Below are positions 1 to 64,000 of a DNA stretch of 64,000 bases, piece by piece (position 1 is the first letter of the stretch; every line of letters starts with the position of its first letter). A program made the position numbers and the translations under genes. The stretch is taken from the NCBI GenBank assembly GCA_934168305.1, contig CAKPNF010000002.1, positions 98,789 through 162,788 of the forward strand. Reading direction: 5' to 3'. This stretch comes from an uncultured Clostridia bacterium. GTDB taxonomy: Bacteria > Bacillota > Clostridia > TANB77 > CAG-508. Under the pieces are notes generated by a model. The model was given only the letters and a program-made list of their open reading frames with translations. It was not told the DNA's origin and searched no databases.

Positions 1-1
1 A

Positions 2-247
2 AATTTAGGAAAAGACGGAATAAGAGTAAATGCAATATCAGCAGGTCCAATAAAAACATTATCAGCAAAAGGCATAAAAGATTTTAATTCAATATTGACT
101 ATTGTAGAAGAAAAAGCACCTTTACATAGGAATGTAACTACAGAGCAAGTTGGAAATGTAGCAACATTTTTATTAAGCAATATGTCAGATGCGATAACAG
201 GACAAATTATATATGCTGATAGTGGCTATAATATTATGGGAGTTTAA
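2..247 (+). CDS. fabI: Enoyl-ACP reductase (FabI-type) C-terminal fragment; the gene runs off the 5' edge of the window
   Basis: The frame-2 translation reads NLGKDGIRVNAISAGPIKTLSAKGIKDF...GQIIYADSGYNIMGV and stops at 245-247. This matches the SDR-type FabI C-terminus. It lies upstream of fabG-acpP. Confidence 0.65.
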   Translation, partial: NLGKDGIRVNAISAGPIKTLSAKGIKDFNSILTIVEEKAPLHRNVTTEQVGNVATFLLSNMSDAITGQIIYADSGYNIMGV

Positions 248-277
248 TAAAAAAATGTAGTAAGGAGAGGATGATAA

Positions 278-1018
278 ATGTTAAAAGGAAAAGTAGCAGT
301 TATAACAGGAGGTACTAGAGGAATAGGATTTGCAACTGCAAAAAAATTTCTAGAAAATGAAGCAAAAATAGTTTTACTTGGATCTAAACAAGAAACAGTA
401 GAAAAAGCGATAAAAGAATTAAAACAAATAAATTCATCTTACGAGGTGATAGGGTTTTACCCAAATTTATCAAGCAAAGAAGAAATGAATGAAGTGTTTA
501 AAAAAGTAAAAGAAATATATGGTCGCATTGATATATTAATTAATAATGCTGGTATTTCTTCTAAAACTAAAATAGAAGATTATAGTGAAGAAGAATATGA
601 TAAGATTACTAATTTGAATATAAAATCAGTTTTTAACTGTTCAAAGCAAATAATACCATATTTAAAAGAAACAAAAGGTGTGATTTTAAATACAAGCTCT
701 ATGGTAAGCATTTATGGACAACCAAGTGGAGTAATGTATCCTACTACTAAATTTGCAGTTAATGGGATAACTAAATCTTTAGCTCGAGAATTAGCACCAC
801 AAGGAATTAGAGTAAACGCAGTAGCACCAGGAATTATTAATACAGATATGGTAGCAAAGTTACCTAAGGAAATAATAGAACCATTAATAAAAACTATACC
901 ATTTGGCAGAATTGGAGAACCAGAGGATATTGCAAATGCGTTTTTGTTTTTATCAAGTAATTTATCAAGTTATATTACAGGGGTAGTCTTATCTGTAGAT
1001 GGACTGGCAAGAAGTTAA
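278..1018 (+). CDS. fabG: 3-oxoacyl-ACP reductase (SDR family)
   Basis: An N-terminal TGGTRGIG Rossmann motif and a YPTTK (YxxxK) active site are present. The gene sits directly upstream of acpP in a fab cluster. Confidence 0.85.
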   Translation: MLKGKVAVITGGTRGIGFATAKKFLENEAKIVLLGSKQETVEKAIKELKQINSSYEVIGFYPNLSSKEEMNEVFKKVKEIYGRIDILINNAGISSKTKIEDYSEEEYDKITNLNIKSVFNCSKQIIPYLKETKGVILNTSSMVSIYGQPSGVMYPTTKFAVNGITKSLARELAPQGIRVNAVAPGIINTDMVAKLPKEIIEPLIKTIPFGRIGEPEDIANAFLFLSSNLSSYITGVVLSVDGLARS

Positions 1019-1052
1019 AAAATAAAATAAAGAAATCAAGGAGGAAATTATT

Positions 1053-1292
1053 ATGTCAGAAAAAGAAATTTTTCAAAAATTAAAAACTATAGTAGTAGAT
1101 CAATTAGGAGTAAATGAAGAAAATGTAACAATGGAGGCAACTTTTGTTGATGATTTAGCAGCAGATTCTTTAGACATTGTTGAATTAGTAATGACTATAG
1201 AGGAAGAATTTGATTTAGAAATTCCTGATAGTGATGCTGAAAAAATTGTTACAATAGGTGATGTTGTTAAATATATAGAAGAACATAAATAG
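1053..1292 (+). CDS. acpP: Acyl carrier protein
   Basis: The protein is 79 aa with the [10 protein letters not shown] phosphopantetheine attachment motif. The RBS is AAGGAGG. Confidence 0.9.
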
Positions 1293-1315
1293 AATGTGAA
1301 AAAGAAAGGAAAACT

Positions 1316-2374
1316 ATGGAAGGAATAAAAGTAGGAAATAAAAAATCAAAATATCCTATTATTCAAGGAGGAATGGGTGTAGGAGTTTCTATGCACAATT
1401 TAGCTGGTAATGTAAGTAAGGAAGGTGGCATTGGAATAATTTCAACAGCAGATATTGGATATCAAGAGGCAGATTTTAATAAAAATCCGTTGAAAGCAAA
1501 TTTAAGAGCAATAGGAAATGAAATAAAAAAGGCAAGAGAAATTGCAGGAGAAGATAAGATAATTGGTGTAAATATAATGGTAGCTTTAAAAGATTATGCA
1601 GAAATTGTCAAAGAATGTGTAAAACAAAAAATTGACTTGATTATATCTGGTGCAGGAATTCCAAAAGAATTACCTGAATATGTAAAAGAATCTAAAACAA
1701 AAATTGCACCAATAGTATCATCTTTAAGATGTTGTAAGCTAATAGTAAAACATTGGATAAAAAAATATAATTATGTTCCAGACATGATAGTTATTGAAGG
1801 ACCAGAAGCTGGTGGACATTTGGGATTTAAAAGAGAAGAATTAGAAGAAGATACTAAACCAAAATTAGAAAATATAACTAAGGAAATTGTTGACTACATA
1901 AATGAGGTAGAAAAAGAAACAGGAAAGGATATTCCAGTAATTGCGGCAGGTGGAATATGGGATTCTACAGATATTAAAAAATTTTTGAATTTAGGAGCAA
2001 GTGGAGTACAAATGGCCACAAGGTTTGTTGCAACAAATGAGTGTGATGCTTCAATAGAATTTAAAAAAACTTATGTAAATGCTAAAGCTGAAGATATTAA
2101 GATAATTAATAGTCCTGTTGGAATGCCAGGAAGAGCTATATGCAATAACTTTATTAAAAGAGTAGAAAAAGAAAAATGCAAAATAGATAAATGTTATAAT
2201 TGCATTAAAACCTGTAATGTAATAAATAGTCCATACTGCATTACAAAAGTATTAATAAATTCTGTAAAAGGAAAAACAGATAATGGATTAATTTTTTGTG
2301 GTAGTAATGTTAGTAAAATAAAAGAAATTGTTTCAGTCAAATGTTTAATGCAGGAATTGGTTTGTGAATTGTAG
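1316..2374 (+). CDS. fabK: FabK-like enoyl-ACP reductase II / nitronate monooxygenase (NPD) family flavoprotein, with an extra Cys-rich C-terminus
   Basis: The N-terminus is IIQGGMGVGVS and the core is GGHLGF...IPVIAAGGIWD, the TIM-barrel FMN signature. It follows acpP directly. The C-terminal 60 aa carry CKIDKCYNCIKTCNVINSPYC. Confidence 0.7.
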   Translation: MEGIKVGNKKSKYPIIQGGMGVGVSMHNLAGNVSKEGGIGIISTADIGYQEADFNKNPLKANLRAIGNEIKKAREIAGEDKIIGVNIMVALKDYAEIVKECVKQKIDLIISGAGIPKELPEYVKESKTKIAPIVSSLRCCKLIVKHWIKKYNYVPDMIVIEGPEAGGHLGFKREELEEDTKPKLENITKEIVDYINEVEKETGKDIPVIAAGGIWDSTDIKKFLNLGASGVQMATRFVATNECDASIEFKKTYVNAKAEDIKIINSPVGMPGRAICNNFIKRVEKEKCKIDKCYNCIKTCNVINSPYCITKVLINSVKGKTDNGLIFCGSNVSKIKEIVSVKCLMQELVCEL

Positions 2375-2403
2375 TGTTAGAACATGTGGTGTAATACGCA
2401 TAA

Positions 2404-2580
2404 TTATCTAAAAAAAACAATAATGTTAGAAAAAATAACAACCAAAACAGAAAAGCAAATAATAGCAATACCACCTGATTTATTATTTTCTGAATTAATT
2501 TCATATATACCGTAAAAAATCGTTTTAATTAAAATAAATATGGATACAACAATAAATGTAAAATGATAAATTAAATTCAT
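2404..2580 (-). CDS. Small two-TM membrane protein (hypothetical), downstream of the ger operon
   Basis: A GGAGG RBS sits 5 nt upstream of the ATG at 2580. The 58 aa protein is strongly hydrophobic. The six-frame track extends it to a TTG at 2610 that lies inside the RBS. Confidence 0.35.
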   Translation of the reverse strand: MNLIYHFTFIVVSIFILIKTIFYGIYEINSENNKSGGIAIICFSVLVVIFSNIIVFFR

Positions 2581-2608
2581 ATAAACCTCCACTATAGAAA
2601 ATAGAATC

Positions 2609-2669
2609 AAGGATTATCACTTATATGATATTAAAAAGTTTAAGTGATATCCTTAAATTTTTTATTTTT
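2609..2669 (+). terminator. Hairpin AAGGATTATCACTTA...TAAGTGATATCCTT followed by a T-run
   Basis: A 14 bp inverted repeat with a 17 nt loop is followed by TTTTTTATTTTT. It lies between gerAC and the small ORF. Confidence 0.4.
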
Positions 2670-2677
2670 GCTTATTT

Positions 2678-3901
2678 TTAAGTCTGTGTTAATAAAAATC
2701 CAGAATCAATAACAGTATTAATATCAACATTAAAAGTTGAATTACTATAATTTTTTGCCCAATTATAGTTATTAAATTCTGTAGTTGTAGTAAAACTAGG
2801 AATTGCATATTCTCCGAACCCATTTATATCGCTTTTAAAAGTAGTAGAAGTTTTATACAGGTATTTAGTAATTTGACTTTCCAAATATTTATTGCATGAA
2901 TTTGAAATCAAATTCAAAACATCAATATTAAGATATTGAGAATCTTTTTTCATAGAATAAATCTTACCTGAAAATTCTAATTTTATATTTATATGTGGAG
3001 AACCATTAACAAAATCAACATTTATATTATGAGTACTATTTGGTGTTAAATAAACATCAATTTTTGAGTTTTCTTCTTGAGGGTTTGGAACAGATATAAG
3101 AAAATTGTTAACTTTTTTTCTTATACATAAAAAACAAATAGTTTCCATAGCATTTAATTCCCCAACAAGTTTATCATCTTTAAAAACGGAAAGACCAATA
3201 TTTTGAGAAGATCTATTACCAGCTATTGAATTTTCGTTTGTTTTTATAGTGGTGTCATCTGTCATTTGAGATTCATAAGAATTACTTGAGGAAGTTTTTA
3301 CTCCGCCCAATATTGCATAAGGAGAGTCATAGCTACAAACTAAAGCATTAAAAAAATCACCTATAGTTGCATTACAAGTATATCCTGTATATTCACTAGT
3401 ATTAGGGAATATATCATAATATTTTGGAATTAAACTTTCTAAACTTGGAATAGAATTTTTAATATAATATTTAGTGTTACATTTGCTAATAACGATATTT
3501 GCTGAAGGTCGTACCTGAACATCATTTATTAATGAATAAATCTCTTTAGATATTCCTTCTTTTGCTATTTCTTCTGAGAAAACAAATAATTTACAATGAG
3601 AAAGATTAACTTTTTTTCCTAGGTATGCATTCATTATATTTATTGCATTTGTTATGGAAGAACATACAACACTATTAAGTACAGGCTTTGCTTCAGAAGC
3701 ATTTTCACCACTTGGTGAAGTCGATAAAAATTCAAAAGTGATTTCTAATTTATCTGATGAAGATTTGTCAATGCCAAGTGCTACGGCAAATGCACAATTG
3801 CTTATATTAAGTGAATTATATGACGGAGAAAAACTAGAAATAAATATAATGATTAATACTATAATAAAAATTTTTTTAAATATATTAGTTATCTTTAACA
3901 C
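2678..3901 (-). CDS. Spore germination protein, Ger(x)C family lipoprotein
   Basis: A lipoprotein signal peptide with Cys (LNISNCAF) is present. The ~400 aa length and position (third gene of a gerA-type operon) fit. The start overlaps gerAB by 17 bp. Confidence 0.7.
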   Translation of the reverse strand: MLKITNIFKKIFIIVLIIIFISSFSPSYNSLNISNCAFAVALGIDKSSSDKLEITFEFLSTSPSGENASEAKPVLNSVVCSSITNAINIMNAYLGKKVNLSHCKLFVFSEEIAKEGISKEIYSLINDVQVRPSANIVISKCNTKYYIKNSIPSLESLIPKYYDIFPNTSEYTGYTCNATIGDFFNALVCSYDSPYAILGGVKTSSSNSYESQMTDDTTIKTNENSIAGNRSSQNIGLSVFKDDKLVGELNAMETICFLCIRKKVNNFLISVPNPQEENSKIDVYLTPNSTHNINVDFVNGSPHINIKLEFSGKIYSMKKDSQYLNIDVLNLISNSCNKYLESQITKYLYKTSTTFKSDINGFGEYAIPSFTTTTEFNNYNWAKNYSNSTFNVDINTVIDSGFLLTQT

Positions 3902-5009
3902 CTGCCCTTCTTTTTTTTAAATTAGCTATAGTTAATATTGATATACCTAAAATAAAACCTATAGCAATCTGAAAATATCTATAAATATGTGTTTCAAAAA
4001 AATTAGATATAGCATAATTTTTAGGAAGCAAAGCTATTCCAAAAATTAGCATTGCAAAAATATTCAGGGTAGGTTTTATATCACATAAATTAAACATTTT
4101 ATTGAAAATATGTGCAGAAAATTTGCAAATTAAACTTAAATAGCAACAAAAAGATATTATCCAAATTAATAGAAATATTGACTCGAATCTTTGAAAAAAT
4201 GAGCCAAATTCTATATGCCTAGCAGCTGAGAATAGTGGTATTATTTCATCTGTTGTTATAAAAAAAGAAAACATTAAAAGTAAAGTTGCTACACACAATA
4301 ATATAAATGCCCCTGTAAAAATAACGGATATAATAGCAATTTTTTTGAATTTTTTAGGTTCTTTTAGCATGGGCGGTAAAAAATATATATAACATACGCC
4401 ACCAAATGCACCTATATTTCTCAACCCTAAAATAAAAGTATTATAAGCACTATCACCACAAATAGGAAAAATTCGTTTAAAAGAAAAATTATCTATATTA
4501 CCACAAAATAATAATATTACACTTATTGATACAATAGGAAATACAATTGATGTTGCGTTTAAAGAGGAATTAAAACTTAAAGTATTTACTAAAGCAATAG
4601 AAATAATAAACATTAAAACAATAAATACATAATTTGTCAATGAATAATATACAACGCCTAATCCTTCACAGAAATTTCTTAACATTATACTTGAACTTAT
4701 AATGAAATAAGATATAAAAAAACTACCAATAATATTTTTAAAAATATTACCACCTAAAAATTTTGAAATGTCTAAAATATCTAAGCCAGGAAAATTTTTA
4801 AATAATTTACAAATTAACAAAACTAAAATTAAAACGATTGCTGTTACATAAATTATATTTAATAAGGTAGCAGATTTGATTTCATTTATAAAGGTTCTTG
4901 GTAAAGAACTTGTAATGTATGAGATTACAATAGAAAGTGTGAGTATAATAGTACTTATTGTACTGAGTTTTTCATGTTCCATGTTTGTTAATTCACCTCC
5001 TTTTTCCAT
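3885..5009 (-). CDS. Spore germination protein, GerAB/GerKB family (amino-acid-permease-like integral membrane protein)
   Basis: The protein has about 10 predicted TM helices and is ~370 aa. It lies between the GerAA and GerAC homologues. Its start overlaps the gerAA stop. Confidence 0.7.
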   Translation of the reverse strand: MEKGGELTNMEHEKLSTISTIILTLSIVISYITSSLPRTFINEIKSATLLNIIYVTAIVLILVLLICKLFKNFPGLDILDISKFLGGNIFKNIIGSFFISYFIISSSIMLRNFCEGLGVVYYSLTNYVFIVLMFIISIALVNTLSFNSSLNATSIVFPIVSISVILLFCGNIDNFSFKRIFPICGDSAYNTFILGLRNIGAFGGVCYIYFLPPMLKEPKKFKKIAIISVIFTGAFILLCVATLLLMFSFFITTDEIIPLFSAARHIEFGSFFQRFESIFLLIWIISFCCYLSLICKFSAHIFNKMFNLCDIKPTLNIFAMLIFGIALLPKNYAISNFFETHIYRYFQIAIGFILGISILTIANLKKRRAGVKDN

Positions 5010-6691
5010 TTCATAGAAATATTCTTTTGTTTCTTTTCCATTTTGGTAGCTAAATATGGAGCTCTATATTCTCTTTTCCATATAGGTGGAAGTAAAAGAC
5101 CGGTTCTCTTTAAATTTTTTATACTAGAATATGGAATAGAGTAAGATACTCCGAAAGATTCCATATTACATATTATCGATAGATAAACAAAAAGTCCGGT
5201 TCCAATTCCTAAAAATCCAGCAATATACCCAAGAAAAACAAATAAAAATCTAAATACTCTTAAATGAAAGCTAAAACCATAATCAGGAATAGCAAAGGAA
5301 CTTAATGCAGTTATTGCAACTATAATAATTAATATTGGACTAACAATACCAGCACCTACAGCAGCTTGACCTATAACTATTGCACCAACAATACCAATTG
5401 TTGAGCCTATAGCAGAAGGAACTCTAAGACTAGCTTCTCTTATAATTTCAAAGGATACTTCCATTATAAGTATTTCAAATATAATAGGAAAAGGTACATT
5501 TTCTCTTGCAGCCAAAATAGAATAAAGTAATTCTGTTGGTAATATTTCTATATGAAAGCTAGTTAATGCAACATATAAACATGGTAATAGAAGAGCAAAA
5601 AATGTACAAATTACTCTTAGGCATCTTAAAAAGTTTGCAAATATACTTTTTAAATTTCTATCTTCTGGAGAAGTTAAAAAATCAATCATAATTGCTGGAA
5701 GAATTAATGCAAAAGGGGAACCATTTATTAAAACAATAACTCTACCTTCTAAAAGATGCTGCGCTGCGTTGTCTGGTCTTTCAGTAGATAGAGCTTTTGG
5801 AAGTCCCAAAGCGCTATTATCACTTATTAATTGTTCCAATTGTCCTGCTGAAAGAACTGAATCTACATCCACATTATTTATTCGATATTTAACTTCTGCA
5901 ACCAAATCATCATTTGCAATATTTTGCATATAGCATACTGCACATTTCGTTTTTGTCAATTTTCCAACTTCTAAGTTTTCAACAACTAAGTTTTCGTTAT
6001 TTGTAAAGCGTCTTATTAAAGATGTATTTGTACGAATGTTTTCAACAAAAGCTTCGTGGGATCCTTTTATAACAATCTCATTCTCTGGTTTATCAATACT
6101 TCTTTGTTTGAAACCTTTTACATCAATATCAAAAGCAGAATCAAGAGTATCAATAAAAAGAGCACAATTACCAGAATTAACTCCTAAAAAAATATCGTTA
6201 AAAGAAGATTGAAGTTCTATATTATTTTGAGGAATCAAACAAGTTTGAACATAGTCAACTAGGTTAATTTTTTTTACTTTTCTAATTGTAACATTATTTG
6301 TGACTGATTCGGAAATGATATTTGATTGTTGATTTTTTAAAAAATTATTCTGATTTCTCATCATTAATGGTTTTAAAACAAAATCGTTTAATATTTGTGA
6401 ATCAACCATTCCATCAATATAAAGTAAAAATGCTTTAAACTGTTTTCCTTTTGCATTTAAAATAAATTCACGGGTTATAACATCACTGTTGATTAAAAGA
6501 TTATATTTAGTTTTTATATAATCTAAAGTTTTATTTATATCAGTAAAAACATTTTGAGATTTGTTAAAAGTAGTCTCATTATTTTGAGTTGAAGTATCTT
6601 TATTATTTATAGTACTATCTGGTAAAGTAAAATGATATGAATCATTTTGGGTATAACCAAAAGCTTTTGTTAGAATATCTTTTATTTTCAT
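4988..6691 (-). CDS. Spore germination protein, GerAA/GerKA family
   Basis: The hydrophilic N-domain is followed by a C-terminal multi-TM region with a PFPIIFEIL...GIVGAIVIGQAAV-type GerA signature. The likely start is the ATG at 6691 (MKIKDIL), which has a GAGGAG RBS. Confidence 0.8.
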   Translation of the reverse strand: MKIKDILTKAFGYTQNDSYHFTLPDSTINNKDTSTQNNETTFNKSQNVFTDINKTLDYIKTKYNLLINSDVITREFILNAKGKQFKAFLLYIDGMVDSQILNDFVLKPLMMRNQNNFLKNQQSNIISESVTNNVTIRKVKKINLVDYVQTCLIPQNNIELQSSFNDIFLGVNSGNCALFIDTLDSAFDIDVKGFKQRSIDKPENEIVIKGSHEAFVENIRTNTSLIRRFTNNENLVVENLEVGKLTKTKCAVCYMQNIANDDLVAEVKYRINNVDVDSVLSAGQLEQLISDNSALGLPKALSTERPDNAAQHLLEGRVIVLINGSPFALILPAIMIDFLTSPEDRNLKSIFANFLRCLRVICTFFALLLPCLYVALTSFHIEILPTELLYSILAARENVPFPIIFEILIMEVSFEIIREASLRVPSAIGSTIGIVGAIVIGQAAVGAGIVSPILIIIVAITALSSFAIPDYGFSFHLRVFRFLFVFLGYIAGFLGIGTGLFVYLSIICNMESFGVSYSIPYSSIKNLKRTGLLLPPIWKREYRAPYLATKMEKKQKNISMKWKKEVN

Positions 6692-6794
6692 AGTTGGTCT
6701 CCTCACTGAACTGTAAATATTAAATCTAGTATTGGCAAAAAAAATGAAAATATACTAGTTTTTAACAATTAAAAATGTTATAATAAAGTTATAT

Positions 6795-7934
6795 ATGCAC
6801 GAAAGAGAGTGGATGAAAATGAAAACAAAAATAAAATCATTCATAATGACAACAGTAACAATATTAATAATATCAATTTTAGGCATTTTAGGAATATTAA
6901 TATATAATGAAATAACAAAAAGTAATATAGTAGGTGAAGTTCAGGACTTTGTATCTAATATAACAATATCAAGTGGAGAAATAGATGGAAATATAAAAAA
7001 TCAAGAGATAATAAAAGACACAAAAGAAACACTATTATATAACGAAGAAGATATAAATGTTGTAGAAGGCAATAAAGTAGAAAAATATTTTTATAATCAA
7101 TTAGATGAATATTCTAAAATAATATACAAAGAAATAGAGAAAAACAAAGATAATATGAAAACAGGGGTATATCAAATAAATCTTGGAACTGGATTTTCAT
7201 CACTACTTTCTCAAGATAATGGAGAAAAAGCACTAGGGGATTGTTATCAATCTGCAATTGAAGCATTTTCATATGATAATCCTGATGTATTTTATATAGA
7301 GTTTTCAAAATTATATTTAAATATTGAAACTACAACAAAAGGAAATAAAAAAACATATAAAGTGTTTATTAATTCAGGAGAAAATGAAAATTACTTAACA
7401 AGTGGATTAACATCTCAAAAGATAAAAGAAGAATTAAATGAAATAGAAAAGATAAAATTATATTTTACAAACAATAAAAAAAGTAATACATATGAAAACG
7501 TAAAAATGGTACATGATTATTTAGTAGATAGTATAGAATATGATCAAACAATATCTCAAGCCAATATATATGATATATATGGTGCGCTAATAAATAAAAA
7601 AAGCGTTTGTGAAGGATATGCAAAAGCTTTTAAATATCTAATGGATTCAATAAATATACCATGTGTGACAGTATCTGGAAAAGGAACAAATTCAGAAGGA
7701 AATACAGAAAATCATGCATGGAATTATGTACGAATAAATGGAATGTGGTATGCCGTAGATTGCACATGGGATGACCCTATTTTAATAGGATCAGGATATT
7801 TAAGTAACTCATTAAAATATAAATATTTTCTTAAAGGTGAAGATGAATTTAATAAATCACATACACCAAATGGACAGTTTACAGAAAGTGGAAAAATATT
7901 TGAATATCCAAATTTAAGTAAAGAAAATTATTAA
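6795..7934 (+). CDS. Transglutaminase-like (Cys-His-Asp) domain membrane protein
   Basis: An N-terminal TM segment is present. The core is CEGYAKAFKYLMDSINIPC...HAWNYV...DCTWD, the transglutaminase-like cysteine protease core. The start may instead be 6813 or 6819. Confidence 0.7.
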   Translation: MHEREWMKMKTKIKSFIMTTVTILIISILGILGILIYNEITKSNIVGEVQDFVSNITISSGEIDGNIKNQEIIKDTKETLLYNEEDINVVEGNKVEKYFYNQLDEYSKIIYKEIEKNKDNMKTGVYQINLGTGFSSLLSQDNGEKALGDCYQSAIEAFSYDNPDVFYIEFSKLYLNIETTTKGNKKTYKVFINSGENENYLTSGLTSQKIKEELNEIEKIKLYFTNNKKSNTYENVKMVHDYLVDSIEYDQTISQANIYDIYGALINKKSVCEGYAKAFKYLMDSINIPCVTVSGKGTNSEGNTENHAWNYVRINGMWYAVDCTWDDPILIGSGYLSNSLKYKYFLKGEDEFNKSHTPNGQFTESGKIFEYPNLSKENY

Positions 7935-7962
7935 ATAGATAATGAAAAAGGAGAAATAAAAG

Positions 7963-8862
7963 ATGTCATTAAAAGATAAAATACCAAATAAAATGCCTAG
8001 TTTACCAAATTTTTCAAAAATTGGAACAAGTAAAATAAAAGTATATGCATTTGTAGGACCATCAGGGACAGGAAAAAGTTATAGAGCACAAATGGTAGCA
8101 AGTGAAAAAAACATAAAATTTATAATAGATGATGGTCTTCTTATAATGGACAATAAAGTAATTGCAGGTGAGTCAGCTAAAAAAGCTCCAACAAAAATAG
8201 AAACAGTAAAACATGCATTATTTTATAAAGAAGAAGAAAAACAAGAAATAATAAAAGCATTAAAAAAATATAAACCAGAGAGTATATTAATATTAGGAAC
8301 ATCTGATGGAATGGTACAAAAAATAGCAGCTAATTTAGGATTACCAGAAATATCTGATACAACTTATATATCAGATGTAGCAACACAAGGAGAAATGGAG
8401 ACGGCAAGAAGAATAAGGGTAACAGAAGGGAAACATGTAATACCAGTACCAACATTTGAAATAAAAAAAGATTTTTCTGGATATTTATTAGATCCCCTTC
8501 AAATATTCAAAACAAAAGGAAGAGGAAATCAACCATATATATCAGAGAAATCAATTATAAGACCAACATTTAGTTATTTAGGAAATTTTACAATTTCAGA
8601 TACGGTATTTAGACAAATATTAGAATATTTAGCATCAAAAACATTAGGAATATATAAAGTTCAAAAAATAAGAGTAGACAATTTTGGTGAAGGTGTAAAA
8701 ATACATATGGAAGTTACCATAGTATATGGTTTCAATTTGATTGATGGAATTAATGAGTTTAAAAACAAGGCTAAAAAAGAAATAGAAAAATTAACTGCTA
8801 TGAATGTTGAAGAATTTGAAGTTGTAATTAAGAATATATATGTTCCAGAGAAGGGAGAATAA
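7963..8862 (+). CDS. P-loop NTPase domain fused to an Asp23/Gls24-family domain (hypothetical)
   Basis: A Walker A motif GPSGTGKS is at the N-terminus. The C-terminus (FTISDTVFRQILEYLAS...GVKIHMEVTIVYGFNLIDGINEFKNKAKKEIEKLTAMNVEEFEVVIKNIYV) matches the Asp23 / alkaline-shock-protein pattern. Confidence 0.6.
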   Translation: MSLKDKIPNKMPSLPNFSKIGTSKIKVYAFVGPSGTGKSYRAQMVASEKNIKFIIDDGLLIMDNKVIAGESAKKAPTKIETVKHALFYKEEEKQEIIKALKKYKPESILILGTSDGMVQKIAANLGLPEISDTTYISDVATQGEMETARRIRVTEGKHVIPVPTFEIKKDFSGYLLDPLQIFKTKGRGNQPYISEKSIIRPTFSYLGNFTISDTVFRQILEYLASKTLGIYKVQKIRVDNFGEGVKIHMEVTIVYGFNLIDGINEFKNKAKKEIEKLTAMNVEEFEVVIKNIYVPEKGE

Positions 8863-8863
8863 G

Positions 8864-9460
8864 ATGAAAGATATTTTAAAATCAATAGGTAGAGGGATTG
8901 TAAAAGGTGCAATTTGGATTTATTGTAAAATAGTATATAGATTTGAGGTAATAGGAAAAGAAAATATACCAAAAGAGGGTCCTATAATTATATGTGGAAA
9001 TCACAGAAGTTTTTTAGATCCACCATTAATGGAAGTAACAACAGGTAGATATACTAGATTTTTAGCAAAAGAAGAATTAACAAAAAATAAATTTTTAGCG
9101 TTTTTAGGTTATGTATTTGATGCAATATTAGTGAAGAGAGATTCAAAAGAGGTTATTGCACTTAAGGAATCTTTGAAAACTTTAAAGAATGGGGATTGTT
9201 TAGCTTTATTTCCAGAAGGAACAAGAAATGGCTTAGCAAAAGGTGAAAAAGTCAAAGATGGTGCAGCATTTTTTGCTGTAAGAAGCGGTGCACCTGTTGT
9301 ACCTTGTGGTATTAAAGGCGGAGAAAAAGGAAAAAGAAAAGTTACTATTACTTATGGAAAACCTTTAGATTTTAGTGAGTATAAAGGTAGCAAAGATAAA
9401 GAAGTTCTTGATAAGGTTACTGAGGAAATTATGAACAATATTATTGAACTTACAAAATAA
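8864..9460 (+). CDS. plsC: 1-acyl-sn-glycerol-3-phosphate acyltransferase
   Basis: The NHRSFLDPP (HxxxxD) and FPEGTR acyltransferase motifs are present. The ATG at 8864 follows an AGGGAG RBS. Confidence 0.8.
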   Translation: MKDILKSIGRGIVKGAIWIYCKIVYRFEVIGKENIPKEGPIIICGNHRSFLDPPLMEVTTGRYTRFLAKEELTKNKFLAFLGYVFDAILVKRDSKEVIALKESLKTLKNGDCLALFPEGTRNGLAKGEKVKDGAAFFAVRSGAPVVPCGIKGGEKGKRKVTITYGKPLDFSEYKGSKDKEVLDKVTEEIMNNIIELTK

Positions 9461-9512
9461 AATTGTATTTTTTAATAGAAAATTAGTGGAGATAATTTTT
9501 TTTAAAAGGTAT

Positions 9513-9547
9513 AAATAGTAAGTTGTTGTTGAGGTTAGATTTCTAAT
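9513..9547 (+). repeat. Direct repeat copy 1 (AAATAGTAAGTTGTTGTTGAGGTTAGATTT) upstream of the GNAT gene
   Basis: About 30 of 34 positions are identical to the copy at 10095-10129. The two copies bracket the GNAT ORF. Confidence 0.5.
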
Positions 9548-9572
9548 TATATAAAGAAAGGTTGAAAAATAA

Positions 9573-10052
9573 GTGATTGAAATAGTAGAATATAAGAATG
9601 AATATGCAAAAGATTTGTCAGAAATAATACTAGATAATATGTATAAAATTAATATTAAAGAGCATGGAAAAGATATAATAGATAGAATTTCAAAGTATTT
9701 TACGGAAGATGAAATAAAGAAAAATTTTCCACAAAGAACTAAATGCTTAGTAGCATTAAAAAATGAGAAGGTTGTTGGTACAGCAAGTATTGATCGATAT
9801 AAAGGTGATAAAACAGGAAAAAAGTACATTGTATTAACAGTATTTGTAAAAATAAAAAATCATCGACAAGGAATAGGAAAAGAATTAATTGAAAATATAG
9901 AAAAAATTGCAGTAAATGTTGGGTGTAAGGAGCTAGTAATACCTTCTTCTGTTTACGCTTGTGAATTTTACCGTAAATTTGGATTTGATTATCTAGATGG
10001 AAAGAAAATTCAAAATGAAGATAAGGAATATATTTTAACAAAAAAATATTAA
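9573..10052 (+). CDS. GNAT family N-acetyltransferase
   Basis: Motif A (HRQGIGKELIENIE) and a GNAT fold pattern are present. The start is a GTG. Confidence 0.75.
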   Translation: MIEIVEYKNEYAKDLSEIILDNMYKINIKEHGKDIIDRISKYFTEDEIKKNFPQRTKCLVALKNEKVVGTASIDRYKGDKTGKKYIVLTVFVKIKNHRQGIGKELIENIEKIAVNVGCKELVIPSSVYACEFYRKFGFDYLDGKKIQNEDKEYILTKKY

Positions 10053-10094
10053 TTGATTGCTAGAGGCAAATTACAATTTAGTAATTAGTTAGAA

Positions 10095-10129
10095 AAATAG
10101 TAAGTTGTCGCTGAGGTTGAATTTTGAAA
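10095..10129 (+). repeat. Direct repeat copy 2 (AAATAGTAAGTTGTCGCTGAGGTTGAATTT) downstream of the GNAT gene
   Basis: See copy 1. It lies between the GNAT gene and the recombinase gene. Confidence 0.5.
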
Positions 10130-10266
10130 TTTAAATAAAAAACTATAAATTTTTGAGGTGGGTATATAAAGTATGCTCATCTTTTATTATGTCAATTAAA
10201 TATTGTATAATATAGGTAGAGTTCTATATATTGTAAATTATGGAAAAATGTAAGGAGGTAATTGTC

Positions 10267-11262
10267 ATGAGAGAATTGTTTGTTGAAAAAGTAATTGATT
10301 GGGCAGGAGAATTTTTAGACAATAACCAAAGAATAAAATTAAAAGAGATACTTACAGAAATATGTTTAAATTATCACATTGAAATATTAGAACAAAACCA
10401 AAAACAAGAAATACAAAAGAACAATGAAGAAATATTAAATAAATTTATATCATCAAAAGAAATTGAAGGCTGTTCAGTTAGAACATTAAAATATTATAAA
10501 GATAATATAACAAAAATGTTAGATACTGTAAATCTTCCAATAAATGAAATTACAATGGAAACATTAAGAAATTATTTATCAAATTATAAAAACAATTCAA
10601 CTGCGGGTATGGTAACAATAGATAATATAAGAAGAACATTATCAAGTTTTTTTGCTTGGTTGGAAAACGAAGACTATATTGTAAAAAGTCCTGTTAGAAG
10701 AATCCATAAAGTAAAAGCAGTGAAAAAGGTAAAAGAAACGTTAACAGATGAAAATTTAGAAAAATTAAGAGATACTTGCTCAAATGTAAGAGATTTAGCA
10801 ATATTAGAACTATTAATTTCAACTGGTATGAGAGTCGGAGAACTTACTAGATTAAATATATCAGATATGAATTTTCAAGAAAGAAGTTGTATTGTTATAG
10901 GAAAAGGGAATAGTGAAAGAGAAGTTTATTTTAGTGCAAAGAGTAAAATGTATATAAAGAAATATTTGGAAACAAGAACAGATAATAATGAAGCATTATT
11001 TGTTTCACTTATAAAACCCTATAATCGATTAGGAATATCAGGGATTGAAATTGCTATTAGAAACTTAGGAAAACAAGCAAATATAAACAAGGTACATCCA
11101 CATAAATTTAGAAGAACAATGGCAACGATGGCTATTGATAAAGGCATGCCAATAGAACAAGTTCAAAAATTATTGGGACACATAAAAATAGATACTACAA
11201 TGGAATATGCAATGGTAAATCAAAATAATGTAAAAAATTCACATAGAAAATATATTAATTAA
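10267..11262 (+). CDS. Tyrosine-type site-specific recombinase/integrase (XerD-like with an N-terminal extension)
   Basis: The C-terminal catalytic region (HPHKFRRTMATMAIDKGMPIEQVQKLLGHIKIDTTMEYAMV) carries the R..H..R..Y signature. A SAM-like N-domain is present. A strong RBS AAGGAGG sits 8 nt upstream of the ATG. Confidence 0.85.
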   Translation: MRELFVEKVIDWAGEFLDNNQRIKLKEILTEICLNYHIEILEQNQKQEIQKNNEEILNKFISSKEIEGCSVRTLKYYKDNITKMLDTVNLPINEITMETLRNYLSNYKNNSTAGMVTIDNIRRTLSSFFAWLENEDYIVKSPVRRIHKVKAVKKVKETLTDENLEKLRDTCSNVRDLAILELLISTGMRVGELTRLNISDMNFQERSCIVIGKGNSEREVYFSAKSKMYIKKYLETRTDNNEALFVSLIKPYNRLGISGIEIAIRNLGKQANINKVHPHKFRRTMATMAIDKGMPIEQVQKLLGHIKIDTTMEYAMVNQNNVKNSHRKYIN

Positions 11263-11607
11263 ATTGGATAAATAAAAAGTTGAATGTATAAAGCAAAAAG
11301 TCAGGATTAAATGATAAAAAATTCAAAAATTATATTAAAACCTAGTAATATTAACGGTTACATGAAATTTAAAACATCAAAAACAGTTAAGGCCGTTGAT
11401 ATTGCTAGTTTTAGATATTTAATTAATATTTTATTGGATTTTTAAATTCTGAAATAGTTAATTTGGCTGAATATAATTTTATATATTTTTAATATACAAA
11501 AAATTAAATTTTTGTAATAAAAGATTTTTGTAATCCAATTGCATAAAGAATTACAACTTTTAAAAATAAAATTTCATGATTTAGTAATGGCAAAAAGTCA
11601 GAAAATA

Positions 11608-11636
11608 TAGACAATTCAATGTTTTTGTAATATAAT
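11608..11636 (+). promoter_or_regulatory. Sigma-A-like promoter TAGACA-17-TATAAT for the five-gene module
   Basis: The -35 element TAGACA is at 11608-11613 and the -10 element TATAAT at 11631-11636, with a 17 nt spacer. It lies about 30 bp upstream of the Nudix gene. Confidence 0.5.
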
Positions 11637-11663
11637 GATTGTATCAAAAAAGGAGGCATTTAA

Positions 11664-12206
11664 ATGGAAGAGAAGTTAGACGTATTAAATGAACGTGGGG
11701 AGTTTACAGGAAAGGTAGCTACAAGAGAAGAATGTCACAGGGAAGGATTGTGGCACAGAGCTGTATACGGATTCATAATAGATAAAAATTCAAATGTATT
11801 ATTACAAAAAAGAAGTCAAAATAAAAAACTATGGCCGAACAAATGGGATGTAACTGTTGGTGGACATGTGGATTCAGGTGAATTTGGAAGACAAACAATA
11901 ATCAGAGAGTGTAAAGAAGAACTTGGAATTGATGTAAAAGAAAACGAAATAAAATATCTAATATCTTCTACATCTGTGTATGAAAAGAATAACTATTCAA
12001 ATAAGCACTATGATGAATGTTATTTGATTTTGAAAGATGTTGACATTACAAAGTTAAAACTTCAAAAAGAGGAGGTATCTGATGTTCAGTATTTTTCGAA
12101 AGAAGAATTATTAGAAAGAATAGAAAATAATTTTGATGGATTAACAGAAAAAACTGGTTCATGGCATTTTTTAAAGAAAATATTAGAAGATGGTAGAATA
12201 AACTAA
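11664..12206 (+). CDS. Nudix hydrolase
   Basis: A complete Nudix box GGHVDSGEFGRQTIIRECKEELGI (Gx5Ex7REUxEExGU) is present. Confidence 0.85.
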   Translation: MEEKLDVLNERGEFTGKVATREECHREGLWHRAVYGFIIDKNSNVLLQKRSQNKKLWPNKWDVTVGGHVDSGEFGRQTIIRECKEELGIDVKENEIKYLISSTSVYEKNNYSNKHYDECYLILKDVDITKLKLQKEEVSDVQYFSKEELLERIENNFDGLTEKTGSWHFLKKILEDGRIN

Positions 12207-12242
12207 AATAGAGATTACAAATATAACATGGAGGTAAAATGT

Positions 12243-12893
12243 ATGTTGAGCTTACACTATGATTTAGATAATGAAAAAGTAAAATATTTAATTACTACAG
12301 ATGACAAATTAGGTAAATTAATTAAATATATCAATAAAACTGAATTGATAATTGAAGAAGATGGCTTTAAATGTATTGTTAAGTATATAATAGGACAGCA
12401 AATTAGTGATAAAGCTCGTGAAACTATTTGGCAACGTGTATGTGCAATTTTGAAAAATATAACACCTGAAAATATACTAGCGATAAATGATAATGAATTA
12501 AGAAAAGTAGGATTATCAGAACGTAAAATTAATTACATAAAAATATTAGCATCAGCTGTTATCAGTGAAGATATAAATTTTTATGATTTTAAGGAACTCA
12601 CCAATGAAGAAATTATAAAAAAGTTAACTGCATTAAAAGGTATTGGTCAATGGACTGCTGAAATGTATTTGATTTTTTCATTAGGAAGAGAAAATGTACT
12701 TTCAAAAGGAGATGGAACAATTAGACGTACAATACAGTGGATGTACGATTTGGAAAAATTACCATCTTCGGAAATATTGCTTAAATATTTTAGCAGTTGG
12801 ACTCAGTATGCAACAATTGTATCATCATATCTTTGGAAATCAATTGAATTAGGATTGGTGCAAAGACCTTTTAATGAGATTATATCAAATTAG
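12243..12893 (+). CDS. HhH-GPD family DNA glycosylase (AlkA / 3-methyladenine DNA glycosylase II-like)
   Basis: The helix-hairpin-helix LKGIGQWTAEMYLIFSLGRENVLSKGDGTIRR includes the catalytic Asp. The likely start is the ATG at 12243, after a GGAGG RBS. Confidence 0.75.
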   Translation: MLSLHYDLDNEKVKYLITTDDKLGKLIKYINKTELIIEEDGFKCIVKYIIGQQISDKARETIWQRVCAILKNITPENILAINDNELRKVGLSERKINYIKILASAVISEDINFYDFKELTNEEIIKKLTALKGIGQWTAEMYLIFSLGRENVLSKGDGTIRRTIQWMYDLEKLPSSEILLKYFSSWTQYATIVSSYLWKSIELGLVQRPFNEIISN

Positions 12894-12905
12894 GAGGCTA
12901 AAAGT

Positions 12906-14156
12906 ATGGATAATGGAAAATTATATTGGATGAATTATTCTATTAATATTGCTAATGGTTCAAAAGATAATAATTTGCGTGTAGGTGCTGTTTTAGTTAC
13001 AGAAGATAATAAGCTAGTTTGTTCTGCTTATACAGACGAATGTTCTGGTTTATCGTGGTATGAAATATTATTGTCTAAAATAGAAAAAATAAATGTAAAT
13101 AAGGCTTACTATTTATTTTTAACAGTAAATACACTATTTTCGGAATCAGAATTTGACTTAAATAAACTAATGGAAAAAATAGCCATTGAAGAAATATACA
13201 TAGGTGTTCCAGACCCTAATTTGGCAGATTATTTATCGAATGATCCGATTGGTACATTCAGGAATATTTATCGTTATTCAGACAATTTGAAAAGAATGAT
13301 ATTGCAGCAAAATCTTAATTATTACAGAAATGTTAAACAAAATATAAAATCTAGTCCATATTATTCTGCTAAGAGAATAAGCAATATAGTTATGGAAAAA
13401 CTAGAAGAAAAAGGTATTTTTATTTCTAAAGAAGAATTGCAATCAAATAAACAAATTGAAAAATTAATTCAATTGATTGTTGAAAAGTATAAGTTTAATA
13501 TAGATGATGCTAGTAAGCTAGTAAATTTGGTAATGTCTGAAGCATTTGATGAGAAATATGCAACATATAATTATTCAGATGATGCTCGTTCACTTAGTGT
13601 GGATTGGAAGAATAATTTTTTAAAGATATATAACAAACTGTTATTATCTTCATTGGAAAATAAAGATATATTAGATGTTGGTGTAGGAAGTGGTAATGAA
13701 GCAATAGCATTATTTTCTAATTGCCCTAATATTACATTTGTTGATATTGCACCAAATGGTTTGAAAAAGATAAAAAAACAAATTCCGAAATCAAATATTG
13801 TTGTATCAAGGGCTGAAAAGCTTGTTACATTAATAAATAATAGCTATGATATTTATATATCATTAAGAACATATAATTCGTCCTTTTTCAATGTAAAACA
13901 AGCAATTTCAGAAGCACATAGAGTTTTAAAAAAAGATGGTATTATAATTATTTCTATTGCAAATGGTTTTTTAAGCCCAGAGAATCAATATATAATTCCG
14001 GGCTTACTTATTCCAGGAACAGAGTTTGTTGATATTTATAGAGGGTTTGATATTATAAAGAAATTGTCGACAGAACTTTGTAATAATGGTTTTGAAGATA
14101 TTAAATTTTTTCCAACAAAGGTAGAACTTTTTTTAACGGCTAAGGCAAAAAAATGA
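12906..14156 (+). CDS. Fusion of a cytidine/dCMP-deaminase-fold-like N-domain (zinc ligands not conserved) to a class I SAM-dependent methyltransferase
   Basis: The N-domain reads VGAVLVTEDNKLVCSAYTDEC...YLFLTVNTL...IEEIYIGVPDPN. It parallels the CDA fold but lacks the H-A-E and PCxxC motifs. The C-domain carries MTase motif I (LDVGVGSGNEAIALF) and a post-II motif (VLKKDGIIIIS). Confidence 0.6.
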   Translation: MDNGKLYWMNYSINIANGSKDNNLRVGAVLVTEDNKLVCSAYTDECSGLSWYEILLSKIEKINVNKAYYLFLTVNTLFSESEFDLNKLMEKIAIEEIYIGVPDPNLADYLSNDPIGTFRNIYRYSDNLKRMILQQNLNYYRNVKQNIKSSPYYSAKRISNIVMEKLEEKGIFISKEELQSNKQIEKLIQLIVEKYKFNIDDASKLVNLVMSEAFDEKYATYNYSDDARSLSVDWKNNFLKIYNKLLLSSLENKDILDVGVGSGNEAIALFSNCPNITFVDIAPNGLKKIKKQIPKSNIVVSRAEKLVTLINNSYDIYISLRTYNSSFFNVKQAISEAHRVLKKDGIIIISIANGFLSPENQYIIPGLLIPGTEFVDIYRGFDIIKKLSTELCNNGFEDIKFFPTKVELFLTAKAKK

Positions 14157-14181
14157 TGTGAATTTTTAAAGGAGGTACTAA

Positions 14182-14937
14182 ATGATTGAACCAAAAACAT
14201 TTGCTCAGAAAGTAATAGAATTTAATAAAGAATTATCCAAAATATCAATGGAATTACCGGATGGTTTTAAAATTATAAATCCATTTAATGGAAGTCAAAA
14301 AGAAATAGTAAATGAAATTTCAACAGTATTCTACAAAAGGTTTTATAATGACTGTAATAAGCGTCATATAATATTAGGAAGTTCTCCAGCACGTAGAGGA
14401 ACAGCTATTACAGGTGTACCATTTGAGGATGCGGCACATCTTCAAAAAGAAACGGGTATTCTGATTGATAAGTTTTATGTTAACAAGTCATCGTCAGGCT
14501 TTTTATATGATGTAATTGAAAAATATGGTGGCTGCAAAAAGTTTTATTCTGATTTTTATATGAATTTTGTCTGTCCTGTTGGTATAGTTAGAACTAATTC
14601 AAAAGGAAATGAAGTTAACTGTAATTATTATGATAGTAAAAAATTACAAGAAACATTGTATTCACTTATTGTTAATTCAATACAGGCACAAATTGATTTA
14701 GGAATTGATACTTCCATATGTTATTGTATCGGAAGTGGAGAAAATTATACTTTTTTATCTAAGATAAATGAAAAACACAAATTTTTTGAAGAAATTATAC
14801 CATTAGAACATCCACGATTTATAATGCAATATAATTCAAAACATAAAGATGAATTTCTTGAAAAGTATTTGACAGCTTTAAAACAAAATCATAATAAAGA
14901 AAAGGAGAATAATATAGAATATGATAGAGAAAGATAG
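14182..14937 (+). CDS. Uracil-DNA glycosylase superfamily-like protein (divergent)
   Basis: A motif-A-like GSSPARRGTAITGVPFED (GxxPxxxGxxxxGxPF) and a motif-B-like EHPRF (HP) sit near the C-terminus. Several Cys residues are present. The family assignment needs an HMM search. Confidence 0.5.
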   Translation: MIEPKTFAQKVIEFNKELSKISMELPDGFKIINPFNGSQKEIVNEISTVFYKRFYNDCNKRHIILGSSPARRGTAITGVPFEDAAHLQKETGILIDKFYVNKSSSGFLYDVIEKYGGCKKFYSDFYMNFVCPVGIVRTNSKGNEVNCNYYDSKKLQETLYSLIVNSIQAQIDLGIDTSICYCIGSGENYTFLSKINEKHKFFEEIIPLEHPRFIMQYNSKHKDEFLEKYLTALKQNHNKEKENNIEYDRER

Positions 14938-15703
14938 TAAAATATTAGTTCATTTTGATACTAACGATACAAGTATATATCAGCTAAAAGGAGATAGTAT
15001 ATCATTAATAAAAAAAGAAAGAGTTTTTTTTAATGAAACACTAATACATGACGAGTTATTCAAAAAGATTGATTATGTTATTGAAAAACTAAGAATGATT
15101 GTAGAAAAAGTTGATAATGAAAGTGTAAGATTATATGCTACTGGAGTCTTTCAGGAATTTTCAGAAGAAGAACAAACACAATTAATAATACATGTTTTTG
15201 TAAATTCAGGCTTATGTTTTAATATAGTAAAGCCTGATTTAGAACAATTTTACATTGAAAAAGGTTTGGAGAAAAGTAACGAAAAAAATATTATTAATGG
15301 AATTGTTCAACAGGAATTTAGAAAGGTTGTTATATGTGGTAGTTTTCAACAGAATATGCAAGAAATAGGGAACATCATAGGAATCTTAAAAAAACGAAAT
15401 ATTCAGATATTAAGTCCTTGGACAATGGATATTGTTCCTGAGTCCTTAGGTACTGACTTTATTCTTCTAGAAGGTCAAGAGTTAGTAAATGAAAGGGATG
15501 CATGGAGACATAAATATGATCATATGAATAAATTTAAAAAAGCAGATGCTATTATAGTATGTAATCCTGAAGGAAGAATAGGAAAAGGGACTATGTTTGA
15601 ATTTGGTTTCATGATAGCGTATTCAAAAAGAATTATTTTTACAAATGAACCGAAAGACTTATCAATTCCATTTCCATATGAGATAGGATTAAATTTTATG
15701 TAA
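14921..15703 (+). CDS. Unknown N-domain fused to a nucleoside 2-deoxyribosyltransferase / DNPH1(Rcl)-like domain
   Basis: The C-terminal half reads KVVICGSF...ADAIIVCNPEGRIGKGTMFEFGFMIAYSKRIIF. It resembles the NDT/DNPH1 pattern (YFCGSI...ADaviAxLDg..D.GTa.EiGyA.algKpv). The ORF overlaps the upstream gene by 17 bp. Confidence 0.5.
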   Translation: MIEKDSKILVHFDTNDTSIYQLKGDSISLIKKERVFFNETLIHDELFKKIDYVIEKLRMIVEKVDNESVRLYATGVFQEFSEEEQTQLIIHVFVNSGLCFNIVKPDLEQFYIEKGLEKSNEKNIINGIVQQEFRKVVICGSFQQNMQEIGNIIGILKKRNIQILSPWTMDIVPESLGTDFILLEGQELVNERDAWRHKYDHMNKFKKADAIIVCNPEGRIGKGTMFEFGFMIAYSKRIIFTNEPKDLSIPFPYEIGLNFM

Positions 15704-15883
15704 TATTTTATTGAAATAGAATAATTTGAAATTTGCAAAAAGAACAGCTTATATAAGAATTTTTTAGATGTTCTTTTATTAAAAATATAAGTTATGCATC
15801 TTAGCAACAAATTACAATTTATCGTTGAAAATAAATTAGTAACAATTAATTATACTTTACATAAAATAAAGTCAAAAATTCAT

Positions 15884-15911
15884 TGACAAACTTTGAATTT
15901 AGTAGTATAAT
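15884..15911 (+). promoter_or_regulatory. Sigma-A promoter TTGACA-16-TATAAT upstream of typA
   Basis: A TTGACA is at 15884-15889 and a TATAAT at 15906-15911. Confidence 0.5.
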
Positions 15912-15960
15912 TTTAAAGTTAGAAAGAAACGGAATTTAAATAAAAAAAGGGGTAATAAAA

Positions 15961-17775
15961 ATGAACAACAAAAATATAAGAAACATAGCAATAATAGCAC
16001 ACGTTGACCATGGAAAAACAACATTAGTAGATGCATTATTAAGACAAAGTCATGTATTCAGAGAAAATGAACAAGTCCAAGAAAGAGTAATGGACTCAAA
16101 TGACCAAGAAAAAGAAAGAGGAATAACAATACTATCTAAAAACACATCAGTAATGCACGGAGACATCAAAATAAACATAGTAGACACACCAGGACATGCT
16201 GACTTCGGAGGAGAAGTAGAAAGAGTTTTAAAAACAGTTGATGGAGTTTTACTATTAGTAGACGCATTTGAAGGAGCAATGCCACAAACAAGAGAAGTAC
16301 TAAAAAAATCATTAGCATTAGGACTAAAACCAATAGTAGTAATAAACAAAATAGATAGACCTGGAGCACAACCAGAAAAAGTTGTAGATCAAGTTATCGA
16401 ATTATTCATTGAACTAGATGCAACAGACGAACAATTAGACTTCCCTGTAGTATATGCATCAGCAAAAAACGGAATTGCAAAAATGGACTTAGCAGATGAA
16501 ACAACAGATTTATCTTGCTTATTTGAAACTATAATAAACACAATAGAACCACCAAAATGTGAAATAGAAGGACCAGCACAAATGTTAGTATCTAACATAG
16601 ATTATGACGATTATGTTGGAAGAATTGGTATAGGAAGACTTGAAAGAGGAACAATGAAAGTTGGAATGCCAGTCAGCATTTGTGGAAAAGAAGACAAAAT
16701 AACACAAGGAAGAATAGCAAAATTATATACACACGTTGGACTTAAAAAAGTTGAAGTTGAAGAAGTTGGAGCAGGTGATATCATAGAATTTGCAGGACTA
16801 TCAGACATCAACATAGGTGATACAGTATGTGATTTTGAACATCCAGAAAAAATACCATTTGTAGACATTGACGAACCAACAGTAACAATGACATTTAGTG
16901 TAAACAATGGACCATTTGCTGGAAAAGAAGGACAATTTGTAACATCAAGACATATAAGAGATAGATTATATAAAGAACTAGAAAGAAACGTATCATTAAG
17001 AGTAAAAGATGGAGCAACACCAGACTCATTTGAAGTATCAGGTAGAGGTGAATTACATTTATCAGTATTAATCGAAACAATGAGAAGAGAAGGATTTGAA
17101 CTATTAGTTTCAAGACCAAAAGTTATTTTCAAAGAAATTGATGGAGTTAAATGTGAACCAATCGAACTATTAGTTGTAAATGTACCAGATGACTGTGTAG
17201 GAAATGTAATTGAAAAATTAGGAAGAAGAAAAGCTGAAATGGTTAACATGGAACCTGCAGAGGCTGGACATACAAAAATAGAATTCAGAATTCCTGCAAG
17301 AGGAATAATTGGATATAGAACAGAATTCCTTACAGACACAAAAGGTGAAGGAACAATGAACCACATATTTGACGCATATGAACCATATAAAGGAGATATC
17401 CAAGCTCGTGTTAGAGGAACAATAGTTGCATTTGAACCAGGTAAATCAGTAACATACGGATTATATAATGCACAAGATAAAGGTGACCTATTCATAGGAC
17501 CAGGTGTAGATGTTTACGAAGGTATGATTGTTGGATTAAATTCAAGAGGAGAAGATTTAGCAATAAATGTATGTAAAGAAAAACACTTAACAAATACTAG
17601 AGCATCAGGTTCAGATGAAGCATTAAGACTAGTTCCACCAATCCAAATGTCACTAGAAAAAGCTATTGAATTTATTCAAGATGATGAACTAGTTGAAATA
17701 ACACCAAAATCTATTAGATTGAGAAAAAAAATATTAGATTCTAAAGAAAGAGAAAGAGCTAATAGAAACAAATAA
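15961..17775 (+). CDS. typA: Translational GTPase TypA/BipA
   Basis: The G-domain carries AHVDHGKTTL, DTPGHADF and NKID. The 604 aa protein has EF-G-like architecture. Confidence 0.9.
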   Translation: MNNKNIRNIAIIAHVDHGKTTLVDALLRQSHVFRENEQVQERVMDSNDQEKERGITILSKNTSVMHGDIKINIVDTPGHADFGGEVERVLKTVDGVLLLVDAFEGAMPQTREVLKKSLALGLKPIVVINKIDRPGAQPEKVVDQVIELFIELDATDEQLDFPVVYASAKNGIAKMDLADETTDLSCLFETIINTIEPPKCEIEGPAQMLVSNIDYDDYVGRIGIGRLERGTMKVGMPVSICGKEDKITQGRIAKLYTHVGLKKVEVEEVGAGDIIEFAGLSDINIGDTVCDFEHPEKIPFVDIDEPTVTMTFSVNNGPFAGKEGQFVTSRHIRDRLYKELERNVSLRVKDGATPDSFEVSGRGELHLSVLIETMRREGFELLVSRPKVIFKEIDGVKCEPIELLVVNVPDDCVGNVIEKLGRRKAEMVNMEPAEAGHTKIEFRIPARGIIGYRTEFLTDTKGEGTMNHIFDAYEPYKGDIQARVRGTIVAFEPGKSVTYGLYNAQDKGDLFIGPGVDVYEGMIVGLNSRGEDLAINVCKEKHLTNTRASGSDEALRLVPPIQMSLEKAIEFIQDDELVEITPKSIRLRKKILDSKERERANRNK

Positions 17776-17798
17776 TATTATTTTATTGAGGTGAAAAA

Positions 17799-18134
17799 AT
17801 GGCCAAAAAAATGAATAAAAGGGGTAAAATAGAAATACATAGAATTACTCGTGGAGTTACAATCGATAATATTGCTAGAAATATTGAAGTTAGAAATAGT
17901 TCTGTTGCTGGAATAATAAGGGATGATACTAAAAATAGAACATATGTAATAAATAAAATATTGGATAATATGTCTAATGGAATGACAGAAGATGATTCAT
18001 TAGAATTAATAATGCAAGATAAAATTGTTGAACAATTTAAATATCTTGAAAACAATGGATGTAACATAAAGAATTGTTTTAGAAATTGGGCAAGAGGTTA
18101 TAAAAATAGAAAAGAAAAACAAAAAGAAAAATAA
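17799..18134 (+). CDS. Hypothetical protein (111 aa, basic C-terminus)
   Basis: It is an ORF with an RBS directly after typA. A weak terminator hairpin lies at about 18137-18165. No family was recognised. Confidence 0.45.
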   Translation: MAKKMNKRGKIEIHRITRGVTIDNIARNIEVRNSSVAGIIRDDTKNRTYVINKILDNMSNGMTEDDSLELIMQDKIVEQFKYLENNGCNIKNCFRNWARGYKNRKEKQKEK

Positions 18135-18186
18135 AAGTTAGACTTAAAGGTCTGACTTTTTTAAATAAAAAATAGAGGTTATTAAG

Positions 18187-18774
18187 ATGAATAAGAATGA
18201 ATTAGAAATAATAAAACAGAAAGCATTAGAAGCACATATACCTATAATAATGGATGATACTTTAGAGATAATTGAAAAAGAATTAAAAGAAAATCCACCA
18301 AAAAGAATATTGGAAATAGGAGCAGCAGTTGGATATTCTGCAATGTGTTTTTCAGAATTTTTAGCTGATGAAGGTAGAATAGATACAATTGAAAGAGATG
18401 AAGAAAGAATTCAAGAAGCAAAAGAAAACTTCAAAAAAGTTGGAGTAGAAAACAAAATCAACCTTTATGAAGGAGATGCTGTCGAAATTTTACCAACACT
18501 AAATGAAAAATATGATATGGTTTTTATTGATGCGGCAAAAGGAAAATATCCATTTTTCTTAAAGGAATCATTAAGAATGATAAATGAAAATGGAGTTATT
18601 TTTGCAGATAATATTTTGTATAAAGGTTATGTTATGAGTGATTATAACAAACATAAACAACGTACTGCTGTAAGAAATTTAAGAGAATATATAAAAGAAG
18701 TTTCTGAAAATCCAAATCTTGAAACAGAAATTTTGGAAGTAGGAGATGGATTAGCAATAAGTAAAATAAAATAG
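18187..18774 (+). CDS. Class I SAM-dependent O-methyltransferase (YrrM/TrmR-like)
   Basis: Motif I ILEIGAAVGYSAM is present. The ~195 aa size and the caffeoyl-CoA-OMT-like pattern (VFIDAAKGKY) fit. Confidence 0.7.
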   Translation: MNKNELEIIKQKALEAHIPIIMDDTLEIIEKELKENPPKRILEIGAAVGYSAMCFSEFLADEGRIDTIERDEERIQEAKENFKKVGVENKINLYEGDAVEILPTLNEKYDMVFIDAAKGKYPFFLKESLRMINENGVIFADNILYKGYVMSDYNKHKQRTAVRNLREYIKEVSENPNLETEILEVGDGLAISKIK

Positions 18775-18845
18775 TTATAAGTAAAAATTTCTCTATGTAA
18801 GTGGGGATGTTATTCTTTAAATAATTAAAAAAGAAGTGCACTGCG

Positions 18846-19997
18846 TTATAAGTAATGTACTTCTTTTTGTGCATCTTCTTTTTGACTATTAGTTTGTTGA
18901 TTTAATAATTTACAATTTCTAATTTTTGTTCTTAATTCTTTCATTGATATACCAAGTTCTTTTTCAACTTGATAAAGTTCATTTTTAAAGTTTTCATATG
19001 TAATAGGTAAAGTTCTTTTTGATAAACTTAGTTCGTGATTATTTAAAGATGTATTATAATAATGATAAAAACGTTCATTATGTGGAATATCATATACCTC
19101 ATATTTTCCTGTTTCGGGATTTGGAAAAGGTGGGATAACTGAATATGAGGGAACTCTTAAAGAAGAAGTATCATTTAGTAGCCTTGGTTTGTATTTGTTA
19201 TGAGCAATTTCGTTAGAACTTTTTGATTGACTTTCCATATAAAGAGTTCTAATTTGTGTTTCGTAGTCTAAATCTTTATTATTTTTTGATTCCATTTGAA
19301 TATGTAAAGACTGATATCCATTTGGCTTCGGACATTCAATATAATCTCTTGTAATATATTCCTTATCAGAATTTGAACGATTTGAATTAACATCTTCTTT
19401 CATTCTAAAATTTGTATTAATTCTAAAATCATATAATGCCTTTACGACATCATAACAAATTTTTTTTAGAACTTTTTCACTTCTACAATTTTTATACTCT
19501 GTAATTATAATTCTTTCTGCAATAATGTCGTTTATATATGGTGATTTTCCATTTTCTATATTATGGTCTAATTTTGTTATATAACTTTCATAAGATTTTG
19601 TTCTGATTTTTATTGTAAAAACCAAGCCCGGAAATCTCTCTTTTAAGAATTCATTTTCTTTTAATGCATATTCTTTTATTTCATCTACATATTCTTTGGT
19701 ATATAATTGATATCTATTTAGTAAGTCTTGATAGTCTGGATAATTCTTTAAATATGAAAGCTTGTTTTCAACTAAAGGTAATTGAAAAAGCAAATGATTT
19801 GAGGAATCATCTGAAGTATTTGCTAATCTTACATTTAGGTATTTATTATCATCAGATATACTAACTTGTAAATTTTTAGATACATTTAATAAACCTAATT
19901 CGGATAGTATGGAATTTTTATCAAAATTAGAATTGGAAATATTGCTTTTACAAGAAACTTCGTATTTTAAATTTTTTTTAAAATTATTTGTTTTCAA
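18846..19997 (-). CDS. RelA/SpoT-domain (RSH) nucleotide pyrophosphokinase-domain protein, divergent and extended
   Basis: The synthetase-domain motifs are present: IKIRTKSYESYITKL (RxKxxxSxxxK), NDIIAERII (DxxGxR-like), PNGYQSLHIQM (GYxSxH) and ETQIRTLYMES...AHNKYK. These are embedded in a 383 aa protein with about 100 aa N-terminal and 115 aa C-terminal extensions. Confidence 0.7.
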   Translation of the reverse strand: MKTNNFKKNLKYEVSCKSNISNSNFDKNSILSELGLLNVSKNLQVSISDDNKYLNVRLANTSDDSSNHLLFQLPLVENKLSYLKNYPDYQDLLNRYQLYTKEYVDEIKEYALKENEFLKERFPGLVFTIKIRTKSYESYITKLDHNIENGKSPYINDIIAERIIITEYKNCRSEKVLKKICYDVVKALYDFRINTNFRMKEDVNSNRSNSDKEYITRDYIECPKPNGYQSLHIQMESKNNKDLDYETQIRTLYMESQSKSSNEIAHNKYKPRLLNDTSSLRVPSYSVIPPFPNPETGKYEVYDIPHNERFYHYYNTSLNNHELSLSKRTLPITYENFKNELYQVEKELGISMKELRTKIRNCKLLNQQTNSQKEDAQKEVHYL

Positions 19998-20170
19998 AAA
20001 AATTCCTCCTTAAAATAATTTAGCACAAAATCAATTATACCAAATTTTTACTGAAAATACAATAGATAAAAGAAAAAACTTTATGTAAAATGTTGTCGAA
20101 TTATTGACAAAACATATTAAATCAGTGTATATTTAATAAAGAATATATTTGAAGGGATAGAGAATAAAAA

Positions 20171-21406
20171 ATGAAAAAAATAGAACTATTAGCACCAGCA
20201 GGATCATTTGAAAAAGCAAAAACAGCATTTAAATATGGAGCAGACGCAGTATATTGTGGAACATCATCATTATCACTAAGAACAAGAGCAGATATGGATA
20301 ATGACGACTTAATAAAAACAATAGAATATGCACACAGCATAGGAAAAAGAGTACATGTAACACTAAACATATTTGCATGGGACGATAAATATGAAGAAAT
20401 AATAGAAATGGCAAAAATATTAAATGAAGTAAAACCAGACGCAATAATAGCAGCAGACGGAGGAGTAATAGAAACATTAAAACAATATGCACCAAATGTA
20501 CCGATACATGTAAGTACACAAGCAAACATAGTAAGTGTACATGATGCAAACTTCTGGTATAAAAACGGAGCCGAAAGAGTAATAATGGCAAGAGAAATAA
20601 ACAAAGAACAATTAAAATACATAATGGAAAACAAACCAAAAGACTTAGAAGTAGAAATGTTCGGACATGGTTCAATATGTTTTGCGTTTTCAGGAAGATG
20701 TTTTTTGAGTGATTTTATGTGCGGAAGAAGTGCAAATTTAGGAGATTGTGCACAAAGTTGTAGATGGTCGTACAATTTATATGCAGAAGAGAAAAACAAT
20801 CCTGGACAATTATATCCAATAGAAGAAAGCAAATATGGAACAAGTATATTCTCATCAAAAGATTTATGCTTGATAAAAGAGATACCAGAAATAATAGATA
20901 TGGGTATAGATAGCTTAAAAATAGAAGGAAGACTAAAAACAGAGTATTACATAGCAAGCGTGATAAATGTTTATAGAAATGCAATTGACGATTATATGAA
21001 AGACCCAGAAAATTATGATTATACAAAGTATATGAAAGAAATTGAAAAGGTAAAAACAAGAGAATTCACAACATTTTATTTTAATGATAGAAAAAATAAA
21101 GATATCCAAGATTTAAGTGGAAGACAATATAATGACAAATATGAATTTGGTGGAAAAATATTAAAATACGAAGAAGAAAAATCAACAATAGAAATAAAAA
21201 ATAAATTGATGCTAGGAGATACAATTGAAATAATAATTCCAAACAAGCTAGAACCAGAAATATTCAAGATAGAAAAATTATGGGATTATGAAACAGGAGA
21301 AAAAATCGATAGTGTAAGTCCTGGTGTAAAAGGACAAAAAGTATTTATGAAATTGCCAATCAAATGTGAAGAAGGATGGATATTAAGAAGAAAGAAGAGG
21401 GATTAA
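20171..21406 (+). CDS. Peptidase U32 family protein
   Basis: The N-terminus is ELLAPAGSFEKAKTAFKYGADAVYCG and the core is E.GHGS.C, the U32 collagenase-like signature. The last codons (KRD-stop) lie inside a repeat unit. Confidence 0.85.
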   Translation: MKKIELLAPAGSFEKAKTAFKYGADAVYCGTSSLSLRTRADMDNDDLIKTIEYAHSIGKRVHVTLNIFAWDDKYEEIIEMAKILNEVKPDAIIAADGGVIETLKQYAPNVPIHVSTQANIVSVHDANFWYKNGAERVIMAREINKEQLKYIMENKPKDLEVEMFGHGSICFAFSGRCFLSDFMCGRSANLGDCAQSCRWSYNLYAEEKNNPGQLYPIEESKYGTSIFSSKDLCLIKEIPEIIDMGIDSLKIEGRLKTEYYIASVINVYRNAIDDYMKDPENYDYTKYMKEIEKVKTREFTTFYFNDRKNKDIQDLSGRQYNDKYEFGGKILKYEEEKSTIEIKNKLMLGDTIEIIIPNKLEPEIFKIEKLWDYETGEKIDSVSPGVKGQKVFMKLPIKCEEGWILRRKKRD

Positions 21407-21537
21407 GGGGCCACCACACAAAATCCCTCTTTCTTGAACCAAAGTTGACGTTTTGAACCATTGGTTCAAAACTTTGGTTTATTTAAATATTCTAAAAATT
21501 TTAAAAGAGGGATTTTGTGTGGTGGCCCCTTAATCCC
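21399..21537. repeat. Family-1 palindromic repeat: two inverted 29 bp units GGGATTAAGGGGCCACCACACAAAATCCC enclosing nested family-3-like palindromes
   Basis: The units are at 21399-21427 and 21509-21537 (inverted). The inner inverted repeats are AACCAAAGTT/AACTTTGGTT and TTTTGAACCA/TGGTTCAAAA. Both convergent genes terminate (KRD-TAA) within the units. Confidence 0.8.
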
Positions 21538-22090
21538 TCTTTTCTTCATTATTGTCTTCTAATAATATATCAAGTATTTTAGGATATATTTTAGAAGCGT
21601 TTTTATTCCAATTATCCACAATTTTTTTTGCTCTTTCACGAGAACCTGCAAAAGTTTTTACTTCAAATATCGTTTCATTTTTTTCAATAACCCTACATTT
21701 AATAATATAATCATCTTCACTTTTAGGAATAAATTCAGCTACAATAGAAGTTTCATTAGCTATAGTAGTAAATTCTTTCTTAAAAACATTGTCAGCCTTT
21801 AATTTTAATATTCCTGGCAATACATCAATTGTAAGAGAAAGTGCATTTTTTCCTTCGCTTGTTATTTTTAGTACAGATTCTTCTTCTTCATCTTTAGTGA
21901 ATATGCCAACTAATTTGGAATCTAATAAATCAGTCAAAACTTCTTTAAAATAAAAGTAATTAACATTATTTATAGAAGAGATAATTTTATATAATCCACC
22001 TTCCAATATACCATTTGGAATTTTATCTAAGATATATAAAATTAAAACTTTATTTTCAGCCAAAGTAGTTGTATTATCTGAACTAGACAT
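21530..22090 (-). CDS. Hypothetical protein (186 aa), convergent with the U32 gene
   Basis: It is an ORF with an RBS. The C-terminal codons KRD-stop are encoded by the repeat unit. No confident family was recognised. Confidence 0.55.
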   Translation of the reverse strand: MSSSDNTTTLAENKVLILYILDKIPNGILEGGLYKIISSINNVNYFYFKEVLTDLLDSKLVGIFTKDEEEESVLKITSEGKNALSLTIDVLPGILKLKADNVFKKEFTTIANETSIVAEFIPKSEDDYIIKCRVIEKNETIFEVKTFAGSRERAKKIVDNWNKNASKIYPKILDILLEDNNEEKRD

Positions 22091-22231
22091 TTTTATAACA
22101 CTCCCTTCGCTTAGTTTTATGAATTATATCACAAAAAAAACAAAATGTAAATTTTTTTAACATAATCTGTTTAAAAATATAAAAAATAGTTATATAATAA
22201 TATAGTGAAAAAGAATTAGGGAGGTATAAAT

Positions 22232-23188
22232 ATGAAAAAAGGGAAAGTAGTTCTTGTAGGAACAGGTTTTGTAGGAATGAGTATGGCATATTCTATGCTG
22301 AATAGAGGAGGAGTCAACGAATTAGTATTAATTGATATAGATAAAGATAAAACAATAGGGGAAGAGATGGACTTATCTCATGGATTGCCATTTGCACCAC
22401 AAAAAATGGTAATAAAAGCAGGAGACTATGATGAATGTAAAGATGCTCAAGTAGTTGTAATTACAGCAGGAATAGCACAAAAACCAGGTCAAACTAGATT
22501 AGAACTAGCTGAAACAAATACAAAAATAATGAAGGAAATTACACAAAAAATAATGGTAAGCGGATTTAATGGAGTTATAATTGTAGCAAGCAATCCAGTA
22601 GACTTGATGACATATGTTGTTTCAAAAGTATCAGGACTTCCAAAAAATCAAGTATTTGGTTCAGGAACAGTTTTGGATACAGCTAGATTACGTTACATTA
22701 TGTCAGATTACTTAAAAGTTTCTAGTAAAAATATTCATGCATATATAATGGGAGAACATGGAGATTCTTCATTTGTACCTTGGAATCACGCATATGTTGG
22801 TTGCAAAAAAATGAGAGATATTATGAAAGATGGAAATCATCCTATGGAAGATTTAGAAAAAATACATCAAGACGTTGTAAATGCAGCATACGAAATTATA
22901 AATAAAAAGAAAGCCACATATTATGGAATTGGTATGGCTTTAAGCAAAATAGTAAAATCAGTATTGGATAATGATAATTCAATTTTAACAGTTTCTACCT
23001 ATTTAAAAGATGGTGCGTATGGTCAAGATGATATATTCATAGGAGTACCAGCAATAATTAATAGTAATGGAGTAAGGGAATTACTAAATCTTGAATTGAC
23101 TAATGAAGAACAAGAAAAACTTAATAACAGTTGTAAAATTATAAAAGAAATGAGAGAACAGTCTATAGACAGAATAATAAATGAATAG
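22232..23188 (+). CDS. ldh: L-lactate dehydrogenase
   Basis: VLVGTGFVGMSMAYSMLNRG is an NAD-binding motif. The LDH/MDH fold with active-site His (GEHGDS) is present. Confidence 0.9.
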   Translation: MKKGKVVLVGTGFVGMSMAYSMLNRGGVNELVLIDIDKDKTIGEEMDLSHGLPFAPQKMVIKAGDYDECKDAQVVVITAGIAQKPGQTRLELAETNTKIMKEITQKIMVSGFNGVIIVASNPVDLMTYVVSKVSGLPKNQVFGSGTVLDTARLRYIMSDYLKVSSKNIHAYIMGEHGDSSFVPWNHAYVGCKKMRDIMKDGNHPMEDLEKIHQDVVNAAYEIINKKKATYYGIGMALSKIVKSVLDNDNSILTVSTYLKDGAYGQDDIFIGVPAIINSNGVRELLNLELTNEEQEKLNNSCKIIKEMREQSIDRIINE

Positions 23189-23310
23189 GACAATATTATA
23201 AAATATAGAGTTAGTAATGATTATAAGCTAGCTCTATATTAATTTATAGAAACAAATAAAAGTTATTGCTAAAACTTCATAATTAATGTATAATATACAT
23301 AGATTGTAAA

Positions 23311-23364
23311 TCGACAAAAAACAACAAAAATATGAGACAAAAACGGACCGTCCCAAATGTCTCA
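23311..23364. repeat. Family-2 repeat, single arm (TCGACA...TGAGACA-N-GGACCGTCCC-N-TGTCTCA)
   Basis: It shares the TGAGACA / GGGACAGTCC-type / TGTCTCA arrangement with the elements at 38445-38563 and 44207-44282. It lies 12 bp upstream of the 23376 ORF. Confidence 0.6.
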
Positions 23365-23375
23365 CAGGAGAGAAA

Positions 23376-24753
23376 ATGAAAAGTAAAATAACTAATATTA
23401 TATTTTGGATAATTACTTTGATAGCAATAGTTTTAACATTTAATTTTTATAAAAAGAATAATTTTAATGATTTTATAAGAAGTGAAATGAATATGCATAC
23501 ATCAAAATTCCAGAGAGATTCAGAAGTAAAATATTCAAAAAATGATAGCTATAGAATAGTTTCAAGTGAAGAAAATGATGCAACATTTTATAAAACAGTA
23601 AAAGTGCAAAAAAACATGCCATATAAAGTGACATGTATGGTAAAAACAGAAAATGTTGTTGCAGAAAACGATATATCAGGAGTAGGTGCACAAATATCAA
23701 TAGTTGGAACAGCGGAAAAATCAATAGCTATAACAGGAACTCAAGATTGGCAAAAGATAGAAATGATATTTAACTCAAAAGATAGAGAAGAGGTAGATAT
23801 TGGTTTTAGGTTAGGAGGATATTTAGGAAAATGTACAGGAACAGCTTGGTTTTCAGATTTTACATTTGAAGAAGGAACAACTAGCGAAAATAATGATTGG
23901 AATTTTGCATGTTTTATATTTGAAAATACAGATGTGGTTATAGACGGGAAAGAAGTAAAGATATCTATGACTAATAATGATATATTAGATATAAAAGATA
24001 CAATAAAGAGATTTGAAACAAATATAAAAAATTTATCTCAAAACAAAATGACTGCAAATTGCGATGTATATAATATACAAAAGCCAATAAATAAATTAAC
24101 ATATGATGAAGAATTTGGATATTTTGTAGCAGCAGAAGATGTTGAAAGTAGCATAAAAAGCGTAATTGAGTTAAATAATTATGACCATATTTTTGTTATC
24201 ATAAGATTAGGAAATGAACAGTATAAAGATGATATTAAGATAAATGATTGGATAGGGCTTCGGTTCTATGGATTATTATGGAATAGGTTACTCAAATATA
24301 AGATTACCAAACTCATCTAAAAGTTACATATATAGATATGATACAAGAATAAATATATTTCCTGAAGAAGTGTTTTTACATGAATTTCTACATTCATTGG
24401 AAAGAACTTCAGAAGAATACGGGTATGATATACCGGCTTTACATGATTATGAAAAATATGGATATAAAAATCAAAAATTGACAGGTTTAAAAGATTGGTA
24501 CAAAGACTATATGAATAAAAATGTAAAAACTTCAAATGGTTATATAGGATTACCAGAACAAGTATACACTTTAAAACCTGCAAAAAATTCGGACTTTAAA
24601 TATTCTTATAAGATTGAAGAATTTCACGAACCACAAAACTTGTTAGAAGATATTAAACAGTTGTTTAAAAATGTTGTTAACAATGTTAAAAATATAAAAA
24701 AGACATTTGATAATAAGACAATTCAAAATTTAGAAGTTAATAGTACAAATTAG
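23376..24753 (+). pseudogene. Membrane-anchored putative HExxH zinc-metalloprotein, split by a +1 frameshift near 24255-24270 (two ORFs 23376-24320 and 24268-24753)
   Basis: Two adjacent ORFs in different frames overlap by 53 bp. The second carries VFLHEFLHSLE (HExxH). The N-terminal ORF has a TM helix plus a beta-rich domain. This could be a genuine frameshift or a sequencing error. Confidence 0.5.
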
Positions 24754-24769
24754 AAAGAATGGAGTAAAA

Positions 24770-25795
24770 ATGAAAGTATCAGATTTTAATTACAATTTAC
24801 CAGAAGAATTAATAGCACAAGTACCATTAGAAAAAAGAGACGAATCAAGATTAATGATTTTAGATAGAGAAAAACAAACAATTGAACACAAAGTTTTTAA
24901 AGATATAATAGATTACTTAGAACCAGGTGATTGTTTAGTTAGAAATAATACAAAAGTAATTCCAGCAAGAATTTACGGAAAAAAAGAAACAGGAGCACAT
25001 GTTGAATTTCTTTTACTAAATAATATTGAAGGGGATATTTGGGAGAGTATAGTAAGACCAGGTAATAAATTACATATTGGAACAAAAGTAATATTTGGAG
25101 ACGGATTGCTAGAAGCAGAAATATTAGATATAATGCCAGGTGGAACAAGAAAAGTTAAATTTTATTATAAAGGAATATTTAATGAAATATTAGATCAAAT
25201 AGGATTGATGCCATTACCACCATATATACATGAAGAATTAAAAGATAGAGATAGATATCAAACTGTATATGCTAAATATGATGGCTCAGCTGCAGCACCA
25301 ACAGCAGGCTTACACTTCACACCAGAGCTATTGAAAAAATTAGAAGAAAAAGGTGTAAAAATTGCAAATGTAACTTTACATGTTGGAATAGGAACATTTA
25401 GACCTGTAAAAGAAGATACAGTAGAAGCCCATGAAATGCATTCAGAACATTATTATATAAAACAAGAAGACTGTGATAAAATAAATGAAGCAAAAAAACA
25501 AGGACATAAGGTTATATCAGTTGGAACAACATCCTGTAGAGTATTAGAAACTGTTGCAGACGAAAATACTGGAATGGTAAAACCAACTGAAGGTGATACA
25601 CAAATATTTATTTATCCAGGATATAAATTTAAATGCATAGATGGATTGATTACTAATTTTCATTTACCACAATCAACTCTATTAATGCTAGTATCAGCTT
25701 TAGCAGGAAAAGATTATATAATGGGAGCATATGAAGAAGCTGTTAAAGAAAAATACCGTTTCTTTAGTTTCGGAGATGCAATGTTAATAAAATAG
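24770..25795 (+). CDS. queA: S-adenosylmethionine:tRNA ribosyltransferase-isomerase
   Basis: The N-terminus [24 protein letters not shown] and the 341 aa length fit QueA. Confidence 0.9.
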
Positions 25796-25798
25796 CAC

Positions 25799-25827
25799 GG
25801 GATTTTGTGTGGTGGCCCATTGATCCC
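25799..25827. repeat. Family-1 repeat, solo 29 bp unit (GGGATTTTGTGTGGTGGCCCATTGATCCC)
   Basis: It matches the unit found at 21509, 29752 and 47348. It starts 3 bp after the queA stop. Confidence 0.75.
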
Positions 25828-25835
25828 AGGTTTAG

Positions 25836-26972
<1,137 letters not shown>

Positions 26973-26998
26973 TATTTATATTTTGGAGGGGATTACAA

Positions 26999-28381
26999 AT
27001 GAATTTAATTGATGAAAGTTTAGAAACAAAAAAAACAGATAATTCTAAAAAAATAGCTAAAATAATACTTATAGTAATGTTAGTTTTAGTAGTCTTTATT
27101 ATAGGAACAATTATTGCAATAGTATACATAAAAGATAGTGAATTAAAACTTTATATCAATGGAAGTACAAACGAAAAAGTAAAACAAATGATGCTTGTAG
27201 AGAGTGATGGAACAGTATACTTTCCAATAAAAGATATAGCCTCATATTTAGGATATGAAAGCTTTAATGGAGAATATGTAGATAAATCAGAAGACCAAAG
27301 TAAATGTTATATACAAAGTGAAGATGAAATTACCAATTTCACTTTAAATTCTAATAAAATATATAAATTAACAATTTCAGACAATGATACAAATTATAGC
27401 TATTATTATTCATCTAAACCAGTAAAAGCAACAAATGGAAAATTATACGCATCAACAGATATGCTTGAAAAAGCATTTAACATATCATTTAATTATGATA
27501 CAAACAAACAAAGAGTGTATATATATACAATGCCATTTTTAATTGATGCATATAAAACTAAAATTTTAGATTATGGTTATGAACAAATTAGTGATAACTT
27601 TACAAATAAAAAGACTGTACTTAATAACATATTAGTTGTAACTAAAAACCAAGATAAAACTTATGCTGTTATTGATATACAAGGAAATGTTATTATAGAG
27701 CCTAAATATGATTATATAGAATACTTACCAAATTCAGGAGATTTTTTAGTTAAAAGTAATAATAAAGTAGGAATTATATCTACAAAAAGAGAAACAAAAA
27801 TACAAATATTATATGATAGCTTGGAATTAATAGATAGTGATTCTGGATTATACCTAGCAAAAAAAGATAATAAATATGGAGTAATAGACTCAAAAGGAAA
27901 TATAAAAATTTACATTGAATATGATAAAATAGGTGTTGATAATACAAAATTTGAACAAAACAATATAAAAAATAAATATGTATTAGACAATGGAATGATA
28001 CCTGTACAAAAAGGCGATAAATGGGGAGCATTTGATAAAAGTGGAAACCAAGTATTAGGATTTGAATATGATAGTTTTGGATACATTGCATCAAATAATA
28101 GAGACGCAATAAACTTATTAATAATACCAAGTTATAATATGTTAATTGCATGTCAAAATAATAAATATGCATTAATTAATTCATCAGGAAAGACAATAGT
28201 TCAACCTATAATTGATGATGTATATATGACAATAAATTCAGGAAAAAAATACTATTATATGAATGTTAATAATAAAATTATAAATGTAGAAGAATGGTTA
28301 GATGATGTTTATAAACCAAATAAAAACGAAAAAACAAATTCTACTAATACAACAATAGAAGAAAACAAAACAACAGAATAA
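26999..28381 (+). CDS. Membrane-anchored WG-repeat (KWG-type) protein with an amine-oxidase-N-like stalk
   Basis: An N-terminal TM helix is followed by repeated xKYGVIDxKGN / DKWGAFDKSGN / YD units. Confidence 0.55.
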   Translation: MNLIDESLETKKTDNSKKIAKIILIVMLVLVVFIIGTIIAIVYIKDSELKLYINGSTNEKVKQMMLVESDGTVYFPIKDIASYLGYESFNGEYVDKSEDQSKCYIQSEDEITNFTLNSNKIYKLTISDNDTNYSYYYSSKPVKATNGKLYASTDMLEKAFNISFNYDTNKQRVYIYTMPFLIDAYKTKILDYGYEQISDNFTNKKTVLNNILVVTKNQDKTYAVIDIQGNVIIEPKYDYIEYLPNSGDFLVKSNNKVGIISTKRETKIQILYDSLELIDSDSGLYLAKKDNKYGVIDSKGNIKIYIEYDKIGVDNTKFEQNNIKNKYVLDNGMIPVQKGDKWGAFDKSGNQVLGFEYDSFGYIASNNRDAINLLIIPSYNMLIACQNNKYALINSSGKTIVQPIIDDVYMTINSGKKYYYMNVNNKIINVEEWLDDVYKPNKNEKTNSTNTTIEENKTTE

Positions 28382-28538
28382 TAAAATATGAAAAAAAGGA
28401 GATTTCTCCTTTTTTTTGTTGTCACAGTTCAAAAGGACGCCCTTTTTTAACCAAGTTTTTTTATAAAGAAATAACATATTTTTAATAACTTATGAATATA
28501 AATATATATAGCAAACTAAAGATACAAGGAGAATATAT

Positions 28539-29699
28539 ATGTTTAATGTAACAGTATTAAAAATGAAAGATATACTTAAATATCTTGTAGGAATTATATT
28601 AACAGTAACTTTTGTTATATATACCACAAGATATTTTTCATCAAATACAAAAAATAAAGTGAATGAAGAAAAAAAACAAAGTAAAATAGAAATATCTCAA
28701 CAAATAGATCTAACAAGTTGCTTGGATAAAACAATTCCAACCATGTCAAGTATAAATACAGAGAATAATAAAACTGAAAAAAAAACAGAAAATTATTTAG
28801 AAGAATTTATAAAAACAGAAATAAGTAGTATAAAGGGCATTGAGAAGATAGAGAAAAGTAATAATTTTGAAAGTGAAAATAAAGAGTCAGAGCAAAATGA
28901 AAAAAAAGATACAGAAGAAAAAGTAACATTAGCAAACACAGGAGAGACAAATACAGAAGTAGTTACACAAAATCCAATAACAGAAAGTTATAATGCAGAA
29001 TATGGAAAAGTAAAAATAAAAAATCAAACAACATATAATTTAACACAAGAAATATTAAAACCAGATATAGCAATAAATAATAAAAATATTTTAATTTTTC
29101 ATACACACAGTTGTGAAAGCTATACACCAAGTGAAAAATATTCATATACTCAAACAGGAAATTACAGGACAACTGATTTGAATTATACAGTGACAAGAGT
29201 AGGAACAGAGTTAGAAAATTATTTAAAACAATATAATTTAAATGTCGTACATAATACATCTTATCATGACTATCCTTCATACAATGGATCATATACACGC
29301 TCATTGCAAACAGTAGAAAACATGTTACAAACAACATCATCAGATATAATAATAGATTTACATAGAGATGCAATAGGATCAAGACCAGATTATGCACCAA
29401 CTGTGAAGATAGGAGAAGATTATGCAGCACAAATAATGTTTGTAATTGGAACAAATGAAGGTGGATTGTTTCATCCAAATTGGAATGAAAATTTGAAATT
29501 TGCTGTAAAAGTTCAAGAAAAAGCGGAAGAAATGTATCCTGGATTGTTTAAGCCTATTATGCTTACTAAATCTAGGTATAATCAACATACCGGAAAATAT
29601 GCTAATATTATTGAAGTTGGTGCCACGGGTAATACTTTAGAACAGTGTTTGACTAGTATGAAATATTTATCAGCAATTATAAACGAGATTTTAAAATAG
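28539..29699 (+). CDS. spoIIP: Stage II sporulation protein P-like
   Basis: An N-terminal TM helix is present. The C-domain ILIFHTHSCESY...DLHRDAIGS is a SpoIIP-family amidase-like signature. Confidence 0.7.
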   Translation: MFNVTVLKMKDILKYLVGIILTVTFVIYTTRYFSSNTKNKVNEEKKQSKIEISQQIDLTSCLDKTIPTMSSINTENNKTEKKTENYLEEFIKTEISSIKGIEKIEKSNNFESENKESEQNEKKDTEEKVTLANTGETNTEVVTQNPITESYNAEYGKVKIKNQTTYNLTQEILKPDIAINNKNILIFHTHSCESYTPSEKYSYTQTGNYRTTDLNYTVTRVGTELENYLKQYNLNVVHNTSYHDYPSYNGSYTRSLQTVENMLQTTSSDIIIDLHRDAIGSRPDYAPTVKIGEDYAAQIMFVIGTNEGGLFHPNWNENLKFAVKVQEKAEEMYPGLFKPIMLTKSRYNQHTGKYANIIEVGATGNTLEQCLTSMKYLSAIINEILK

Positions 29700-29701
29700 A
29701 T

Positions 29702-29789
29702 GAGTTAAGTGGGAGTAAGGGGCCACCACACAAAATCCCTGTGAACCAATGGGGATTTTGTGTGGTGGCCCCTTACTCCCACTTAACTC
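29702..29789. repeat. Family-1 palindromic repeat: perfect 38 bp arms around a 12 bp centre
   Basis: The left arm is GAGTTAAGTGGGAGTAAGGGGCCACCACACAAAATCCC and the centre is TGTGAACCAATG, followed by the reverse-complement arm. It starts 2 bp after the spoIIP stop and is followed by a T-rich stretch. Confidence 0.85.
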
Positions 29790-29835
29790 ATTCAGGTGCT
29801 TGCACTTTAATTTTTCAAAATTTTTATAGAAAGTG

Positions 29836-29890
29836 TTGACAAAAAAATTCATAAGCATATAATATAATTACATATGAATAATTATTCATA
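29836..29890 (+). promoter_or_regulatory. Promoter (TTGACA...TATAAT) with an 18 bp perfect palindrome TATGAATAATTATTCATA, a putative ArsR/SmtB-family operator
   Basis: TTGACA is at 29836-29841 and TATAAT at about 29858-29863. The palindrome at 29873-29890 lies just upstream of arsR-cadA. Confidence 0.5.
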
Positions 29891-29916
29891 CAATCAAATG
29901 AAAAAGGGAGGAAAAT

Positions 29917-30270
29917 ATGGAAGAAAATTTTACAGAATGCAACATATTGCATGAAGGAACAGTAAAAAAAGTAAAACAAAAAATGCCAGAAGACGGCTTT
30001 ATATATGATTTAGCAGAACTATTTAAAGTATTTGCAGATTCAACAAGAATGAAAATAATATATGCTTTATTAGAAGAAGAATTGTGTGTATGTGACATTG
30101 CAAATATTGTAGGAACAACGCAATCAGCAATATCACATCAATTAAGATTATTAAAACAATCAAAATTAGTAAAATTTAGAAGAGAAGGAAAAATAATATT
30201 TTACAGTTTAGACGATGAGCACATCGAACAAATTGTAAAGAAAGGAAGTGAACATATTGAAGAGTTATAA
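29917..30270 (+). CDS. ArsR/SmtB family metalloregulator
   Basis: The HTH region LAELFKVFADSTRMKIIYALLEEELCVCDIANIVGTTQSAISHQLRLL carries a CVC metal site. Confidence 0.8.
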   Translation: MEENFTECNILHEGTVKKVKQKMPEDGFIYDLAELFKVFADSTRMKIIYALLEEELCVCDIANIVGTTQSAISHQLRLLKQSKLVKFRREGKIIFYSLDDEHIEQIVKKGSEHIEEL

Positions 30271-32320
30271 GTATACATTAGAAGGGTTGGACTGTGCGGC
30301 ATGTGCAAAAAAAGTAGAAGATGAAATAGCAAACACAGAAGGATATGAAGATGTAGTTGTTAATTTTTCAACACTAAAATTAACGTTTAAAACAGATAAA
30401 CCAAGTCCAAAAAAGGAAATAACAAAATTAGTTCAAAAATTAGAACCAGATGTTGAAGTTCTTGAAGATGGGGAAGAAAATAAAGATAAAGAAGAACATA
30501 ATGGAAATGATATTGCTAGAATTATTATAGGAATTGCAATATATTTAATTGCTTTAATTGGAAATCTCAATACAATTGTTACAAGTGCATTAACAATAAT
30601 AGCATTTGCAATATTACTATACAAAACAACCAAAAAAGGATTTAAACAATTATTTAAAAACAAAGTATTAGATGAAAATATGTTAATCGTTGTATCAGCA
30701 ATTGGAGCATATTTGGTTGGAAAAAATTCAGAAGGATTAATGGTTATAACTTTATATGAAATAGGAAAAATATTAGAATCAAAAGCAGTTAACAAAACAA
30801 GAAAATCAATATCAAATTTAATGAATATAAAACCAGAATATGCAAATCTAAAACAAGGTGAAGAATGGAAACAAGTAACTCCAGATGAAGTAAAAATAGG
30901 AGATGTAATTCTTATAAAAACAGGAGAAAAAATTCCACTAGATGGTATTGTTATAAAAGGAAATGCTCAAATTGATAATTCAGCATTAACAGGTGAAAGC
31001 AAATTAATAGAAGTCGCGGAAAATAGCAAAGTTTTATCAGGAAGCATAAATACAAATGGCCTAATAGAAGTAAAAGTTGAGCAAACATATGAAAATAGCA
31101 CAGTAAGTCAAATTTTAAATTTAGTTGAAAATGCAACAGATAAAAAAGCAAAAACAGAAACATTTGTATCAAAAGCAGCAAAAATATATACACCAGTTGT
31201 AATGGGGCTTGCACTATTAGTAGCAATATTCATGCCACTAATTATAGCAGGAGTTACTTACAAAGAAAGTATTTACAAAGCACTAATATTTCTAGTAATT
31301 TCATGTCCATGCTCAATAGCAATATCAGTTCCATTAAGTTATTTTTCAGGAATAGGAAAAGCGTCTAAAAAAGGAATATTAATTAAAGGTAGTGAATATC
31401 TAGATGGAATAAAAGATATCAAAGAAATTATATTTGATAAAACAGGAACAATTACAACAGGAAAATTTGCGGTATCAGAAATAAATGCAATTGATGCAAA
31501 TTATACTAAGCAAGATGTTTTAAAATATTTTGCAATGGGTGAAAAAAATTCAAACCATCCAATAGCAAAATCGATATTAAAGAAATATGAAGAAGTATCA
31601 AAAGAAATAGAAAACGTTGAAAATTTTGAAGAAGTTTCGGGAAAAGGACTTCAATATCAATATGAAGGAAAGACAATAAAAATAGGAAATGCAGAATTCA
31701 CAAATGCAGACAAAGAAAATATTGTCGGAACAGTTTTATACTTAAATATAGACGGAAATGTTGTTGGAAAAATAGTTCTAACAGACGAAATAAAACCATC
31801 AACAAAAGCAACAATGGAAAAACTTCATAAGTTAGGAATAAAAACAAAAATGTTTACAGGAGACAAAAAAGAAATTGCAGAAAAAATTGCAAAAGAAGTT
31901 GGTATAAAAGCAGTAAAAGCAGAAATGTTGCCACAAGACAAATACAATGAATTAGATACAATAATTGCAAAAAGAGATGAACATCAAAAAGTTGCATTTG
32001 TTGGTGATGGAATAAATGATAGCCCAGTACTAGCAAGAGCAGATGTTGGAATTTCAATGGGCGGAATCGGTTCAAGCTCAGCAATAGAAGCATCTGATGC
32101 TGTAATTATGACAGATGAACTTTCTAAAATTGTTGATGCAATTGAAGTTTCTAAAAAGACAAATAAAATTATTAAACAAAATTTAATATTCTCAATAGGT
32201 GTTAAAATATTGACATTAATTTTAAGTTTACTAGGTGTTGCAGATATGTGGCAAGCGGTTTTTGCTGATGTTGGTGTTACTTTGATTACAATATTTAATA
32301 CACTTAGAATTTTAAAATAA
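30248..32320 (+). CDS. cadA: Heavy-metal-translocating P1B-type ATPase (Cd/Zn type)
   Basis: The N-terminal HMA motif is GLDCAACA and the TM CPC motif is SCPCSIAIS. DKTGTIT and GDGINDSPVLA are present. The start is GTG 30248 or TTG 30257. Confidence 0.85.
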   Translation: MNILKSYKYTLEGLDCAACAKKVEDEIANTEGYEDVVVNFSTLKLTFKTDKPSPKKEITKLVQKLEPDVEVLEDGEENKDKEEHNGNDIARIIIGIAIYLIALIGNLNTIVTSALTIIAFAILLYKTTKKGFKQLFKNKVLDENMLIVVSAIGAYLVGKNSEGLMVITLYEIGKILESKAVNKTRKSISNLMNIKPEYANLKQGEEWKQVTPDEVKIGDVILIKTGEKIPLDGIVIKGNAQIDNSALTGESKLIEVAENSKVLSGSINTNGLIEVKVEQTYENSTVSQILNLVENATDKKAKTETFVSKAAKIYTPVVMGLALLVAIFMPLIIAGVTYKESIYKALIFLVISCPCSIAISVPLSYFSGIGKASKKGILIKGSEYLDGIKDIKEIIFDKTGTITTGKFAVSEINAIDANYTKQDVLKYFAMGEKNSNHPIAKSILKKYEEVSKEIENVENFEEVSGKGLQYQYEGKTIKIGNAEFTNADKENIVGTVLYLNIDGNVVGKIVLTDEIKPSTKATMEKLHKLGIKTKMFTGDKKEIAEKIAKEVGIKAVKAEMLPQDKYNELDTIIAKRDEHQKVAFVGDGINDSPVLARADVGISMGGIGSSSAIEASDAVIMTDELSKIVDAIEVSKKTNKIIKQNLIFSIGVKILTLILSLLGVADMWQAVFADVGVTLITIFNTLRILK

Positions 32321-32323
32321 AAA

Positions 32324-32368
32324 GAAAAAACTGTTTTTAAGGACGGAGGAGAAAAACAGTTTTTTTCT
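32324..32368 (+). terminator. Rho-independent terminator (GAAAAAACTGTTTTT...AAAAACAGTTTTTTT)
   Basis: A 13 bp stem is followed by a T-run after cadA. Confidence 0.6.
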
Positions 32369-32489
32369 ATTTTTTATATAATTAAAAAAATTAAAAAAAT
32401 TAAAAAAATTAATACATAACTCTTTTATAACTTAAAAACTTATGGTATATTATAAGCATAAAATAATTATGCGAAAGGGAAAAAGAAAA

Positions 32490-34181
32490 ATGAAACAAAG
32501 AATGACAAAAGAACAAATAGAAAAAAAGAAAAAAAGAATAATAAAAATATTTATAACAATAATATCAATTATAATAATAGGAATTATAGCTTATAACATA
32601 AATAATTACATAATACTTGACAAAAATAAAAATATCAATTTAGTAATAAACAACAAAAATGTAACATCAAACTTAAAAAAAGAAATCATAATAGAAGATG
32701 ACAACGTATATTTATCAAAACAAGATTTAGGAAACTTTTTTGATAAATACATATATGAAGATACAGAAAATGATAATATAGTAACAACCTACAATAACAA
32801 AATAGCATCAATAAGTTTAGAAAAAAATCAAATAAATATAAATGGTTCAAACAAAAATATATATGCACATGCAGAAAATAGAGATGGAACAATTTATATT
32901 CCAATAAAAGAACTAGAAGATATATATGGAATTGAAATTAAATACATAGAGAATACAAAAGTATTAACAATTGATTCAATATCAAAAGAACAAAAAAAGG
33001 CAATAATAACAAAAAATGTAGCAGTAAAATCATCAACAAAATTTATTGCCAAAACAATAGATAGAGTGAAAAAAGGAAGCTATGTTATAGTGATTTCAGA
33101 AGATAATGGCTATGCAAAAATAAGAACAGAGAATGGAAAAGTAGGGTTTGTAAAATCTAATAAAATTGCAAATACTGTTATTGTAAGAGAAGAAATACAA
33201 GAACAAAAGCAAATAGATGGAAAAGTAAATTTAGTTTGGGATTATTACTCAGAAGTAGCTTCTGCACCTGATAGAACAGGAGTTACAATGGATGGAGTGA
33301 ATGTAGTATCACCGGCATTTTTTCACTTAAATTCTAAGGGAAATCTAACAGAAAATATAGGACAAGAAGGCAAAAAGTATATAGAATGGGCACATAATAA
33401 TGGATATAAAGTTTGGCCAATGGTACAAAATGCTGGAAGTGGAATGATAAGTGTAACATCAGAGATAATGAACGATTATAATAAAAGGCAAGAGTTAATA
33501 AATGAAATAGTATCTGCATGTGTTAAATACAAATTAGATGGAATTAATTTAGATTTTGAAAATATGAAACAAGAAGATAAAGATATGTATTCAAGATTTG
33601 TAATAGAATTAACACCAAGATTAAAAGACATGGGAGTGGTAATCTCAGTTGATGTTACTGCACCAGATGGATCAGAAACATGGTCAATGTGTTTTGATAG
33701 ACACGTAATAGGTGATGTTGCTGATTATATAGTATTTATGGCGTATGACCAATATGGAGCATCAAGTAATAAATCAGGAACTACTGCAGGGTATAATTGG
33801 GTTGAATTAAGTCTTAACAAATTTTTAAAAACAGAAGAAATAGAAAATTCAAAAATAATATTAGCAATTCCATTATATGCAAGATTATGGACTGAAGATA
33901 GTTCGGGAAAAGTCGTAAAACAAAGTACAGTTCCATTAAAAAATATGAATAGTATAATTCCAGAAAGCACTAACAAACAATGGAATGATGATTTAAAACA
34001 ATACTATGTAGAATATAAGGATAATTCGTACACTAAAAAAATATGGATTGAAGATGAAAAGTCATTAAAAGAAAAAATATCTTTAATTACAAATAATAAT
34101 TTAGGTGGAGTAGCATCTTGGGAAAAGGGAATGGAAACAGATAATTTCTGGAAATTTTTAAAACAAGAAATTAGTAAATAG
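32490..34181 (+). CDS. Glycoside hydrolase family 18 protein (spore peptidoglycan hydrolase YaaH/YdhD-like) with an N-terminal TM anchor
   Basis: LDGINLDFEN (DxxDxDxE) is the catalytic motif. An N-terminal TM helix is present. The start is taken at MKQRMTKEQ (32490); the six-frame ORF begins at 32442. Confidence 0.7.
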   Translation: MKQRMTKEQIEKKKKRIIKIFITIISIIIIGIIAYNINNYIILDKNKNINLVINNKNVTSNLKKEIIIEDDNVYLSKQDLGNFFDKYIYEDTENDNIVTTYNNKIASISLEKNQININGSNKNIYAHAENRDGTIYIPIKELEDIYGIEIKYIENTKVLTIDSISKEQKKAIITKNVAVKSSTKFIAKTIDRVKKGSYVIVISEDNGYAKIRTENGKVGFVKSNKIANTVIVREEIQEQKQIDGKVNLVWDYYSEVASAPDRTGVTMDGVNVVSPAFFHLNSKGNLTENIGQEGKKYIEWAHNNGYKVWPMVQNAGSGMISVTSEIMNDYNKRQELINEIVSACVKYKLDGINLDFENMKQEDKDMYSRFVIELTPRLKDMGVVISVDVTAPDGSETWSMCFDRHVIGDVADYIVFMAYDQYGASSNKSGTTAGYNWVELSLNKFLKTEEIENSKIILAIPLYARLWTEDSSGKVVKQSTVPLKNMNSIIPESTNKQWNDDLKQYYVEYKDNSYTKKIWIEDEKSLKEKISLITNNNLGGVASWEKGMETDNFWKFLKQEISK

Positions 34182-34291
34182 AAAACAACAAAAAATTACA
34201 ATAATATTCTAATTTTTTGCGAAAACTCTTGACTTTTAAGAGGTTACAAATATATAATGACAAAAAGCACATTTGGAGGTATTTTAGACAT

Positions 34292-34927
34292 ATGCAAAAA
34301 GAAAACATTTATTATACAACTGACAAATATGGAAATTTAACAGATGAACAAATAATATCTCAAATAAAAGAAGGAGACGAACAAGCTTTATCCTTTTTAT
34401 TAGATAGGTATAAAGATTTAGTAAATTCAAAAGTAGGAAAATACTTTATAATTGGAGCAGAAAGAGAAGATATTATACAGGAAGGTATGATAGGTCTATT
34501 TAAGGCTATAAAAAACTTTGATAGCAATAAACAGAATACATTTAAAACATTTGCGAATTTATGTGTAGAAAGACAATTAATAACAGCTATTAAAAGTTCA
34601 AATAGACAAAAACATATGCCACTTAATTCTTATCTGTCATTAAATACGTCTGCTTATGATAATGATGAAGATGGAACAGAATTAATAGAGACATTTGAAG
34701 TAGATACAATTGAAGATCCTTTGGAAACAATAATGAAAAAAGAATATTTTAACGAAATCCAAAATACCATGCATAAATCTTTAAGTAAATTTGAAGAAAA
34801 AGTATTAGATAGATATATACAAGGGGAAAGTTACGAAGTTATTGCTAAAAGACTTGAAACTCCTGTGAAATCAATTGATAATGCTATTCAGAGAATTAGA
34901 AAAAAAGCAATAAAGAATATGTTTTAA
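34292..34927 (+). CDS. sigH: RNA polymerase sporulation sigma factor SigH
   Basis: Region 2 reads LVNSKVGKYFIIGAEREDIIQEGMIGLFKAIKNFD. Region 4 has an HTH. The ~210 aa size fits. A GGAGG RBS lies before the ATG at 34292. Confidence 0.8.
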   Translation: MQKENIYYTTDKYGNLTDEQIISQIKEGDEQALSFLLDRYKDLVNSKVGKYFIIGAEREDIIQEGMIGLFKAIKNFDSNKQNTFKTFANLCVERQLITAIKSSNRQKHMPLNSYLSLNTSAYDNDEDGTELIETFEVDTIEDPLETIMKKEYFNEIQNTMHKSLSKFEEKVLDRYIQGESYEVIAKRLETPVKSIDNAIQRIRKKAIKNMF

Positions 34928-35000
34928 TAATATTTAGAAATTGGAAATTAGATGTTTGAATCTAGCTTCCAATTTCTACTATTGAATAAAATTTATAGAT

Positions 35001-35076
35001 GCTTGCATAGCTCAGTTGGTAGAGTACTGCTTTGGTAAAGCAGAGGTCACGGGTTCAATTCCCGTTGTAAGCCCCA
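35001..35076 (+). tRNA. tRNA-Thr (anticodon GGT)
   Basis: The cloverleaf has acceptor GCTTGCA/TGTAAGC, D-stem AGCTC, anticodon stem CTGCT/AGCAG with loop TTGGTAA (anticodon GGT), T-arm ACGGG-TTCAATT-CCCGT and an encoded CCA. Confidence 0.9.
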
Positions 35077-35101
35077 ACTTAAGAAAAATGTGTTATGATG
35101 A

Positions 35102-36043
35102 TTAAATATTAATTTCCCATTTTGGTGGATAAAAATAGTCTATTTTATTTTGTTTTGGTACATATTTTTTCTTTATTTTAGTTCTGTTAGATTTTAAATC
35201 AGGCAATGCCTGTCTACAATATTTATCTAATTCACAAAATATATTTTGACAATCAATTAATTGTAAAGGCCTATTACCAATTCTTTTGAAATTCAAATTA
35301 AGTCTTTTAAATTCCTCATCTTGATGTTTATACATATATTTAATAATATTTTCATTAGTCATTTTACCTTTATCAATAAAGCATTTTTTTATTCCACGGA
35401 GTGAACCTGGTCCAGCAACTGTAAATTCATCTTCTTTCCAATCGACAACTTCACTATAATTAATATCAGTTACTAATTGGTAAGCCATAAAATTACCAAT
35501 TAATGGATAACTTTTAATAATATTGAATGCTTCTTCCATTGTTTTACATTTAACAATTTTATTTTGCAATTTATCTTCATTAAACATTTTATTTAATAAC
35601 GCTAAATGATTATCATGTTTTCTATCATATCCAAATGCTTTATTAGCACAGCTTATATAAGCATCATTATATATTTTTATATCATTTGATATAGCATTTT
35701 CTAATACTTTAGAGTAATTATTCATATTAAATGTTTTTAAAGTAATATCTTCAAAATTATTTAATAATAATTCCCAAGTGGATTCTTTATTAAATAGCTT
35801 AAATAGTAGTATTCTAAACAACATATCTTCATCTGAATAATTTTTACCGTTATATATAACATTTTTTAATAAATATTGACTAACTCTATCATTAACTCTA
35901 TAACTATTGCAAAATTTATATTCTTGTAAAATTGGATCTTCAGTCCATGGAGCTGACTCTCCATTTCTTTTCTTCCAAAATATATTTTGTCTTTCACATG
36001 CAAAATACCAATATAAATCATATACTTCCTGTCTTAATTTCAT
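35102..36043 (-). CDS. Hypothetical protein; the N-terminal motif resembles the aGPT-Pplase / 'nucleotide kinase domain' (putative DNA base hypermodification) family
   Basis: It is a 313 aa ORF ending 26 bp from tRNA-Thr. The N-terminus reads YDLYWYFACERQNIFWKKRNGESAPWTEDPILQEYKFCNSYRVNDRVSQYL. The pattern R..IY.FW....ER..I..KR....PWTEDPIL.EYKFCN.YR..DR is recalled from memory for alpha-glutamyl/putrescinyl thymine pyrophosphorylase clade-3-like proteins, and needs an HMM check. Confidence 0.55.
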   Translation of the reverse strand: MKLRQEVYDLYWYFACERQNIFWKKRNGESAPWTEDPILQEYKFCNSYRVNDRVSQYLLKNVIYNGKNYSDEDMLFRILLFKLFNKESTWELLLNNFEDITLKTFNMNNYSKVLENAISNDIKIYNDAYISCANKAFGYDRKHDNHLALLNKMFNEDKLQNKIVKCKTMEEAFNIIKSYPLIGNFMAYQLVTDINYSEVVDWKEDEFTVAGPGSLRGIKKCFIDKGKMTNENIIKYMYKHQDEEFKRLNLNFKRIGNRPLQLIDCQNIFCELDKYCRQALPDLKSNRTKIKKKYVPKQNKIDYFYPPKWEINI

Positions 36044-36244
36044 AAAATATACACCTCTTTTTTAATAAATTTTTAATATAATACACTAAATATTAAAAGA
36101 TTTCCATATTTTTATAAAAATAAATAGAATTATATTTTTATAAGTTATAACAAATTTTAATATCAAATATAGAAAATTATGAAAATTAATTGACTTTTAC
36201 ATAAAAACGTATTAAAATTATAGATAGTTAAATATAAAAAACAA

Positions 36245-36460
36245 GTAAGAGAAAAAGTAAAATAAAGGTTTCTTAAAGAGAGAATTAGCTGTGGCTGAAA
36301 GCTAGTTCAAGAAAACATATTTGAAAAACTACCTCTTCAAGTTTTTGGTGAACAAGCCAAACGTGTAAGATACGTTATAATCTTTTAATTAAGTAAAAAT
36401 TAGGATGGAACCGTGTAATAAATGCACTCCTATAGATGTAAAAATCTATAGGAGTTTTTT
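36245..36460 (+). promoter_or_regulatory. T-box riboswitch leader (Thr-specific) for thrS
   Basis: A conserved T-box sequence AAATTAGGATGGAACCGTG is at 36398-36415. An AGAGAG GA-motif is present, and ACC lies in the putative specifier region. The terminator hairpin GCACTCCTATAG...CTATAGGAGTTTTTT is at 36423-36459. Confidence 0.75.
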
Positions 36461-36521
36461 CGACCATGTGACGTTCTTGAGTGAACCATTGGTCTACTGG
36501 TTAAAAAAAGGAGGAATTATT

Positions 36522-38447
36522 ATGATTAAATTAACATTAAAAGATGGTTCAATAAAAGAAGTTGAACAAGGAAGCACAATATATGAAGTAGCAAAAGAAA
36601 TAAGTGAAGGATTAGCAAGAGTAGCAACTTGTGGAATAGTAAATGGAGATGTAAAAGATTTAAGATATGAATTAAATGAAGATTGCAATTTAAGCATAGA
36701 AACATTTGATAGCAGTTTAGACGGTAAAAAAGCATATTGGCACACAACATCACACATTATGGCTCAAGCAGTGCAAAGATTATTTCCAAATGTGAAATTT
36801 GCTATAGGACCAAGTATCGAAAATGGATTTTACTATGATTTTGATGTAGAAAAACCATTTACAGACGAAGATAAAGCAAAAATAGAAGCTGAAATGAAAA
36901 AAATAATTAAAGAAGATATCGAAATAGAAAGATTTTCTTTACCAAAACAAGATGCCTTAAAATTAATGGAAGGACAACCATATAAACAAGAATTAATAAA
37001 TGATTTAGCAGATGGAGAAGAAATAAGCTTCTATAAACAAGGAGATTTTACGGACTTATGTGCAGGACCACATTTAATGAAAACAGGAAAAGTAAAAGCT
37101 GTTAAAATATTATCATCATCTGGAGCTTATTGGAGAGGTGACGAGCATAATAAAATGTTACAAAGAATTTATGCAATATCATTCCCAAAAGCAAGCCAAG
37201 TTGACGAATATATGCAAAAGCTAGAAGAAGCAAGACAACGTGACCACAGAAAAATAGGAAAAGATTTAGAATTATTTATGACAAGCCCATTAGTAGGTTC
37301 AGGACTTCCAATGTATTTACCAAATGGTGCAACAGTAAGAAGATTATTAGAAAGATATATTCAAGATAAAGAAGTTGAAATGGGATATCAACATGTATAT
37401 ACACCATCACTTGCAAATACAGAATTATATAAAGTTTCAGGACATTGGGATCACTATAAAGAAGACATGTTCCCTGTTATGAAAATGGATAATGAAGAAA
37501 TGGTATTAAGGCCAATGAACTGTCCACATCATATGTTAATATATAAAAATAAAATGCACTCATATAGAGATTTACCAATAAGAATTGGAGAATTGGCACA
37601 TGACTTCAGATATGAAGATAGCGGAAGTGTTTGTGGGCTTGAAAGAGTTCGTGAAATGTGTCAAAACGATGCACATTTATTTGTAAGACCAGACCAAATA
37701 AAAGAAGAATTTGGAAAAGTTGTTCAATTGATTTTATCAGTATATAAAGACTTTGGATTTAAAGACTATGAATTCAGATTATCTTTAAGAGATAAAAATA
37801 ATAAAGAAAAATACTTCGATGATGATGAGATGTGGGAAAAAGCAGAGAGTCAGTTAAGAGAAATATTAACAGAACTTGGAGTACCATTCTATGAAGCTGA
37901 AGGAGAAGCTGCATTTTATGGACCAAAACTAGATGTGCAATTAAAATCAGCAGTAGGACATGATGTAACAGTATCAACTTGCCAATTAGATTTTTTATTA
38001 CCAGAAAGATTTAAACTAGAATATGTTGGTGAAGATGGAGAAAAACATAGACCAGTCGTAATCCATAGAGCAATTTTAGGAACATTTGATAGATTTATGT
38101 GCTTCTTAATTGAAGAAACAAAAGGTGCATTTCCATTATGGCTTTCACCAACACAAGTAAAAATATTACCAATTACAGATGCACAACATGATTACGCAAA
38201 AACAATTGAAGAAAAATTACACAAAGCTGGAATTCGTGTAGTTCTTGATGATAGAAACGAAAAAGTAGGATACAAAATTCGTGAAGCACAACTTGAAAAA
38301 GTTCCATATATGTTAGTTATAGGGGCTAAAGAAGTTGAAGAAAATACAGTTTCAATTCGCTCAAGAGAAAGTGCTGAAAACGAAACTATGAAAGCTGATG
38401 AATTTGTTTCTAGAATAAAAGAAGAAGTTATAAATAAAACAAAATGA
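36522..38447 (+). CDS. thrS: Threonine--tRNA ligase
   Basis: A TGS N-domain (MIKLTLKDGS) is followed by class II aaRS motifs and a C-terminal anticodon-binding domain. The true start is 36522; the six-frame ORF begins at 36405 within the leader. Confidence 0.9.
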   Translation: MIKLTLKDGSIKEVEQGSTIYEVAKEISEGLARVATCGIVNGDVKDLRYELNEDCNLSIETFDSSLDGKKAYWHTTSHIMAQAVQRLFPNVKFAIGPSIENGFYYDFDVEKPFTDEDKAKIEAEMKKIIKEDIEIERFSLPKQDALKLMEGQPYKQELINDLADGEEISFYKQGDFTDLCAGPHLMKTGKVKAVKILSSSGAYWRGDEHNKMLQRIYAISFPKASQVDEYMQKLEEARQRDHRKIGKDLELFMTSPLVGSGLPMYLPNGATVRRLLERYIQDKEVEMGYQHVYTPSLANTELYKVSGHWDHYKEDMFPVMKMDNEEMVLRPMNCPHHMLIYKNKMHSYRDLPIRIGELAHDFRYEDSGSVCGLERVREMCQNDAHLFVRPDQIKEEFGKVVQLILSVYKDFGFKDYEFRLSLRDKNNKEKYFDDDEMWEKAESQLREILTELGVPFYEAEGEAAFYGPKLDVQLKSAVGHDVTVSTCQLDFLLPERFKLEYVGEDGEKHRPVVIHRAILGTFDRFMCFLIEETKGAFPLWLSPTQVKILPITDAQHDYAKTIEEKLHKAGIRVVLDDRNEKVGYKIREAQLEKVPYMLVIGAKEVEENTVSIRSRESAENETMKADEFVSRIKEEVINKTK

Positions 38448-38563
38448 GACATTTGGGACAGTCATAAGATGTCTCATAAAAAATGAAGAAAAATGTCGAA
38501 TAAAATAATATAACAAAATTCGACAAAATTTATGAGACAAAATAGGACTGTCCCCAGTGTCTC
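38445..38563. repeat. Family-2 palindromic element (~120 bp, two inverted ~55 bp arms)
   Basis: The left arm is TGAGACATTTGGGACAGTCATAAGATGTCTCATAAAAAATGAAGAAAAATGTCGAAT. The right arm is its imperfect reverse complement (…TTCGACAAAATTTATGAGACAAAATAGGACTGTCCCCAGTGTCTCA). It overlaps the thrS stop codon and ends 15 bp before ychF. Confidence 0.75.
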
Positions 38564-38578
38564 AAAAAGGAGGAAAAA

Positions 38579-39670
38579 ATGAAACTAGGAATTGCAGGAC
38601 TTCCAAATGTAGGAAAAAGTACATTATTTAATAGTATAACAAAAGCTGGTGCAGAATGTGCAAACTACCCATTTTGCACAATAGAACCAAATGTTGGAGT
38701 AGTGGCTGTACCAGATGAAAGATTAGATAAATTAGCAGAAATGTATAAACCAGAAAAAACAACACATGCTGTAATTGAATTTGTTGATATAGCAGGTTTA
38801 GTAAAAGGAGCAAGTAGAGGAGAAGGACTAGGAAACAAATTCTTATCACATATACGTGAAACAGATGCCATAGTTGAAGTGGTTAGATGTTTCGAAGATT
38901 CAAATGTTGTACATGTTGATGGAAGTGTAAATCCAATAAGAGATATAGAAACAATCAATTTAGAATTAATATTTGCAGACATAGAAACAGTAAATAAAAG
39001 ACTAGATAAAGCAAGAAAAAATCTAAAAGCAGATAAAAAATATCAAGAAGAAATTGATTTATTAGAAAAAATATTAAAAGTATTAGAAGATGGAAAATCA
39101 GCAAGAACAATAGATTTTAATGAAGATGAACAAGTTTTAGTAAAAGATATGTTCTTGTTAACAACAAAACCAATTTTGTATGTTGCAAATGTATCAGAGG
39201 AGCAATTAGAAGATGCTGAAAATGACGAATTGGTAAAACAAGTAAAAGAATATGCATTATCAGAAAAAGCAGAAGTAATACCACTTTGTGTAAAAATCGA
39301 GGAAGAATTATCTGGATTAGAAGATGATGATAAAAAAGAAATGTTAGAAGCTTTAGGATTAGAAGAATCTGGATTAGATAAAGTTATAAAAAGAAGTTAT
39401 GATTTATTAGGATTAATGTCATTTTTAACAGCAGGTGAACCAGAAGTAAGAGCATGGACAATAAAAAAAGGAACAAAAGCACCACAAGCAGCTGGAAAAA
39501 TACATTCTGATATAGAAAGAGGATTCATAAAAGCAGAAGTTGTATCATATGATGATTTGATAAGAGAAGGCTCAATGGTAGCAGCTAAGGAAAAAGGATT
39601 GGTTCGCTCTGAAGGAAAAGAATACATTATGAAAGATGGAGATATTGTATTATTTAAATTCAATGTGTAA
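38579..39670 (+). CDS. ychF: Ribosome-binding ATPase YchF
   Basis: The G1 motif is GLPNVGKST, with an NxxE-type G4 and a C-terminal TGS domain. The protein is 363 aa. Confidence 0.9.
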   Translation: MKLGIAGLPNVGKSTLFNSITKAGAECANYPFCTIEPNVGVVAVPDERLDKLAEMYKPEKTTHAVIEFVDIAGLVKGASRGEGLGNKFLSHIRETDAIVEVVRCFEDSNVVHVDGSVNPIRDIETINLELIFADIETVNKRLDKARKNLKADKKYQEEIDLLEKILKVLEDGKSARTIDFNEDEQVLVKDMFLLTTKPILYVANVSEEQLEDAENDELVKQVKEYALSEKAEVIPLCVKIEEELSGLEDDDKKEMLEALGLEESGLDKVIKRSYDLLGLMSFLTAGEPEVRAWTIKKGTKAPQAAGKIHSDIERGFIKAEVVSYDDLIREGSMVAAKEKGLVRSEGKEYIMKDGDIVLFKFNV

Positions 39671-39838
39671 TATATGTAATTAACTTGTAATAAAAATGTA
39701 AAAAAAAAACGATAAAAAAGTATTGACTTATTTTAATATAAAGTATACAATTTATTTAGACTAAATTATACAAAAGATAAAAAATGGTATAATTATGTTT
39801 TATAGTAGAATAATAAATATAATAAAGGAGAGAAAATA

Positions 39839-40210
39839 ATGAAAAATTCAAAAATAACAAAAATAGTTTTAATAATAATGATATGTTTATCAATGATATT
39901 AGTTACAAGATATGTATTTGCTGATGAAATAAATTTAGACCAAACAAATTCTTTATTAGGAAATAATTTTATAACTCTTAACAGCGATGATAATGGAAAT
40001 ACTGTAGGGAATAATACAGTAAATAATACAGTGAATAATACAGCGAATAAAGTAGTATTAACAACAAATAATACAAGTAATTATAACAACAATACTTCTT
40101 TACCAAAAACAGGTGTAGGAGATTCTATTCCAGGAGTAATTTTTGTAGTTGTATTAGGAATATCTGCAGTATATGCATACAAAAAAATGCAAGATTATAA
40201 AAACATATAA
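39839..40210 (+). CDS. Small LPXTG cell-wall-anchored protein (Asn/Thr-rich)
   Basis: A signal peptide and NNTVNNTVNNTAN repeats are present. The C-terminus has LPKTG, then a hydrophobic segment, then a KKMQDYK tail. Confidence 0.65.
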   Translation: MKNSKITKIVLIIMICLSMILVTRYVFADEINLDQTNSLLGNNFITLNSDDNGNTVGNNTVNNTVNNTANKVVLTTNNTSNYNNNTSLPKTGVGDSIPGVIFVVVLGISAVYAYKKMQDYKNI

Positions 40211-40226
40211 TTAAGTATAAAATTAA

Positions 40227-42314
<2,088 letters not shown>

Positions 42315-42324
42315 AAATCAGTAG

Positions 42325-42396
42325 GGACGTTGTTTAACTGGTTGAAAAATAAAAAAATAAATTCAGTAACTATTCAACTAGTTAAACAACGTCCCC
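42325..42396 (+). terminator. Long palindrome (23-24 bp arms GGGACGTTGTTTAACTGGTTGAA / TTCAACTAGTTAAACAACGTCCCC) followed by a T-run, after ligA
   Basis: It is a near-perfect inverted repeat with a 25 nt AT-rich loop, followed by ATTGGTTTTT. It shares GACGTT / CCATTGG cores with the family-3 elements. Confidence 0.6.
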
Positions 42397-42426
42397 ATTG
42401 GTTTTTAAATTGCGAAAGGAGAAAAG

Positions 42427-42669
42427 ATGGAAGAAAAGTATACTTTTGAAATGATGTGGGAAGACTTAAATAATGGATATCAAATATATTATACATATGT
42501 AAGAAATAGATATTTATTATTCAAGACAGCACCGAATTGCTACACACAAAAACTATTATCAGAACATAAAAAAAACCCACAACCTAAAATGTCAATGCTT
42601 ACATTAAAAAGAGTTAGAGAAATGTTTCCAGATATGGAAGATATAGAATATAAAGTTATTTCTGACTAG
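42427..42669 (+). CDS. Hypothetical protein (80 aa)
   Basis: It is an ORF with an AGGAG RBS. No family was recognised. Confidence 0.4.
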   Translation: MEEKYTFEMMWEDLNNGYQIYYTYVRNRYLLFKTAPNCYTQKLLSEHKKNPQPKMSMLTLKRVREMFPDMEDIEYKVISD

Positions 42670-42692
42670 TAATTAAAATTTTGGAGGTAAAA

Positions 42693-43301
42693 GTGAATAT
42701 AGGAATTGATTTAGACGGTGTTTTAACAAATTACAGAAAATTTGCAATAGAAAAAGGACAAAAATATTGTGAAGAAAATGGTAAAGGGAGATTAGTAAAT
42801 CCAAAAGCTTATTATATAAATGATATGTTTAATTGGGACGAAGAAACAGAAGTAGATTTTTGGACACAAAATATATTTTTATATGCAGAAAACAACCCTG
42901 CAATTCCAGGAGCATCAGATAATATAAAAAAATTAAAAAAAGATGGAAATACTATATTTATTATAACTGCAAGATTATTTGCAAGTCCAGATACTGAATG
43001 TTCAGACGAAATTAAAGAAAAAATGAGAAAAACAGTTAAAAATTGGCTAGATAAAAACCAAATTGAGTATGATTATTTAATATTTTCAAGAGAGAATAAA
43101 ACAAAAGATATTATTGAAAATAACATTGATATTATGATAGAAGATTCACCAAATAATTTAAAAAAATTATCAGAATTAACCCAAATGATATGTGTTGATT
43201 GGCCATATAACAAAAGTGTAGAAAATGATAATATATATAGATGTTATAATTGGAATGAAATATACAAAAAAATAATAGAAATAGGTAAAAAAAGGAGATA
43301 A
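42693..43301 (+). CDS. 5'(3')-deoxyribonucleotidase, HAD superfamily (NT5C/YorS-like)
   Basis: IGIDLDGVL is the HAD DxDGV motif I. The likely start is the GTG at 42693 after GGAGG; the six-frame ORF starts at a TTG inside the RBS. Confidence 0.6.
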   Translation: MNIGIDLDGVLTNYRKFAIEKGQKYCEENGKGRLVNPKAYYINDMFNWDEETEVDFWTQNIFLYAENNPAIPGASDNIKKLKKDGNTIFIITARLFASPDTECSDEIKEKMRKTVKNWLDKNQIEYDYLIFSRENKTKDIIENNIDIMIEDSPNNLKKLSELTQMICVDWPYNKSVENDNIYRCYNWNEIYKKIIEIGKKRR

Positions 43302-43304
43302 AAA

Positions 43305-44162
43305 ATGGCTATAATAATTGATGGAAAAGAATTAGCAAAAAAAATAAGAATGAATTTAAAAATAGAATATCAAGAGCTGAAACAAAAAAATATAAAATCA
43401 AAATTAGTTGTAATAATGGTAGGAGACAATTCAGCATCAAAAATATATGTAAAAAACAAGAATAAAGCATGTGAAGATGTTGGGATAGAATATGAAGAAT
43501 ATTTATTAGGAATGGAAACATCACAAAAAGAATTAATAGATTTAATTGAAAAATTAAATGAAGATAAATCAGTAAATGCAATATTGTTACAAAGTCCAAT
43601 ACCATCAAACTTAAATATAAATGAAGCATTTACAACAATATCACCAGAAAAAGACATTGATGGTTTTAATACATTAAATGTTGGAAAACTAGTTTTAAAT
43701 CAAGATACTTTCGTACCTTGTACTCCATATGGAATTATGAAAATATTTGAAGAATACAACATTGACTTAAGTGGTAAGAATGTGGTAATATTAGGAAGAA
43801 GCAATATTGTAGGAAAACCTTTAATACATTGTTGTTTAAATAGAAATGCAACAGTAACAACTTGTCATTCTAAAACTCAAAATATAAAAGAAATTACATT
43901 AAAAGCAGATATTTTAATTTCTGCAATAGGAAAAGCTAATTTCGTAACAGCTGATATGGTAAAGGAAAATGCTGTTGTAATTGATGTAGGAATTAACAGA
44001 TTAGAAAATGGAAAAATTACAGGAGATGTAGATTTTGATAATGTAAAAGAAAAAGCAAGCTATATAACACCAGTTCCTGGGGGAGTGGGACCGATGACGA
44101 TAGCTATGCTTATGAACAATGTTATTAAGGCAACAAAAAGGCAAAATGGAATAATAGATTAA
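43305..44162 (+). CDS. folD: Bifunctional methylenetetrahydrofolate dehydrogenase/cyclohydrolase
   Basis: The N-terminus is IIDGKELAKKIR. The 285 aa protein shows the FolD pattern (GRSNIVGKP, PVPGGVGPMT). Confidence 0.9.
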   Translation: MAIIIDGKELAKKIRMNLKIEYQELKQKNIKSKLVVIMVGDNSASKIYVKNKNKACEDVGIEYEEYLLGMETSQKELIDLIEKLNEDKSVNAILLQSPIPSNLNINEAFTTISPEKDIDGFNTLNVGKLVLNQDTFVPCTPYGIMKIFEEYNIDLSGKNVVILGRSNIVGKPLIHCCLNRNATVTTCHSKTQNIKEITLKADILISAIGKANFVTADMVKENAVVIDVGINRLENGKITGDVDFDNVKEKASYITPVPGGVGPMTIAMLMNNVIKATKRQNGIID

Positions 44163-44206
44163 TAATAAAAATGTGGGACACCTTTATTTTGGTGTTCTTT
44201 TTATTT

Positions 44207-44282
44207 GAGACAAATGGGACAGTCCATGAGACAAATGGGACAGTCCAAAAATGTCTTATAAAAAATGTCGAAAAATGTCAAT
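44207..44282. repeat. Family-2 repeat arm with an internal 21 bp tandem duplication (TGAGACAAATGGGACAGTCCA x2)
   Basis: It is followed by AAAATGTCTTATAAAAAATGTCGAAAAATGTCA, which matches the left-arm continuation of the 38445 element. It lies 50 bp upstream of dprA. Confidence 0.7.
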
Positions 44283-44334
44283 TAATTATATTAAAAGAAA
44301 ATAAAAGACAAAATGTATATTAAGGAGGAAAGAA

Positions 44335-45219
44335 TTGGAAAATTTGGAAGAAAAAAGATATTGGATATGGTTAAGCTTAATTAAAAATTTAGGAGCAATA
44401 AGAAAAAATAAACTATTAGAACTATATAAAAGTCCTAAAAAAATATATGATTTAAAAAATGAAGAACTTTTAAAAGTAGATGGAATAGGAGAAGAAACAG
44501 TTAAAAATATAATAAATTCAAAGAACAAACAATTATTGGATTATCATATAAAATATATGAAAGAAAATAATATTGATATTATCAACATATATGAAGAAGA
44601 TTATCCACAACAATTAAAAGAAATCTATGATCCTCCAGTAACTTTATATATAAAAGGAAATAGAAAGATATTAAATAATAAAAATATAGGAATAGTAGGG
44701 TGTAGGGAATGTACTAATTATGGAAGGAAATCATCTAAATATTTTGCCTATAATTTATCAAAACAAAATATAAATATTGTAAGTGGATTAGCAAAAGGTG
44801 TGGATAGTTATGCACATATAGGATGTTTATCCACATGTATAGAAAATAAAAGTTATGGAAAAACAATAGCTGTTGTGGGAAATGGGTTAGATATGGTGTA
44901 TCCTAGAGAAAATTTAGAAATAGCAAAAGAAATTTTGAAAAGTGGAGGTACTATTATTTCAGAATATCCTTGTGGCACTAAGCCAGACAAGATGAATTTT
45001 CCCGCTAGAAATAGGATTATTAGTGGTATTTGTTCTGGAATAATTGTGGTTGAAGCTAAAGAAAAAAGTGGAACTTTAATAACTGTTGATTTTGCACTAG
45101 AACAAGGAAGAGATGTTTTTGTTGTTCCTGGAAATATTAATTCAATCAATTCTGTTGGTACAAATGAACTAATAAAGAAAGGAGCAAAAATGATTACATC
45201 CTATATTGAAGTTTTATAG
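44335..45219 (+). CDS. dprA: DNA processing protein A
   Basis: A SAM-like N-domain is followed by a Rossmann-like DprA domain (GIVGCRECTNYG...GLAKGVDSYAH). It uses a TTG start after an AAGGAGG RBS. Confidence 0.8.
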   Translation: MENLEEKRYWIWLSLIKNLGAIRKNKLLELYKSPKKIYDLKNEELLKVDGIGEETVKNIINSKNKQLLDYHIKYMKENNIDIINIYEEDYPQQLKEIYDPPVTLYIKGNRKILNNKNIGIVGCRECTNYGRKSSKYFAYNLSKQNINIVSGLAKGVDSYAHIGCLSTCIENKSYGKTIAVVGNGLDMVYPRENLEIAKEILKSGGTIISEYPCGTKPDKMNFPARNRIISGICSGIIVVEAKEKSGTLITVDFALEQGRDVFVVPGNINSINSVGTNELIKKGAKMITSYIEVL

Positions 45220-45410
45220 ATGTATTTTTTGTATTTTAATTTACAAATTAGTAATTTTGTGATATACATAATATTACTATATAGTAATATAGTTTTTATT
45301 CAAATTTTTTATATTAAATTTTAGTCTTGTAAATTTCCACAAAATTAAGTAAATTATAGATAATAAATTAATGAGGAAAAAATATTTATAAATAAACCTT
45401 AAAATTAATG

Positions 45411-45439
45411 TTGACAAATTGGTTATGCAATAATATAAT
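45411..45439 (+). promoter_or_regulatory. Consensus sigma-A promoter TTGACA-17-TATAAT
   Basis: TTGACA is at 45411-45416 and TATAAT at 45434-45439. It lies in a 300 bp AT-rich intergenic region upstream of the coiled-coil repeat gene. Confidence 0.6.
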
Positions 45440-45532
45440 GTTTTTACTAAATTGAATTAATAAGATTAAGAGGCATTTATTCCAAAAATAGGTATTACTA
45501 TATAGTAAATATTTAAGGAGGGAGGAGTGCGT

Positions 45533-45934
45533 ATGGAAGAGAAGATATTAAAAGAACTTAAGGCTATTAATGTAAAACTTCAAGAAACAGAAGAAAAAAT
45601 AACTGCAACAATGAGAAAAGAAATACAAGAAACAGAAGAAAAAATAACTGAAACAATGAGAAAAGAAATACAAGAAACAGAAGAAAAAATAACTACAACA
45701 ATGAGAGAAGAAATACAAGAAGCAAAAGAAAAAATAACTGCAACATTGAGAAAAGAAATGAATCAAAGAATAGGACAATCTACAACAGAAATATCAAATG
45801 AAATTAAAGATTTGTGCGAGGTTATTGAGAAAAAAGAAAATAAAAATAAAGATGACATGAAAAAAGATCTAAGACAACATGAAAACAAAGTTTTAAAAGG
45901 AGTAGAGGCATTAAAAAAAGTTTTAGCTAGCTAA
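45533..45934 (+). CDS. Small coiled-coil protein with four tandem 15-aa repeats (QETEEKITxTMRKEI)
   Basis: A strong RBS AAGGAGGGAGGAG is present. The 45 bp DNA tandem repeats at 45584-45763 encode the repeated peptide. A terminator hairpin lies at about 45998-46030. Confidence 0.6.
   Translation: MEEKILKELKAINVKLQETEEKITATMRKEIQETEEKITETMRKEIQETEEKITTTMREEIQEAKEKITATLRKEMNQRIGQSTTEISNEIKDLCEVIEKKENKNKDDMKKDLRQHENKVLKGVEALKKVLAS
45584..45763 (+). repeat. Coding tandem repeat, 45 bp x 4
   Basis: CAAGAAACAGAAGAAAAAATAACTGCAACAATGAGAAAAGAAATA and variants are repeated directly. Confidence 0.8.
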
Positions 45935-46113
45935 GTTATTTTTAAAGTGATGCATTAAAAAAATGTAATATTATTTATAATAAAATTATCAACAATCTGC
46001 AAAAGAACACTTGAAAAGTGTTCTTTTTTGTTATAAAATTGTATTACCTTAACAAAAAAGGTAAATACTATAAAAAATACCAAATTTTATAAATTTAGGA
46101 GGAATGAAAAATT

Positions 46114-47298
46114 ATGAATAAAAAAACTGTAAAAGACATTAATTTAAAAGGAAAAAAAGTATTTGTAAGATGTGATTTCAACGTACCAATGGACGAAAAT
46201 CAAAAAATAACAGACAACACAAGAATAGTTGCAGCATTACCAACAATAAAATATTTATTAGAGCAAAATTGTAAAATAATATTAGCATCACATTTAGGAA
46301 GACCAAAGGGAGAAGTAAAACCAGAATTTTCTTTAAAACCAGTAGCAAAAGAATTATCAAAATTATTAAATAAAGAAGTTATTATGGCAAATGATGTAAT
46401 AGGAGAAGATGCTACATCTAAAGCAGCAAACCTAAAAGAAGGAGAAATAATGCTACTTGAAAACGTAAGATTCCACAGAGAAGAAACAGACAATGACCCA
46501 GAATTTGCAAAAAAATTAGCATCAATGGCAGAAATATTTGTAAATGATGCATTCGGAGCAGCACATAGAGCACATGCATCAACAGCAGGAATAGCATCAT
46601 ATATACCTGCAGTATCAGGTTTTCTAATAGAAAAAGAATTAAATGTATTAGGAAATGCAATAAACAATCCTGAAAGACCATTTGTAGCAATACTTGGTGG
46701 GGCAAAAGTATCTGATAAAATAGGAGTAATTGATAGCTTATTAGACAAAGTAGACACATTAATGATAGGTGGAGGAATGGCATATACATTCTTTAAAGCA
46801 CAAGGATATAATGTAGGAAATTCACTATGTGAGGTAGACAAAACAGGATTAGCATTAGAAGCTATGGAAAAAGCAAAACAAAAAGGTGTAAAACTATTAT
46901 TACCTGTTGACACAAAAGTAGGAAAGGAATTTAAACCAGATACAGAAAGCAAAACAGTTGCATGGACAGAAATACCAGATGATTGGGAAGGTTTTGATAT
47001 TGGAGAAAAAACAATTGCGATGTTTAAAGAAGAATTAAAAAATGCCAAAACAGTAATATGGAATGGACCATTAGGATTATTTGAATTTGATCAATTTGCA
47101 ATTGGAACAAATGAAATAGCAAAAGCTTTAGCCGAATTAGATGCAACAACAATTATAGGAGGAGGAGACTCTGGAGCAGCAGTAGAAAAAGCAGGATTAG
47201 CAGACAAAATGACACATATTTCTACAGGTGGAGGAGCATCACTTGAGTTCTTAGAAGGAAAAAAACTACCAGGAATTGAATGCTTACAAGATAAATAA
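46114..47298 (+). CDS. pgk: Phosphoglycerate kinase
   Basis: The N-terminus is [14 protein letters not shown]. The 394 aa PGK fold with GGGASLE is present. Confidence 0.9.
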
Positions 47299-47303
47299 AA
47301 AGA

Positions 47304-47376
47304 GGGATTAAGGGGCCACCACACAAAATCCCTCCAAAAAATTAGCCGGGATTTTATGTGGTGGCCCATTAATCCC
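47304..47376. repeat. Family-1 palindromic repeat (inverted pair of 29 bp units, second copy slightly diverged) between pgk and tpiA
   Basis: GGGATTAAGGGGCCACCACACAAAATCCC is at 47304-47332 and GGGATTTTATGTGGTGGCCCATTAATCCC at 47348-47376. It begins 5 bp after the pgk stop. Confidence 0.8.
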
Positions 47377-47402
47377 GAAAATTTTTGAAATGGAGAAAAA
47401 TT

Positions 47403-48155
47403 ATGAGAAAAAAAGTAATTGCAGGTAATTGGAAAATGAATATGCTTCCAAATGAAGCAATAGATTTTATAGAAAAATTGGCGCCATTAGTAAAAAATAC
47501 AAAAAACGAAGTAATATTATGTGTGCCTTATACAGATTTATTTTATGCATTATTAACAGCACAAGGAACAAATATAAAAATAGGAGCACAAAATATGCAT
47601 TTTGAAGAAAAAGGAGCATATACAGGAGAAGTCTCAGGAAAAATGCTAAAATCAATTGGAGTAGAATATGTTATAATAGGTCACTCTGAAAGAAGACAAT
47701 ATTTTAATGAAACAGATGAAACAGTAAATAAAAAAATAAAAGTAGCATTTGATAATGGATTAAAACCAATTGTATGTGTTGGAGAGACACTAGAACAAAG
47801 AGAAGCAAACCAAACAAAAGAAGTAATCACAAAACAAACAGAACTAGCATTGAAAGGATTAACAGAAGAACAAGTAGAAAATACAATAATAGCATATGAA
47901 CCAATATGGGCAATAGGAACAGGAAAAACTGCAACATCAGAACAAGCAAATGATGCAATAAAATCAATTCGTGACAAAATTTGTCAAATCTATGGACAAA
48001 ATGTAGGAAACGGAGTTATAATACAATATGGCGGTAGCGTAAAATCATCAAATGCTAAAGAAATATTTGAGATGTCAGATATAGATGGAGGATTAGTTGG
48101 TGGAGCAAGCTTAAAGCCAGACGAATTTGCTAAAATAGTAAATTATGAATTATAA
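47403..48155 (+). CDS. tpiA: Triosephosphate isomerase
   Basis: The N-terminus is VIAGNWKMN and the active site is [11 protein letters not shown]. The start is taken at 47403 (after a GGAG RBS) rather than the upstream in-frame ATG inside the repeat. Confidence 0.9.
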
Positions 48156-48187
48156 AACTCTAATAATTAAAGAAAGGAAGCATAATA

Positions 48188-49726
48188 ATGAATAACAAAG
48201 TAACAATGCTAATGATATTAGATGGGTTTGGAGATAACAAAAATAAAGATGGAAATGCAATAAAACTAGCAAAAACACCTAATATTGATAAACTAATGAA
48301 AAAATATCCTAATACAGATATATATACAAGTGGATTACATGTTGGACTACCAGAAGGGCAAATGGGAAATTCTGAAGTAGGTCACACAAATATAGGTGCA
48401 GGAAGAATAGTATATCAAGAATTAACAAGAATAACAAAATCTATAGAAGATGGAGACTTTTTTAGTAATCCAGAATTTATAGCAGCAATAGAAAATTGTA
48501 AAAAACACAATTCAAAATTGCACATTTTAGGGTTAGTATCAGATGGCGGAGTTCATAGCCATATAAGACATTTATATGGATTATTAGAAATGGCAAAAAG
48601 AAGAGATTTTGAAGATGTATATGTGCATTGTTTCTTAGATGGAAGGGACACACCACCAGCATCTGCCGAAAATTATATTGCTGAACTACAAGAAAAAATG
48701 AAAGAAAAAGGAATAGGAAAAATAGCAACTCTTTCAGGAAGATTCTATGCAATGGATAGAGATAAAAGATGGCAAAGAGTTCAAAAATGTTATGATGCCT
48801 TGGTAAATGGAGAAGGAATAAAAGCAGGAGATAGTATAAAAGCAATTGAAGATTCATATCAAAAAGAAGTATTTGATGAGTTCGTAGAACCAACAGTAAT
48901 ATGTAACGGAAATGAACCAGTTGCAAAAATAGAAGAAAATGATTCTGTAATATTCTTTAATTTCAGACCAGACAGAGCAAGAGAAATAACAAGAGCTCTA
49001 GTTGATAAAGACTTTAATGAATTTGAAACAAAGAAAATGAATTTATATTATGTATGTTTTACAAGTTATGACGAAACAATGCCAAATGTTCATATTGCAT
49101 TTAAAAAAGAAAGATTAAATAATACATTTGGAGAAGTAGTATCAAAACACAATTTGACACAGTTAAGAATTGCAGAAACAGAAAAATATGCACATGTAAC
49201 ATTTTTCTTTAATGGTGGAGAAGAAAAACAATATCCAGGAGAAGATAGAATTCTAGTTCCATCACCAAAAGTAGAAACATATGACATGAAACCAGAAATG
49301 AGTGCATATGAAGTAACAGATAAAGTATGTGAAGCATTAGAAAATGAAAAATATAATGTAGTAATATTAAATTATGCAAATACAGATATGGTAGGGCACA
49401 CAGGAAGTTTACAAGCTGCAATAAGAGCGGTAGAAACAATTGATGAATGTGTAGGTAGAGTCGTAAAAGTTATAGAGGAGAAAAAAGGAAACTTAATTAT
49501 TACAGCAGACCATGGAAATGCAGAACAAATGATAGATTATAAAACTGGAGAACCACATACAGCACATACAACAAACCCAGTGCCAATAATATTAGTAACA
49601 GATAATAAAGATTATAAATTAAAAGAAAATGGAAAATTAGCAGATTTAGCACCAACAATGCTTGACTTAATGGGTATAGAAAAACCAGAAGAAATGACAG
49701 GAGAAAGCTTGTTAGTCAAAGAATAG
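48188..49726 (+). CDS. gpmI: 2,3-bisphosphoglycerate-independent phosphoglycerate mutase
   Basis: The 512 aa protein shows the iPGM pattern ([23 protein letters not shown]). Confidence 0.9.
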
Positions 49727-49734
49727 GGGTAAAT

Positions 49735-50409
49735 ATGTTAAAACATACGAAGAAAATAAAAGAGATGTATGAAGATATTCAAAGAAGAATATTTTATATG
49801 ATACCAGAAAAATGGGATAAAATGTATTTATATGCTTCAGTAACTGACTTAATAGATGAACATAAAACAGGGGAATTGTTCTTCTATTATATTCCAAAAG
49901 GAATATTTAAGAAGAACCCCGTTAATGTCTATGAAATACCCCAAAAGTTCAATTTAGATGAAAAAGAGTATCTAAAATTAGTAAATATTTTATATCAAAA
50001 AATCATAGAATTAAGAGAAGAGTTTAAGAAAATAGAACTTGTACCAACATGGACTAATATTATAATGTCAATTGAAGGCATAAAATTTAAAATTGAATAT
50101 GATTATGAAGATTTAAGTAAATCTAAATTTTCAAGTTATGAAAGACATATAATATGGAGGTATAATTATCTAGGAATTAAAGAAGAACAACTTAATAAAA
50201 AAGAAAAAGAAATAATAGAAAGATATTTAATAGGCGAAAAAGTTATTAGACGAAGAGAAAGGTACGAAGCGGGAATATACATAAAAAATATAAAAAACAT
50301 AGTAGATTATGACACTGAAAATTATTCATCAGAACAAAATATAGAGTATGTTGCAACAAGAGATAAAATGGCTAGAAATCAGATTATAATGACAGATAGC
50401 AAAAATTAA
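49735..50409 (+). CDS. DUF600 / YezG-family immunity-protein homologue (TIGR01741-like), orphan
   Basis: MYEDIQRRIFYMIPEKWDKMYLYASVTD...GELFFYYIPKG...ELVPTWTNIIMSIEGIKFKIEYDYEDL...IIWRYNYLGI matches the DUF600 pattern (MYNEIAN.I..MIPxEWEKVY...GGEVFF.Y...PW...F.F.REG.L...FDY). Confidence 0.7.
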   Translation: MLKHTKKIKEMYEDIQRRIFYMIPEKWDKMYLYASVTDLIDEHKTGELFFYYIPKGIFKKNPVNVYEIPQKFNLDEKEYLKLVNILYQKIIELREEFKKIELVPTWTNIIMSIEGIKFKIEYDYEDLSKSKFSSYERHIIWRYNYLGIKEEQLNKKEKEIIERYLIGEKVIRRRERYEAGIYIKNIKNIVDYDTENYSSEQNIEYVATRDKMARNQIIMTDSKN

Positions 50410-50488
50410 AAAAAGTTATTAATTATTGGAAGAAGTTCTAATAATAATATAAAATATAAAAACAAAGTATTGAAGGGAGCAATGAAAG

Positions 50489-51181
50489 ATGATTTATTCA
50501 AAAGAATTAGAAGGAATGTGCACAGTAGCAAAAGGAGTAAACCATGGACCAGCACCAATTCCAGAAGAAGGAAAATGGGTAAAAGCAAAAGAAATAAAAG
50601 ATATATCAGGATTAACACATGGTATTGGATGGTGTGCACCTCAACAAGGAGCATGTAAATTAACATTAAATGTAAAGGACGGAATAATCCAAGAAGCATT
50701 AATAGAAACAGTTGGATGTTCAGGAATGACACACTCAGCTGCAATGGCAGGAGAAATTTTAACAGGAAAAACAATATTAGAAGCATTAAACACAGATTTA
50801 GTATGTGATGCTATAAATACTGCTATGAGAGAATTATTCTTGCAAATAGTATATGGTAGAACACAAACAGCTTTCTCAGAAGGAGGACTTCCAGTAGGAG
50901 CAGGACTTGAAGATTTAGGAAAAGGACACACATCACAAGTAGGAACAATTTATTCAAGTTCATTAAAAGGACCAAGATACTTAAATCTTGCAGAAGGTTA
51001 CATAGTTGAATTAGGTTTAGATAAAGATGACCAAATTATTGGTTATAAATATGTTCATTTAGGAAAAATGATGGATAACATCAAAAAAGGAATTGATCCT
51101 AAAGAGGCTATTGAAAAAGCTTCTGGTACATATGGAAGATTTGATGAGGCTGTTAAGAAGATTGATCCAAGAGAGGAATAA
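50489..51181 (+). CDS. NifU/IscU-like Fe-S scaffold-domain protein (partner of GGGtGRT protein)
   Basis: The Cys-containing motifs GWCAPQQGAC and VGCSGMTHSAAMAGEIL resemble the IscU N-terminal scaffold. A GGGtGRT-family gene lies downstream. The assignment is moderate and needs an HMM check. Confidence 0.5.
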   Translation: MIYSKELEGMCTVAKGVNHGPAPIPEEGKWVKAKEIKDISGLTHGIGWCAPQQGACKLTLNVKDGIIQEALIETVGCSGMTHSAAMAGEILTGKTILEALNTDLVCDAINTAMRELFLQIVYGRTQTAFSEGGLPVGAGLEDLGKGHTSQVGTIYSSSLKGPRYLNLAEGYIVELGLDKDDQIIGYKYVHLGKMMDNIKKGIDPKEAIEKASGTYGRFDEAVKKIDPREE

Positions 51182-51362
51182 AAAACGAATGAAAAGCACT
51201 ATCTTGAGTTGCCAAACTTCATAAAAATTTTAGCGATATACAAACGTACTATCTCAAAAATTTTTATTAGTTTTCTCAGCAATATAGCACTTTTGCTTCG
51301 TTTTAGATAATAAATAAAACTTATAAAAAAATATAAAACCATAATTTAGAGGAGGAATAAAA

Positions 51363-52364
51363 ATGGCAGTAACATTTGAAAGTTATGAAAGAAGAATAGA
51401 CCAAATAAAGCCAGTAATGGAAAAATACGGAATAAAAGATTTTGAAGATGCATTAAAAATATGCACAGACAAAGGATTCAACCCATACGAAATAGTAAAA
51501 GGAATTCAACCAATATGTTTTGAAAACGCAGCATGGGCATATACATTAGGAGCAGCAATAGCAATAAAAAAAGGATGTAACAAAGCATCAGATGCAGCAA
51601 AAGCAATCGGAGAAGGATTACAAGCATTCTGTATTCCAGGTTCAGTTGCAGATGATAGAAAAGTTGGATTAGGACATGGAAACTTAGCATCAATGCTATT
51701 ATCAGAAGATACAAAATGTTTTGCATTCTTAGCGGGACATGAAAGCTTTGCAGCAGCTGAAGGAGCTATTGGTATAGCAAAATCAGCAAACAAAGTTAGA
51801 AAAGAACCATTAAGAGTAATCTTAAATGGACTTGGAAAAGACGCAGCACAAGTAATATCAAGAATTAACGGATTTACATATGTAAAAACAGACTTTGACT
51901 TCTTCACAGGAAAAGTAAACATAGTAGAAGAAATCAAATATTCAGAAGGTGAAAGAAGCCAAGTTAGATGCTACGGAGCTAACGATGTTAGAGAAGGTGT
52001 AGCAATAATGTGGTTAGAAGATGTTGATGTATCTATTACAGGTAACTCAACAAACCCAACAAGATTCCAACATCCAGTTGCAGGTACATATAAGAAAGAA
52101 AGACTTGAAGCAGGTAAAAAATACTTCTCAGTTGCTTCAGGTGGTGGAACAGGTAGAACATTACATCCAGACAATATGGCTGCTGGACCAGCTTCTTATG
52201 GTATGACAGATACTATGGGAAGAATGCATTCAGATGCTCAATTTGCAGGAAGTTCTTCAGTACCAGCTCATGTTGAAATGATGGGATTAATTGGTATGGG
52301 TAACAACCCTATGGTTGGTGCTTCAGTTGCAGTAGCTGTTGCAGTAGAAGAAGCTATGAAATAA
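51363..52364 (+). CDS. GGGtGRT family protein
   Basis: The literal motif VASGGGTGRTLHP is present. The ~330 aa length fits. Confidence 0.75.
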   Translation: MAVTFESYERRIDQIKPVMEKYGIKDFEDALKICTDKGFNPYEIVKGIQPICFENAAWAYTLGAAIAIKKGCNKASDAAKAIGEGLQAFCIPGSVADDRKVGLGHGNLASMLLSEDTKCFAFLAGHESFAAAEGAIGIAKSANKVRKEPLRVILNGLGKDAAQVISRINGFTYVKTDFDFFTGKVNIVEEIKYSEGERSQVRCYGANDVREGVAIMWLEDVDVSITGNSTNPTRFQHPVAGTYKKERLEAGKKYFSVASGGGTGRTLHPDNMAAGPASYGMTDTMGRMHSDAQFAGSSSVPAHVEMMGLIGMGNNPMVGASVAVAVAVEEAMK

Positions 52365-52380
52365 AAAATGAATTAAAATA

Positions 52381-52575
52381 AATCTTTGAACCATCGGTGA
52401 CGTTCTTAAATTGGTTGAAATTAATGGATTAATTATAATTAAATATAATAAATCTCACTTAATTTCAACCAATTTAAGAACGTCATCGATGGTTCAACTG
52501 TTTCGCAACCAATCTAAGAACATTCCCAATAGTTCAAAAAGAGAGGGATTGAAAGTCCTGGCCCCTCAATCCCTA
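52381..52575. repeat. Family-3 palindromic repeat cluster (GTGACGTTCTTAA / TTAAGAACGTCA arms and a GGGATTGA...TCAATCCC hairpin)
   Basis: A ~40 bp inverted repeat GAACCATCGGTGACGTTCTTAAATTGGTTGAAATT ... AATTTCAACCAATTTAAGAACGTCATCGATGGTTCAA is present. A degenerate third copy is CAACCAATCTAAGAACATTC. The terminal hairpin is GGGATTGAAAGTCCTGGCCCCTCAATCCC. It lies between convergent genes. Confidence 0.7.
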
Positions 52576-52579
52576 TTTT

Positions 52580-53482
52580 TTATTTCTTTTCATCTTTTAT
52601 AACTTCTTTAATGGCACCTAAACTTGAAAGTGCACTAGTTGCTTCAAAAGGAATAAATACTTTGTTGGCTTCACCATCAGCAACTTTTTCTAAAGCTTCT
52701 AAAGATTTTAATTGAACTAATTTATCATCTGGATTTGCATTTTTAATAGCTTCATAAACCATTTGAATTTCTTTAGCTTTAGCTTCAGCAACTTCTTTAA
52801 TAGCTTGTGCTTCACCGGCAGCTCTAGTTATTTTTGCCTCTCTATCAGCTTCTGCTTCTAAAATAGCAGCTTGTTTTTTACCTTCAGCAATTGTTATAGC
52901 AGATTGTCTTTGAGCTTCAGATTCAAGAATTAAAGCTCTTTTATTTCTTTCTGCATTCATTTCCTTTTCCATTGCATCTCTGATATCAGCAGGTGGTGTA
53001 ATATCTTTAATTTCAACTCTATCAACTTTACATCCCCATCTATCAGTAGCTTCATCTAAAACAATTCTTAATTGATTATTGATTCCATCTCTTGAACTAA
53101 ATGTTTCGTCTAGAGACATTTTACCAATTATATCACGAATTGTTGTAATGGCTAAATATTCAATACCTTTCTTTAAACTTTGAATTTCATAAACTGCTTT
53201 TGCAGGATCTGTTATTTGATAGAAAACAACAGTGTCTATTGTTATTGTAACATTATCTTTTGTAATAACTCCTTGAGGTGGAACATCCATTGTTTGTTGT
53301 TTTAAACTTACAACACTTCTAACACGATCAAAGAATGGAATTATAATTGTAAGACCAGCGTCTGCAACTTTATAAAATTTACCTAATCTTTCAATTACAT
53401 ATACCTCAGCTTGTTTAACGATTTTAATTGATTTAAATGCTATAATTAATATTATAACTAATAAAACTAATAAAAACCACAT
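52580..53482 (-). CDS. SPFH/band-7 (stomatin-like) protein
   Basis: An N-terminal TM helix is followed by an SPFH domain (IVKQAEVYVIERLGKF...) and a C-terminal coiled-coil (EAQRQSAITIAEGKKQAAILEAEA). Confidence 0.85.
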   Translation of the reverse strand: MWFLLVLLVIILIIAFKSIKIVKQAEVYVIERLGKFYKVADAGLTIIIPFFDRVRSVVSLKQQTMDVPPQGVITKDNVTITIDTVVFYQITDPAKAVYEIQSLKKGIEYLAITTIRDIIGKMSLDETFSSRDGINNQLRIVLDEATDRWGCKVDRVEIKDITPPADIRDAMEKEMNAERNKRALILESEAQRQSAITIAEGKKQAAILEAEADREAKITRAAGEAQAIKEVAEAKAKEIQMVYEAIKNANPDDKLVQLKSLEALEKVADGEANKVFIPFEATSALSSLGAIKEVIKDEKK

Positions 53483-53525
53483 AAAAATTCCTCCTTTTAT
53501 AATATATATATTAAAATATTAAAAA

Positions 53526-53963
53526 CTAAATTTGAGTTGTTACTTTTACAGATTTTACTATTGCTTTAACACCTTTTATTTGTAAAATTTCTACTTCAGA
53601 ATCTTTTGGAATAATCTCATCATTTTCACTTTCTGCAGACCAAACTTCACCATTGATTTTTATTTGCCCAACAGAATGTGAATTAATTTCCTTTATAACT
53701 AAAGCTTTTTTTCCAATTATAGAAAAAGCATTTGTTTTTGTAGGTTTAACGTCAACAAATTTTTTGACAAAAGGTTTAGTTGCAAATAATAAAATTGAGG
53801 ATGATAATATAAATACAGCTGTTTGAATAATTATATTTGAAGTGAAAAAACTAACAATCATTGCAATTAAAGCACCTACACCAAACCAAAATACTAAAAA
53901 ACCAACTGTAATTATTTCAGCTACAAAAAATAGCCCAGCAATTATTAACCAAACTTGCCACAT
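53526..53963 (-). CDS. NfeD-family membrane protein (stomatin operon partner)
   Basis: An N-terminal TM region is followed by a C-terminal OB-fold-like domain. It sits upstream of the SPFH gene in the same operon. Confidence 0.75.
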   Translation of the reverse strand: MWQVWLIIAGLFFVAEIITVGFLVFWFGVGALIAMIVSFFTSNIIIQTAVFILSSSILLFATKPFVKKFVDVKPTKTNAFSIIGKKALVIKEINSHSVGQIKINGEVWSAESENDEIIPKDSEVEILQIKGVKAIVKSVKVTTQI

Positions 53964-54133
53964 AAAATCATCTCCAGTATTTATAAAATAACTAAATATA
54001 TTATACTATAAAATAATGGAAAAATAAAGTATTTAGAACAAATTTAATTAATTAAGGTTCAAACATTGTTTTTTTTACAAAAAAATGATATATTATAACA
54101 GTAAAAAATATATAATTTTAGGAGAGAAAAATT

Positions 54134-54589
54134 ATGAACATAAGAAAAGAACAAGGAATAACATTAATGGTATTAGTTATAACAATTATTTTATTATTAA
54201 TTATATCAGGAATATCAATAACAGGAACATTAAGAGGACATGAAGAAACAGAAGAAGCTTCAGAAATTTCAGAATTAAACATGATACAACATGCGATTTT
54301 AGAAAGATATACAAAAGCACAATTAACAAAAGAAACTTTACCAGGAACAGATATAAAAAAAGAACAAGTTCAAAATATTATAGATGAAATAAAAAATGAA
54401 TCAAAGGAACAGATATCCTTAAAAGGAACAGAATATAAAAGATTAGATACAACGGATTTAAGTAACTTAGGAATAAAAAAAGAAAAAGATACATTTATAG
54501 TAAATTATAAAACTGGAGAAGTTATTAATGAAACAAAAAAAACAACAAAATCAGGAAAAGCATTATACATTTATGCTAAAAATGAATAA
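54134..54589 (+). CDS. Hypothetical membrane protein with a prepilin-like N-terminus (no Glu at +5)
   Basis: KEQG-ITLMVLVITIILLLII resembles a class III signal peptide / pseudopilin N-terminus but lacks the conserved Glu. The assignment is uncertain. Confidence 0.4.
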   Translation: MNIRKEQGITLMVLVITIILLLIISGISITGTLRGHEETEEASEISELNMIQHAILERYTKAQLTKETLPGTDIKKEQVQNIIDEIKNESKEQISLKGTEYKRLDTTDLSNLGIKKEKDTFIVNYKTGEVINETKKTTKSGKALYIYAKNE

Positions 54590-54609
54590 TAAGAAGGTGA
54601 GTGTAAAAA

Positions 54610-55530
54610 TTGGATAACAGTAATATATTAAAAGGCTTAGAAGAAATTATTTCAAAAGAAAAAATAAAACAAAATGAACCAATGAAAGAACACACTTCAT
54701 TAAAAATAGGAGGCCCAGCTGACTTTTTTATAAAAGTAAACTGCATAGAAGAACTAAAAAATATATTACAATTCAGTAAAAATAATAAAATACCATTAAC
54801 AATAATAGGCAATGGTAGCAATTTATTAGTGAAAGATAAAGGAATAAGAGGAATTGTTTTAAAAGTTGAATTAAAAAATATACAAATAAAAAATGTTGAT
54901 CAAAGAAATGTAGAAATAACAGTTGGAAATGGAATACAGATGGGATTTCTTGCACAAAAATTATTAAAAGAAGAAATTACAGGATTTGAAGAATTATCAG
55001 GAATTCCAGGAACAATAGGTGGAACAGTTATTATGAATGCTGGTGCACACGGAAAAGAAATGAAAGATATAGTAGCTGAAGTTACCACAATAGATTATGA
55101 TGGAAACATACATGTATTTACAAATGAACAATCACAATTTGCATATAGACATAGCAAATTTATAGAAGAAAAATACATAATTTTACAAGTAAAAATATTG
55201 CTAGAAAAAGGAAAAAAAGAAGATATAAAATCTAAAATGGATGAATATGCAAAATACAGAAAAGAAAAACAACCAACAGAATACCCATCTGCAGGAAGTA
55301 CATTCAAAAGAGGAACAGATTTTATAACAGCTAAATTAATAGATGATGCAGGTTTAAAAGGATATTCAATAGGGGGAGCTAAAGTTTCAGAAAAACATGC
55401 AGGTTTTGTAATCAATACAGATAATGCAACTGCACAAGATGTTTTAGATTTGGTTAAATATGTAAAAGACACAATATATAAAAAATTTGGAAAAGAAATA
55501 GAATTAGAAATTAAAATTTTAGGAGAATAG
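54610..55530 (+). CDS. murB: UDP-N-acetylenolpyruvoylglucosamine reductase
   Basis: The FAD-binding domain is TSLKIGGPADFFI...IIGNGSNLLV. The C-terminal MurB domain has SAGSTFKR. It uses a TTG start. Confidence 0.85.
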   Translation: MDNSNILKGLEEIISKEKIKQNEPMKEHTSLKIGGPADFFIKVNCIEELKNILQFSKNNKIPLTIIGNGSNLLVKDKGIRGIVLKVELKNIQIKNVDQRNVEITVGNGIQMGFLAQKLLKEEITGFEELSGIPGTIGGTVIMNAGAHGKEMKDIVAEVTTIDYDGNIHVFTNEQSQFAYRHSKFIEEKYIILQVKILLEKGKKEDIKSKMDEYAKYRKEKQPTEYPSAGSTFKRGTDFITAKLIDDAGLKGYSIGGAKVSEKHAGFVINTDNATAQDVLDLVKYVKDTIYKKFGKEIELEIKILGE

Positions 55531-55532
55531 AA

Positions 55533-57260
55533 ATGAATGGATTTATAAAATGGTTTGACTCAAAAAGTAAATTAAAAAGATGGATGTTTTTAATATTAAT
55601 TGGTGTAATACTAATGTGCTATGGAACAGCTGAAATATTAGTATTAAAAGAAATGTCATTTTCAGAACTAGCAAAAATAGTAGTTATTTTTGTAATTGGT
55701 GTTGTTTCAATAGTATTAGGATTAATATTTTTAAATAAAAGGACACTTGAAATTCTAATTGAATCAACAGATGACAGAATGAATGACAAAAATAATGTAA
55801 ATATAAAATCATTAATATTTAATAAAAAAGTATATCATCAAGGACCTAATATTGTAGTAATTGGAGGAGGAACAGGATTAAATACTGTTCTTTCTGGATT
55901 AAAAAAATATACTGATAATTTAACAGCAATTGTAACAATATCTGATTATGGAGAAATGGAAACAGAATCTAGAAAAGAACTACAAACTATGCCATTAGAT
56001 GACGTAAGAGATAGTATGATAGCATTGGCAAATCAAGATAGACAACTTGGAAAATTGTTAAACTACAAATTTACGGAAGGAAAACTAAGAAATCTAACAT
56101 TTTCAGATATATATTTTAGTGCAATGAAAGATATAAACAAAGATTTTTCTGATTCAATAATGAAAAGCAATGAAGTCCTAAATATAGTTGGAAAAGTTAT
56201 CCCAGTTACATTAGATGAAATGAATATAACAGCAGAGCTTGCAAATGGATATATTGTAACAGAAAAATCTAAAATACCAGAAATGGTATATGAAAAAGTA
56301 ACAAAAATAAATAGAATTTATTTAAACCCAACAAACTGTAGACCTGCACCAGGAGTTATTGAAGCAATAAAAGAAGCTGACTGTATAGTAATTGGACCAG
56401 GAAGTTTATATACAAATGTAATTCCAAACCTTTTAGTAAATGGAGTAGCTAAAGCAATAAAAGAATCAACAGGACTAAAAGTATATATAAGTAATATAAT
56501 GACAGAACCTGGACAAACAGACGAATACAGTGTATCAGACCATTTAAATGCAATTATAGAACATTGTGGAAAAGGAATAGTTGATTATTGTATATATGAT
56601 ACTGGAGAGATTGTACCTGAATTTATAAAAAAATATAATTTAGAAGGACAAGATTTAGTTATTCCTGATGTAGACAAAATAAAAGGAATAACATTTTTAC
56701 AAAGAAATTTATCAATGATTTCAAATGAATGTATTAGACATGATCCAGAATTAGTTGCAGAATCAATAATAGGACTTATATGCGACGATTTGAAATATCA
56801 AGACAAACAAAATGACCCACAATATTTGATGTTGAACAATAAATTAAGAGAAGATAAAAGAATAAATAAAATAAAGAAACAAATGCAGAAAGATGAGAAA
56901 AAAGGCAAAAAGGATAATAAAAATTCTCGTAAAAAAGGAAGCAAATTTAGTAGCAAATATAGTGATAGAATTGAATCAATAAAACAAGCTGATGAAATGA
57001 TAAAGCTAAAAGAGCAAAAAATGAAAAAAGAAGCCAAAAAAGTGAAAAAAACCAAAAAACAAAAAGATGAAAATATTAAGGAAAATGAAGAAATACTAAA
57101 ATTTAGAAAAGAATATGAAGAGACTATTAAACAACCATCAAATAAAGATAAAAAAAGCACAACTTCAATTCCAAAGAGTCAAAGAGGTAGAAAAAGGAGA
57201 ACTCCACAAGAAATAAGAGAAGATATGTTAAAAAAATTAGAGGATAGTAATTTAAAATAA
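55533..57260 (+). CDS. YvcK/CofD-like (UPF0052, gluconeogenesis factor family) protein with two N-terminal TM helices and a long Lys-rich C-terminal tail
   Basis: The core is GPNIVVIGGGTGLNTVLSGLKKYTDNLTAIVTISDYGE. About 60 aa of N-terminal TM helices and about 150 aa of K/E-rich low-complexity C-terminus are extra relative to a canonical ~320 aa YvcK. Confidence 0.7.
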   Translation: MNGFIKWFDSKSKLKRWMFLILIGVILMCYGTAEILVLKEMSFSELAKIVVIFVIGVVSIVLGLIFLNKRTLEILIESTDDRMNDKNNVNIKSLIFNKKVYHQGPNIVVIGGGTGLNTVLSGLKKYTDNLTAIVTISDYGEMETESRKELQTMPLDDVRDSMIALANQDRQLGKLLNYKFTEGKLRNLTFSDIYFSAMKDINKDFSDSIMKSNEVLNIVGKVIPVTLDEMNITAELANGYIVTEKSKIPEMVYEKVTKINRIYLNPTNCRPAPGVIEAIKEADCIVIGPGSLYTNVIPNLLVNGVAKAIKESTGLKVYISNIMTEPGQTDEYSVSDHLNAIIEHCGKGIVDYCIYDTGEIVPEFIKKYNLEGQDLVIPDVDKIKGITFLQRNLSMISNECIRHDPELVAESIIGLICDDLKYQDKQNDPQYLMLNNKLREDKRINKIKKQMQKDEKKGKKDNKNSRKKGSKFSSKYSDRIESIKQADEMIKLKEQKMKKEAKKVKKTKKQKDENIKENEEILKFRKEYEETIKQPSNKDKKSTTSIPKSQRGRKRRTPQEIREDMLKKLEDSNLK

Positions 57261-57288
57261 ATATAATTAATTTATACTGGAGGTAACA

Positions 57289-59310
57289 ATGAAATTTACA
57301 AAAGAAGATTTGAACTTAGAAAATGGATTAACTAAAGAATGGATAATAACAAATGGATTAGGAGGATTTGCAAGTTCTACTATAATTGGTGCAAATACAA
57401 GAAAATACCATGGATTACTAATTGCACCATTAACACCACCTGCAAGAAGATATCTAATTTTATCAAAATTAGATGAAAGCATTCATATTGAAGACAATAA
57501 ATACGATTTATATACAAACATAGGTGAAAATTACATATCACAAGGATACAAATATCAAGTTTCATTTGAAAATGAAACTTTTCCAACATACAAATATGAA
57601 ATTCAAGGAGTTGAAATATCAAAAACAATATGCATGGAAAAGGGAAAAGAAATTGTAGGTGTATATTATAAAATTAAAAACATAAATAAGATATCCAAAT
57701 TAACAATAGCACCGATAGTTAATTTCAGAGATTTTCATACAATGAGTACAGACCATATTTTTAATGTAAAACAAATAATAAATGGAAATAAAGTTAAGTT
57801 AATAATAGATAAAAGAGCAGATTTTCCAGTATATATGAACATATCAGAAGGAAAATATATAAGACACGAAAATGATACATATAAAGATATGTTTTATATA
57901 GAAGAAGAAAAAAGAGGATTTTATCCAAAAGAAAATCATAGCGTTACTGGAGTATATGAAATAGAATTAAAACCAAATGAAGAAAAAAATATTTCGTTTG
58001 TATGTGGTTTTGAAGAAAATATAGAAGAAATAAATCTTAAAGATATATTGAAACAAGAAACACACAGAGAAAATCAATTGATTGAAAAAACAGAATTATT
58101 AAAAAATACAAATGGCATTCCAAAAGAAAAGATAGAACTAATAAAAAAATTAATAAAAGCCTCAGACCAATTTATAGTGTATAGACCATCATTTGGATTA
58201 CATACAATTATAGCAGGATATCCATGGTTTTTAGATTGGGGAAGAGATAGTTTAATATCTTTTGAGGGATTATTATTAAAGACAAAAAGATATGATATAG
58301 CAAGAGAAATAATATTAACAATGACAAGAGACATGAAATATGGACTAGTTCCAAATGGATATTCAGGATTTGACAATAGACCATTATATAATAGTGTTGA
58401 TAGTTCATTACTTTTATTTGAACAAATACAAAAATATATAAATTATACAGGTGATTATGAATTTATAAAAGAAAATATATATAACAAATTAGAAAAAATA
58501 ATAGAAAACTATATAAAAGGAATAGATATTGATAATAACAATATATATTTAGACGAAGATTACCTTATATCATCTGGAACAGAAAATACACAAAATACAT
58601 GGATGGATGCAAAGTGTTATGATATAGCTGCAACACCTCGAAATGGTAAGGCAGTAGAAATAAATAGTTTATGGTATAATGCTTTGATGATAATGGCAGA
58701 TTTGACAGAAAAAATAGGTGAAGAAGAAAATATCAAAAAATATATAACTCTAGCAAGAAAATGTAAAAAAACATTTAATGAAAAATTTTATAATCCAAAA
58801 AGAAAATGTTTGTATGATGTAATAGGAGATAACAAAATAAGACCAAATCAGTTATTTGCTTTAAGTTTAACATATCCTGTAATTGATCCAAACTCAGAAA
58901 AAGCATACAACATAATAAATGTTGTTGAGAAAAAATTATTGAACAATTATGGATTAAAATCATTAGCAAAAGGAGAAACAAATTATATAGAAATATACGA
59001 AGGAGACAGTTTTAAAAGAGACATGAGTTATCATCAAGGAATTACATGGACCTGGCTATTAGGACTATATTATGATTCATTAAAAAATATGATAAAAATG
59101 GAAAAAAGAAAAACATATAAAATAAAACTAGAAGAAAAGTTAGAAACATTTATAGAAAAAGTGACAAAAACATTTGAAAAAGAAGTAAATCAAAGAGGAT
59201 GTATAGGAAATATAGCTGAAATATACGATTCGGCAAAACCATATTTACCAAAAGGAGCAATTGCTCAAGCTTGGAGTGTATCCGAGATATTAAGGATAGT
59301 ATCAAATTAA
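57289..59310 (+). CDS. Amylo-alpha-1,6-glucosidase / glycogen debranching enzyme family protein
   Basis: The N-terminal GDE_N-like region is GLGGFASSTIIGANTRKYHGLL. The C-terminal (alpha/alpha)6 GDE_C-like region has GYPWFLDWGRDSLIS and NTWMDA. Confidence 0.75.
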   Translation: MKFTKEDLNLENGLTKEWIITNGLGGFASSTIIGANTRKYHGLLIAPLTPPARRYLILSKLDESIHIEDNKYDLYTNIGENYISQGYKYQVSFENETFPTYKYEIQGVEISKTICMEKGKEIVGVYYKIKNINKISKLTIAPIVNFRDFHTMSTDHIFNVKQIINGNKVKLIIDKRADFPVYMNISEGKYIRHENDTYKDMFYIEEEKRGFYPKENHSVTGVYEIELKPNEEKNISFVCGFEENIEEINLKDILKQETHRENQLIEKTELLKNTNGIPKEKIELIKKLIKASDQFIVYRPSFGLHTIIAGYPWFLDWGRDSLISFEGLLLKTKRYDIAREIILTMTRDMKYGLVPNGYSGFDNRPLYNSVDSSLLLFEQIQKYINYTGDYEFIKENIYNKLEKIIENYIKGIDIDNNNIYLDEDYLISSGTENTQNTWMDAKCYDIAATPRNGKAVEINSLWYNALMIMADLTEKIGEEENIKKYITLARKCKKTFNEKFYNPKRKCLYDVIGDNKIRPNQLFALSLTYPVIDPNSEKAYNIINVVEKKLLNNYGLKSLAKGETNYIEIYEGDSFKRDMSYHQGITWTWLLGLYYDSLKNMIKMEKRKTYKIKLEEKLETFIEKVTKTFEKEVNQRGCIGNIAEIYDSAKPYLPKGAIAQAWSVSEILRIVSN

Positions 59311-59337
59311 AAACGTCCAAGAAAGGACAAGGATAAA

Positions 59338-60360
59338 ATGACAATAGAAAATTTAGAAAAAGAATTAAAAGAAGGCAAATTAAGCAGTTTATATCTTTTA
59401 TATGGAGAAGAATTGTTTTTAATAGAAAACAATCTAAAAAAAATAAAAACAGTATTTGGCGAATGCGTAAAAGGAATAAACTACATATTAATTGACGAAC
59501 AAAATGTATCAGAAATTATTTCGGATATTGAAACACCAAGTTTTGGATATGAAAAAAAGTTGATTATTGCAAGAAATACTAGATTGTTCAAAAAAGAAGC
59601 AAAGAAAAAATCAGGAGATAGTTCAAAGTTAAAAGATAAAATAACTCAATATATAAATGAAAATATAAAAATAATAAATGAATCTGCTATCTTAGTTTTT
59701 ATTGAAGAAGAAGCTGATAACAAATCAGAACTATATAAAGCTATTGAAAAAAATGGTATAGTATGCAAAGTTGATTTTCAAAAACCTATTCAAATAGAAC
59801 AAAGAATTAAAACTATATGCAATGGATATAAAGTTCAAATAGATTCACAAACAATAAAATATTTTATTGAATGTTGCGGTACTAATATGCAAGACTTGAT
59901 AAATGAAATTAGAAAATTAATTGAATATGCTGGCACAAATGGAACAATAAAAAAAGAAGATATTGATAAATTATCAATAAAAAAATTAGAAAGTGTTATA
60001 TTTGATTTAACAGATGATTTGGGAAAAAAAGATATAACAGGAGCTTTACAAGTTTTAAAAAACTTGATTTATGCAAAAGAACCTTTGGCAAAAATTATGA
60101 TAACATTATACAATCATTTTAAAAAATTATATATAACCAAAATGGCACTAAATACAAATAAAGATTTAGCTTCTAGCCTAAATTTAAAACCAAATCAAAT
60201 GTTTTTAACAACAAAATATAAAGTACAATCTAAGTTTTTTACAGAAAATGATTTAAGAAACATTATACAAGAATTATGTGATTTAGATTATAATTTTAAA
60301 AGTGGAAAAATTGATTTGCAAGTTGGATTAGAAACTGTATTGTGCAGATACTGCTCTTAA
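59338..60360 (+). CDS. holA: DNA polymerase III subunit delta
   Basis: The 340 aa protein starts LYLLYGEELFL and shows the delta-subunit AAA-like pattern. Confidence 0.7.
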   Translation: MTIENLEKELKEGKLSSLYLLYGEELFLIENNLKKIKTVFGECVKGINYILIDEQNVSEIISDIETPSFGYEKKLIIARNTRLFKKEAKKKSGDSSKLKDKITQYINENIKIINESAILVFIEEEADNKSELYKAIEKNGIVCKVDFQKPIQIEQRIKTICNGYKVQIDSQTIKYFIECCGTNMQDLINEIRKLIEYAGTNGTIKKEDIDKLSIKKLESVIFDLTDDLGKKDITGALQVLKNLIYAKEPLAKIMITLYNHFKKLYITKMALNTNKDLASSLNLKPNQMFLTTKYKVQSKFFTENDLRNIIQELCDLDYNFKSGKIDLQVGLETVLCRYCS

Positions 60361-60457
60361 TAACATATTTTTTAAATTAAAAAGTTATAAAAATGTATAA
60401 TAAAACCAAATATTGATAAAAATAAAATAAACATTTTTATTAATAGGTGGTTTTTAT

Positions 60458-61171
60458 ATGTTTAAAAAATTAAAAAGTAAAAAAATATTAACAATAATAT
60501 TAACTGTTATTATTATTGGATTAACATTAATATCAACAATATGCATTTATAAAAAATATAAAGAACAAAATGCTACATTAGAAACATTATCAAAATATGG
60601 ATCAAGAGGAACAGAAGTAACACAGATACAAACTAAATTAAAGAGATGGGGATATTATACAGGAAATATTGATGGAATATATGGAACACAAACAGTGAAT
60701 GCGGTAAAATATTTTCAAAGAAAAAACGGATTAACAGCAGATGGAATAGCAGGGCCAGCAACATTAAAAGCGATGGGAATAATGACATCTTCTTCATCAT
60801 CTAGCAGTTCTTCAAGTTATAATAGTAACCTAAATTTATTATCAAGAGTAATCTACGGAGAATCAAGAGGAGAACCATATACTGGACAAGTTGCAGTTGG
60901 AGCTGTTGTAATGAATAGAGTAAAAAGTAGCTCTTTCCCAAATACAATATCAGGAGTAGTATATCAATCAGGTGCATTTGATGCAGTAAAAGATGGTCAA
61001 ATAAATTTAACACCTGATTCAACAGCAAAAAAAGCAGCACAAGATGCATTAAATGGATGGGACCCTAGTTATGGAGCTATATATTATTTTAATCCTTCAA
61101 CAGCAACAAATAAATGGATTTGGTCTAGACCGATGACAGTTACAATTGGTAAACATAGATTTTGCAAATAG
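60458..61171 (+). CDS. sleB: Spore cortex-lytic enzyme SleB-like (PG-binding domain plus hydrolase_2 domain)
   Basis: The PG_binding_1 domain reads GSRGTEVTQIQTKLKRWGYYTGNIDGIYGTQTVNAVKYFQRKNGLTADGIAGPATL. A poly-Ser linker follows. The hydrolase domain reads LLSRVIYGESRGEPYTGQVAVGAVVMNRV. Confidence 0.8.
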   Translation: MFKKLKSKKILTIILTVIIIGLTLISTICIYKKYKEQNATLETLSKYGSRGTEVTQIQTKLKRWGYYTGNIDGIYGTQTVNAVKYFQRKNGLTADGIAGPATLKAMGIMTSSSSSSSSSSYNSNLNLLSRVIYGESRGEPYTGQVAVGAVVMNRVKSSSFPNTISGVVYQSGAFDAVKDGQINLTPDSTAKKAAQDALNGWDPSYGAIYYFNPSTATNKWIWSRPMTVTIGKHRFCK

Positions 61172-61217
61172 TTAAAACTAAAAACTTTAGAATTTTATAA
61201 TTCTAGAGTTTTTATTA

Positions 61218-61688
61218 GTTACAATTCACAGCCTCAGAAAATTTTTGTGTATAAGTTGCCGTCTTAAGGGTTGTATATATTGGATATTGTATCCGTTTGA
61301 TTGAAGTAAAAAATAGAAAATCTTAAATAAAAAACTGAGAAATGCTCACGGGAAAAATGTATATATGTATATGATTTGAAACATTTTCTCGGTTCAATAC
61401 ACAACATAAGAATTTCTAAAATAAATTTATGGCACCCTTCCACTTAGTCCTCGCTTCGCTCGACGTGAACTCTTTCCATAAATTTATTTGAGAAATTCTA
61501 ATATTGCTCCAATCACATTCGAAAAGTTTAAAATCGTATACATATATACATTTTAAGCCTGAGAGAGGCTCCGTTTTTTATTTTAGATTTTCTTTTTGAA
61601 CGTAATGAACAGGATACAATATCCAATATATACAACCCTTAAGACGGCAACTTATACACAAAAATTTTCTGAGGCTGTGAATTGTAAC
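61218..61688. repeat. 470 bp nested-palindrome element (77 bp near-perfect terminal inverted repeats, palindromic interior, no ORF); MITE-like or structured RNA
   Basis: Positions 61218-61294 match the reverse complement of 61611-61688 at about 76/77. Inner inverted repeats are AAAATGTATATATGTATATGATTT/AAAATCGTATACATATATACATTTT and AGAATTTCTAAAATAAATTTATGG/CCATAAATTTATTTGAGAAATTCT. A terminator-like hairpin AGCCTGAGAGAGGCTCCGTTTTTTA lies at about 61558-61585. Confidence 0.7.
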
Positions 61689-61782
61689 TTTTATTATATA
61701 TAAAAATTAAAAATTCATAAAAAATGGTTGATATTTTTAATAAATTAATATAAAATCTAAAAAGGAAAAAAGGAGGAAACGA

Positions 61783-62442
61783 ATGATAACTTTAAAAGAC
61801 GTTAAGGAAAATCCAGAAGTGGATGCACTAATAAGAGGTGCACAGAAACAGCTAAATGCACTAGGTTATACGGAACACGGACACAGACATATATCAATAG
61901 TATCAAAAAGAGCAGGAGATATACTAGAAAAATTAGGATATCCAGAAAGAACAGTTGAATTAACAAGAATAGCTGGATACATGCATGACATAGGAAACTG
62001 TGTAAACAGAGTAGATCACGCACATAGTGGAGCAATACTAGCATATAACATTTTAAAAGACATGGGAATGCCAGTTGAAGAAAGAACAGAAATAATGATG
62101 GCAATAGGAAATCATGATGAAAATACAGGAAATGCAATAAGTGATATATCGGCAGCTATAATATTAGCAGATAAATCAGATGTGCATAGAGATAGAGTTG
62201 TAAATAAAAATTTGTCAACATTTGATATACATGATAGAGTAAATTATGCAGTAACGAATGCAAATTTGGACTTAGATGAAAAAGAAAGAAAAATAATTCT
62301 AGATTTAACAATTGACACAAAAATATGTCCAGTATTAGATTATTTTGAAATATTTATGGACAGAACAATGATGAGCAAATATGCTGCTAAATTTTTAAAA
62401 ATATGGTTTGAATTAATAATAAATGATACAAAACTACTATAG
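61783..62442 (+). CDS. HD-domain phosphohydrolase
   Basis: GHRHISIVSKRAG...YMHDIGN supplies the H...HD metal-binding motif. Confidence 0.75.
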   Translation: MITLKDVKENPEVDALIRGAQKQLNALGYTEHGHRHISIVSKRAGDILEKLGYPERTVELTRIAGYMHDIGNCVNRVDHAHSGAILAYNILKDMGMPVEERTEIMMAIGNHDENTGNAISDISAAIILADKSDVHRDRVVNKNLSTFDIHDRVNYAVTNANLDLDEKERKIILDLTIDTKICPVLDYFEIFMDRTMMSKYAAKFLKIWFELIINDTKLL

Positions 62443-62457
62443 TATGGAGGAAATAAA

Positions 62458-63828
62458 ATGAAAGAACAAAATAAAAAAGCGAATAACAAAAATATTAAAA
62501 ATACAATAAAAATATTAACAATTATTTTACTAATTATATTAGTATCAATGATAGGATTTTTTGGTATATATAAACAAAATAAAAACCAAATGAGTAATAT
62601 AATTAAAGATTATTCTTATGCTATGAATCTAAAAGGAGCTAGAACTATAAAACTAAAAGTAAATACAGAAGTTAGTGATGAATCAAAGAATGAAGAAAAT
62701 TACAATAAATCTAAAGAAATTATAGAAAAAAGATTAAAATCATTAAAAGTACAAGAATATAATATTAATTTGAATACAAAAACAGGAGAAATTATAGTAG
62801 AAATACCAGAAGATTCAAATACAGATACAATAGTTTCAAATTTAAACACAATTGGAAAATTTGAAATTATAGACAGTAATACAAAAGAAGTATTATTAGA
62901 CAATAGTAATATAAAATCATCTAATGTATTATACAATAATGCAACATCTGGAACAACTGTATATTTAGAGATAGAGTTTGACAAAGATGGAAAAAATAAA
63001 TTAGAAGAAATCAGTAAAACATATGTGGATTCAGAAGAAAATAACACAACTTCAGAAGAAAACAATGCAACTTCAGAAGAAAATACAGCTGAAGAGACAA
63101 AAACTGAAGACTCAACTAAAAAACAAATTACAATGAAAATAGATGATGAAGAAATAATGACAACGAGCTTTGATGAACCAATAACAACAGGAAAAATGCA
63201 ATTATCAATAGGAAAAGCAACAACAGACTCTAATACATTAAAAGGCTATATATCTCAAGCTCAAAATATTGCAACAGTATTAGATAATGGTAACTTACCA
63301 GTAGAATATGATATAGAAAAAAATCAATATATATTATCAGATATAACAGAACAACAAGTATTATATGTAGTTATTACTATAGCAATAATTGCAGTTATTG
63401 GTATAATCTTTTTAATAATAAAACATAAAGTAAACGGATTATTAGCTGGAATTTCATATATAGGTTTAACAGCCTTATATTTATTATTAATAAGATATAC
63501 AAATGTAATTATATCAATCGAATCAATATTTGGAATAACAATAGTAATGATATTAAATTATATATTTATATTTAAACTATTAGAAAATATAGAAAAAATC
63601 AGTAAAGAAAAAGCTGAAAATATAGTAAATAAAGCTATAATAGAAACATACAAAAGATTCTTTAGTAGAGTAATACCAATATGCATAATAGCAATAGTAT
63701 TTTGTTTTGTAAAATGGATACCTATGAGTAGTTTTGGAATGATATTATTCTGGGGATTAGTAATTATTGCGATTTATAACATACTAATAACAAGAAATAT
63801 ATTATATATAAAAGAAAAAAATAAATAA
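62458..63828 (+). CDS. secD: Protein translocase subunit SecD-like
   Basis: An N-terminal TM helix is followed by a periplasmic domain (MNLKGARTIKLKV, GEIIVEIPEDS) and C-terminal multi-TM helices. An insert is rich in Asn/Glu/Thr. It is followed by a secF-like start. Confidence 0.6.
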   Translation: MKEQNKKANNKNIKNTIKILTIILLIILVSMIGFFGIYKQNKNQMSNIIKDYSYAMNLKGARTIKLKVNTEVSDESKNEENYNKSKEIIEKRLKSLKVQEYNINLNTKTGEIIVEIPEDSNTDTIVSNLNTIGKFEIIDSNTKEVLLDNSNIKSSNVLYNNATSGTTVYLEIEFDKDGKNKLEEISKTYVDSEENNTTSEENNATSEENTAEETKTEDSTKKQITMKIDDEEIMTTSFDEPITTGKMQLSIGKATTDSNTLKGYISQAQNIATVLDNGNLPVEYDIEKNQYILSDITEQQVLYVVITIAIIAVIGIIFLIIKHKVNGLLAGISYIGLTALYLLLIRYTNVIISIESIFGITIVMILNYIFIFKLLENIEKISKEKAENIVNKAIIETYKRFFSRVIPICIIAIVFCFVKWIPMSSFGMILFWGLVIIAIYNILITRNILYIKEKNK

Positions 63829-63860
63829 AGAGTGACTTAAGTAAAAAGGAGGTATTAAAT

Positions 63861-64000
63861 ATGAAACAAAAAAGTACGAAAATTTTAGCAATATTAATAG
63901 CTATTATATTAATTTTGGGAACAATAATGATATTTACAAAAGGTTTAGCATTTGAACTAAAATATCAAGATAGTAAAAAAATAGAAATAAATTTAGGAAA
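63861..64000 (+). CDS. secF: Protein translocase subunit SecF-like, N-terminal fragment (runs off the 3' edge)
   Basis: An AAGGAGG RBS precedes it. The N-terminal TM helix is KILAILIAIILILGTIMIF. It lies directly after secD. Confidence 0.5.
   Translation, partial: MKQKSTKILAILIAIILILGTIMIFTKGLAFELKYQDSKKIEINLG

Follow-up and report, generated by a model that had tools for sequence, protein, structure and literature searches.

A site-bounded mobile unit with a recombinase and a putative base-clearing operon in a cassette array of a gut Clostridium

The gene block between plsC and typA

The window analyzed here, a 64,000-nucleotide stretch of DNA from an uncultured Clostridia bacterium, carries between plsC and typA a tyrosine recombinase gene followed by five co-directional genes. 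All six open reading frames were recovered at the same coordinates as in a first-pass annotation, which had described the block as wedged between plsC and typA; the locus was right, but a GNAT acetyltransferase gene separates plsC from the recombinase gene. The genes and sites, in order along the window, are:

9514-9525, + strand: L-type site AATAGTAAGTTG (the core inverted, with one mismatch), where both the cassette array and the GNAT unit have their left edge
9573-10052, + strand: GNAT acetyltransferase gene (Pfam Acetyltransf_10/1/7), cargo of a separate single-gene cassette (unit ~9513-10079)
10059-10079, + strand: R-type site GCTAGAGGCAAATTACAATTT (core 10068-10079), closing the GNAT unit on the right and serving as left direct repeat for the recombinase unit
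10080-10107, + strand: linker AGTAATTAGTTAGAA and second L-type site (10096-10107), forming with the preceding core a composite inter-cassette site
10267-11262, + strand: tyrosine recombinase gene (ORF could begin at 10240)
11275-11590, no strand: lineage-specific insertion of ~315 bp in the recombinase-NUDIX spacer, missing from L010, L011, L013 and L068
11608-11636, + strand: operon promoter TAGACA-17-TATAAT, kept in L010, L011, L013 and L068
11664-12206, + strand: NUDIX gene
12243-12893, + strand: HhH-GPD gene (ORF open from 12228)
12906-14156, + strand: methyltransferase (MTase) fusion gene, first member of the triad
14182-14937, + strand: UDG-like gene, second member of the triad
14921-15703, + strand: NDT-like fusion gene, third member of the triad, encoding the signature protein
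15800-15820, + strand: R-type site CTTAGCAACAAATTACAATTT (core 15809-15820), where the recombinase unit and the array both end on the right

The five genes are as tightly packed as had been described, with gaps of 36, 12 and 25 bp and a 17-bp overlap, spacings that depend on the 216-aa start of the HhH-GPD gene used in the gene calls. The spacer after the recombinase gene, previously put at about 400 bp, measures 401 bp and is non-coding; in L010, L011, L013 and L068 it is only ~86-91 bp long. Both edges of the ~315-bp insertion within it carry the repeat GCAAAAAGTCAG, as read from the sequence, and a 44-aa ORF is called inside it at ~11308-11442. The near-consensus promoter noted earlier is indeed present; promoter-like sites are not enriched in the AT-rich DNA of the window (49 found versus 52 expected), and TAGACA-17-TATAAT is conserved in relatives whose flanks differ. 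The compositional check suggested earlier revealed no anomaly, with a GC content of 0.25-0.28 in the block and its flanks alike.

Proteins of the operon and conservation of its gene order

Four of the domain assignments made in the first-pass annotation pass their Pfam cut-offs, namely NUDIX (70.4 bits; cut-off 21.1), HhH-GPD (59.6 bits; cut-off 26.2), Methyltransf_11 (54.9 bits; cut-off 21.2) and UDG (44.3 bits; cut-off 24.3). The NDT-like assignment falls just short (Nuc_deoxyrib_tr, 26.5 bits; cut-off 28.8), as does, more widely, the CDA-fold-like one (dCMP_cyt_deam_1, 16.2 bits; cut-off 25), but both are rescued by structure models, which confirm the folds of the two fusion proteins. The first of these carries a RibD-like deaminase-fold domain (~residues 1-150), which has lost its zinc ligands as had been claimed, joined through a helical linker to a class I SAM methyltransferase that resembles small-molecule methyltransferases. 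In the second, the N-terminal domain, earlier left as unknown, is modeled as a half-domain like domain I of Ppx/GppA, and is followed by an NDT/DNPH1/MilB-like N-glycosidase domain. Catalytic motifs are kept in the NUDIX, HhH-GPD, MTase and NDT-like proteins. The NUDIX protein, with its intact Nudix box GGHVDSGEFGRQTIIRECKEELGI and matches to DR0079 (E=6.5e-12) and YfcD (E=4.9e-11) in the PDB, belongs to the IDI/YfcD/DR0079-like subgroup of hydrolases. Likewise, the HhH-GPD protein, which matches 2H56 (E=1.8e-36) and S. pombe Mag1 (E=1.5e-27) with an aligned catalytic Asp (SKGD versus SVGD), is predicted to be a DNA glycosylase of the Mag/AlkA-II type. The UDG-like protein had been placed in the right superfamily, but a characterized family was overlooked: it shares ~50% identity over its whole length with PDB 5H0J (E=4.2e-64), its homologs are named 'SMUG2 DNA glycosylase family protein' by NCBI, and we classify it by sequence as a member of the SMUG2 family. 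The PDB record says only 'uncharacterized protein'; we take 5H0J (and 5H0K) to be SMUG2 of Pedobacter heparinus.

Examination of gene neighborhoods showed that the MTase/UDG/NDT triad keeps its order in all 35 species-level Bacillota genomes with enough flank around it, among which it is conserved down to 33-45% identity, and also on 6 Streptomyces plasmids. The last three genes are an operon conserved across two phyla, and the HhH-GPD and NUDIX genes are frequent add-ons to it (in 24 and 15 of the 35 loci, respectively). This shared order bears out the earlier proposal that the five genes are functionally linked rather than a chance set of housekeeping genes. Beside the Bacillota triads only these five families recur, and the module is rare and patchy across classes. 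As the first-pass annotation had it, the block corresponds to no recognized system: PADLOC gave matches to generic domains only and literature searches found no named system matching the five genes.

Unit boundaries and the cassette arrays

The recombinase gene and the operon lie within a unit (~10068-15820) bounded by a 12-bp direct repeat AAATTACAATTT. The 64-kb window has two exact copies of the core (0.19 expected) and two of the L-type site (0.09 expected), in each case at unit boundaries only. The DNA shared between unrelated genomic contexts spans exactly 10068/10091-15820 at ~98.85% identity, the left boundary lying at 10091 in L007, and the contigs that encode a protein identical to the fifth of the operon show three or more unrelated flanks. 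A relative with an 89%-identical recombinase has a unit with the same two ends. More generally, units end in the core AAMTTACAATTT, usually preceded by TTAG(A)GCGA, and often start with an inverted near-copy of it, ATAGTAAKTTG; the junction on the typA side, between ...TTACAATTT and ATCGTTG, is identical at the close of four different arrays. The GNAT gene upstream makes up another such unit: the identical protein is found after Rho, a cation ATPase, QueH-GNAT, Ham1 and plsC, the unit occurs in at least five contexts, and homology between its copies from unrelated contexts begins at the L-type site at 9514-9525.

At the plsC-typA junction, where a comparison with relatives had been proposed, near-identical strains differ in their cargo and a related lineage has none, with four alternative arrays and one empty state; between L060 and L056 the difference is exactly one cassette, lying between two cores. 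The first-pass annotation had missed this wider context, an array of site-bounded mobile cassettes. A composite 33-mer site is present in at least 120 metagenome contig stretches, where it separates 32 distinct cassettes, mostly single-ORF and co-oriented. A repair cassette with MGMT and Tag also belongs to these arrays. This integron-like gene-cassette array in a gut Clostridium is previously undescribed. Every contig used for comparison is a metagenome assembly, and such assemblies can misjoin at repeats, but different samples and assemblers yield the same junctions, on contigs of up to 860 kb; no joined right-end/left-end junction of the unit, as in a circle or tandem, was present in the metagenome contigs searched.

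The recombinase matches Pfam Phage_integrase (129 bits) and NCBIfam XerA_Arch (241.6 bits; cut-off 220). An integron integrase was considered and rejected (79.7 bits on the integron-integrase model; cut-off 265). It is 56-62% identical to recombinases with hsdS genes at their flanks and is an Xer-like tyrosine recombinase of the clade of Type I R-M hsdS shufflons. Every copy of the gene has a two-armed site directly upstream, and a dif-like 11-6-11 layout is seen in the site upstream of the gene. It had been asked whether the five genes travel with an integrase: the block does move with its recombinase, but this link is confined to close relatives, and the recombinase also occurs with other cargo and without the operon. 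Only one of 89 composite sites is directly followed by the recombinase gene and most have none nearby. Since it is found without the operon, and most composite sites without it, its role is argued from adjacency and family. Site-specific recombination at the cores would allow units to be gained, lost and exchanged, with the Xer-like recombinase carried by the unit as the likely catalyst.

Interpretation and comparison with known systems

Taken together, we favor, with a probability of roughly 0.5, the joint reading that the region ~10068-15820 is one discrete mobile 5.75-kb unit in a small site-bounded cassette array between plsC and typA, and that its cargo, an operon under a conserved promoter of its own, frees both DNA and the nucleotide pool of one class of non-canonical base. 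Here, the NUDIX enzyme would convert an aberrant (d)NTP to the monophosphate, from which the Ppx-NDT fusion would cleave the N-glycosidic bond, while the SMUG2-type and Mag/AlkA-type glycosylases would excise the non-canonical base from DNA. The pseudo-deaminase domain might bind the freed base or nucleotide, which the fused methyltransferase would methylate. We infer each of these enzymatic steps, as well as the substrate and its origin, be it damage, a toxic analog or phage DNA; phage defense is possibly the purpose of base removal.

Some observations count against clean-up: it is not obvious what the methyltransferase would do in a pathway devoted purely to it, the Asn found in motif 1 of 5H0J is missing from that of the UDG-like protein, and biosynthesis-type genes lie beside the triad on the Streptomyces plasmids.

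A dedicated anti-phage system can be entertained tentatively, with the two glycosylases attacking phage DNA with a modified base, the NUDIX and NDT-like enzymes destroying the modified nucleotide pool of the phage and the methyltransferase marking or neutralizing the product. Such a role would fit mobile-cassette cargo that varies between strains, the patchy distribution of the module, and its position beside a conjugative element in L068 and, in L205 and L206, immediately after a Hachiman system in the downstream direction. There is precedent in the cassette-borne HhH and UDG-like glycosylases of the Brig1, Brig2 and Dag families, which defend against modified-base phages (PMC11078745; bioRxiv 10.1101/2025.10.29.685425). 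The likeness is one of UDG and HhH folds and of carriage on mobile cassettes, and those known defense glycosylases are single genes, leaving unexplained the five-gene logic of two glycosylases with three nucleotide-processing enzymes. Further, the PADLOC matches are generic, the nearest relatives of the enzymes are ordinary repair enzymes, there was only a single defense-island neighbor among the contexts examined, and the MGMT+Tag cassette suggests that plain repair genes ride cassettes too.

It is unlikely that the mover is instead XerC/D of the host or a recombinase encoded at another genomic locus, with the window recombinase being mere cargo or a former shufflon invertase. The scarcity of the gene after composite sites, the dif-like layout of its upstream site, its hsdS-associated relatives and an array in L105 that contains a paralog with hsdS fragments could all be read that way. 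However, units with and without the recombinase share the same ends, every copy has the two-armed site immediately upstream, and in integrons, too, many cassettes are served by one integrase gene.

We consider it quite improbable that the triad serves to produce a methylated base or nucleoside, or to install one, for instance by base swapping by the NDT-like enzyme, tailoring by the methyltransferase and base insertion or exchange by the UDG-fold protein. On the Streptomyces plasmids AMP-binding, KS-like and thioesterase genes come after the triad and phosphotransferase, NUDIX, glycosyltransferase and HIT genes lie nearby, which, like the resemblance to small-molecule methyltransferases, would suit biosynthesis. 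Yet no biosynthetic neighbors recur in Bacillota, a kinase or polymerase-type partner is lacking, and we know of no precedent for base insertion by a UDG-fold enzyme. Finally, a chance neighborhood of ordinary repair genes and a chromosomal XerC/XerD-type recombinase that would form neither a mobile nor a functional unit, as the housekeeping members of every domain family and the matching GC content might suggest, is a reading contradicted by the repeat-bounded sharp edges in unrelated contexts, the absence or replacement of the block at the same locus in near-identical strains and the triad order shared by two phyla, and is exceedingly improbable.

Returning to the favored base-clearing unit, a functional parallel is the human handling of aberrant nucleotides by NUDT15, DNPH1, SMUG1 and TPMT, which likewise comprise a pyrophosphatase, a nucleotide N-glycosidase, a DNA glycosylase and a base methyltransferase. 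We claim analogy rather than orthology, and the human genes are dispersed rather than in an operon. With SMUG2 (5H0J), the UDG-like protein shares an identical motif 2 (LEHPRF); in contrast, its motif 1 reads GSSPARRG instead of GINPGRFG, a difference that holds across the Bacillota and Streptomyces clade, and its gene belongs to a conserved triad. According to PMC8307549, the bases that SMUG2 enzymes excise comprise U and its derivatives as well as hypoxanthine and xanthine.

Among annotated proteins, the closest relatives of the recombinase are enzymes from phase-variable Type I R-M hsdS shufflons (56% identical at full length, 62% in the core). They act on short repeats; however, the window gene has no flanking hsdS genes, and the direct repeats around its unit would give excision or integration, not inversion. 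Xer-dependent modules, such as the pdif modules of Acinetobacter plasmids and IMEX elements, are gene modules between inverted short recombinase sites. They resemble the GNAT and recombinase units in the inverted L and R sites around these, the Xer-like recombinase and the 11-6-11 site. However, the present units bring their own recombinase rather than relying on host XerC/D, many have direct repeats of one and the same core between them, and the cassette site sequence is presumably unlike that of dif.

The arrays parallel integrons in the make-up of their cassettes, which are short, co-oriented and for the most part single-ORF and whose accessory cargo is very diverse (one encodes a Cass2-family protein), in an inter-cassette site with a conserved core, a variable 1-70 nt spacer and an inverted core, in strain differences by gain or loss of single cassettes, and in having many cassettes to one tyrosine recombinase gene. 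Unlike in integrons, the recombinase falls in the Xer/shufflon clade and its gene sits within a mobile unit itself, the sites are shorter and AT-rich, with hairpin formation not demonstrated, and the arrays occupy several chromosomal loci, most without an adjoining recombinase. Moreover, the host is a member of Bacillota, from which true integrons are almost absent (PMC9024848).

The recombinase unit and its boundaries

Translation of the window placed six open reading frames where the first-pass annotation had put them, namely a tyrosine recombinase gene followed, across a spacer of 401 bp, by five co-directional genes. These are separated by 36, 12 and 25 bp, with a 17-bp overlap of the last pair, when the second gene is given the 216-aa start of the existing gene calls. 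The promoter proposed for the five genes, TAGACA-17-TATAAT, was likewise recovered at 11608-11636; promoter-like matches as a class are unenriched in this AT-rich DNA (49 found as against 52 expected), and this one is kept in relatives despite differing surrounding sequence. The block does not adjoin plsC directly: a GNAT gene (9573-10052) that had been overlooked lies between plsC and the recombinase gene. A check for compositional skew came out negative: block and flanks have the same GC fraction, 0.25-0.28, and so this is no compositional island.

Units and recombinase gene in the plsC-typA interval of the window
~9513-10079, GNAT unit, a single-gene cassette with the same ends as the recombinase unit
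10267-11262, tyrosine recombinase, 331 aa

The product of the fifth gene, a Ppx-NDT fusion that we use as the signature protein, occurs with identical sequence on contigs with unrelated flanks.

Flanks of identical copies of the signature protein
Type 1, plsC/GNAT ... typA, as in the window
Type 2, Cupin/DUF6512 ... Cupin/HxlR/DUF5131/radical SAM
Type 3, RuvB/QueH-GNAT on the left

In DNA comparisons the shared segment runs from window position 10068 (10091 in the comparison locus L007) to 15820, at ~98.85% identity and with sharp edges, both of which carry the 12-mer AAATTACAATTT, hereafter the core. The 64-kb window has just two copies of it where 0.19 would be expected, and just two of its inverted near-copy AATAGTAAKTTG (at 9514 and 10096) where 0.09 would be expected. 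The segment so bounded, comprising recombinase and operon, is a mobile unit. A diverged version in locus L068, with an 89% identical recombinase and a 72% identical operon, has the same two ends; there, an IS110-family transposase gene (6808-7974) splits the operon between the MTase and UDG genes, and conjugation genes (MobC, relaxase, TraG, TrbL) follow the unit. The recombinase is also separable from the operon, as a copy 86-88% identical in locus L091 accompanies sigma-factor-like genes without the operon. The comparison sequences are all metagenome assemblies, in which misjoins at repeats are possible; the same junctions recur across many samples, different assemblers and contigs of up to 860 kb.

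Some further features of the unit deserve mention. An insertion of ~315 bp (~11275-11590), missing in relatives and bearing GCAAAAAGTCAG at both edges, separates the recombinase and NUDIX genes; within it are degenerate core-like sequences (GAATTACAACTTT ... TTTAGTAATGG) and an ORF of 44 aa recognized by the gene calling, and so it may represent either a junction site in decay or the insertion of a small element. The sole terminator-like hairpin of the region (10155-10183; 13 pairs with a T-rich tail) lies in the unit upstream of the recombinase gene. A regulatory RNA was considered and set aside, Rfam searches of the region having returned nothing at E<=1 except one chance snoRNA match. A scan of metagenome contigs for the joined right-end/left-end junction of the unit, as in a circle or a tandem, found none. 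Small faecal-virome contigs (5.2-5.8 kb, recombinase 54-56% identical), entertained as excised circles, are instead hsdS shufflon fragments with 39-42% GC, without terminal overlap and without the sites.

Cassette arrays at plsC-typA and elsewhere

The GNAT protein of the window is found in identical form on 570 contigs, in at least five unrelated chromosomal contexts (preceded by genes for Rho, a cation ATPase, QueH-GNAT, Ham1 or plsC), and always marks the left edge of a variable region. At plsC-typA itself, the arrays differ among strains whose flanks are >99% identical, and the locus is empty in a lineage that is ~90% identical.

Array variants at plsC-typA
GNAT unit, then recombinase with operon
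DUF7010 unit, then a 141-aa ORF unit
DUF7010 unit alone
An array with MYG1/HD genes at its end and a recombinase remnant inside
An array with DUF3267 at its end

On the typA side every one of these arrays closes with ...TTACAATTT, followed directly by ATCGTTG. The loci L060 and L056 are exactly one cassette apart, and that cassette is sited between two cores. The cores have a common upstream consensus, TTAG(A)GCGA-n-AAMTTACAATTT.

A 33-bp composite junction, consisting of core, linker and inverted core, is present in no fewer than 120 metagenome stretches, and a single contig can have as many as three. Among the matches listed, the next gene is the recombinase in one of 89 and the GNAT in another one of 89, and at least 47 cassettes belonging to at least 32 distinct clusters lie downstream of such sites. 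The listed cassettes are 263-4658 bp long (median ~690 bp), nearly all with a single co-oriented ORF on the plus strand, and each closes with the core AAMTTACAAT, a spacer of 1-70 nt and an inverted core. They encode, among others, HTH proteins, VanZ, acyltransferases, GNATs, TetR and one member of the Cass2 family. In locus L001 (2714-3792), a unit of the same arrays carries MGMT (DNA_binding_1) and Tag (3-methyladenine glycosylase I); therefore, a second DNA-repair cargo rides the cassette system.

We infer that the recombinase recombines the cores, whereby units are integrated, excised and reshuffled. Crossover would fall in the TTACAA segment shared by the cores, and an excised recombinase unit would show the junction ...GCAACAAATTACAATTTAGTAATTAG...

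Several individual loci add to this picture of the arrays. L001 has a post-operon unit (10900-13545; Cupin(-)/HxlR/DUF5131/radical SAM) closed by a third core copy, at which L002 and L006 part from it exactly, with IS110 just beyond in L002. The first 304 nt of L074 hold a GNAT 3' end and a composite site, followed by ~190 bp from upstream of the recombinase gene and a fragment of that gene at 77% identity, and look like a decayed recombinase unit. In the window, typA has a perfect TTGACA-17-TATAAT promoter (15883-15911); in L072, the lineage without cassettes, the -35 element of that promoter comes from the plsC 3' end, so the insertion point of the array is between plsC and the region of the typA promoter. 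At 15833-15847, 12 nt past the last core, there is a degenerate sequence, AAATTAGTAACAATT, similar to an inverted core, and the terminal site of this array may therefore be two-part too. Secondary BLAST matches near the DUF4364/Ldh region revealed a ~38-bp repeat in inverted copies (21387-21547 and 47297-47334).

A conserved enzyme triad and its possible role

Profile searches bore out most of the domain assignments of the first-pass annotation: NUDIX, HhH-GPD, Methyltransf_11 and UDG scored well over their Pfam cut-offs, but the NDT-like (26.5 bits; cut-off 28.8) and deaminase (16.2 bits; cut-off 25) matches fell below theirs. The NUDIX protein (70.4 bits) is closest among solved structures to Deinococcus DR0079, E. 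coli YfcD and IPP isomerases, and its Nudix box, for which the consensus is GX5EX7REUXEEXGU, is intact in translation (GGHVDSGEFGRQTIIRECKEELGI). The HhH-GPD protein (59.6 bits; cut-off 26.2) belongs to the short Mag/AlkA-II group, matching 2H56 (E=1.8e-36) and S. pombe Mag1 (E=1.5e-27), and retains the HhH motif and catalytic Asp (GIGQWTAEM...SKGD, aligned with GIGQWTAEM...SVGD of 2H56). The UDG-like protein (44.3 bits; cut-off 24.3) is by sequence a SMUG2 member, ~50% identical to PDB 5H0J/5H0K (E=4.2e-64), the former of which we take to be Pedobacter heparinus SMUG2; its close homologues bear the NCBI name 'SMUG2 DNA glycosylase family protein'. In its clade, motif 1 reads GSSPARRG as against GINPGRFG in 5H0J, with Asn replaced by Ser, and the His-Pro of motif 2 is unchanged. 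Some UDG families are without a polar residue at this Asn position. The GSSPA variant does not single out members of the triad described below, because a stand-alone Listeria booriae homologue shares it. SMUG2 specificity is described as broad, covering uracil derivatives, hypoxanthine and xanthine (PMC8307549).

Two domains depart from the families that they resemble. First, the deaminase-like domain of the methyltransferase (MTase) fusion does not qualify as a cytidine/dCMP deaminase, which combines the CDA fold with the zinc ligands H/C-A-E and PCxxC, and is treated here as a pseudo-deaminase. Second, the Ppx-NDT fusion does not qualify as a Ppx/GppA phosphatase, in which two ASKHA domains form the active site. 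Its NDT-like part is a candidate member of the NDT/DNPH1/MilB N-glycosidases, which are characterized by their profile, their fold and a catalytic Glu. Longer relatives of the fusion (370-435 aa; P0323, P0325, P0328 and others) match the NDT-like domain C-terminally in two stretches, and may hold a complete two-domain Ppx/GppA module fused to it.

In a scan of one genome per species, relatives of the signature protein were found in 35 species, including Clostridium, Butyricicoccus, Lachnospiraceae (among them Sporofaciens musculi), Roseburia, Oscillospiraceae, Erysipelotrichaceae and RF39-type Bacilli. Wherever a locus extends far enough, the genes for the MTase fusion, the UDG-like protein and the NDT fusion are adjacent and in constant order, even where identities drop to 37%, 33% and 45%, respectively. 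To this triad are added HhH-GPD in 24 loci and NUDIX in 15, and clustering of the neighbor genes yielded no sixth conserved partner past the five families. Six large plasmids of Streptomyces have the triad as well, at 42-44% identity. The linkage therefore holds far outside a single lineage, as the test set by the first-pass annotation required. Its observation is confirmed and its interpretation partly supported; the finding exceeds it in that the triad spans two phyla and the region holds an integron-like cassette system. The signature fusion is rare: a search of 1.84 billion proteins gave 26 cluster representatives at E<=1e-30. Our literature search on the gene combination, DUF4918 and integron-like systems in Firmicutes/Clostridia found no prior description. 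In locus L065 (9832-16363), that of a 57%-identical relative, the triad precedes two pyruvate-kinase-like genes, radical SAM, NUDIX, CYTH and NTP_transf_5, another nucleotide-centered setting.

We propose that the operon constitutes a clearance pathway for one non-canonical base, arising from damage, a toxic analogue or phage DNA. NUDIX would turn the aberrant triphosphate into the monophosphate, the Ppx-NDT fusion would cleave the nucleotide, the two glycosylases would excise the base from DNA, and the pseudo-deaminase domain would bind the base or nucleotide once freed, so that the fused MTase can methylate it. The full reading, to which we give roughly three chances in ten, is of a separately evolved integron-like capture system, with a shufflon-type Xer recombinase and AAATTACAATTT/ATAGTAAKTTG sites, carrying a new five-enzyme system that recognizes and destroys one non-canonical base as free base, nucleotide and DNA residue, possibly as immunity to modified-DNA phages or toxic analogues. 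The triad pairs enzymes of the nucleotide pool with a DNA glycosylase. Knowledge of its substrate could bring to light a pathway new to repair, detoxification or antiviral defense.

That the operon acts specifically against phage has some support: the triad is patchy and on mobile DNA, Hachiman is its neighbor in loci L205/L206, and cassette-borne glycosylases have a precedent in defense (PMC11078745; bioRxiv 10.1101/2025.10.29.685425). Against this weigh the nearest relatives of the enzymes, which are repair enzymes, the MGMT and Tag repair cassette of the same arrays, and the generic nature of the PADLOC-DB 2.0 matches, which comprised no complete system: NUDIX matched PDC-S07 (E=4.5e-12), the MTase domain matched mad2 (E=1.6e-13), and the NDT fusion and recombinase had no matches. 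A biosynthetic reading of the triad is kept alive by the two Streptomyces plasmids examined, where the triad adjoins AMP-binding, KS-like and thioesterase genes and NUDIX genes are not far off. A phage origin was rejected, as the signature protein has no relatives in IMG/VR or GenBank phage records and the PHROGs matches, to NUDIX, MTase and integrase, were all generic.

Relationship to integrons, Xer modules and shufflons

Integrons are a main gene-capture route in Gram-negative bacteria, and the Clostridia arrays share with them short co-oriented cassettes that each end in a recombination site. However, the integrase of integrons is of the IntI family, whereas the window recombinase scores far below the cut-offs of the integron-integrase models (TIGR02249, 79.7 bits against 265; NF011946, 37.8 against 435) and has XerA_Arch as its best profile (241.6 bits). 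Further, integron arrays are anchored at attI beside the integrase gene; in contrast, the Clostridia arrays stand at several loci without a recombinase gene, and here the recombinase gene itself lies inside a mobile unit. The attC sites of integrons form imperfect hairpins when single-stranded; in the Clostridia sites the right and inverted cores pair in most predicted folds, weakly (dG -1.4 to -8.2 kcal/mol, z-scores +0.17 to -3.7). True integrons are almost absent from Firmicutes/Bacillota (PMC9024848).

The site upstream of the recombinase gene, GGCAAATTAC-AATTTA-GTAATTAGTTA, has arms agreeing at ~9 of 11-12 positions. Xer/dif-type sites are ~28 bp long, with two 11-bp arms and a 6-bp spacer, and are recognized by the host XerC/D. 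The closest annotated relatives of the recombinase sit inside Type I R-M hsdS shufflons, and it is 56-62% identical to recombinases flanked by hsdS genes; there the gene lies between inverted hsdS genes, whereas window positions 8000-19000 hold none. An array unit of 4.66 kb in locus L105 (4194-8863), which combines hsdS-like fragments with a recombinase paralogue of 64% identity encoded on the opposite strand, links the cassette system to these shufflons.

The region reveals, in gut Clostridia, an integron-like cassette system whose recombinase is of a different clade. Its junction site would offer a defined handle for mining strain-level accessory genes in gut metagenomes; and, if a separate cassette system does operate in these abundant human-gut Clostridia, cassette capture of the kind known from integrons would have arisen more than once.

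Follow-up and report, generated by a model that had tools for sequence, protein, structure and literature searches.

A predicted pseudo-deaminase domain fused to a SAM-dependent methyltransferase, in a mobile three-gene module that may handle a non-canonical base

The gene under study occupies positions 12906-14156 on the + strand of the window (the whole 64-kb stretch of DNA that was analysed), begins with ATG and encodes 416 aa, exactly as the sequence-only reading had given it. [quoted passage not shown] The gene for this pseudo-deaminase-MTase lies in a tight five-gene operon, with gaps of 12-25 nt or overlap between neighbours, and opens a triad that continues with a SMUG2-like and a nucleoside 2-deoxyribosyltransferase-like (NDT-like) gene. 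The triad, together with genes for a Mag/AlkA-type glycosylase, a Nudix hydrolase and an integrase, lies between two copies of a 14-nt direct repeat (10067-15821) in an islet of 5.75 kb, laid out as follows:

10067..10080, + strand: left 14-nt direct repeat CAAATTACAATTTA, att-like, between a GNAT gene and the integrase gene
10240..11262, + strand: tyrosine recombinase/integrase, 340 aa (Phage_integrase E 2e-37, Phage_int_SAM_4 E 6e-12)
11608..11636, + strand: promoter-like site TAGACA-17-TATAAT, 11/12 consensus matches
11664..12206, + strand: Nudix hydrolase, 180 aa, DR0079/YfcD-like, accessory gene (Pfam NUDIX E 2e-19)
12228..12893, + strand: Mag/AlkA-type 3-methyladenine DNA glycosylase, 221 aa, accessory gene (Pfam HhH-GPD E 4.5e-16)
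12906..14156, + strand: pseudo-deaminase-MTase gene, 416 aa, ATG start
12906..13310, + strand: aa 1-135 of its product, predicted RibD-type CDA-fold pseudo-deaminase domain without zinc ligands (AF2, Foldseek, hhalign, alignment columns)
13311..13640, + strand: aa 136-245, helical linker (AF2 helices 137-245; the Pfam Ubie_methyltran alignment starts at aa 212)
13641..14156, + strand: aa 246-416 and stop, class I SAM-dependent methyltransferase core (Methyltransf_11 E 1.4e-14)
14182..14937, + strand: SMUG2-like UDG-superfamily protein, 251 aa, motif 1 GSSPARRG (PDB 5h0j E 4.2e-64)
14921..15703, + strand: NDT-like protein, 260 aa (Pfam Nuc_deoxyrib_tr E 7.7e-6), 17-nt overlap with the SMUG2-like gene
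15808..15821, + strand: right 14-nt direct repeat, att-like, upstream of typA/bipA

Exactly two copies of the 14-nt repeat, starting at 10067 and 15808, occur in the 64 kb, and a chance origin was rejected because none of 100 shuffles gave any match. These flanking repeats, the tyrosine integrase and the recurrence of the same cargo elsewhere with other recombinases and other flanks identify the segment as a mobile islet and support the earlier placement of the gene inside a candidate island. A tyrosine integrase also accompanies the cassette in loci L007, L008 and L010, and elsewhere the module turns up in integrase or serine-recombinase islets, beside IS elements, on giant plasmids of Streptomyces and, in a single case, by type I-E cas genes. 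A phage origin was rejected, since a tblastn search against 50,697 phage records gave no match. The promoter-like site upstream of the operon is a consensus match only, in a region not enriched for such sites, and an Rfam search of the 400-nt gap upstream of the operon returned no riboswitch or other RNA element.

The order pseudo-deaminase-MTase, SMUG2-like, NDT-like, all on the same strand, was found in 74 of the 76 species-level loci with enough downstream sequence, which come from Firmicutes, Alphaproteobacteria and about 45 Streptomyces and relatives, and the triad retains 41-60% identity between gut Clostridia and Streptomyces. The three genes make up a module that moves horizontally and is headed by the pseudo-deaminase-MTase gene, which in one contig (P0156) is naturally fused to the gene for the SMUG2-like protein. 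Our literature search found no published account of the triad, of SMUG2 operons, of deaminase-methylase fusions or of clusters combining UDG and PKS genes. The obligate pairing with the SMUG2-like and NDT-like genes, absent from the sequence-only reading, is the most informative fact about the locus.

The SMUG2-like partner aligns with PDB 5h0j over aa 6-238 (E 4.2e-64, about half of the aligned residues identical), an entry labelled "uncharacterized protein" that we take to be the Pedobacter heparinus SMUG2 reportedly described by Pang et al. in 2017 (cited in PMC8307549). The similarity to SMUG2 (5h0j/5h0k) extends over the full length and includes the motif-2 HPR of both proteins, whereas motif 1 differs: it is GSSPARRG, invariant in 76 sequences, against GINPGRFG in 5h0j, and the motif-1 Asn is missing from the partner, which also departs from SMUG2 in being always paired with the pseudo-deaminase-MTase and NDT-like genes. 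Reported substrates of the SMUG2 family are derivatives of U as well as hypoxanthine and xanthine (PMC8307549). The NDT-like protein combines an N-domain of no assigned family with a nucleoside 2-deoxyribosyltransferase-like C-domain, and scores 26.5 bits against Pfam PF05014 (Nuc_deoxyrib_tr), where the cutoff is 28.8 bits and a Streptomyces orthologue reaches 30.7 bits. Its GxGTxFExG motif is invariant and aligns weakly (E 1.3) with the FExGFM motif of PDB 1s2d, which presumably carries the catalytic Glu of that transferase.

The repair theme of the module comes from the two accessory genes upstream. The Nudix protein resembles DR0079 (PDB 1q27, E 6.5e-12) and YfcD (E 4.9e-11), and a Nudix gene lies upstream of the pseudo-deaminase-MTase gene in 11 loci; the Mag/AlkA protein matches PDB 2h56 (E 1.8e-36) and Mag1 (3s6i, E 1.6e-27), and its gene lies directly upstream in 22 loci.

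Searches with the sequence of the N-terminal domain (N-domain) by Pfam, NCBIfam and phmmer were weak or partial. Pfam PF00383 (dCMP_cyt_deam_1) gave 16.2-18.3 bits, below its cutoff of 25 and over aa 6-48 only, a PDB profile search gave E about 0.5, and hhalign against the E. coli TadA and RibD sequences was likewise weak or partial, covering aa 5-38 only in the case of TadA. We therefore used structure prediction and a bridging sister clade. The AF2 model of aa 1-140 (pLDDT 93.7) has the element order of the CDA fold, a1-b1-b2-a2-b3-a3-b4-(a4)-b5, with DSSP of the AF2 models giving H3-16, E27-31, E37-42, H51-62, E66-75, H84-91, E93-102, H114-117, E121-123 and H126-135. The full-length protein also gave a confident fixed-domain model (pLDDT 88, pTM 0.82), and the Foldseek search was repeated with the N-domain alone after MTase matches had swamped the full-length list, in which RibG appeared at rank 47 only. 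The best 50 PDB matches of the N-domain are then RibD-type bifunctional enzymes or free-standing CDA-fold deaminases (RibD, TadA, dCMP deaminase), headed by RibD 3zpc (E 1.4e-6, TMq 0.71, 143 columns); TMq is 0.50-0.75 across about 136-162 columns, and at least 0.61 except for six human dCMP deaminase chains. Five of the 50 chains (8dq9/8dqb/8dqc) are labelled 3-dehydroquinate dehydratase I and match a RibD-type profile at E 6.3e-16. The element order and these best 50 matches place the domain in the three-layer a/b/a CDA-fold superfamily.

The bridge is a clade of active-type deaminase-MTase fusions. The N-domain profile aligns with that of the active clade by hhalign with 97.9% probability (E 4e-13, 129 columns), the active clade scores on Pfam PF00383 in precomputed matches, and its profile matches RibD at E 3.7e-21, so that homology of the N-domain to RibD has transitive support, by way of this clade. 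A 1047-aa repeat protein (P0163) that the N-domain profile also matched was rejected as spurious. The CDA/RibD fold put forward in the sequence-only reading is thus borne out by the AF2 model, by the structure search, whose best 50 matches are all deaminases, and by profile-profile comparison; we looked for a lack of CDA-fold matches and for an unrelated fold, and found neither. That the resemblance is a chance motif match in an N-terminus of unrelated fold would fit the sub-threshold sequence scores (Pfam 16-18 against 25 bits, PDB E about 0.5, TadA over aa 5-38), but the probability of this is practically nil, given that the best 50 Foldseek matches are all CDA-fold deaminase domains, that the clade matched in the profile-profile comparison has a true deaminase domain and that the full-length architecture and the MTase motifs are common to the family and the active clade.

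Within the superfamily the closest structural matches are RibD/RibG deaminase domains (3zpc, 2hxv, 2b3z/4g3m, 2o7p), with the same fold and element order. The DPNP motif is a mark of the RibD type, and here D103-P104 is retained and N105 is not (A in 42 of 76 sequences). An insert inside the CxxC motif and an extended segment between strand 4 and helix 4 are further marks of the RibD-like clade (Iyer et al. 2011, PMC3239186). The N-domain appears to have in common with RibD the IG.xDP motif that contains D103-P104, the insert between the former Cys positions and the extended b4-a4 segment. It differs in the loss of the His, Glu and Cys ligands, in a 2-residue deletion in the insert and in the unconserved N105, and the family lacks the C-terminal reductase domain of RibD, having the helical linker and SAM MTase instead.

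The loss of the metal site is family-wide. The His and Glu columns, which hold H and E in 113 of 113 active-type sequences, hold S50/W51 and a variable residue in the 76 family proteins, and the E-P-C column and second Cys of the active type, also present in 113/113, are replaced by N75-T76-L77 and by L85 or D84. The register of the ligands shifts by one residue between alignment methods, such that the His counterpart is S50 or W51, that of the catalytic Glu is position 52 or 53, Cys1 corresponds to L77 or a deletion, and Cys2 to D84 or L85. Neither the [H/C]-x-E nor the P-C-x(2-9)-C deaminase motif occurs in the N-domain of the 76 proteins, and C39 (80%), the one Cys or His of the N-domain that over half of the sequences have in common, is not at a ligand position. 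With His, Glu and both Cys lost, the N-domain is predicted to be unable to bind the catalytic zinc or to deaminate. The initial suggestion that the zinc and catalytic residues are gone is thus confirmed across the family, and the WYE and NTLFSES strings offered as their replacements mark the correct places; the Glu of WYE is not family-conserved and aligns with the catalytic Glu in only two of three alignments.

The active sister clade comprises at least 318 sequence clusters with the same length and three-part architecture, among them uncharacterised [quoted passage not shown] fusions (P0184, P0177, P0410 from Prosthecobacter fusiformis). The MTase pocket motifs AFDxKY..Y..D.R...W, SLRTY[NQ]SS.F, ANGF and PGL.iP..VD are common to these fusions and the family, and both are carried on mobile elements, the active clade as cargo of ICE-like elements beside RadC, primase, relaxase and TrwB. 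The active fusions differ in keeping H[AC]E and EPC...C (113/113) and in being solitary: the SMUG2-like and NDT-like neighbours that might be expected beside active sister-clade genes were not found there. The N-domain appears to be a conserved pseudo-deaminase, descended from an active deaminase-methyltransferase fusion. The architecture, first described as unusual, is uncommon and not unique, as the same fusion was found in its zinc-less form in at least 80 species-level genomes, beside the clusters of the active clade.

Judged from its conservation, the N-domain is retained under purifying selection rather than decaying. Between Firmicutes and Streptomyces, identity is 41% in the N-domain, 36% in the linker and 54% in the MTase, and the non-metal pocket residues E45, K58, T73, G100, D103-P104 and R123 are common to the family and the active clade. 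Retention could also mean that the domain binds no ligand and persists as a structural relic, an oligomerisation or docking scaffold that holds an MTase dimer or the SMUG2-like protein, much as Tad3/ADAT3 supports Tad2/ADAT2. We think this distinctly improbable. It is favoured by the few invariant polar residues of the N-domain (only T73, G100 and D103 at ≥98%), by hydrophobic W51, L77 and L85, which seem to fill the core where the metal site used to be, by the natural fusion to the SMUG2-like protein, which suggests physical association, and by documented inactive CDA-fold partner subunits such as Tad3 and the second domains of plant Des/Cda (PMC3239186). On the other hand, the surviving polar residues surround the substrate site and are the ones also found in the active clade (E45, K58, T73, D103-P104, R123), and a scaffold is compatible with ligand binding and leaves the module unexplained. 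The CDA fold is known to be kept for non-catalytic roles after loss of catalytic residues, in Tad3/ADAT3 and in inactive plant RibD-like and Des/Cda domains (PMC3239186), but Tad3/ADAT3, the plant proteins and ADARs such as ADAD2 keep some or all zinc ligands or have an active paralogue partner for RNA editing, whereas the N-domain of our family has lost every ligand, has a fused MTase as its partner and is encoded among genes for N-glycosidic-bond enzymes.

The fusion to a SAM MTase, as originally claimed, holds, and the MTase is predicted to be intact and of the small-molecule, UbiE/Coq5-like type. Membership of the class I SAM-dependent MTases is indicated by the Pfam Methyltransf_11 score (E 1.4e-14, 54.9 bits against a cutoff of 21.2), by motif conservation and by the Rossmann strand order of the AF2 model; G259, G263 and E265 of motif I and D280 are conserved at ≥98%, G261 at ≥90%, and 39 strongly conserved positions of the MTase region are common to the family and the active clade. 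The linker ends in a UbiE/Coq5-like pre-motif, SEAFDEKYxxYxYxxDxRSxxxxW, and its invariant residues in the family alignment are Y153, K217, Y218, Y221, D226, R228 and W234. UbiE/Coq5/MenG proteins are the best NCBIfam and Pfam relatives and have a similar pre-motif before motif I, but the NCBIfam match is far below its cutoff (TIGR01934, UbiE/MenG, 37.8 bits against 158), the PF01209 match is marginal (22.3 against 20.1), and the family has its own invariant motifs, SLRTYNSSFF and ANGF, and no quinone-pathway context, so that we read the relation to the UbiE/MenG/Coq5 family, as judged from profiles and motifs, as resemblance and not membership. The Foldseek matches of the MTase include Coq5 (4obw) and MM_2633 and, among natural-product MTases, PsoF, CurJ, NovO, CouO and toxoflavin N-MTase. 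The DNA-MTase motifs [DNS]PP[YFWH] or PCQ/ENV occur in 0 of 76 family members, and Pfam N6_N4_Mtase reaches E 0.079 only.

Based on these data we now put forward a hypothetical mechanism, to which we give a probability of roughly 0.45, in which the MTase relies on the dead deaminase domain to recognise a base or nucleotide, as part of a module that handles one non-canonical base. The glycosylases would excise the non-canonical base from DNA, and the Nudix and NDT-like enzymes would cleave the corresponding nucleotide. We propose that the inactive domain has kept the ability to bind a free base or a (phospho)ribosyl-base, as its conservation and ancestry suggest, and gives the MTase its specificity, a role close to the presentation of substrate put forward in the sequence-only reading, and that the pseudo-deaminase-MTase would then methylate the released base or nucleotide in a SAM-dependent reaction, precluding its salvage or re-incorporation. 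The base may be an alkylated one, or a pyrimidine that is deaminated or carries a 5-substituent. Fugger and colleagues are said to have described in 2021 how human DCTD, DNPH1 and SMUG1 handle 5-hydroxymethyl-dU. The same three folds meet in that set (a CDA-fold dCMP deaminase, an NDT-fold dNMP N-glycosidase and a SMUG-type glycosylase), and this is an analogy only: in the module the deaminase is predicted to be dead and is MTase-fused, and the genes form a mobile bacterial operon. Against the proposed mechanism stand the missing motif-1 Asn of the SMUG2-like protein, which may mean that it is no conventional DNA glycosylase, and the NDT-like assignment, sub-threshold in Pfam and weak against the PDB.

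The patchy distribution linked to mobile genetic elements, in one case by cas genes, also counts against base handling of this kind in being typical of defence as well. An epigenetic or anti-invader module, like base-excision restriction-modification (R-M) or modified-base surveillance, would methylate DNA or a DNA-derived nucleotide signal; its pseudo-deaminase would flip bases or read the target to mark self, and the glycosylases and the NDT-like effector would act against foreign DNA that is unmarked or hypermodified, or would exhaust the supply of nucleotides or NAD. We regard this as unlikely. In its favour, the module is mobile and has a patchy spread over several phyla, in recombinase islets, next to IS elements, on giant plasmids and in the type I-E cas neighbourhood; the PDB matches of the N-domain include TadA-type relatives, which bind bases flipped out of nucleic acids; NDT-like domains are known effectors in retron defence (PMC13276650); and in R.PabI-type base-excision R-M a DNA glycosylase gene is co-mobile with a methyltransferase gene (PMC10273834), a pairing whose logic the module would follow. 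Unlike R.PabI systems, however, the module has glycosylase folds of the UDG superfamily and HhH-GPD, and its MTase carries no DNA-MTase motifs (0/76) and lies nearest to small-molecule C-, O- and N-MTases. PADLOC matched the Nudix protein to PDC-S07 (E 4.5e-12) and the pseudo-deaminase-MTase to mad2 (E 1.6e-13, aa 163-360 against profile positions 210-405 of 492), but we rejected a MADS/mad2 identity: the match is the generic Rossmann core, DNA-MTase motif IV is absent, the neighbours are unlike MADS components and no other MADS genes are present. The SMUG2-like protein had no significant PADLOC match (GajB at E 0.0033 only) and the NDT-like protein had none. The lack of any match in the phage records and the constant coupling to PKS-like genes in Streptomyces, unusual for defence, also argue against an anti-invader role.

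That coupling fits biosynthesis better than sanitation, and so counts against the base-handling mechanism as well. The triad is followed at fixed spacing by an ACP-AMP-ligase (ACP-adenylase) gene in 41 of about 45 actinobacterial loci, with KS in 37 and a CLF-like KS in 36, and an ACP-thioesterase in the two operons read that far (L090, L094); the upstream flank is variable. In a biosynthetic module the NDT-like enzyme, perhaps with the UDG-fold protein, would release or exchange a base and the MTase would methylate it to give a metabolite or antimetabolite; in Actinobacteria the methylated base would then be acylated or extended by the ACP-adenylase, KS, CLF and TE. Bacimethrin is made by such a sequence, the N-glycosidase BcmB followed by the methyltransferase BcmC, and MilB and BlsM follow a similar logic. 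The small-molecule type of the MTase with its natural-product Foldseek neighbours, the RibD ancestry of the N-domain, RibD acting on a free pyrimidine nucleotide, and a thymidylate-kinase-like gene near some members (L001, L019, L040, L092) all speak for it. Yet the triads of Firmicutes and Alphaproteobacteria have no PKS-like partners and stand with DNA-repair-type genes instead (the Mag/AlkA and Nudix genes above), the closest characterised relative of the SMUG2-like partner is a DNA glycosylase, no transporter or regulator is consistently linked, and a 5.75-kb islet is small for a producer-plus-resistance unit. On balance we hold this account to be quite improbable.

A further-reaching idea, for which we see rather low odds, is that the triad is a previously undescribed mobile modified-base surveillance system, in which the dead domain would read a specific non-canonical base, the MTase would mark or neutralise it and the two N-glycosidic-bond enzymes would remove it from DNA and from the pool of nucleotides. 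If true, it would be a new type of base-excision restriction-modification or anti-phage system, or would confer transferable resistance to a natural product that acts as a genotoxin or antimetabolite, in which case the Streptomyces operon with ACP-adenylase, KS, CLF and TE would be the producer-side version. If the module is only a housekeeping-like repair cassette, the gain is a modest improvement in annotation; the public annotation overlooks the domain, the RefSeq name being "class I SAM-dependent methyltransferase" and Pfam being silent on the first 250 residues. If the module sanitises, restricts or builds a modified base, it would represent a new route of modified-base metabolism and might supply base-editing or epigenetic tools with new specificities of glycosylases and MTases. 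Domains derived from dead enzymes recur as ligand readers in nucleic-acid biology (ADAT3, ADAD), and the family described here would provide a clean case from bacteria, in which the active sister clade represents the living "before" state, so that the transition from catalyst to reader is open to residue-by-residue study.

The plus-strand open reading frame at 12906-14156 encodes a 416-aa protein that contains every string quoted in the sequence-only reading and is one of a well-conserved family whose members are about 415 aa long (alignment A1). Residues 256-349 form a class I SAM methyltransferase (Pfam Methyltransf_11, E 1.4e-14). From sequence alone, the deaminase signals of the N-terminus are only sub-threshold: in Pfam, PF00383 scores 16-18 bits over residues 6-48 against a cutoff of 25, TadA and dCMP deaminase are weak matches among PDB sequences (E about 0.5-1), and hhalign with E. 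coli TadA aligns residues 5-38 only (E 6.8e-5). AlphaFold2 models were obtained for the full-length protein on family alignment A1 (pLDDT 88, pTM 0.82) and for residues 1-140 alone on alignment A2 (pLDDT 93.7), and the modeled N-domain has the secondary-structure order of the cytidine-deaminase fold. With the whole model as query, methyltransferases dominate the Foldseek results and B. subtilis RibG stands at rank 47, while the best 50 matches to the N-domain alone are deaminase domains only (TMq 0.50-0.75, lowest E 1.4e-6), among them RibD-type chains, TadA, guanosine deaminase, dCMP and dCMP/dCTP deaminases, and ADAT2/3.

An exhaustive search of 1.84 billion cluster representatives with an N-domain profile returned only 64 matches, nearly all of the ~415-aa architecture or fragments of it. 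Among the weakest were two full-length proteins, P0177 and P0184, and a fragment, P0178, all with a deaminase-linker-MTase organization and with intact H[AC]E, LEPC-x8-PC, and LDPNP motifs. The sister clade with intact deaminase motifs is an uncharacterized family of at least 318 clusters, and its deaminase domain is recognized by Pfam. Profile-profile comparison links the N-terminal residues to the sister-clade N-domain (97.9% probability, E 4e-13, 129 columns), and the sister-clade profile in turn retrieves from the PDB the RibD structures (E 3.7e-21), followed by TadA, cytosine deaminase, and dCMP deaminase. A further match, P0163, was rejected as a relative: this 1047-aa protein consists of 13 near-identical repeats and matches with an E of 1e-17 over 47 residues only, a spurious, repeat-driven result that calls for care when the N-domain is used as a profile query.

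In a 189-sequence alignment of 113 active-type proteins and 76 proteins of the zinc-less family, the His, Glu, Glu-Pro-Cys, and second Cys are invariant in the former (113/113) and replaced in the latter.

Zinc-ligand columns of the active clade and their counterparts in the zinc-less family
His: S50, with W51 adjoining (74/76)
Glu: variable residue
Glu-Pro-Cys: N75-T76-L77
Second Cys: L85

The register of these columns moves by one residue with other aligners and a zinc ligand survives in none of them; the sole N-domain Cys or His kept in more than half of the family sequences, C39 (80%), lies off the ligand positions. Kept in both clades are M9, V26-G27, E45, K58, T73, G100, D103-P104, and R123-[FY]-P125. 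Between Firmicutes and Streptomyces the identity is 41% in the N-domain, 36% in the linker, and 54% in the MTase core, and the first of these values indicates that the N-domain is under purifying selection. The homology chain, the loss of the ligands, and this selection therefore establish the N-domain as a genuine pseudo-deaminase. Its ancestor was probably an active, RibD-like enzyme to which the MTase had already been fused. The sequence-only reading, which had proposed a CDA/RibD fold with replaced H-A-E and PCxxC motifs fused to a SAM methyltransferase, is thus borne out by the N-domain model and its Foldseek matches, by the ligand columns in any register, and by the Pfam match together with the intact SAM-binding motifs.

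In the window, the gene is the third of five in a tightly packed operon that is preceded by an integrase gene.

Integrase and operon genes in the window
10240-11262, tyrosine integrase, 5' of the operon
11664-12206, Nudix hydrolase, DR0079/YfcD-like (profile and PDB similarity)
12228-12893, Mag/AlkA-type 3-methyladenine glycosylase (E 1.8e-36 to 2h56)
12906-14156, plus strand, pseudo-deaminase-MTase fusion (Pfam Methyltransf_11)
14182-14937, UDG-superfamily (SMUG2-like) protein (E 4.2e-64 to PDB 5h0j/5h0k)
14921-15703, protein with a C-terminal nucleoside-2-deoxyribosyltransferase-like (NDT-like) domain (Pfam and PDB profile, weak)

Two perfect copies of a 14-nt direct repeat, CAAATTACAATTTA, are present in the 64-kb window, at 10067-10080 and 15808-15821 only (0 expected), and enclose the integrase and the five genes, the whole unit sitting between a GNAT gene and typA/bipA. 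The repeats probably mark the two att-like ends of an integrative islet of 5.75 kb, and the placement of the gene in a candidate island, made earlier from the sequence, agrees with the integrase and with the repeats at both ends; the window copy of the module is carried on an integrase islet. A 47-nt sequence repeated at 77% identity (9513-9559 and 10095-10141) flanks the GNAT gene, its second copy lying just inside the left att-like repeat, and a perfect sigma-70 consensus, TTGACA-17-TATAAT, is found at 15883-15911, upstream of typA/bipA and just beyond the right end of the islet. An Rfam search upstream of the operon found no element.

The same fusion is present in many other genomes. Taking one genome per species gave 80 loci, 76 of which extend far enough 3' to show the neighboring genes. 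In 74 of these, a SMUG2-like and then an NDT-like gene come next after the fusion gene, in the same orientation. Clostridia, Bacilli/Erysipelotrichia, and Alphaproteobacteria (Caedibacter and Rickettsiales MAGs among them) are represented, as are Actinobacteria, with about 45 members of Streptomyces, Kitasatospora, Saccharothrix, and Yinghuangia. The gene is shown to be a near-obligate member of a mobile, cross-phylum three-gene module. Other flanks of the cassette include serine recombinases, IS elements, and unrelated housekeeping genes; a tblastn search of 50,697 phage records gave no match. Since the active-deaminase sister proteins are without SMUG2-like and NDT-like neighbors (loci L091-L093), loss of the zinc site and gain of the two partners go together. 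In these three loci (L091 is from Prosthecobacter fusiformis) the active fusions are solitary ICE-like cargo or lie beside a thymidylate-kinase gene, and the ICE-like elements carry an integrase, a relaxase, a TrwB/T4SS coupling protein, a primase, and RadC. One metagenomic protein, P0156 (655 aa, locus L089, 102-2069), joins the fusion and the SMUG2-like protein in one frame, with a 255-aa gene next, although it is from a single Logan contig and may be an assembly artefact.

The partner proteins are highly constrained, the SMUG2-like proteins of Firmicutes and Streptomyces being 55% identical. The structures 5h0j/5h0k are those of Pedobacter heparinus SMUG2. The Asn in motif 1 is the residue used by SMUG/MUG-type enzymes. 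Motif 1 is GINPGRFG in 5h0j and an invariant GSSPARRG in the protein at 14182-14937 and its 76 orthologues, which also keep HPR...QYN. Because Ser takes the place of this Asn in all members, an altered chemistry or specificity is suggested for the SMUG2-like protein. The SMUG2 family itself is cited in PMC8307549. The NDT-like protein keeps the motifs CGSFQ, RDxWxHK, and GxGTxFExG.

The accessory genes differ by lineage. In Firmicutes and Alphaproteobacteria, Mag/AlkA lies directly 5' of the fusion gene in 22 loci and a Nudix gene lies upstream in 11. In L004-L006 (about 3836-11744) genes for an HTH protein, HhH-GPD, and the triad lie between large serine recombinases in a cassette that appears to be inserted in an AhpC/peroxiredoxin gene, pieces of which remain upstream (51-62 aa; L005, L006) and downstream (160-165 aa; all three). 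In the clostridial locus L001 (5340-8862), gene calling splits HhH-GPD into fragments of 143 and 80 aa and gives the SMUG2-like protein 147 aa, against 238 aa aligned by tblastn. This cassette may be decaying; thymidylate-kinase-like, NTP_transf_5, AMP-binding, and PP-binding genes follow it. In Actinobacteria the upstream flank of the triad is variable, and 3' of it lie genes for an ACP-adenylating enzyme (41 loci), a KS (37), and a CLF-like KS (36), an ACP-thioesterase ending the operon in both loci read that far (L090, L094). The triad heads this conserved seven-gene operon in L090 (3956-12012, S. formicae), L094 (14085-22029, S. anulatus plasmid), and about 40 more actinobacterial loci; an APH-like kinase is nearby in L090 and L094, and Nudix genes in L094 only. 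Six copies are carried by large Streptomyces plasmids, one adjoining type I-E cas genes. The Streptomyces operon favors a biosynthetic module, a reading of the triad as a whole that we consider quite unlikely.

The MTase is intact and of small-molecule type. G259, G263, E265, and D280 of its SAM motifs are conserved at no less than 98% and G261 at no less than 90%, and its nearest families are small-molecule MTases: UbiE/MenG/BioC in NCBIfam, all well under their cutoffs, and Coq5, MM_2633, NovO, CouO, and toxoflavin N-MTase by Foldseek. Identity with mad2 of MADS defence was rejected, the PADLOC match being confined to the Rossmann core. The zinc-less and active clades share the pocket motifs AFDxKY..Y..D.R...W, SLRTY[NQ]SS.F, ANGF, and PGL.iP..VD, as well as 39 positions of strong conservation in the MTase (versus 13 in the N-domain), which points to methyl acceptors of a similar kind. 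The mobility of the module, the MTase-plus-glycosylase logic as in PMC10273834, and the presence of NDT-like effectors in defence would fit an R-M-like or anti-phage system, but this is unlikely, as the DNA-MTase motifs are absent: neither the amino-MTase motif IV, [DNS]PP[YFWH], nor the C5-MTase PCQ/ENV motifs were found in any family member.

We infer that the dead deaminase domain would serve as a base or nucleotide reader for the fused MTase, in a module that would act on a single non-canonical base in DNA, in nucleotides, and as the free base. In favor of this reading are the non-metal pocket residues retained by the N-domain, the free pyrimidine nucleotide that RibD takes as substrate, the repair and sanitation character of the Firmicute accessory genes, and the analogy both to DCTD/DNPH1/SMUG1, which handle hydroxymethyl-dU, and to the N-glycosidase-plus-MTase steps of bacimethrin biosynthesis. 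That the N-domain serves only as a structural element is rather improbable. Dead deaminase-fold domains are already known (PMC3239186) and the active deaminase-MTase fusion is already named in JGI labels; the zinc-less clade is annotated as methyltransferase only, its N-domain being without a precomputed Pfam assignment. Searches of the literature found no description of the triad. There is a moderate chance that the triad module is a new system.

Follow-up and report, generated by a model that had tools for sequence, protein, structure and literature searches.

A minus-strand gene (18846..19997) in the window, by which is meant the whole 64 kb stretch of DNA analysed here, encodes a 383-residue protein with a RelA/SpoT synthetase domain. 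On balance the gene is probably a lineage-specific small alarmone synthetase (SAS) that joins a RelP-like core to two added modules, and a probable (pp)pGpp maker. Small alarmone synthetases span harmless stress-signal enzymes, toxins and phage sensors. The description of the product in an earlier note on this DNA, as a stand-alone and extended RelA/SpoT synthetase protein, holds; a role as a toxin or in defence is not supported.

Gene and synthetase core

The open reading frame is a genuine gene, and the 383-residue minus-strand product assigned to it earlier is upheld by the ORF list, a Pfam match, homologues and an AF2 model. Translation starts at a TTG codon and ends at the stop codon at 18846-18848. 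A Shine-Dalgarno sequence, AAGGAGG (20005..20011, minus strand), lies 7 nt before the start, and comparison of alleles finds AAGGAG kept at this position, with AGGAAG in one related locus (L004). The N-terminal MxxNxFK is kept in homologues that begin with either ATG or TTG. Upstream, a sigma-A-type promoter with an extended -10 element (20034..20062, minus strand; TTGTAT, 17 nt, TGgTATAAT) can be assigned by reading the sequence; a generic promoter scan did not list it. Across seven alleles its GTATAAT does not vary, and six of them also have the TG. A CodY-like box in the promoter spacer was considered and dropped, as visual comparison of the alleles shows no conservation of it, and a riboswitch or leader RNA was rejected with no Rfam match at or near the gene.

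The gene had been described as standing between convergent terminators. A terminator scan of 18100-20400 returned none and the 3' region folds no better than shuffled sequences (z=-0.01), so intrinsic terminators at the gene are rejected. The gene lies on the strand opposite to both neighbours and has its own predicted promoter, and is therefore not co-transcribed with either. It would be transcribed singly from the conserved sigma-A-type promoter.

The sole Pfam match in the protein at E<=1 is RelA_SpoT (PF04607; E=2.4e-12, 47.6 bits against a gathering cutoff of 27), which covers residues 132-270 only. HD hydrolase, TGS and ACT domains are absent at this threshold, in agreement with the earlier claim that the protein has no hydrolase domain, and fold searches with the structural models reveal no other known domain. 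The motifs previously read from the sequence are all present, namely IKIRTKSYESYITKL (129-143), DIIAERII (157-164), GYQSLH (227-232), ETQIRT (246-251) and AHNKYK (265-270). The synthetase core, a nucleotidyltransferase fold, is delimited to residues 122-270 (19188..19634, minus strand) by an alignment of 52 family sequences, mapping onto SaRelP and omega values. The RSH catalytic set (RxKxxxSxxxK, D...R strand, G-loop GY, ExQxRT, HxxxYK) is present in the family (n=52), and 35 alignment columns are invariant, the whole catalytic set among them. On its sequence, the protein classes as a member of the RSH superfamily (PF04607) and as an SAS.

The ATP-binding and catalytic residues of SaRelP are R78, K80, S84, K88, D107, R112, E174 and H190, with P146 and Y151 in the G-loop (PMC5794853). 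Their respective counterparts in a profile alignment are R132, K134, S138, K142, D157, R162, E246, H266, P223 and Y228. Among these, R132, K134, S138, K142 and R162 are putative donor-ATP residues, and D157 and E246 putative Mg ligands. The G-loop carries P223, K224, N226 and Y228, and H232, Q248, R250, H266, Y269 and K270 are conserved as well; all of these core residues, from R132 to K270, are invariant or nearly invariant in the 52 sequences. The family's G-loop segment, DYIxxPKxNGYQSLH, resembles KDYIqtPKpNGYRSLH of B. subtilis RelP. In the Rel_Seq structure the equivalents of K224, N226 and H232 presumably contact the guanine-nucleotide acceptor. A RelP-like core of this kind would take ATP-Mg as its donor, and the G-loop tyrosine would hold a purine nucleotide whose 3'-OH receives the beta,gamma-pyrophosphate. 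GDP, GTP or GMP would be the most likely acceptor, with (pp)pGpp as the product.

Added modules and known synthetase families

The protein had been put at about 150 residues longer than RelQ and RelP, which fits the ~120 residues found before the RxK strand and the 113 after HxxYK. The AF2 model of the whole protein has a pLDDT of 85.4 and a pTM of 0.80, with pLDDT >90 over most of residues 31-60, 71-260, 271-310 and 331-360. As the full length is conserved across the family, the extensions are taken as confidently predicted folded parts (AF2 pLDDT 85) and not as the AT-rich low complexity suggested in the earlier note. The alternative offered there, a diverged housekeeping SAS inflated by such sequence, survives in its housekeeping half as the better reading; the inflation gives way to two real modules.

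Residues 1-88 (19734..19997, minus strand) begin with a conserved MxxNxFKxxLK motif, from which a linker of variable sequence leads to a small domain rich in beta-strands, as delimited by DSSP, pLDDT and alignment. DSSP on the AF2 model places the strands of this domain at 43-47, 53-58 and 71-74. The beta-domain is missing from short orthologues when these are aligned with the long forms, and residues 1-88 have a mean pairwise identity of 41% and an omega of 0.15-0.52. One protein in which the N-domain seemed to be fused to another protein (P0136) was rejected; past residue 107 its sequence is suddenly unrelated, and it is probably an assembly chimera. A long helix at residues 89-121 (19635..19733, minus strand; pLDDT >90, omega 0.02-0.09) leads into the synthetase core. 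This helix is common to the short orthologues and RelP-type SAS, aligning with RelP residues 50 onwards.

The core is followed by two segments, C1 and C2. C1, at residues 271-316 (19050..19187, minus strand), was defined from the alignment as a family-specific segment, PRLLND...VPxY...FYHxY, with an omega of 0.02-0.30 and a predicted short helix, strand, short beta bridge and helix. It is present in short orthologues but not in RelP or RelQ, and its P283, Y285, F310 and Y311 are invariant, P283 in the short forms also. C2, at residues 317-383 (18849..19049, minus strand), consists by DSSP of a disordered loop and three helices (334-348, 352-360, 363-382). It is without counterpart in the short orthologues and is the most variable module, with a mean pairwise identity of 34% and an omega of 0.21-0.43. 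C2 may be an oligomerisation or regulatory tail. The C-terminal 115 or so residues had been called Cys-free; Cys362 is present, with no CxxC pattern. When the C-terminal 113 residues (271-383) were modelled in isolation (pLDDT 80.5) and searched against PDB folds, no match was found (best E=2.3). The region thus bears no likeness to the pseudo-Zn-finger of CapRel, a comparison proposed in the earlier note, and a CapRel-like C-terminus is rejected.

Comparison of the long and short forms shows that the ancestral protein was ~233-260 residues long and that its gene already lay beside typA and a TrmR-like methyltransferase. In the clade of the window organism, relatives of Clostridium sp. CAG:389, the N-terminal beta-domain (~residues 25-88) and the C-terminal helical tail (~residues 330-383) were gained. 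These two modules may tune or gate activity, either by oligomerisation or by binding a partner.

Among PDB sequences the family profile matches RelP best (6fgk, 7.8e-11), then Rel, RelA and RelQ (range to 1e-4), and the best fold matches of the full model are RelP 6ex0, Rel 7oiw and 6s2u, and RelQ 5ded. Like RelP (SAS2, YwaC) and RelQ (SAS1, YjbM), which are its best profile and fold matches, the protein is synthetase-only with no hydrolase. It shares their ATP-binding and catalytic set except for RelP Arg91, has the RelP-type G-loop proline, and, in the position of the four-helix oligomerisation bundle of RelP and RelQ, also has helices following the core. It differs from both in that identity is only ~20% and in length, 383 residues against ~210-230, with an 88-residue N-terminal addition that includes the beta-domain. 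The beta-containing C1 insert, with its four invariant residues, precedes the C-terminal helices, and the tail is different and highly variable. Against the NCBIfam RelQ equivalog NF053588 (YjbM) the window protein reaches 17 bits where the cutoff is 320, and the best E among the 52 members, 2.4e-8, is also far under the cutoff. Since its scores fall far short of all NCBIfam cutoffs for RelQ or Rel, a housekeeping function is not transferable by homology. Judged by these comparisons, it is neither RelQ nor RelP.

A further comparison can be drawn with cloRel, a name that Atkinson et al. 2011 (PMC3153485) gave to an SAS subgroup of Firmicutes/Clostridia. Both are Clostridia-restricted, synthetase-only RSH proteins, a likeness that is by description only, and the short orthologues and cloRel could be one lineage. 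The added N- and C-terminal modules would set the present protein apart, being unmentioned for cloRel in the table of PMC3153485.

The likeness to toxic and defensive synthetases is more general. CapRel(SJ46)-type fused defence proteins likewise combine an RSH synthetase with a non-catalytic C-terminal region in one chain of similar size, and have no separate antitoxin gene; the terminal modules here are far more variable than the catalytic core. The toxin domain of CapRel sits at the N-terminus, whereas the protein here has a large N-terminal extension. Further differences are the C-terminal region, which has neither a pseudo-Zn-finger nor another fold match, and the location, which is chromosomally fixed with deep synteny and not prophage- or island-borne. 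The toxSAS FaRel2, PhRel2 and FaRel and the secreted toxin Tas1 share the RSH synthetase fold, and FaRel2 has an ordered extension before the core, though one of two helices in place of a beta-domain. Unlike bicistronic toxSAS and Tas1, the gene has no adjacent antitoxin or immunity gene and the product no secretion-associated domains. No chain of CapRel, FaRel2 or Tas1 is matched by the family profile among PDB sequences, even at E<=10. Tas1 is a weak fold match (E=1.9e-3) and CapRel is not in the top 50 fold matches, its presence in either PDB copy being an assumption. With folds that point to RelP, Rel and RelQ, the earlier reading as a toxSAS or fused CapRel-like protein is not borne out.

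Chromosomal slot and allele history

The family is small, with ~117 full-length homologue clusters, every one of them derived from a gut metagenome or a Clostridia MAG. Its members are named only 'hypothetical protein' at source and match no curated NCBIfam model at cut-off; none of the databases searched gives the family a name. The gene occupies a slot with the order TypA, TrmR-like methyltransferase, SAS gene, TrhP-like U32. In the window these neighbours are the typA/bipA translational GTPase (15961..17775, plus strand; TIGR01394, 943 bits, and synteny), the convergent Methyltransf_3 O-methyltransferase (OMT; TrmR/YrrM-like; 18187..18774, plus strand; PF01596 on orthologues), and the divergent peptidase-U32 gene (20171..21406, plus strand). 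The best match of the latter is TrhP, a tRNA U34 hydroxylase (NCBIfam NF011996, 330 bits, under the cutoff of 534).

OMT is the most constant partner and adjoins the SAS gene in every examined locus that reaches there, short-form loci included, except L012, where the slot holds a truncated 164-residue remnant. The order TypA, OMT, SAS gene is kept in every long-form locus extending that far and for the short orthologues, which are 233-260 residues long and hold the same slot in more distant Clostridia. U32 adjoins the SAS gene in most long-form loci and is displaced by mobile-element genes in L016-L019. Conserved synteny and clustering inside RelQ or RelP had together been named as evidence that would speak against a toxin; the former was found and the latter was not.

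The absence of an adjacent antitoxin gene, claimed earlier, is confirmed: the convergent methyltransferase is 71 bp away and the divergent U32 173 bp, which leaves no room for a small ORF, and both are conserved genes of housekeeping type. A 111-residue ORF at 17799-18134 was considered as an antitoxin or regulator and rejected; it has no Pfam or PADLOC match, is 29% identical in L014 and is missing in L016 despite a near-identical SAS allele. Within the 64 kb window there is no second RSH gene (Rel, RelQ) or hydrolase.

Selection differs along the gene. Gene-wide omega is 0.15-0.28; in the synthetase segment (122-270) it is 0.05-0.09, no different from the 0.02-0.10 of housekeeping neighbours. 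Between the window and L016, residues 1-88 have a dN of 0.29 and a dS of 1.0, and segment 122-270 a dN of 0.015 and a dS of 0.29. By these sequence comparisons, the catalytic core is under strong purifying selection, and evolution is faster, with recombination, in the N-terminal beta-domain and the C-terminal tail. The protein is the fastest-diverging locally, at 48-59% identity versus 55-99% for ten neighbours. The SAS gene tree is discordant with those of its neighbours, which is unusual for a plain housekeeping enzyme. A young allele is common to the window, L014, L016 and L018, and in other genomes of equal relatedness the alleles are no more than 57% identical.

Sliding identity drops sharply and exactly over the SAS gene, to 59-74% versus 90-97% in TypA, OMT and U32, and its synonymous divergence initially appeared higher than that of the flanks. 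A hypervariable cassette older than its flanks was considered and rejected, as the between-allele divergence of 0.47-0.66 is only the saturated background. The GerA, transglutaminase-like, Asp23-like, acyltransferase, OMT and LDH genes have a 4-fold divergence of 0.30-0.58 and 73-82% nucleotide identity to all related genomes; TypA, U32 and DUF4364 are, by this measure, merely slow genes.

Competing explanations and significance

An unlikely alternative to a lineage-specific (pp)pGpp synthetase is that the protein is a single-chain, autoinhibited toxic synthetase that serves as an immune sensor, with the logic of CapRel but not its membership. The N-terminal beta-domain, the C-terminal tail or both would keep the core inactive until a phage protein bound and freed it, and tRNA 3'-end pyrophosphorylation or ATP drain would then lead to abortive infection. 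Additional modules at both ends with no separate antitoxin would suit such a sensor, as would the discordant gene tree and shared young allele. The two modules are the fastest-evolving parts (omega 0.15-0.52 vs 0.05-0.09 in the synthetase segment) and are swapped by intragenic recombination, but no omega value exceeds 1. Neutral divergence between alleles is at the saturated level seen in ordinary neighbours and so offers no evidence for anciently balanced alleles.

The surroundings of the gene also point both ways. Directly upstream of it, L016-L019 carry insertions of mobile-element genes and a tRNA gene, with ToxN nearby in L018. Defence genes are typically patchy in distribution; here every related locus compared by BLAST, and the short-form loci too, has a homologue between or next to these neighbours, distant genomes included. 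The gene is absent from the phages and plasmids searched, which yielded no close relatives and only weak matches confined to the synthetase core region. Of the 52 members, 49 have a weak local match to PDC-S33, a PADLOC candidate, but the match covers the universal G-loop motif only. Against an immune sensor also stand the lack of profile matches to CapRel, FaRel2 and Tas1, the RelP, Rel and RelQ folds and the C-terminal region with no fold like the pseudo-Zn-finger.

A related reading, in which the N-terminal beta-domain and C-terminal tail are fast-evolving, recombining recognition modules that gate the RelP-like core, is rather improbable. The protein would then be a fixed chromosomal sensor-effector in a single chain, and a housekeeping SAS lineage could have given rise to it independently as an immune sensor with CapRel-like logic. 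It might act on tRNA, as the gene has long stood between tRNA U34 modification genes.

It is quite improbable that the protein is a non-defence pyrophosphokinase with another acceptor, either the tRNA 3'-CCA end or adenine nucleotides to give (pp)pApp, and with a function perhaps tied to the TrmR-like and TrhP-like tRNA U34 modification genes or to TypA. The SAS gene splits a would-be trmR-trhP pair and persists where U32 is only 68-70% identical, and linkage to the methyltransferase and typA reaches the short orthologues. However, synteny alone is poor evidence of shared function, and the gene, read from the other strand, has a predicted promoter to itself. FaRel2, a tRNA-modifying toxSAS, keeps the ATP-donor set R64, K66, S70, K74, D90 and R95 and the G-loop Tyr128, and anchors tRNA by its ordered N-terminal extension (PMC11782079). 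The conserved catalytic residues therefore do not separate nucleotide from tRNA 3'-adenosine acceptors. Profile and fold, though, place the core closer to the enzymes that make (p)ppGpp than to those that modify tRNA or make (pp)pApp, and the short orthologues are without the N-terminal domain.

A decaying or functionless relic, its length due to drift in an AT-rich genome, is highly improbable and close to refuted: rapid divergence and the L012 remnant would fit, but full-length ORFs in >100 clusters, the 35 invariant columns with the complete catalytic set, the omega values gene-wide and in the synthetase segment, confidently predicted folding of the added modules and the conserved promoter and Shine-Dalgarno sequence all argue against it.

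Whichever role the two modules have, the family forms a natural series in one genomic slot, from short forms of 233-260 residues to long two-module forms. The short forms occur in some Clostridia and the long forms in abundant, uncultured gut species. Should the modules be regulatory, as the reading of a lineage-specific alarmone synthetase has it, they would represent a new mode of control of alarmone synthesis. If they are sensors, the series would capture a housekeeping enzyme in the course of becoming a defence protein.

Gene structure, family and predicted fold

The synthetase is encoded on the minus strand (18846..19997, 383 aa) from a TTG start with AAGGAGG 7 nt upstream, and a putative promoter, TTGTAT-17-TGgTATAAT, can be read from the sequence at 20034-20062 (-). 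Across seven divergent alleles the GTATAAT does not vary, and both the ribosome-binding site, purine-rich and of the AAGGAG type, and the MxxNxFK motif at the N-terminus are retained. All of the synthetase motifs quoted in the earlier note were found in the protein, and its statement that a hydrolase domain is absent is supported, as Pfam returns only RelA_SpoT (residues 132-270, E=2.4e-12). Gaps of 71 bp and 173 bp separate the gene from its neighbours and so leave no room for an antitoxin-sized gene, in agreement with the same note. The convergent terminators it described were not found by a scan, with folding of the 3' region no better than that of shuffles, and the supposedly Cys-free C-terminus contains Cys362. 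No Rfam elements were found near the gene and no second RSH gene within the 64-kb window, where a tRNA gene at 35001-35073 (+) is the only gathering-level Rfam match.

A search of 5.8 billion proteins yielded 117 homologue clusters of 340–399 aa with 85–100% query coverage, all from gut metagenomes or 'Clostridia bacterium' MAGs and with 'hypothetical protein' as the only source name attached. When 1.84 billion representatives were searched exhaustively with the profile, only 24 clusters fell below 1e-30. The family alignment (52 sequences, mean column identity 50%) has 35 invariant columns, among them the complete catalytic set and, in the C-terminal part, the four residues P283, Y285, F310, and Y311. 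An AlphaFold2 model from this alignment (pLDDT 85.4, pTM 0.80) predicts a small β-domain (residues 43-74), a long helix (89-121), the RSH core (122-260), a β/α segment (278-315), a disordered loop (319-327), and three terminal helices (334-382). Judged from the alignment and the model, the extensions are conserved protein that is confidently predicted to be folded, which argues against the idea that AT-rich low complexity inflated the length. In P0021, P0032, P0041, P0059, and P0084 the core carries a ~20-aa insertion (e.g. KERNLLKKKYANNEEILKQLYAE; alignment columns 222-243) just past the strand with the catalytic Asp-Arg pair, and this would form an allele-specific surface feature beside the active site.

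Catalytic core and class membership

In a Foldseek search of the PDB the top ranks go to S. aureus RelP (6ex0, 1.5e-5), several catalytic domains of Rel, and RelQ of B. subtilis, with Tas1 next (1.9e-3); only ~180–200 residues align in these matches. Searched against all PDB sequences, the family profile matches B. subtilis RelP (6fgk, 7.8e-11), S. aureus RelP, Rel, RelA, and RelQ, with no match to CapRel, FaRel2, or Tas1 chains at E<=10. The window protein and the 52 members give only local matches, far under the cutoffs, to the NCBIfam RelQ, Rel, and RelA models, and the sole PADLOC result is a weak local match between the G-loop motif and PDC-S33, a candidate system.

The ATP-binding and catalytic residues of S. 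aureus RelP, together with its G-loop Tyr151 and Pro146, have been described (PMC5794853), and their family counterparts are invariant or nearly so. Adenine-stacking R78 and R112 correspond to R132 and R162, the phosphate-binding K80, S84, and K88 to K134, S138, and K142, the Mg ligands D107 and E174 to D157 and E246, ribose-binding H190 to H266, and G-loop Y151 and P146 to Y228 and P223. Arg91 is the only listed RelP residue with no evident counterpart. In all likelihood the synthetase is active as a pyrophosphokinase, and its G-loop is of the RelP type, stiffened by proline.

The protein belongs to the RSH superfamily and the SAS class. Membership tests placed it outside RelQ/RelP, the CapRel-type fused toxSASs, and the bicistronic toxSASs, and its C-terminus is not CapRel-like. 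Together with the profile results, this tells against the fused CapRel-like or toxSAS identity proposed earlier. A Clostridial SAS subgroup, cloRel, is known by name alone from Atkinson 2011 (PMC3153485), and the synthetase may or may not be distinct from it. Full-text searches on toxSAS or small-alarmone-synthetase subfamilies turned up no description of this architecture.

The genomic slot and its surroundings

Thirteen species-representative genomes encode a relative, and in each of them the neighbours that BLAST finds all come from one set, ordered as TypA, a Methyltransf_3 O-methyltransferase (OMT), the synthetase itself on the opposite strand, a peptidase U32, DUF4364, and LDH. Genes are missing from three of these loci: U32 from L007 and from L008, and OMT and TypA from L012, which retains a truncated 164-aa remnant of the synthetase; in each, the fetched flanks extend to the missing-gene positions. 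Metagenome contigs show the same gene order. The Pfam family of the OMT includes B. subtilis TrmR/YrrM, and the best match of U32 is TrhP, under the cutoff; hence the synthetase sits, on the other strand and with its own promoter, between two genes that probably belong to the tRNA U34 ho5U/mo5U pathway.

Shorter relatives in more distant Clostridia adjoin OMT and typA in the same position. These short forms (255 aa at L013, 245 aa for P0134, 260 aa for P0278) align with the N-terminal motif, helix, core, and C1 segment (residues 271-316), and lack residues ~25-88 and ~330-383. The shared position and these forms without either module show the gene to be old and inherited vertically in its slot, with the two terminal modules added later. 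No close relatives were found on phages or plasmids.

A ~6.4 kb stretch between an acyltransferase gene and typA (9500-15900) is missing in related genomes, where the two genes adjoin; L007 alone has ~1 kb of it (integrase region 10089-11163, 87% nt), and L018 has a ToxN toxin gene at the matching spot. It encodes a GNAT, a tyrosine integrase, an HhH-GPD glycosylase, a UDG-superfamily protein, a nucleoside-2-deoxyribosyltransferase-like protein, a NUDIX hydrolase with a weak PADLOC match to PDC-S07, and a 416-aa methyltransferase protein whose N-terminal half is unassigned and which has a weak PADLOC match to mad2. The stretch has the look of an inserted island for DNA modification or repair, possibly for defence.

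Between typA and OMT lies a 111-aa ORF (17799-18134, +) with no Pfam, NCBIfam, or PADLOC match. This small slot is variable and elsewhere holds a 104-aa ORF (L014; 29% identity, unrelated-looking), nothing (L016), 100-aa and 510-aa ORFs (L024), or a 103-aa ORF with a faint DUF1699 match (L029), and its content does not co-vary with the synthetase allele.

Mobile-element genes replace U32 directly upstream of the synthetase in L016:1-8000, L017:1-6784, L018:1-6172, and L019, strains whose synthetase alleles are 84–86% identical to that of the window. On the opposite strand, ~200 bp upstream of where the synthetase starts, they have a tRNA gene. The replacing genes include Bro-N, phage-type tubulin/FtsZ, thymidylate synthase, DHFR, and radical SAM, with L017 differing in its large serine recombinase and Mob_Pre. 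The interval between the synthetase and U32 genes looks like a hot spot for integration. Further along the window, ORFs 23376-24320 (314 aa) and 24268-24753 (161 aa), both (+) and without a Pfam match, overlap by 53 nt in different frames and may represent a single gene interrupted by a frameshift or an error in sequencing. A genome with the 245-aa short form carries a ParE toxin/RHH antitoxin pair near the ribosomal protein L31 gene (L020:12413-12738).

Allele evolution and likely function

The synthetase is the fastest-diverging protein of its neighbourhood (48–59% identity vs. 55–99%). Among close alleles its omega is 0.18–0.28, compared with 0.02–0.10 for TypA, OMT, U32, DUF4364, and LDH, and no comparison made gave a value >1. 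Within the gene, omega is 0.02–0.09 for helix 89-121, 0.05–0.09 for the synthetase segment 122-270, 0.02–0.30 for C1, 0.15–0.52 for the N-terminal 88 residues, and 0.21–0.43 for the last 67. Between the window and L016 the N-module (residues 1-88) has dN 0.29 and dS 1.0, and the synthetase segment dN 0.015 and dS 0.29. The gene is thus a mosaic.

Identity drops sharply over the gene, to 59–74% vs. 90–97% in TypA, OMT, and U32. An ancient allelic cassette was rejected, since ordinary neighbours (the GerA, transglutaminase-like, Asp23-like, and acyltransferase genes, OMT, and LDH) diverge by 0.30–0.58 at 4-fold sites, with 73–82% nt identity to every related genome, and the between-allele divergence of 0.47–0.66 is merely saturated background. 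TypA (15961-17775), U32 (20171-21406), and DUF4364 (21530-22090) are instead unusually slow genes, with 4-fold divergence between species of 0.08–0.20 vs. 0.30–0.58 in the surrounding and intervening genes, which could reflect codon-usage constraint or cross-species homogenisation.

The synthetase tree is discordant. A young allele is common to the window, L014, L016, and L018 (4-fold divergence 0.09–0.21, core dN 0.015–0.04), yet L006 and L026, which are no more distant at eight other genes, have alleles only 57% identical (core dN ~0.27). This suggests that synthetase alleles move by recombination between lineages. Such discordance, along with variable and recombining terminal modules and the mobile-element insertions adjoining the gene in L016-L019, would fit a sensor-effector that is autoinhibited and follows CapRel-like logic. 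The profile and fold matches, the gene's fixed position, and its deep synteny make this unlikely.

An enzyme acting on a tRNA or adenine-nucleotide acceptor, tied to the flanking tRNA-modification genes, is quite unlikely. The conserved residues do not by themselves tell against it, since in the tRNA-modifying toxSAS FaRel2 both the ATP-donor residues and the tyrosine of the G-loop are kept (PMC11782079). A decaying relic is nearly excluded by the conservation pattern.

We consider it somewhat probable that the protein is a small alarmone synthetase specific to its lineage. The gene would be expressed from a sigma-A-type promoter of its own, and the RelP-like core would make (pp)pGpp out of ATP and a guanine nucleotide. 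RelP and RelQ tetramerise via C-terminal helices (PMC11782079), and here the two added modules may adjust the enzyme's activity by oligomerisation or with the help of a bound partner.

Follow-up and report, generated by a model that had tools for sequence, protein, structure and literature searches.

Two convergent genes in the 64-kb window, by which we mean the whole stretch of DNA analysed, encode a U32-family peptidase and a DUF4364 protein, and both terminate inside copies of one palindromic repeat. What kind of element is this repeat, how is it spread, and why do its copies lie on stop codons? We are fairly confident that the repeat, here called family 1, is a REP (repetitive extragenic palindromic) family of low-GC uncultured gut Clostridia whose head-outward doublets are non-autonomous REPINs that depend for copying on a chromosomally fixed RAYT, a REP-associated Y1/HUH tyrosine transposase. 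We favour this identity because the RAYT of relatives is flanked by the same units, with the flanking repeat changing as the protein diverges. The family is a fresh example of a known element kind in an uncultured, AT-rich gut Clostridia lineage, and the terms REP and REPIN are used below in this sense.

Repeat units in the window

The REP unit is the 29-mer GGGATTAAGGGGCCACCACACAAAATCCC, present within the 64-kb window in seven copies with 0–2 mismatches each, where dinucleotide-preserving shuffles gave a chance expectation of 0 matches. An nhmmer profile of the window found the same seven units and part of a cousin unit at 52545–52573 (−). The seven positions coincide with those listed in an earlier note on this DNA. 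They form three head-outward inverted pairs, with spacers of 81, 12 and 15 nt, and one single unit. The features discussed are the following.

20171–21406 (+): U32-family peptidase/TrhP-like gene; C-terminus RRKK lengthened by RD
21394–21548: REPIN-type element at the convergent U32/DUF4364 junction; segment without counterpart in empty-site alleles
21399–21427 (+): REP unit in left arm 21395–21432; supplies AGG GAT TAA, the last two U32 codons and stop
21436–21480: inner spacer palindrome resembling 'family 2' repeats; contains terminator-like hairpin 21450–21472
21509–21537 (−): REP unit in right arm 21504–21541; supplies ..AAG AGG GAT and the TAA stop of DUF4364
21530–22090 (−): DUF4364 (PF14277) gene; C-terminus ..LLEDNN lengthened by EEKRD
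25799–25827 (−): lone REP unit in the queA–tgt gap, corresponding to the right half of the complete REPIN that L128 carries there
29700–29791: REPIN, units 29711–29739 (+) and 29752–29780 (−); perfect 40-nt arms directly after the spoIIP stop
47304–47376: REPIN, units 47304–47332 (+) and 47348–47376 (−); fills the pgk–tpi gap
52545–52573 (−): cousin REP unit GGGATTGAGGGGCCAGGACTTTCAATCCC; head 6 nt from the stop of the HflK-like gene 52580–53482 (−)
29-mer copies by sequence match: 21399 (+), 21509 (−), 25799 (−), 29711 (+), 29752 (−), 47304 (+) and 47348 (−)

Each unit has a 6-bp stem, GGGATT/AATCCC, usually lengthened to 9–10 bp by AGA/TCT, and a conserved 17-nt loop; its 'head', GGGATTAA, faces the stop codon and has an A-tract upstream. 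Single units fold at −16 to −19 kcal/mol (z about −3.5 to −4) and doublets at −46 to −91 kcal/mol. Inverted arms are 100% complementary over 38 nt at 21395–21432/21504–21541 and over 40 nt at 29700–29739/29752–29791, with a private T5G variant common to both arms of the latter. Family-1 units lack a GTAG or CGTC tetranucleotide 5′ of the palindrome; an A-tract and then (G)A or C stand there, and flank covariation past position ±1 of the unit was not significant. At the gathering threshold, Rfam matched only a tRNA (35001–35073) in the whole window, and a full-text literature search for the unit core sequence returned unrelated primer matches only.

The gene ends previously assigned to these loci, at the U32, queA, spoIIP and pgk stops, check out. 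The unit begins 3 nt from the stop of queA and 5 nt from that of pgk; for spoIIP the distance is 11 nt when counted to the 29-mer and 0 nt when counted to the 40-nt arm. The queA–tgt and pgk–tpi loci look like operon junctions, at which full termination would be harmful.

A REPIN in place of a native terminator

Between the U32 and DUF4364 genes, a REPIN stands where close relatives have a native bidirectional terminator, and it alters the C-termini of both proteins. In the relatives L160 and L161, whose flanking genes are ~91% identical in nucleotide sequence, homology breaks at window positions 21393/21394 and 21548/21549–21550, and these empty-site alleles have 35–59 bp with an ordinary bidirectional terminator where the window has the 155-bp REPIN. 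The element (21394–21548) folds at −91 kcal/mol (z = −15.6). The U32 stop (TAA, 21404–21406) lies within the left unit and the DUF4364 stop (TAA, 21532–21530) within the right unit.

The earlier note held that the repeat gives Lys-Arg-Asp-stop to both genes. Repeat-free U32 orthologues end in ...RRKK, so the Lys is native and only Arg-Asp-stop is repeat-derived in U32; in DUF4364, whose repeat-free orthologues end in ...LLEDxx, approximately Glu-Glu-Lys-Arg-Asp-stop has been added. Neither the RD nor the EEKRD tail is carried by the repeat-free orthologues, and the claim of repeat-derived C-termini survives the comparison apart from the U32 Lys. For the closest U32 orthologue, derivation of its ..RRKKMS tail from the ATGAGTTAAGT-extended REPIN variant was considered and proved wrong, the L160 tail being native terminator stem.

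REPINs in related genomes

We counted 121 units in sampled low-GC gut contigs, having discarded about a third of the metagenome matches to a 17-base pattern as chance matches in high-GC DNA. All 33 doublets in the sampled low-GC contigs were (+ −) and head-outward, with spacers of 12–203 nt, and none was (− +). Arms were identical in 13 of the 24 distinct doublets, compared with 4.5 expected under random re-pairing. Orthologous sites in close relatives are polymorphic both for presence or absence and for single units or pairs. Internally deleted derivatives of REPINs are present, and single units would be decayed or internally deleted REPINs. Family 1 was limited to four GTDB species, and viral contigs, when scanned, yielded no full unit and a single chance match in 67% GC DNA.

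Different loci in L128, L007 and L094 have a 119–122-nt spacer in common. The reversed central core of the 120-nt L094 spacer, considered as an invertible segment, was the whole symmetric element in the other orientation, and CRISPR was ruled out by the dispersed, inverted layout.

A divergent RAYT flanked by the units

Between units 1671 (+) and 2580 (−) of L018 lies a 251-aa ORF that matched Pfam Y1_Tnp at 41.5 bits (cut-off 23). Against NCBIfam it scored 66 bits for REP_Tyr_transpos and 18 bits for IS200; we regard it as a divergent RAYT because 66 bits falls below the curated cut-off of 80. The sole PDB match of the family profile was the E. coli TnpA_REP structure 4er8 (E = 1.7e-6). In the family alignment, H60 and H62 (HUH), Y120 and N124 are invariant, the last being the RAYT-type Asn that aligns with E. 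coli N119 (PMC6006769), and a ~110-aa extra C-terminal region gives weak helix-turn-helix (HTH) matches. The gene is syntenic across relatives, within a Fer4–RAYT–POR operon and with 55–100% protein identity, and seems to occur once per genome, to be inherited vertically and to keep its place in the chromosome.

Family-1 units flank RAYT as REP(+)...REP(−) in L018 and L154–L158; in L159, whose RAYT is 55% identical, both flanks have switched together to a cousin REP. L115 has a second RAYT-like gene, with another repeat family on its flanks; the window contains that family too. No RAYT gene was found within the 64-kb window, and extrapolation from relatives suggests that the window's own genome carries it elsewhere. 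The finding of a unit-flanked RAYT in relatives raises the REP half of the earlier 'REP/BOX-like' label from resemblance to membership, while homology speaks against the BOX half. RAYT would mobilise the units via single-stranded DNA hairpins, in the way that E. coli TnpA_REP acts on its REPs.

Position relative to genes

Elements lie ≤15 nt from a stop codon at 45 of 61 distinct loci, supply the stop codon themselves at seven and are between divergent genes at none. Neither the 121 units nor the seven window copies lie within genes, except for overlap with last codons. Head ends are ≤15 nt from a stop in 49 of 85 cases and tail ends in 6 of 37 (p = 2e-5); among singles, the head is near a stop in 23/37 and the tail in 6/37. 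The modal head-to-stop distance is 2–6 nt, with no fixed insertion point found relative to the stop codon or hairpin foot, as distances scatter from −14 to +13. Units often supply the stop codon together with 2–9 C-terminal residues, and where neighbouring genes run in the same direction the element often just takes up the space from the stop to the ribosome-binding site of the following gene. Target-site duplications were absent from 50 of 59 elements, the rest having 1–2-nt chance matches and one of 5 nt.

Across the 61 distinct loci, the suspected stop-codon bias is therefore strong and orientation-specific. The further claim that the family targets or creates gene 3′ ends agrees with this bias and with the supplied stops; its targeting component is inseparable here from selection against insertions elsewhere. 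Stop proximity could result largely from very short intergenic regions and selection.

Terminator-like features

A T-run of ≥4 follows the tail of 65% of single units, compared with 8% of background. Because the units replace native terminators positionally and have A-tract and T-tract flanks, we infer a role as terminator or 3′ hairpin. The extended unit (A-tract, 9–10-bp stem, 17-nt loop and T-tract) would act in mRNA as a terminator and/or protective 3′ hairpin, and its copies would hence persist where a terminator is needed or tolerated, on stop codons in a compact genome. A terminator consensus scan of the U32/DUF4364 element flagged only the inner hairpin 21450–21472; the unit loop is 17 nt. 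A loop of this length is unusual for an intrinsic terminator.

More tentatively, and with the balance leaning against it, the RAYT behind a true REPIN population may belong to neither of the groups that use GTAG, 2 and 3 (groups 1–5 as in Bertels et al. 2017), in a Gram-positive, genome-reduced gut lineage, and the extended unit may serve as a portable 'stop codon plus bidirectional terminator' cassette that is directed to terminator positions, where it displaces the native terminators and time and again alters the C-termini of adjacent proteins. According to a Bertels & Rainey preprint (bioRxiv 10.1101/2021.07.10.451892), groups 2 and 3 are the only RAYT groups tied to REPINs, and a GTAG (or CGTC) tag 5′ of the palindrome is a defining feature of the well-studied group 2/3 REPs (PMC8266576).

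Alternative explanations

Two readings dispense with RAYT. The elements could be MITEs of a DDE-type insertion sequence, moved by cut-and-paste, with the 29–38-bp arms as terminal inverted repeats. Their ends are indeed inverted and terminal, and both the shared internal spacer of L128, L007 and L094 and the internally deleted derivatives would fit; however, the general lack of target-site duplications, the presence of the Y1/RAYT gene as the sole transposase found between units, with no DDE transposase seen there, and the fact that each arm is itself a hairpin also found alone make this highly improbable. We give equally little credence to the idea that the units are immobile sites of the host, for instance for DNA uptake or protein binding, which selection maintains and which are linked to RAYT by coincidence. 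Unit sequences are very uniform, and in Neisseria inverted uptake-sequence pairs occur at gene ends; against this stand the presence/absence and single/pair polymorphism at orthologous sites of close relatives, the flanking of RAYT on both sides in every orthologue, the switch of the flanking repeat as RAYT diverges, and the restriction of the family to four GTDB species. Candidate roles of the loop as a Chi site, DNA uptake sequence, tRNA-3′-end mimic (GCCACCA) or CsrA site were set aside solely on finding the RAYT link.

The other two readings accept the REPIN–RAYT system and concern its position. That the transposase mechanistically targets terminator-like or stop-proximal A-rich sites, as opposed to random insertion followed by selection, is possible, and we lean against it. 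At loci with ample downstream room the head lies 0–11 nt from the stop despite 37–348 nt free beyond, the REP family found at the U32/DUF4364 site varies between lineages, and both the A-tract upstream of the head and the head-orientation bias of singles point the same way; yet the stop-to-head distance is not fixed (−9 to +13), no target motif is conserved beyond A-richness in a 73% AT genome, and promoter avoidance with in-situ turnover by gene conversion could yield the same picture. It is rather unlikely that the hairpin, instead of or beside terminating transcription, stalls terminating ribosomes and so brings about mRNA cleavage, trans-translation and lower output of the upstream gene. 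A translational role has been reported for E. coli REPs ≤15 nt from a stop (Liang et al. 2015, as summarised in PMC12306157), a precedent that the head-to-stop distances here resemble, and a terminator is unexpected within the probable operons queA–tgt and pgk–tpi. Stop proximity alone is nevertheless non-discriminating, because the terminators native to the empty-site alleles likewise touch or overlap stops, and the seven units that contain the stop itself differ from the geometry reported for E. coli.

Significance

Work on REPIN–RAYT systems has been almost confined to Gammaproteobacteria and Neisseria, in which transposase recognition centres on the GTAG tag. These vertically inherited elements would gain in known range from a Clostridia lineage whose REPIN population looks active. 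The lineage stands out by its divergent RAYT with an additional C-terminal domain, by the lack of a GTAG tag and by the coexistence of two or more REP/RAYT pairs. The system is also a natural experiment on RAYT recognition of hairpins. The repeats also account for variable U32 and DUF4364 C-termini among near-identical gut strains, for contig breaks and chimeric joins in metagenome assemblies of these gut genomes and for terminator replacement in a very compact genome.

Comparison with known systems

Rickettsia palindromic elements are palindromic repeats that become coding sequence, inserted in frame inside genes. Family 1 is alike in that a palindrome enters coding sequence, with only the last 2–9 codons and the stop affected here. 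Bacterial MITEs (Correia/NEMIS, RUP and BOX) are likewise small, dispersed, hairpin-forming intergenic repeats able to provide terminators or processing sites, whereas family 1 has no sequence similarity to them, shows neither a TA nor any other duplication and lacks a DDE partner; BOX, moreover, is modular and not known to be RAYT-linked. Bidirectional Rho-independent terminators share with the extended unit the order of A-tract, hairpin and T-tract, and in relatives they hold the position that it occupies here, but the family-1 unit has a conserved 17-nt loop, occurs in multiple identical copies and is also found inside probable operons.

IS200/IS605 elements and their non-autonomous derivatives (PATEs) share Y1 HUH chemistry, hairpin dependence and the lack of target duplication. 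The RAYT described here differs from them in its model scores (66 versus 18 bits), in the RAYT-type Asn after the catalytic Tyr, in being apparently single-copy and syntenic instead of multi-copy, and in its inverted, not direct, flanking hairpins.

The closest likeness is to the REP/BIME and REPIN–RAYT systems ('REPtrons') of Gammaproteobacteria and Neisseria, including E. coli, Pseudomonas and Stenotrophomonas: multi-copy short palindromic extragenic units, inverted doublets forming long hairpins with singles resembling decayed doublets, a single-copy syntenic Y1/HUH RAYT with inverted flanking units, no target-site duplications, avoidance of promoter-only regions and many copies ≤15 nt from stops (PMC3116915, PMC8266576, PMC12306157). 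The Clostridia family differs in the missing GTAG/CGTC tag, a 6–10-bp stem with a conserved 17-nt loop, a 27% GC host, units that quite often give a stop and 2–9 residues, and a ~251-aa RAYT with a ~110-aa extra C-terminal region that is only distantly related to E. coli TnpA_REP (group 2).

Repeat copies in the window and in related genomes

The 29-mer GGGATTAAGGGGCCACCACACAAAATCCC that defines the family-1 palindromic repeat matches the window seven times at no more than two mismatches, with zero matches in shuffled sequence. A profile search recovered the same seven units, in agreement with the earlier note, and added only one partial match. Six of the seven units fall into three inverted pairs.

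Family-1 units and other palindromic repeats in the window
21399 (+) and 21509 (-): family-1 units by 29-mer match; inverted pair 21395-21432 / 21504-21541, 38-nt perfect arms, 81-nt spacer
25799 (-): family-1 unit by 29-mer match
29711 (+) and 29752 (-): family-1 units by 29-mer match; inverted pair 29700-29739 / 29752-29791, 40-nt perfect arms, 12-nt spacer
47304 (+) and 47348 (-): family-1 units by 29-mer match; imperfect inverted pair 47304-47376, 15-nt spacer
52545-52573 (-): cousin REP unit GGGATTGAGGGGCCAGGACTTTCAATCCC with a differing loop, the partial profile match
21436-21480, 42309-42410, 52386-52497: family-2 palindromic repeat TTGAACCA..G(T)GACGTT..TTAA..TGGTTGAA
23326-23376, 38526-38576: third repeat ATGAGACAAA..GGAC(C/T)GTCCC..TGTCTCA

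Folded as RNA, the pairs at 21395, 29700 and 47304 give hairpins of very high stability (-91, -85 and -46 kcal/mol; z = -15.6, -14.7 and -8.3) in a window of 27% GC; for a lone unit between consensus flanks the energy is about -16 kcal/mol. The neighbouring genes are those named in the earlier note, namely U32-family (TrhP-like), queA/tgt, spoIIP-family and pgk/tpi, and the 186-aa minus-strand protein is DUF4364 (PF14277).

An exact scan for the 21-mer core in one genome per GTDB species found 26 stretches, confined to four metagenome-assembled genomes, all from human (Hadza) or chicken gut and all with an annotation of uncultured Clostridia or Clostridium; contigs of one of these, CAYQBQ, are 85-97% identical to the window. 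In metagenomes, GGGATTNNGGGGCCACCAC occurs in at least 120 stretches; among those listed, matches at 23-36% GC include full units and are mostly labelled human gut. High-GC matches and the single viral match, all without a full unit, were set aside as chance. At least 121 units were sampled, representing 61 distinct loci after flank clustering. Many sampled units lie at contig ends. In contig L049, compared with L023, L042 and window 47304, a REP unit is the exact point at which the pgk left flank is fused to an unrelated locus's right flank, through chimeric assembly or through recombination at the repeat. Contig ends and fusions are both usual effects of multi-copy repeats on short-read assemblies.

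Family-2 repeats stand alone after gene ends and also nested in the spacer of the REPIN (inverted pair) at 21394-21548, and similar pieces occur in REPIN spacers of L005 and L006; GGGACGTT is also present in cousin REPs of L027 and L029. Elsewhere in the window, a nested inverted repeat of ~530 bp (61190-61716; arms of 129 nt at 84%, with inner arms of 76 and 31 nt) is located between genes 60458-61171 and 61783-62442 and matches L001 in both orientations, and a 45-nt tandem repeat (45531-45800) forms five in-frame copies, a 15-residue protein repeat, in ORF 45527-45934.

Anatomy of units and doublets

All 33 doublets in the sampled contigs are oriented (+ -) with the GGGATTAAGGGG head outward, and neither (- +) nor same-orientation neighbours were found among the sampled units. 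Identical arms were seen in 13 of 24 doublets, against 4.5 expected on random re-pairing (maximum 10 in 5000 shuffles), an excess that comes partly from lineage-specific subfamilies. The T5G change is private to 29711/29752 and present in both arms; doublet arms therefore do not evolve independently.

The true unit is slightly longer than 29 nt. In 45 of 58 copies the bases immediately outside it are complementary, compared with 31.5 ± 2.8 in shuffles; this outer pair switches from copy to copy, being A-T in 35 and C-G in 7, and AGA-unit-TCT is the most frequent extended form. An A-tract precedes the head (A frequency 55-73% from -9 to -3), and a run of at least four T follows the tail in 65% of singles versus 8% of background. 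In many doublets the spacer starts with tcttt and ends with aaaga, so each unit in these has its own A/T tracts. A loop variant, TCC (...CCACCACTCCAAATCCC), gains an extra GGGG/CUCC helix and has a more favourable folding energy, -19.4 kcal/mol.

Spacers of 119-122 nt with an inner inverted repeat are common to three unrelated loci (L128:5269-5387, L007:5020-5141 and L094:969-1090), and a full-length REPIN of ~180 bp therefore exists; shorter spacers are deletion derivatives. Between its inner inverted repeats the long spacer holds a conserved non-palindromic core, aagaaaaagacctataggtagaccccagctatg. No target-site duplications were found at family-1 elements.

A RAYT gene flanked by the repeat

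In L018, a contig of the Hadza genome CAKPDN, units at 1671 (+) and 2580 (-) enclose a 251-aa ORF that passes the Pfam Y1_Tnp model (41.5 bits, cut-off 23). With the NCBIfam 'REP-associated tyrosine transposase' model its score is 66 bits (E = 3e-18), under the curated cut-off of 80, and with the IS200 model 18 bits. Searches returned 178 homologues below E = 1e-10, nearly all ~251 aa and one labelled RayT at source. In an alignment of 34, all of which match Y1_Tnp, the HUH histidines H60 and H62, Y120 and N124 are invariant; the proteins carry an extra 110 C-terminal residues, with weak HTH matches in a few. The 34-protein profile had a single PDB match, E. coli TnpA_REP (4er8, E = 1.7e-6), and matched none of the IS200/IS608 transposases there. 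N124 aligns with the Asn that sets TnpA_REP apart from TnpA_IS200 (PMC6006769).

The neighbourhood (PSP1, a 56-aa ferredoxin, RAYT and a convergent 2-oxoacid:ferredoxin oxidoreductase operon) is conserved in five further contexts at 55-100% protein identity, and in all contexts fetched the RAYT lies between REP(+) and REP(-), heads outward. RAYTs of 73-100% identity are flanked by the TCC variant of family 1; in the one at 55% (L159) both flanks have changed jointly to the cousin REP GGGATTAAGGGGACAGTTCTCAAAATCCC. Family 1 with its flanked RAYT thus has the arrangement that defines REP/REPIN-RAYT systems, or 'REPtrons' (PMC3116915, PMC8266576). The 64-kb window itself has no detected RAYT gene, as expected for a single-copy gene, and its presence in the window's own genome is extrapolated from relatives.

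Second RAYT-like gene
L115:449-1030: RAYT-like gene with 43% identity to that of L018, and its flanks, palindromic repeat ATGAGACA...GGGACAGG...TGTCTCAT on both sides

The L115-type repeat is also the third repeat of the window (23326-23376, 38526-38576), so the lineage probably carries at least two REP/RAYT pairs. The window copies lie just upstream of ribosome-binding sites.

Unit heads tend to lie next to stop codons

Gene ends were defined as stops terminating an open frame of 90 codons or more. By this definition, 45 of the 61 distinct elements have a stop no more than 15 nt from either end, and seven have it inside a unit; the placement at gene 3' ends described in the earlier note is thus borne out, and is specific to heads. 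Stops lie within 15 nt of 49/85 heads (within 6 nt of 39/85) but of only 6/37 tails (Fisher p = 2e-5), and the difference holds for singles alone (heads 23/37, tails 6/37; p = 1e-4). Stop-to-head distances span -9 to +13, most often 2-6 nt, and taking the foot of the extended stem as the reference point does not bring them to a single value; this scatter indicates that there is no precise insertion point. The stops adjoining heads (TAA 44, TAG 5, TGA 0) probably just reflect stop usage in a 27% GC genome. The cousin unit at 52545-52573 (-) follows the same head-to-stop rule, 6 nt from the stop of an HflK-like gene.

Twelve of the 61 loci lie between convergent genes, 25 between co-directional genes and none between divergent genes. 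Many co-directional elements fill the 20-30 nt from the stop to the next ribosome-binding site, where selection alone could explain their position. Where there is ample room on the far side (37-348 nt), the head is nonetheless 0-11 nt from the stop, which points to targeting or function, although promoter avoidance may also explain it. An exception is the single at 25799, which has its tail towards the queA stop. L128 has a full doublet at this site; the window's unit is its right half, and a deletion between the GGGATT ends common to both units could have produced it.

TnpA_REP biology (PMC8266576) is the basis on which we infer a mechanism: the RAYT would recognise the folded single-stranded unit and cut beside it, and such cleavage could allow copying without target duplications. 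The make-up of the extended unit (A-tract, hairpin, T-tract) and its location suggest that it may act in both directions as a terminator, a 3' stabilising hairpin or both, and the long doublet stems are predicted substrates of double-strand-specific RNases. An effect on translation, in place of these roles or besides them, is also a serious candidate, above all at the two operon-internal loci: as PMC12306157 reports of Liang et al. 2015, E. coli REP hairpins within 15 nt of stops have a translational effect.

A REPIN replaces a native terminator

At the flagged locus (21394-21548, between the convergent U32 and DUF4364 genes), a native bidirectional terminator has been replaced by a REPIN. Empty sites are found in two close relatives, whose U32 proteins share 96% and 95% identity with that of the window and whose flanking genes are at ~91% nucleotide identity: homology ends at 21393 and restarts at 21549-21550, leaving 35 and 59 bp against 155 bp in the window. 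Each empty site contains, by sequence, a classic bidirectional intrinsic terminator (AAAAAAAATGTCATAAG..CTTATGACATTTTTT, with the U32 stop within the stem, and AAAAAAGGTTGTCAAA..TTTGACAACCTTTTTT).

The U32 protein of the window has 411 aa and ends ...RRKKRD. Most of 120 close homologues are 409 aa long with the ending ...WILRRKK; 57 share one exact tail, and many more have variants of it. The earlier note derived a Lys-Arg-Asp-stop ending from the repeat; only Arg-Asp and the stop (AGG GAT TAA) are element-derived, the Lys being native, with its codon also serving as stem base. DUF4364 homologues mostly end ...LLED, ...LLEDD, ...LLEDEN or ...LLEDNN (179-181 aa); the ...EEKRD-type tail of the window (185-186 aa) is common to about 15 clusters.

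In more distant relatives other superfamily members occupy this site. L029 has the unit GGGATTTAGGGACGTTCCTTAAAATCCC, and its U32 ends ...RRQKGI via GGG ATT TAG; L027 has a 140-bp palindrome into which DUF4364 reads ~nine codons. The spoIIP site of the window carries a doublet and, after it, a small native-looking terminator; L146 and L150 lack such a terminator and have one TCC-variant unit immediately behind the TAG. Elements therefore turn over at terminator positions, repeatedly rewriting the last residues of their neighbours. Just downstream of the spoIIP REPIN and its small terminator (AGGTGCTTGCACTTTAATTTTT) is a perfect sigma-70 consensus promoter (29836-29863; TTGACA, 16 nt, TATAAT), upstream of an ArsR-family gene at 29917.

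Comparison with known repeat systems

Other identities for family 1 were rejected: a DDE-type MITE, a CRISPR array, BOX, RUP or Correia elements (by sequence) and a known RNA family (no Rfam family at the repeat sites). Family 1 has the defining features of REP/REPIN-RAYT systems, but differs in lacking a GTAG/CGTC tag, in its short stem and conserved 17-nt loop, in a divergent, longer RAYT and in its Gram-positive, low-GC gut host lineage. Bertels et al. (PMC5581495) report that group 1 RAYTs occur in Clostridia and that highly abundant flanking repeats accompany only groups 2 and 3; a later preprint (bioRxiv 10.1101/2021.07.10.451892) explicitly limits REPIN association to these two groups. 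A less likely but serious reading is that the RAYT described here forms REPINs while belonging to neither group 2 nor group 3; if true, it would be of interest to specialists.
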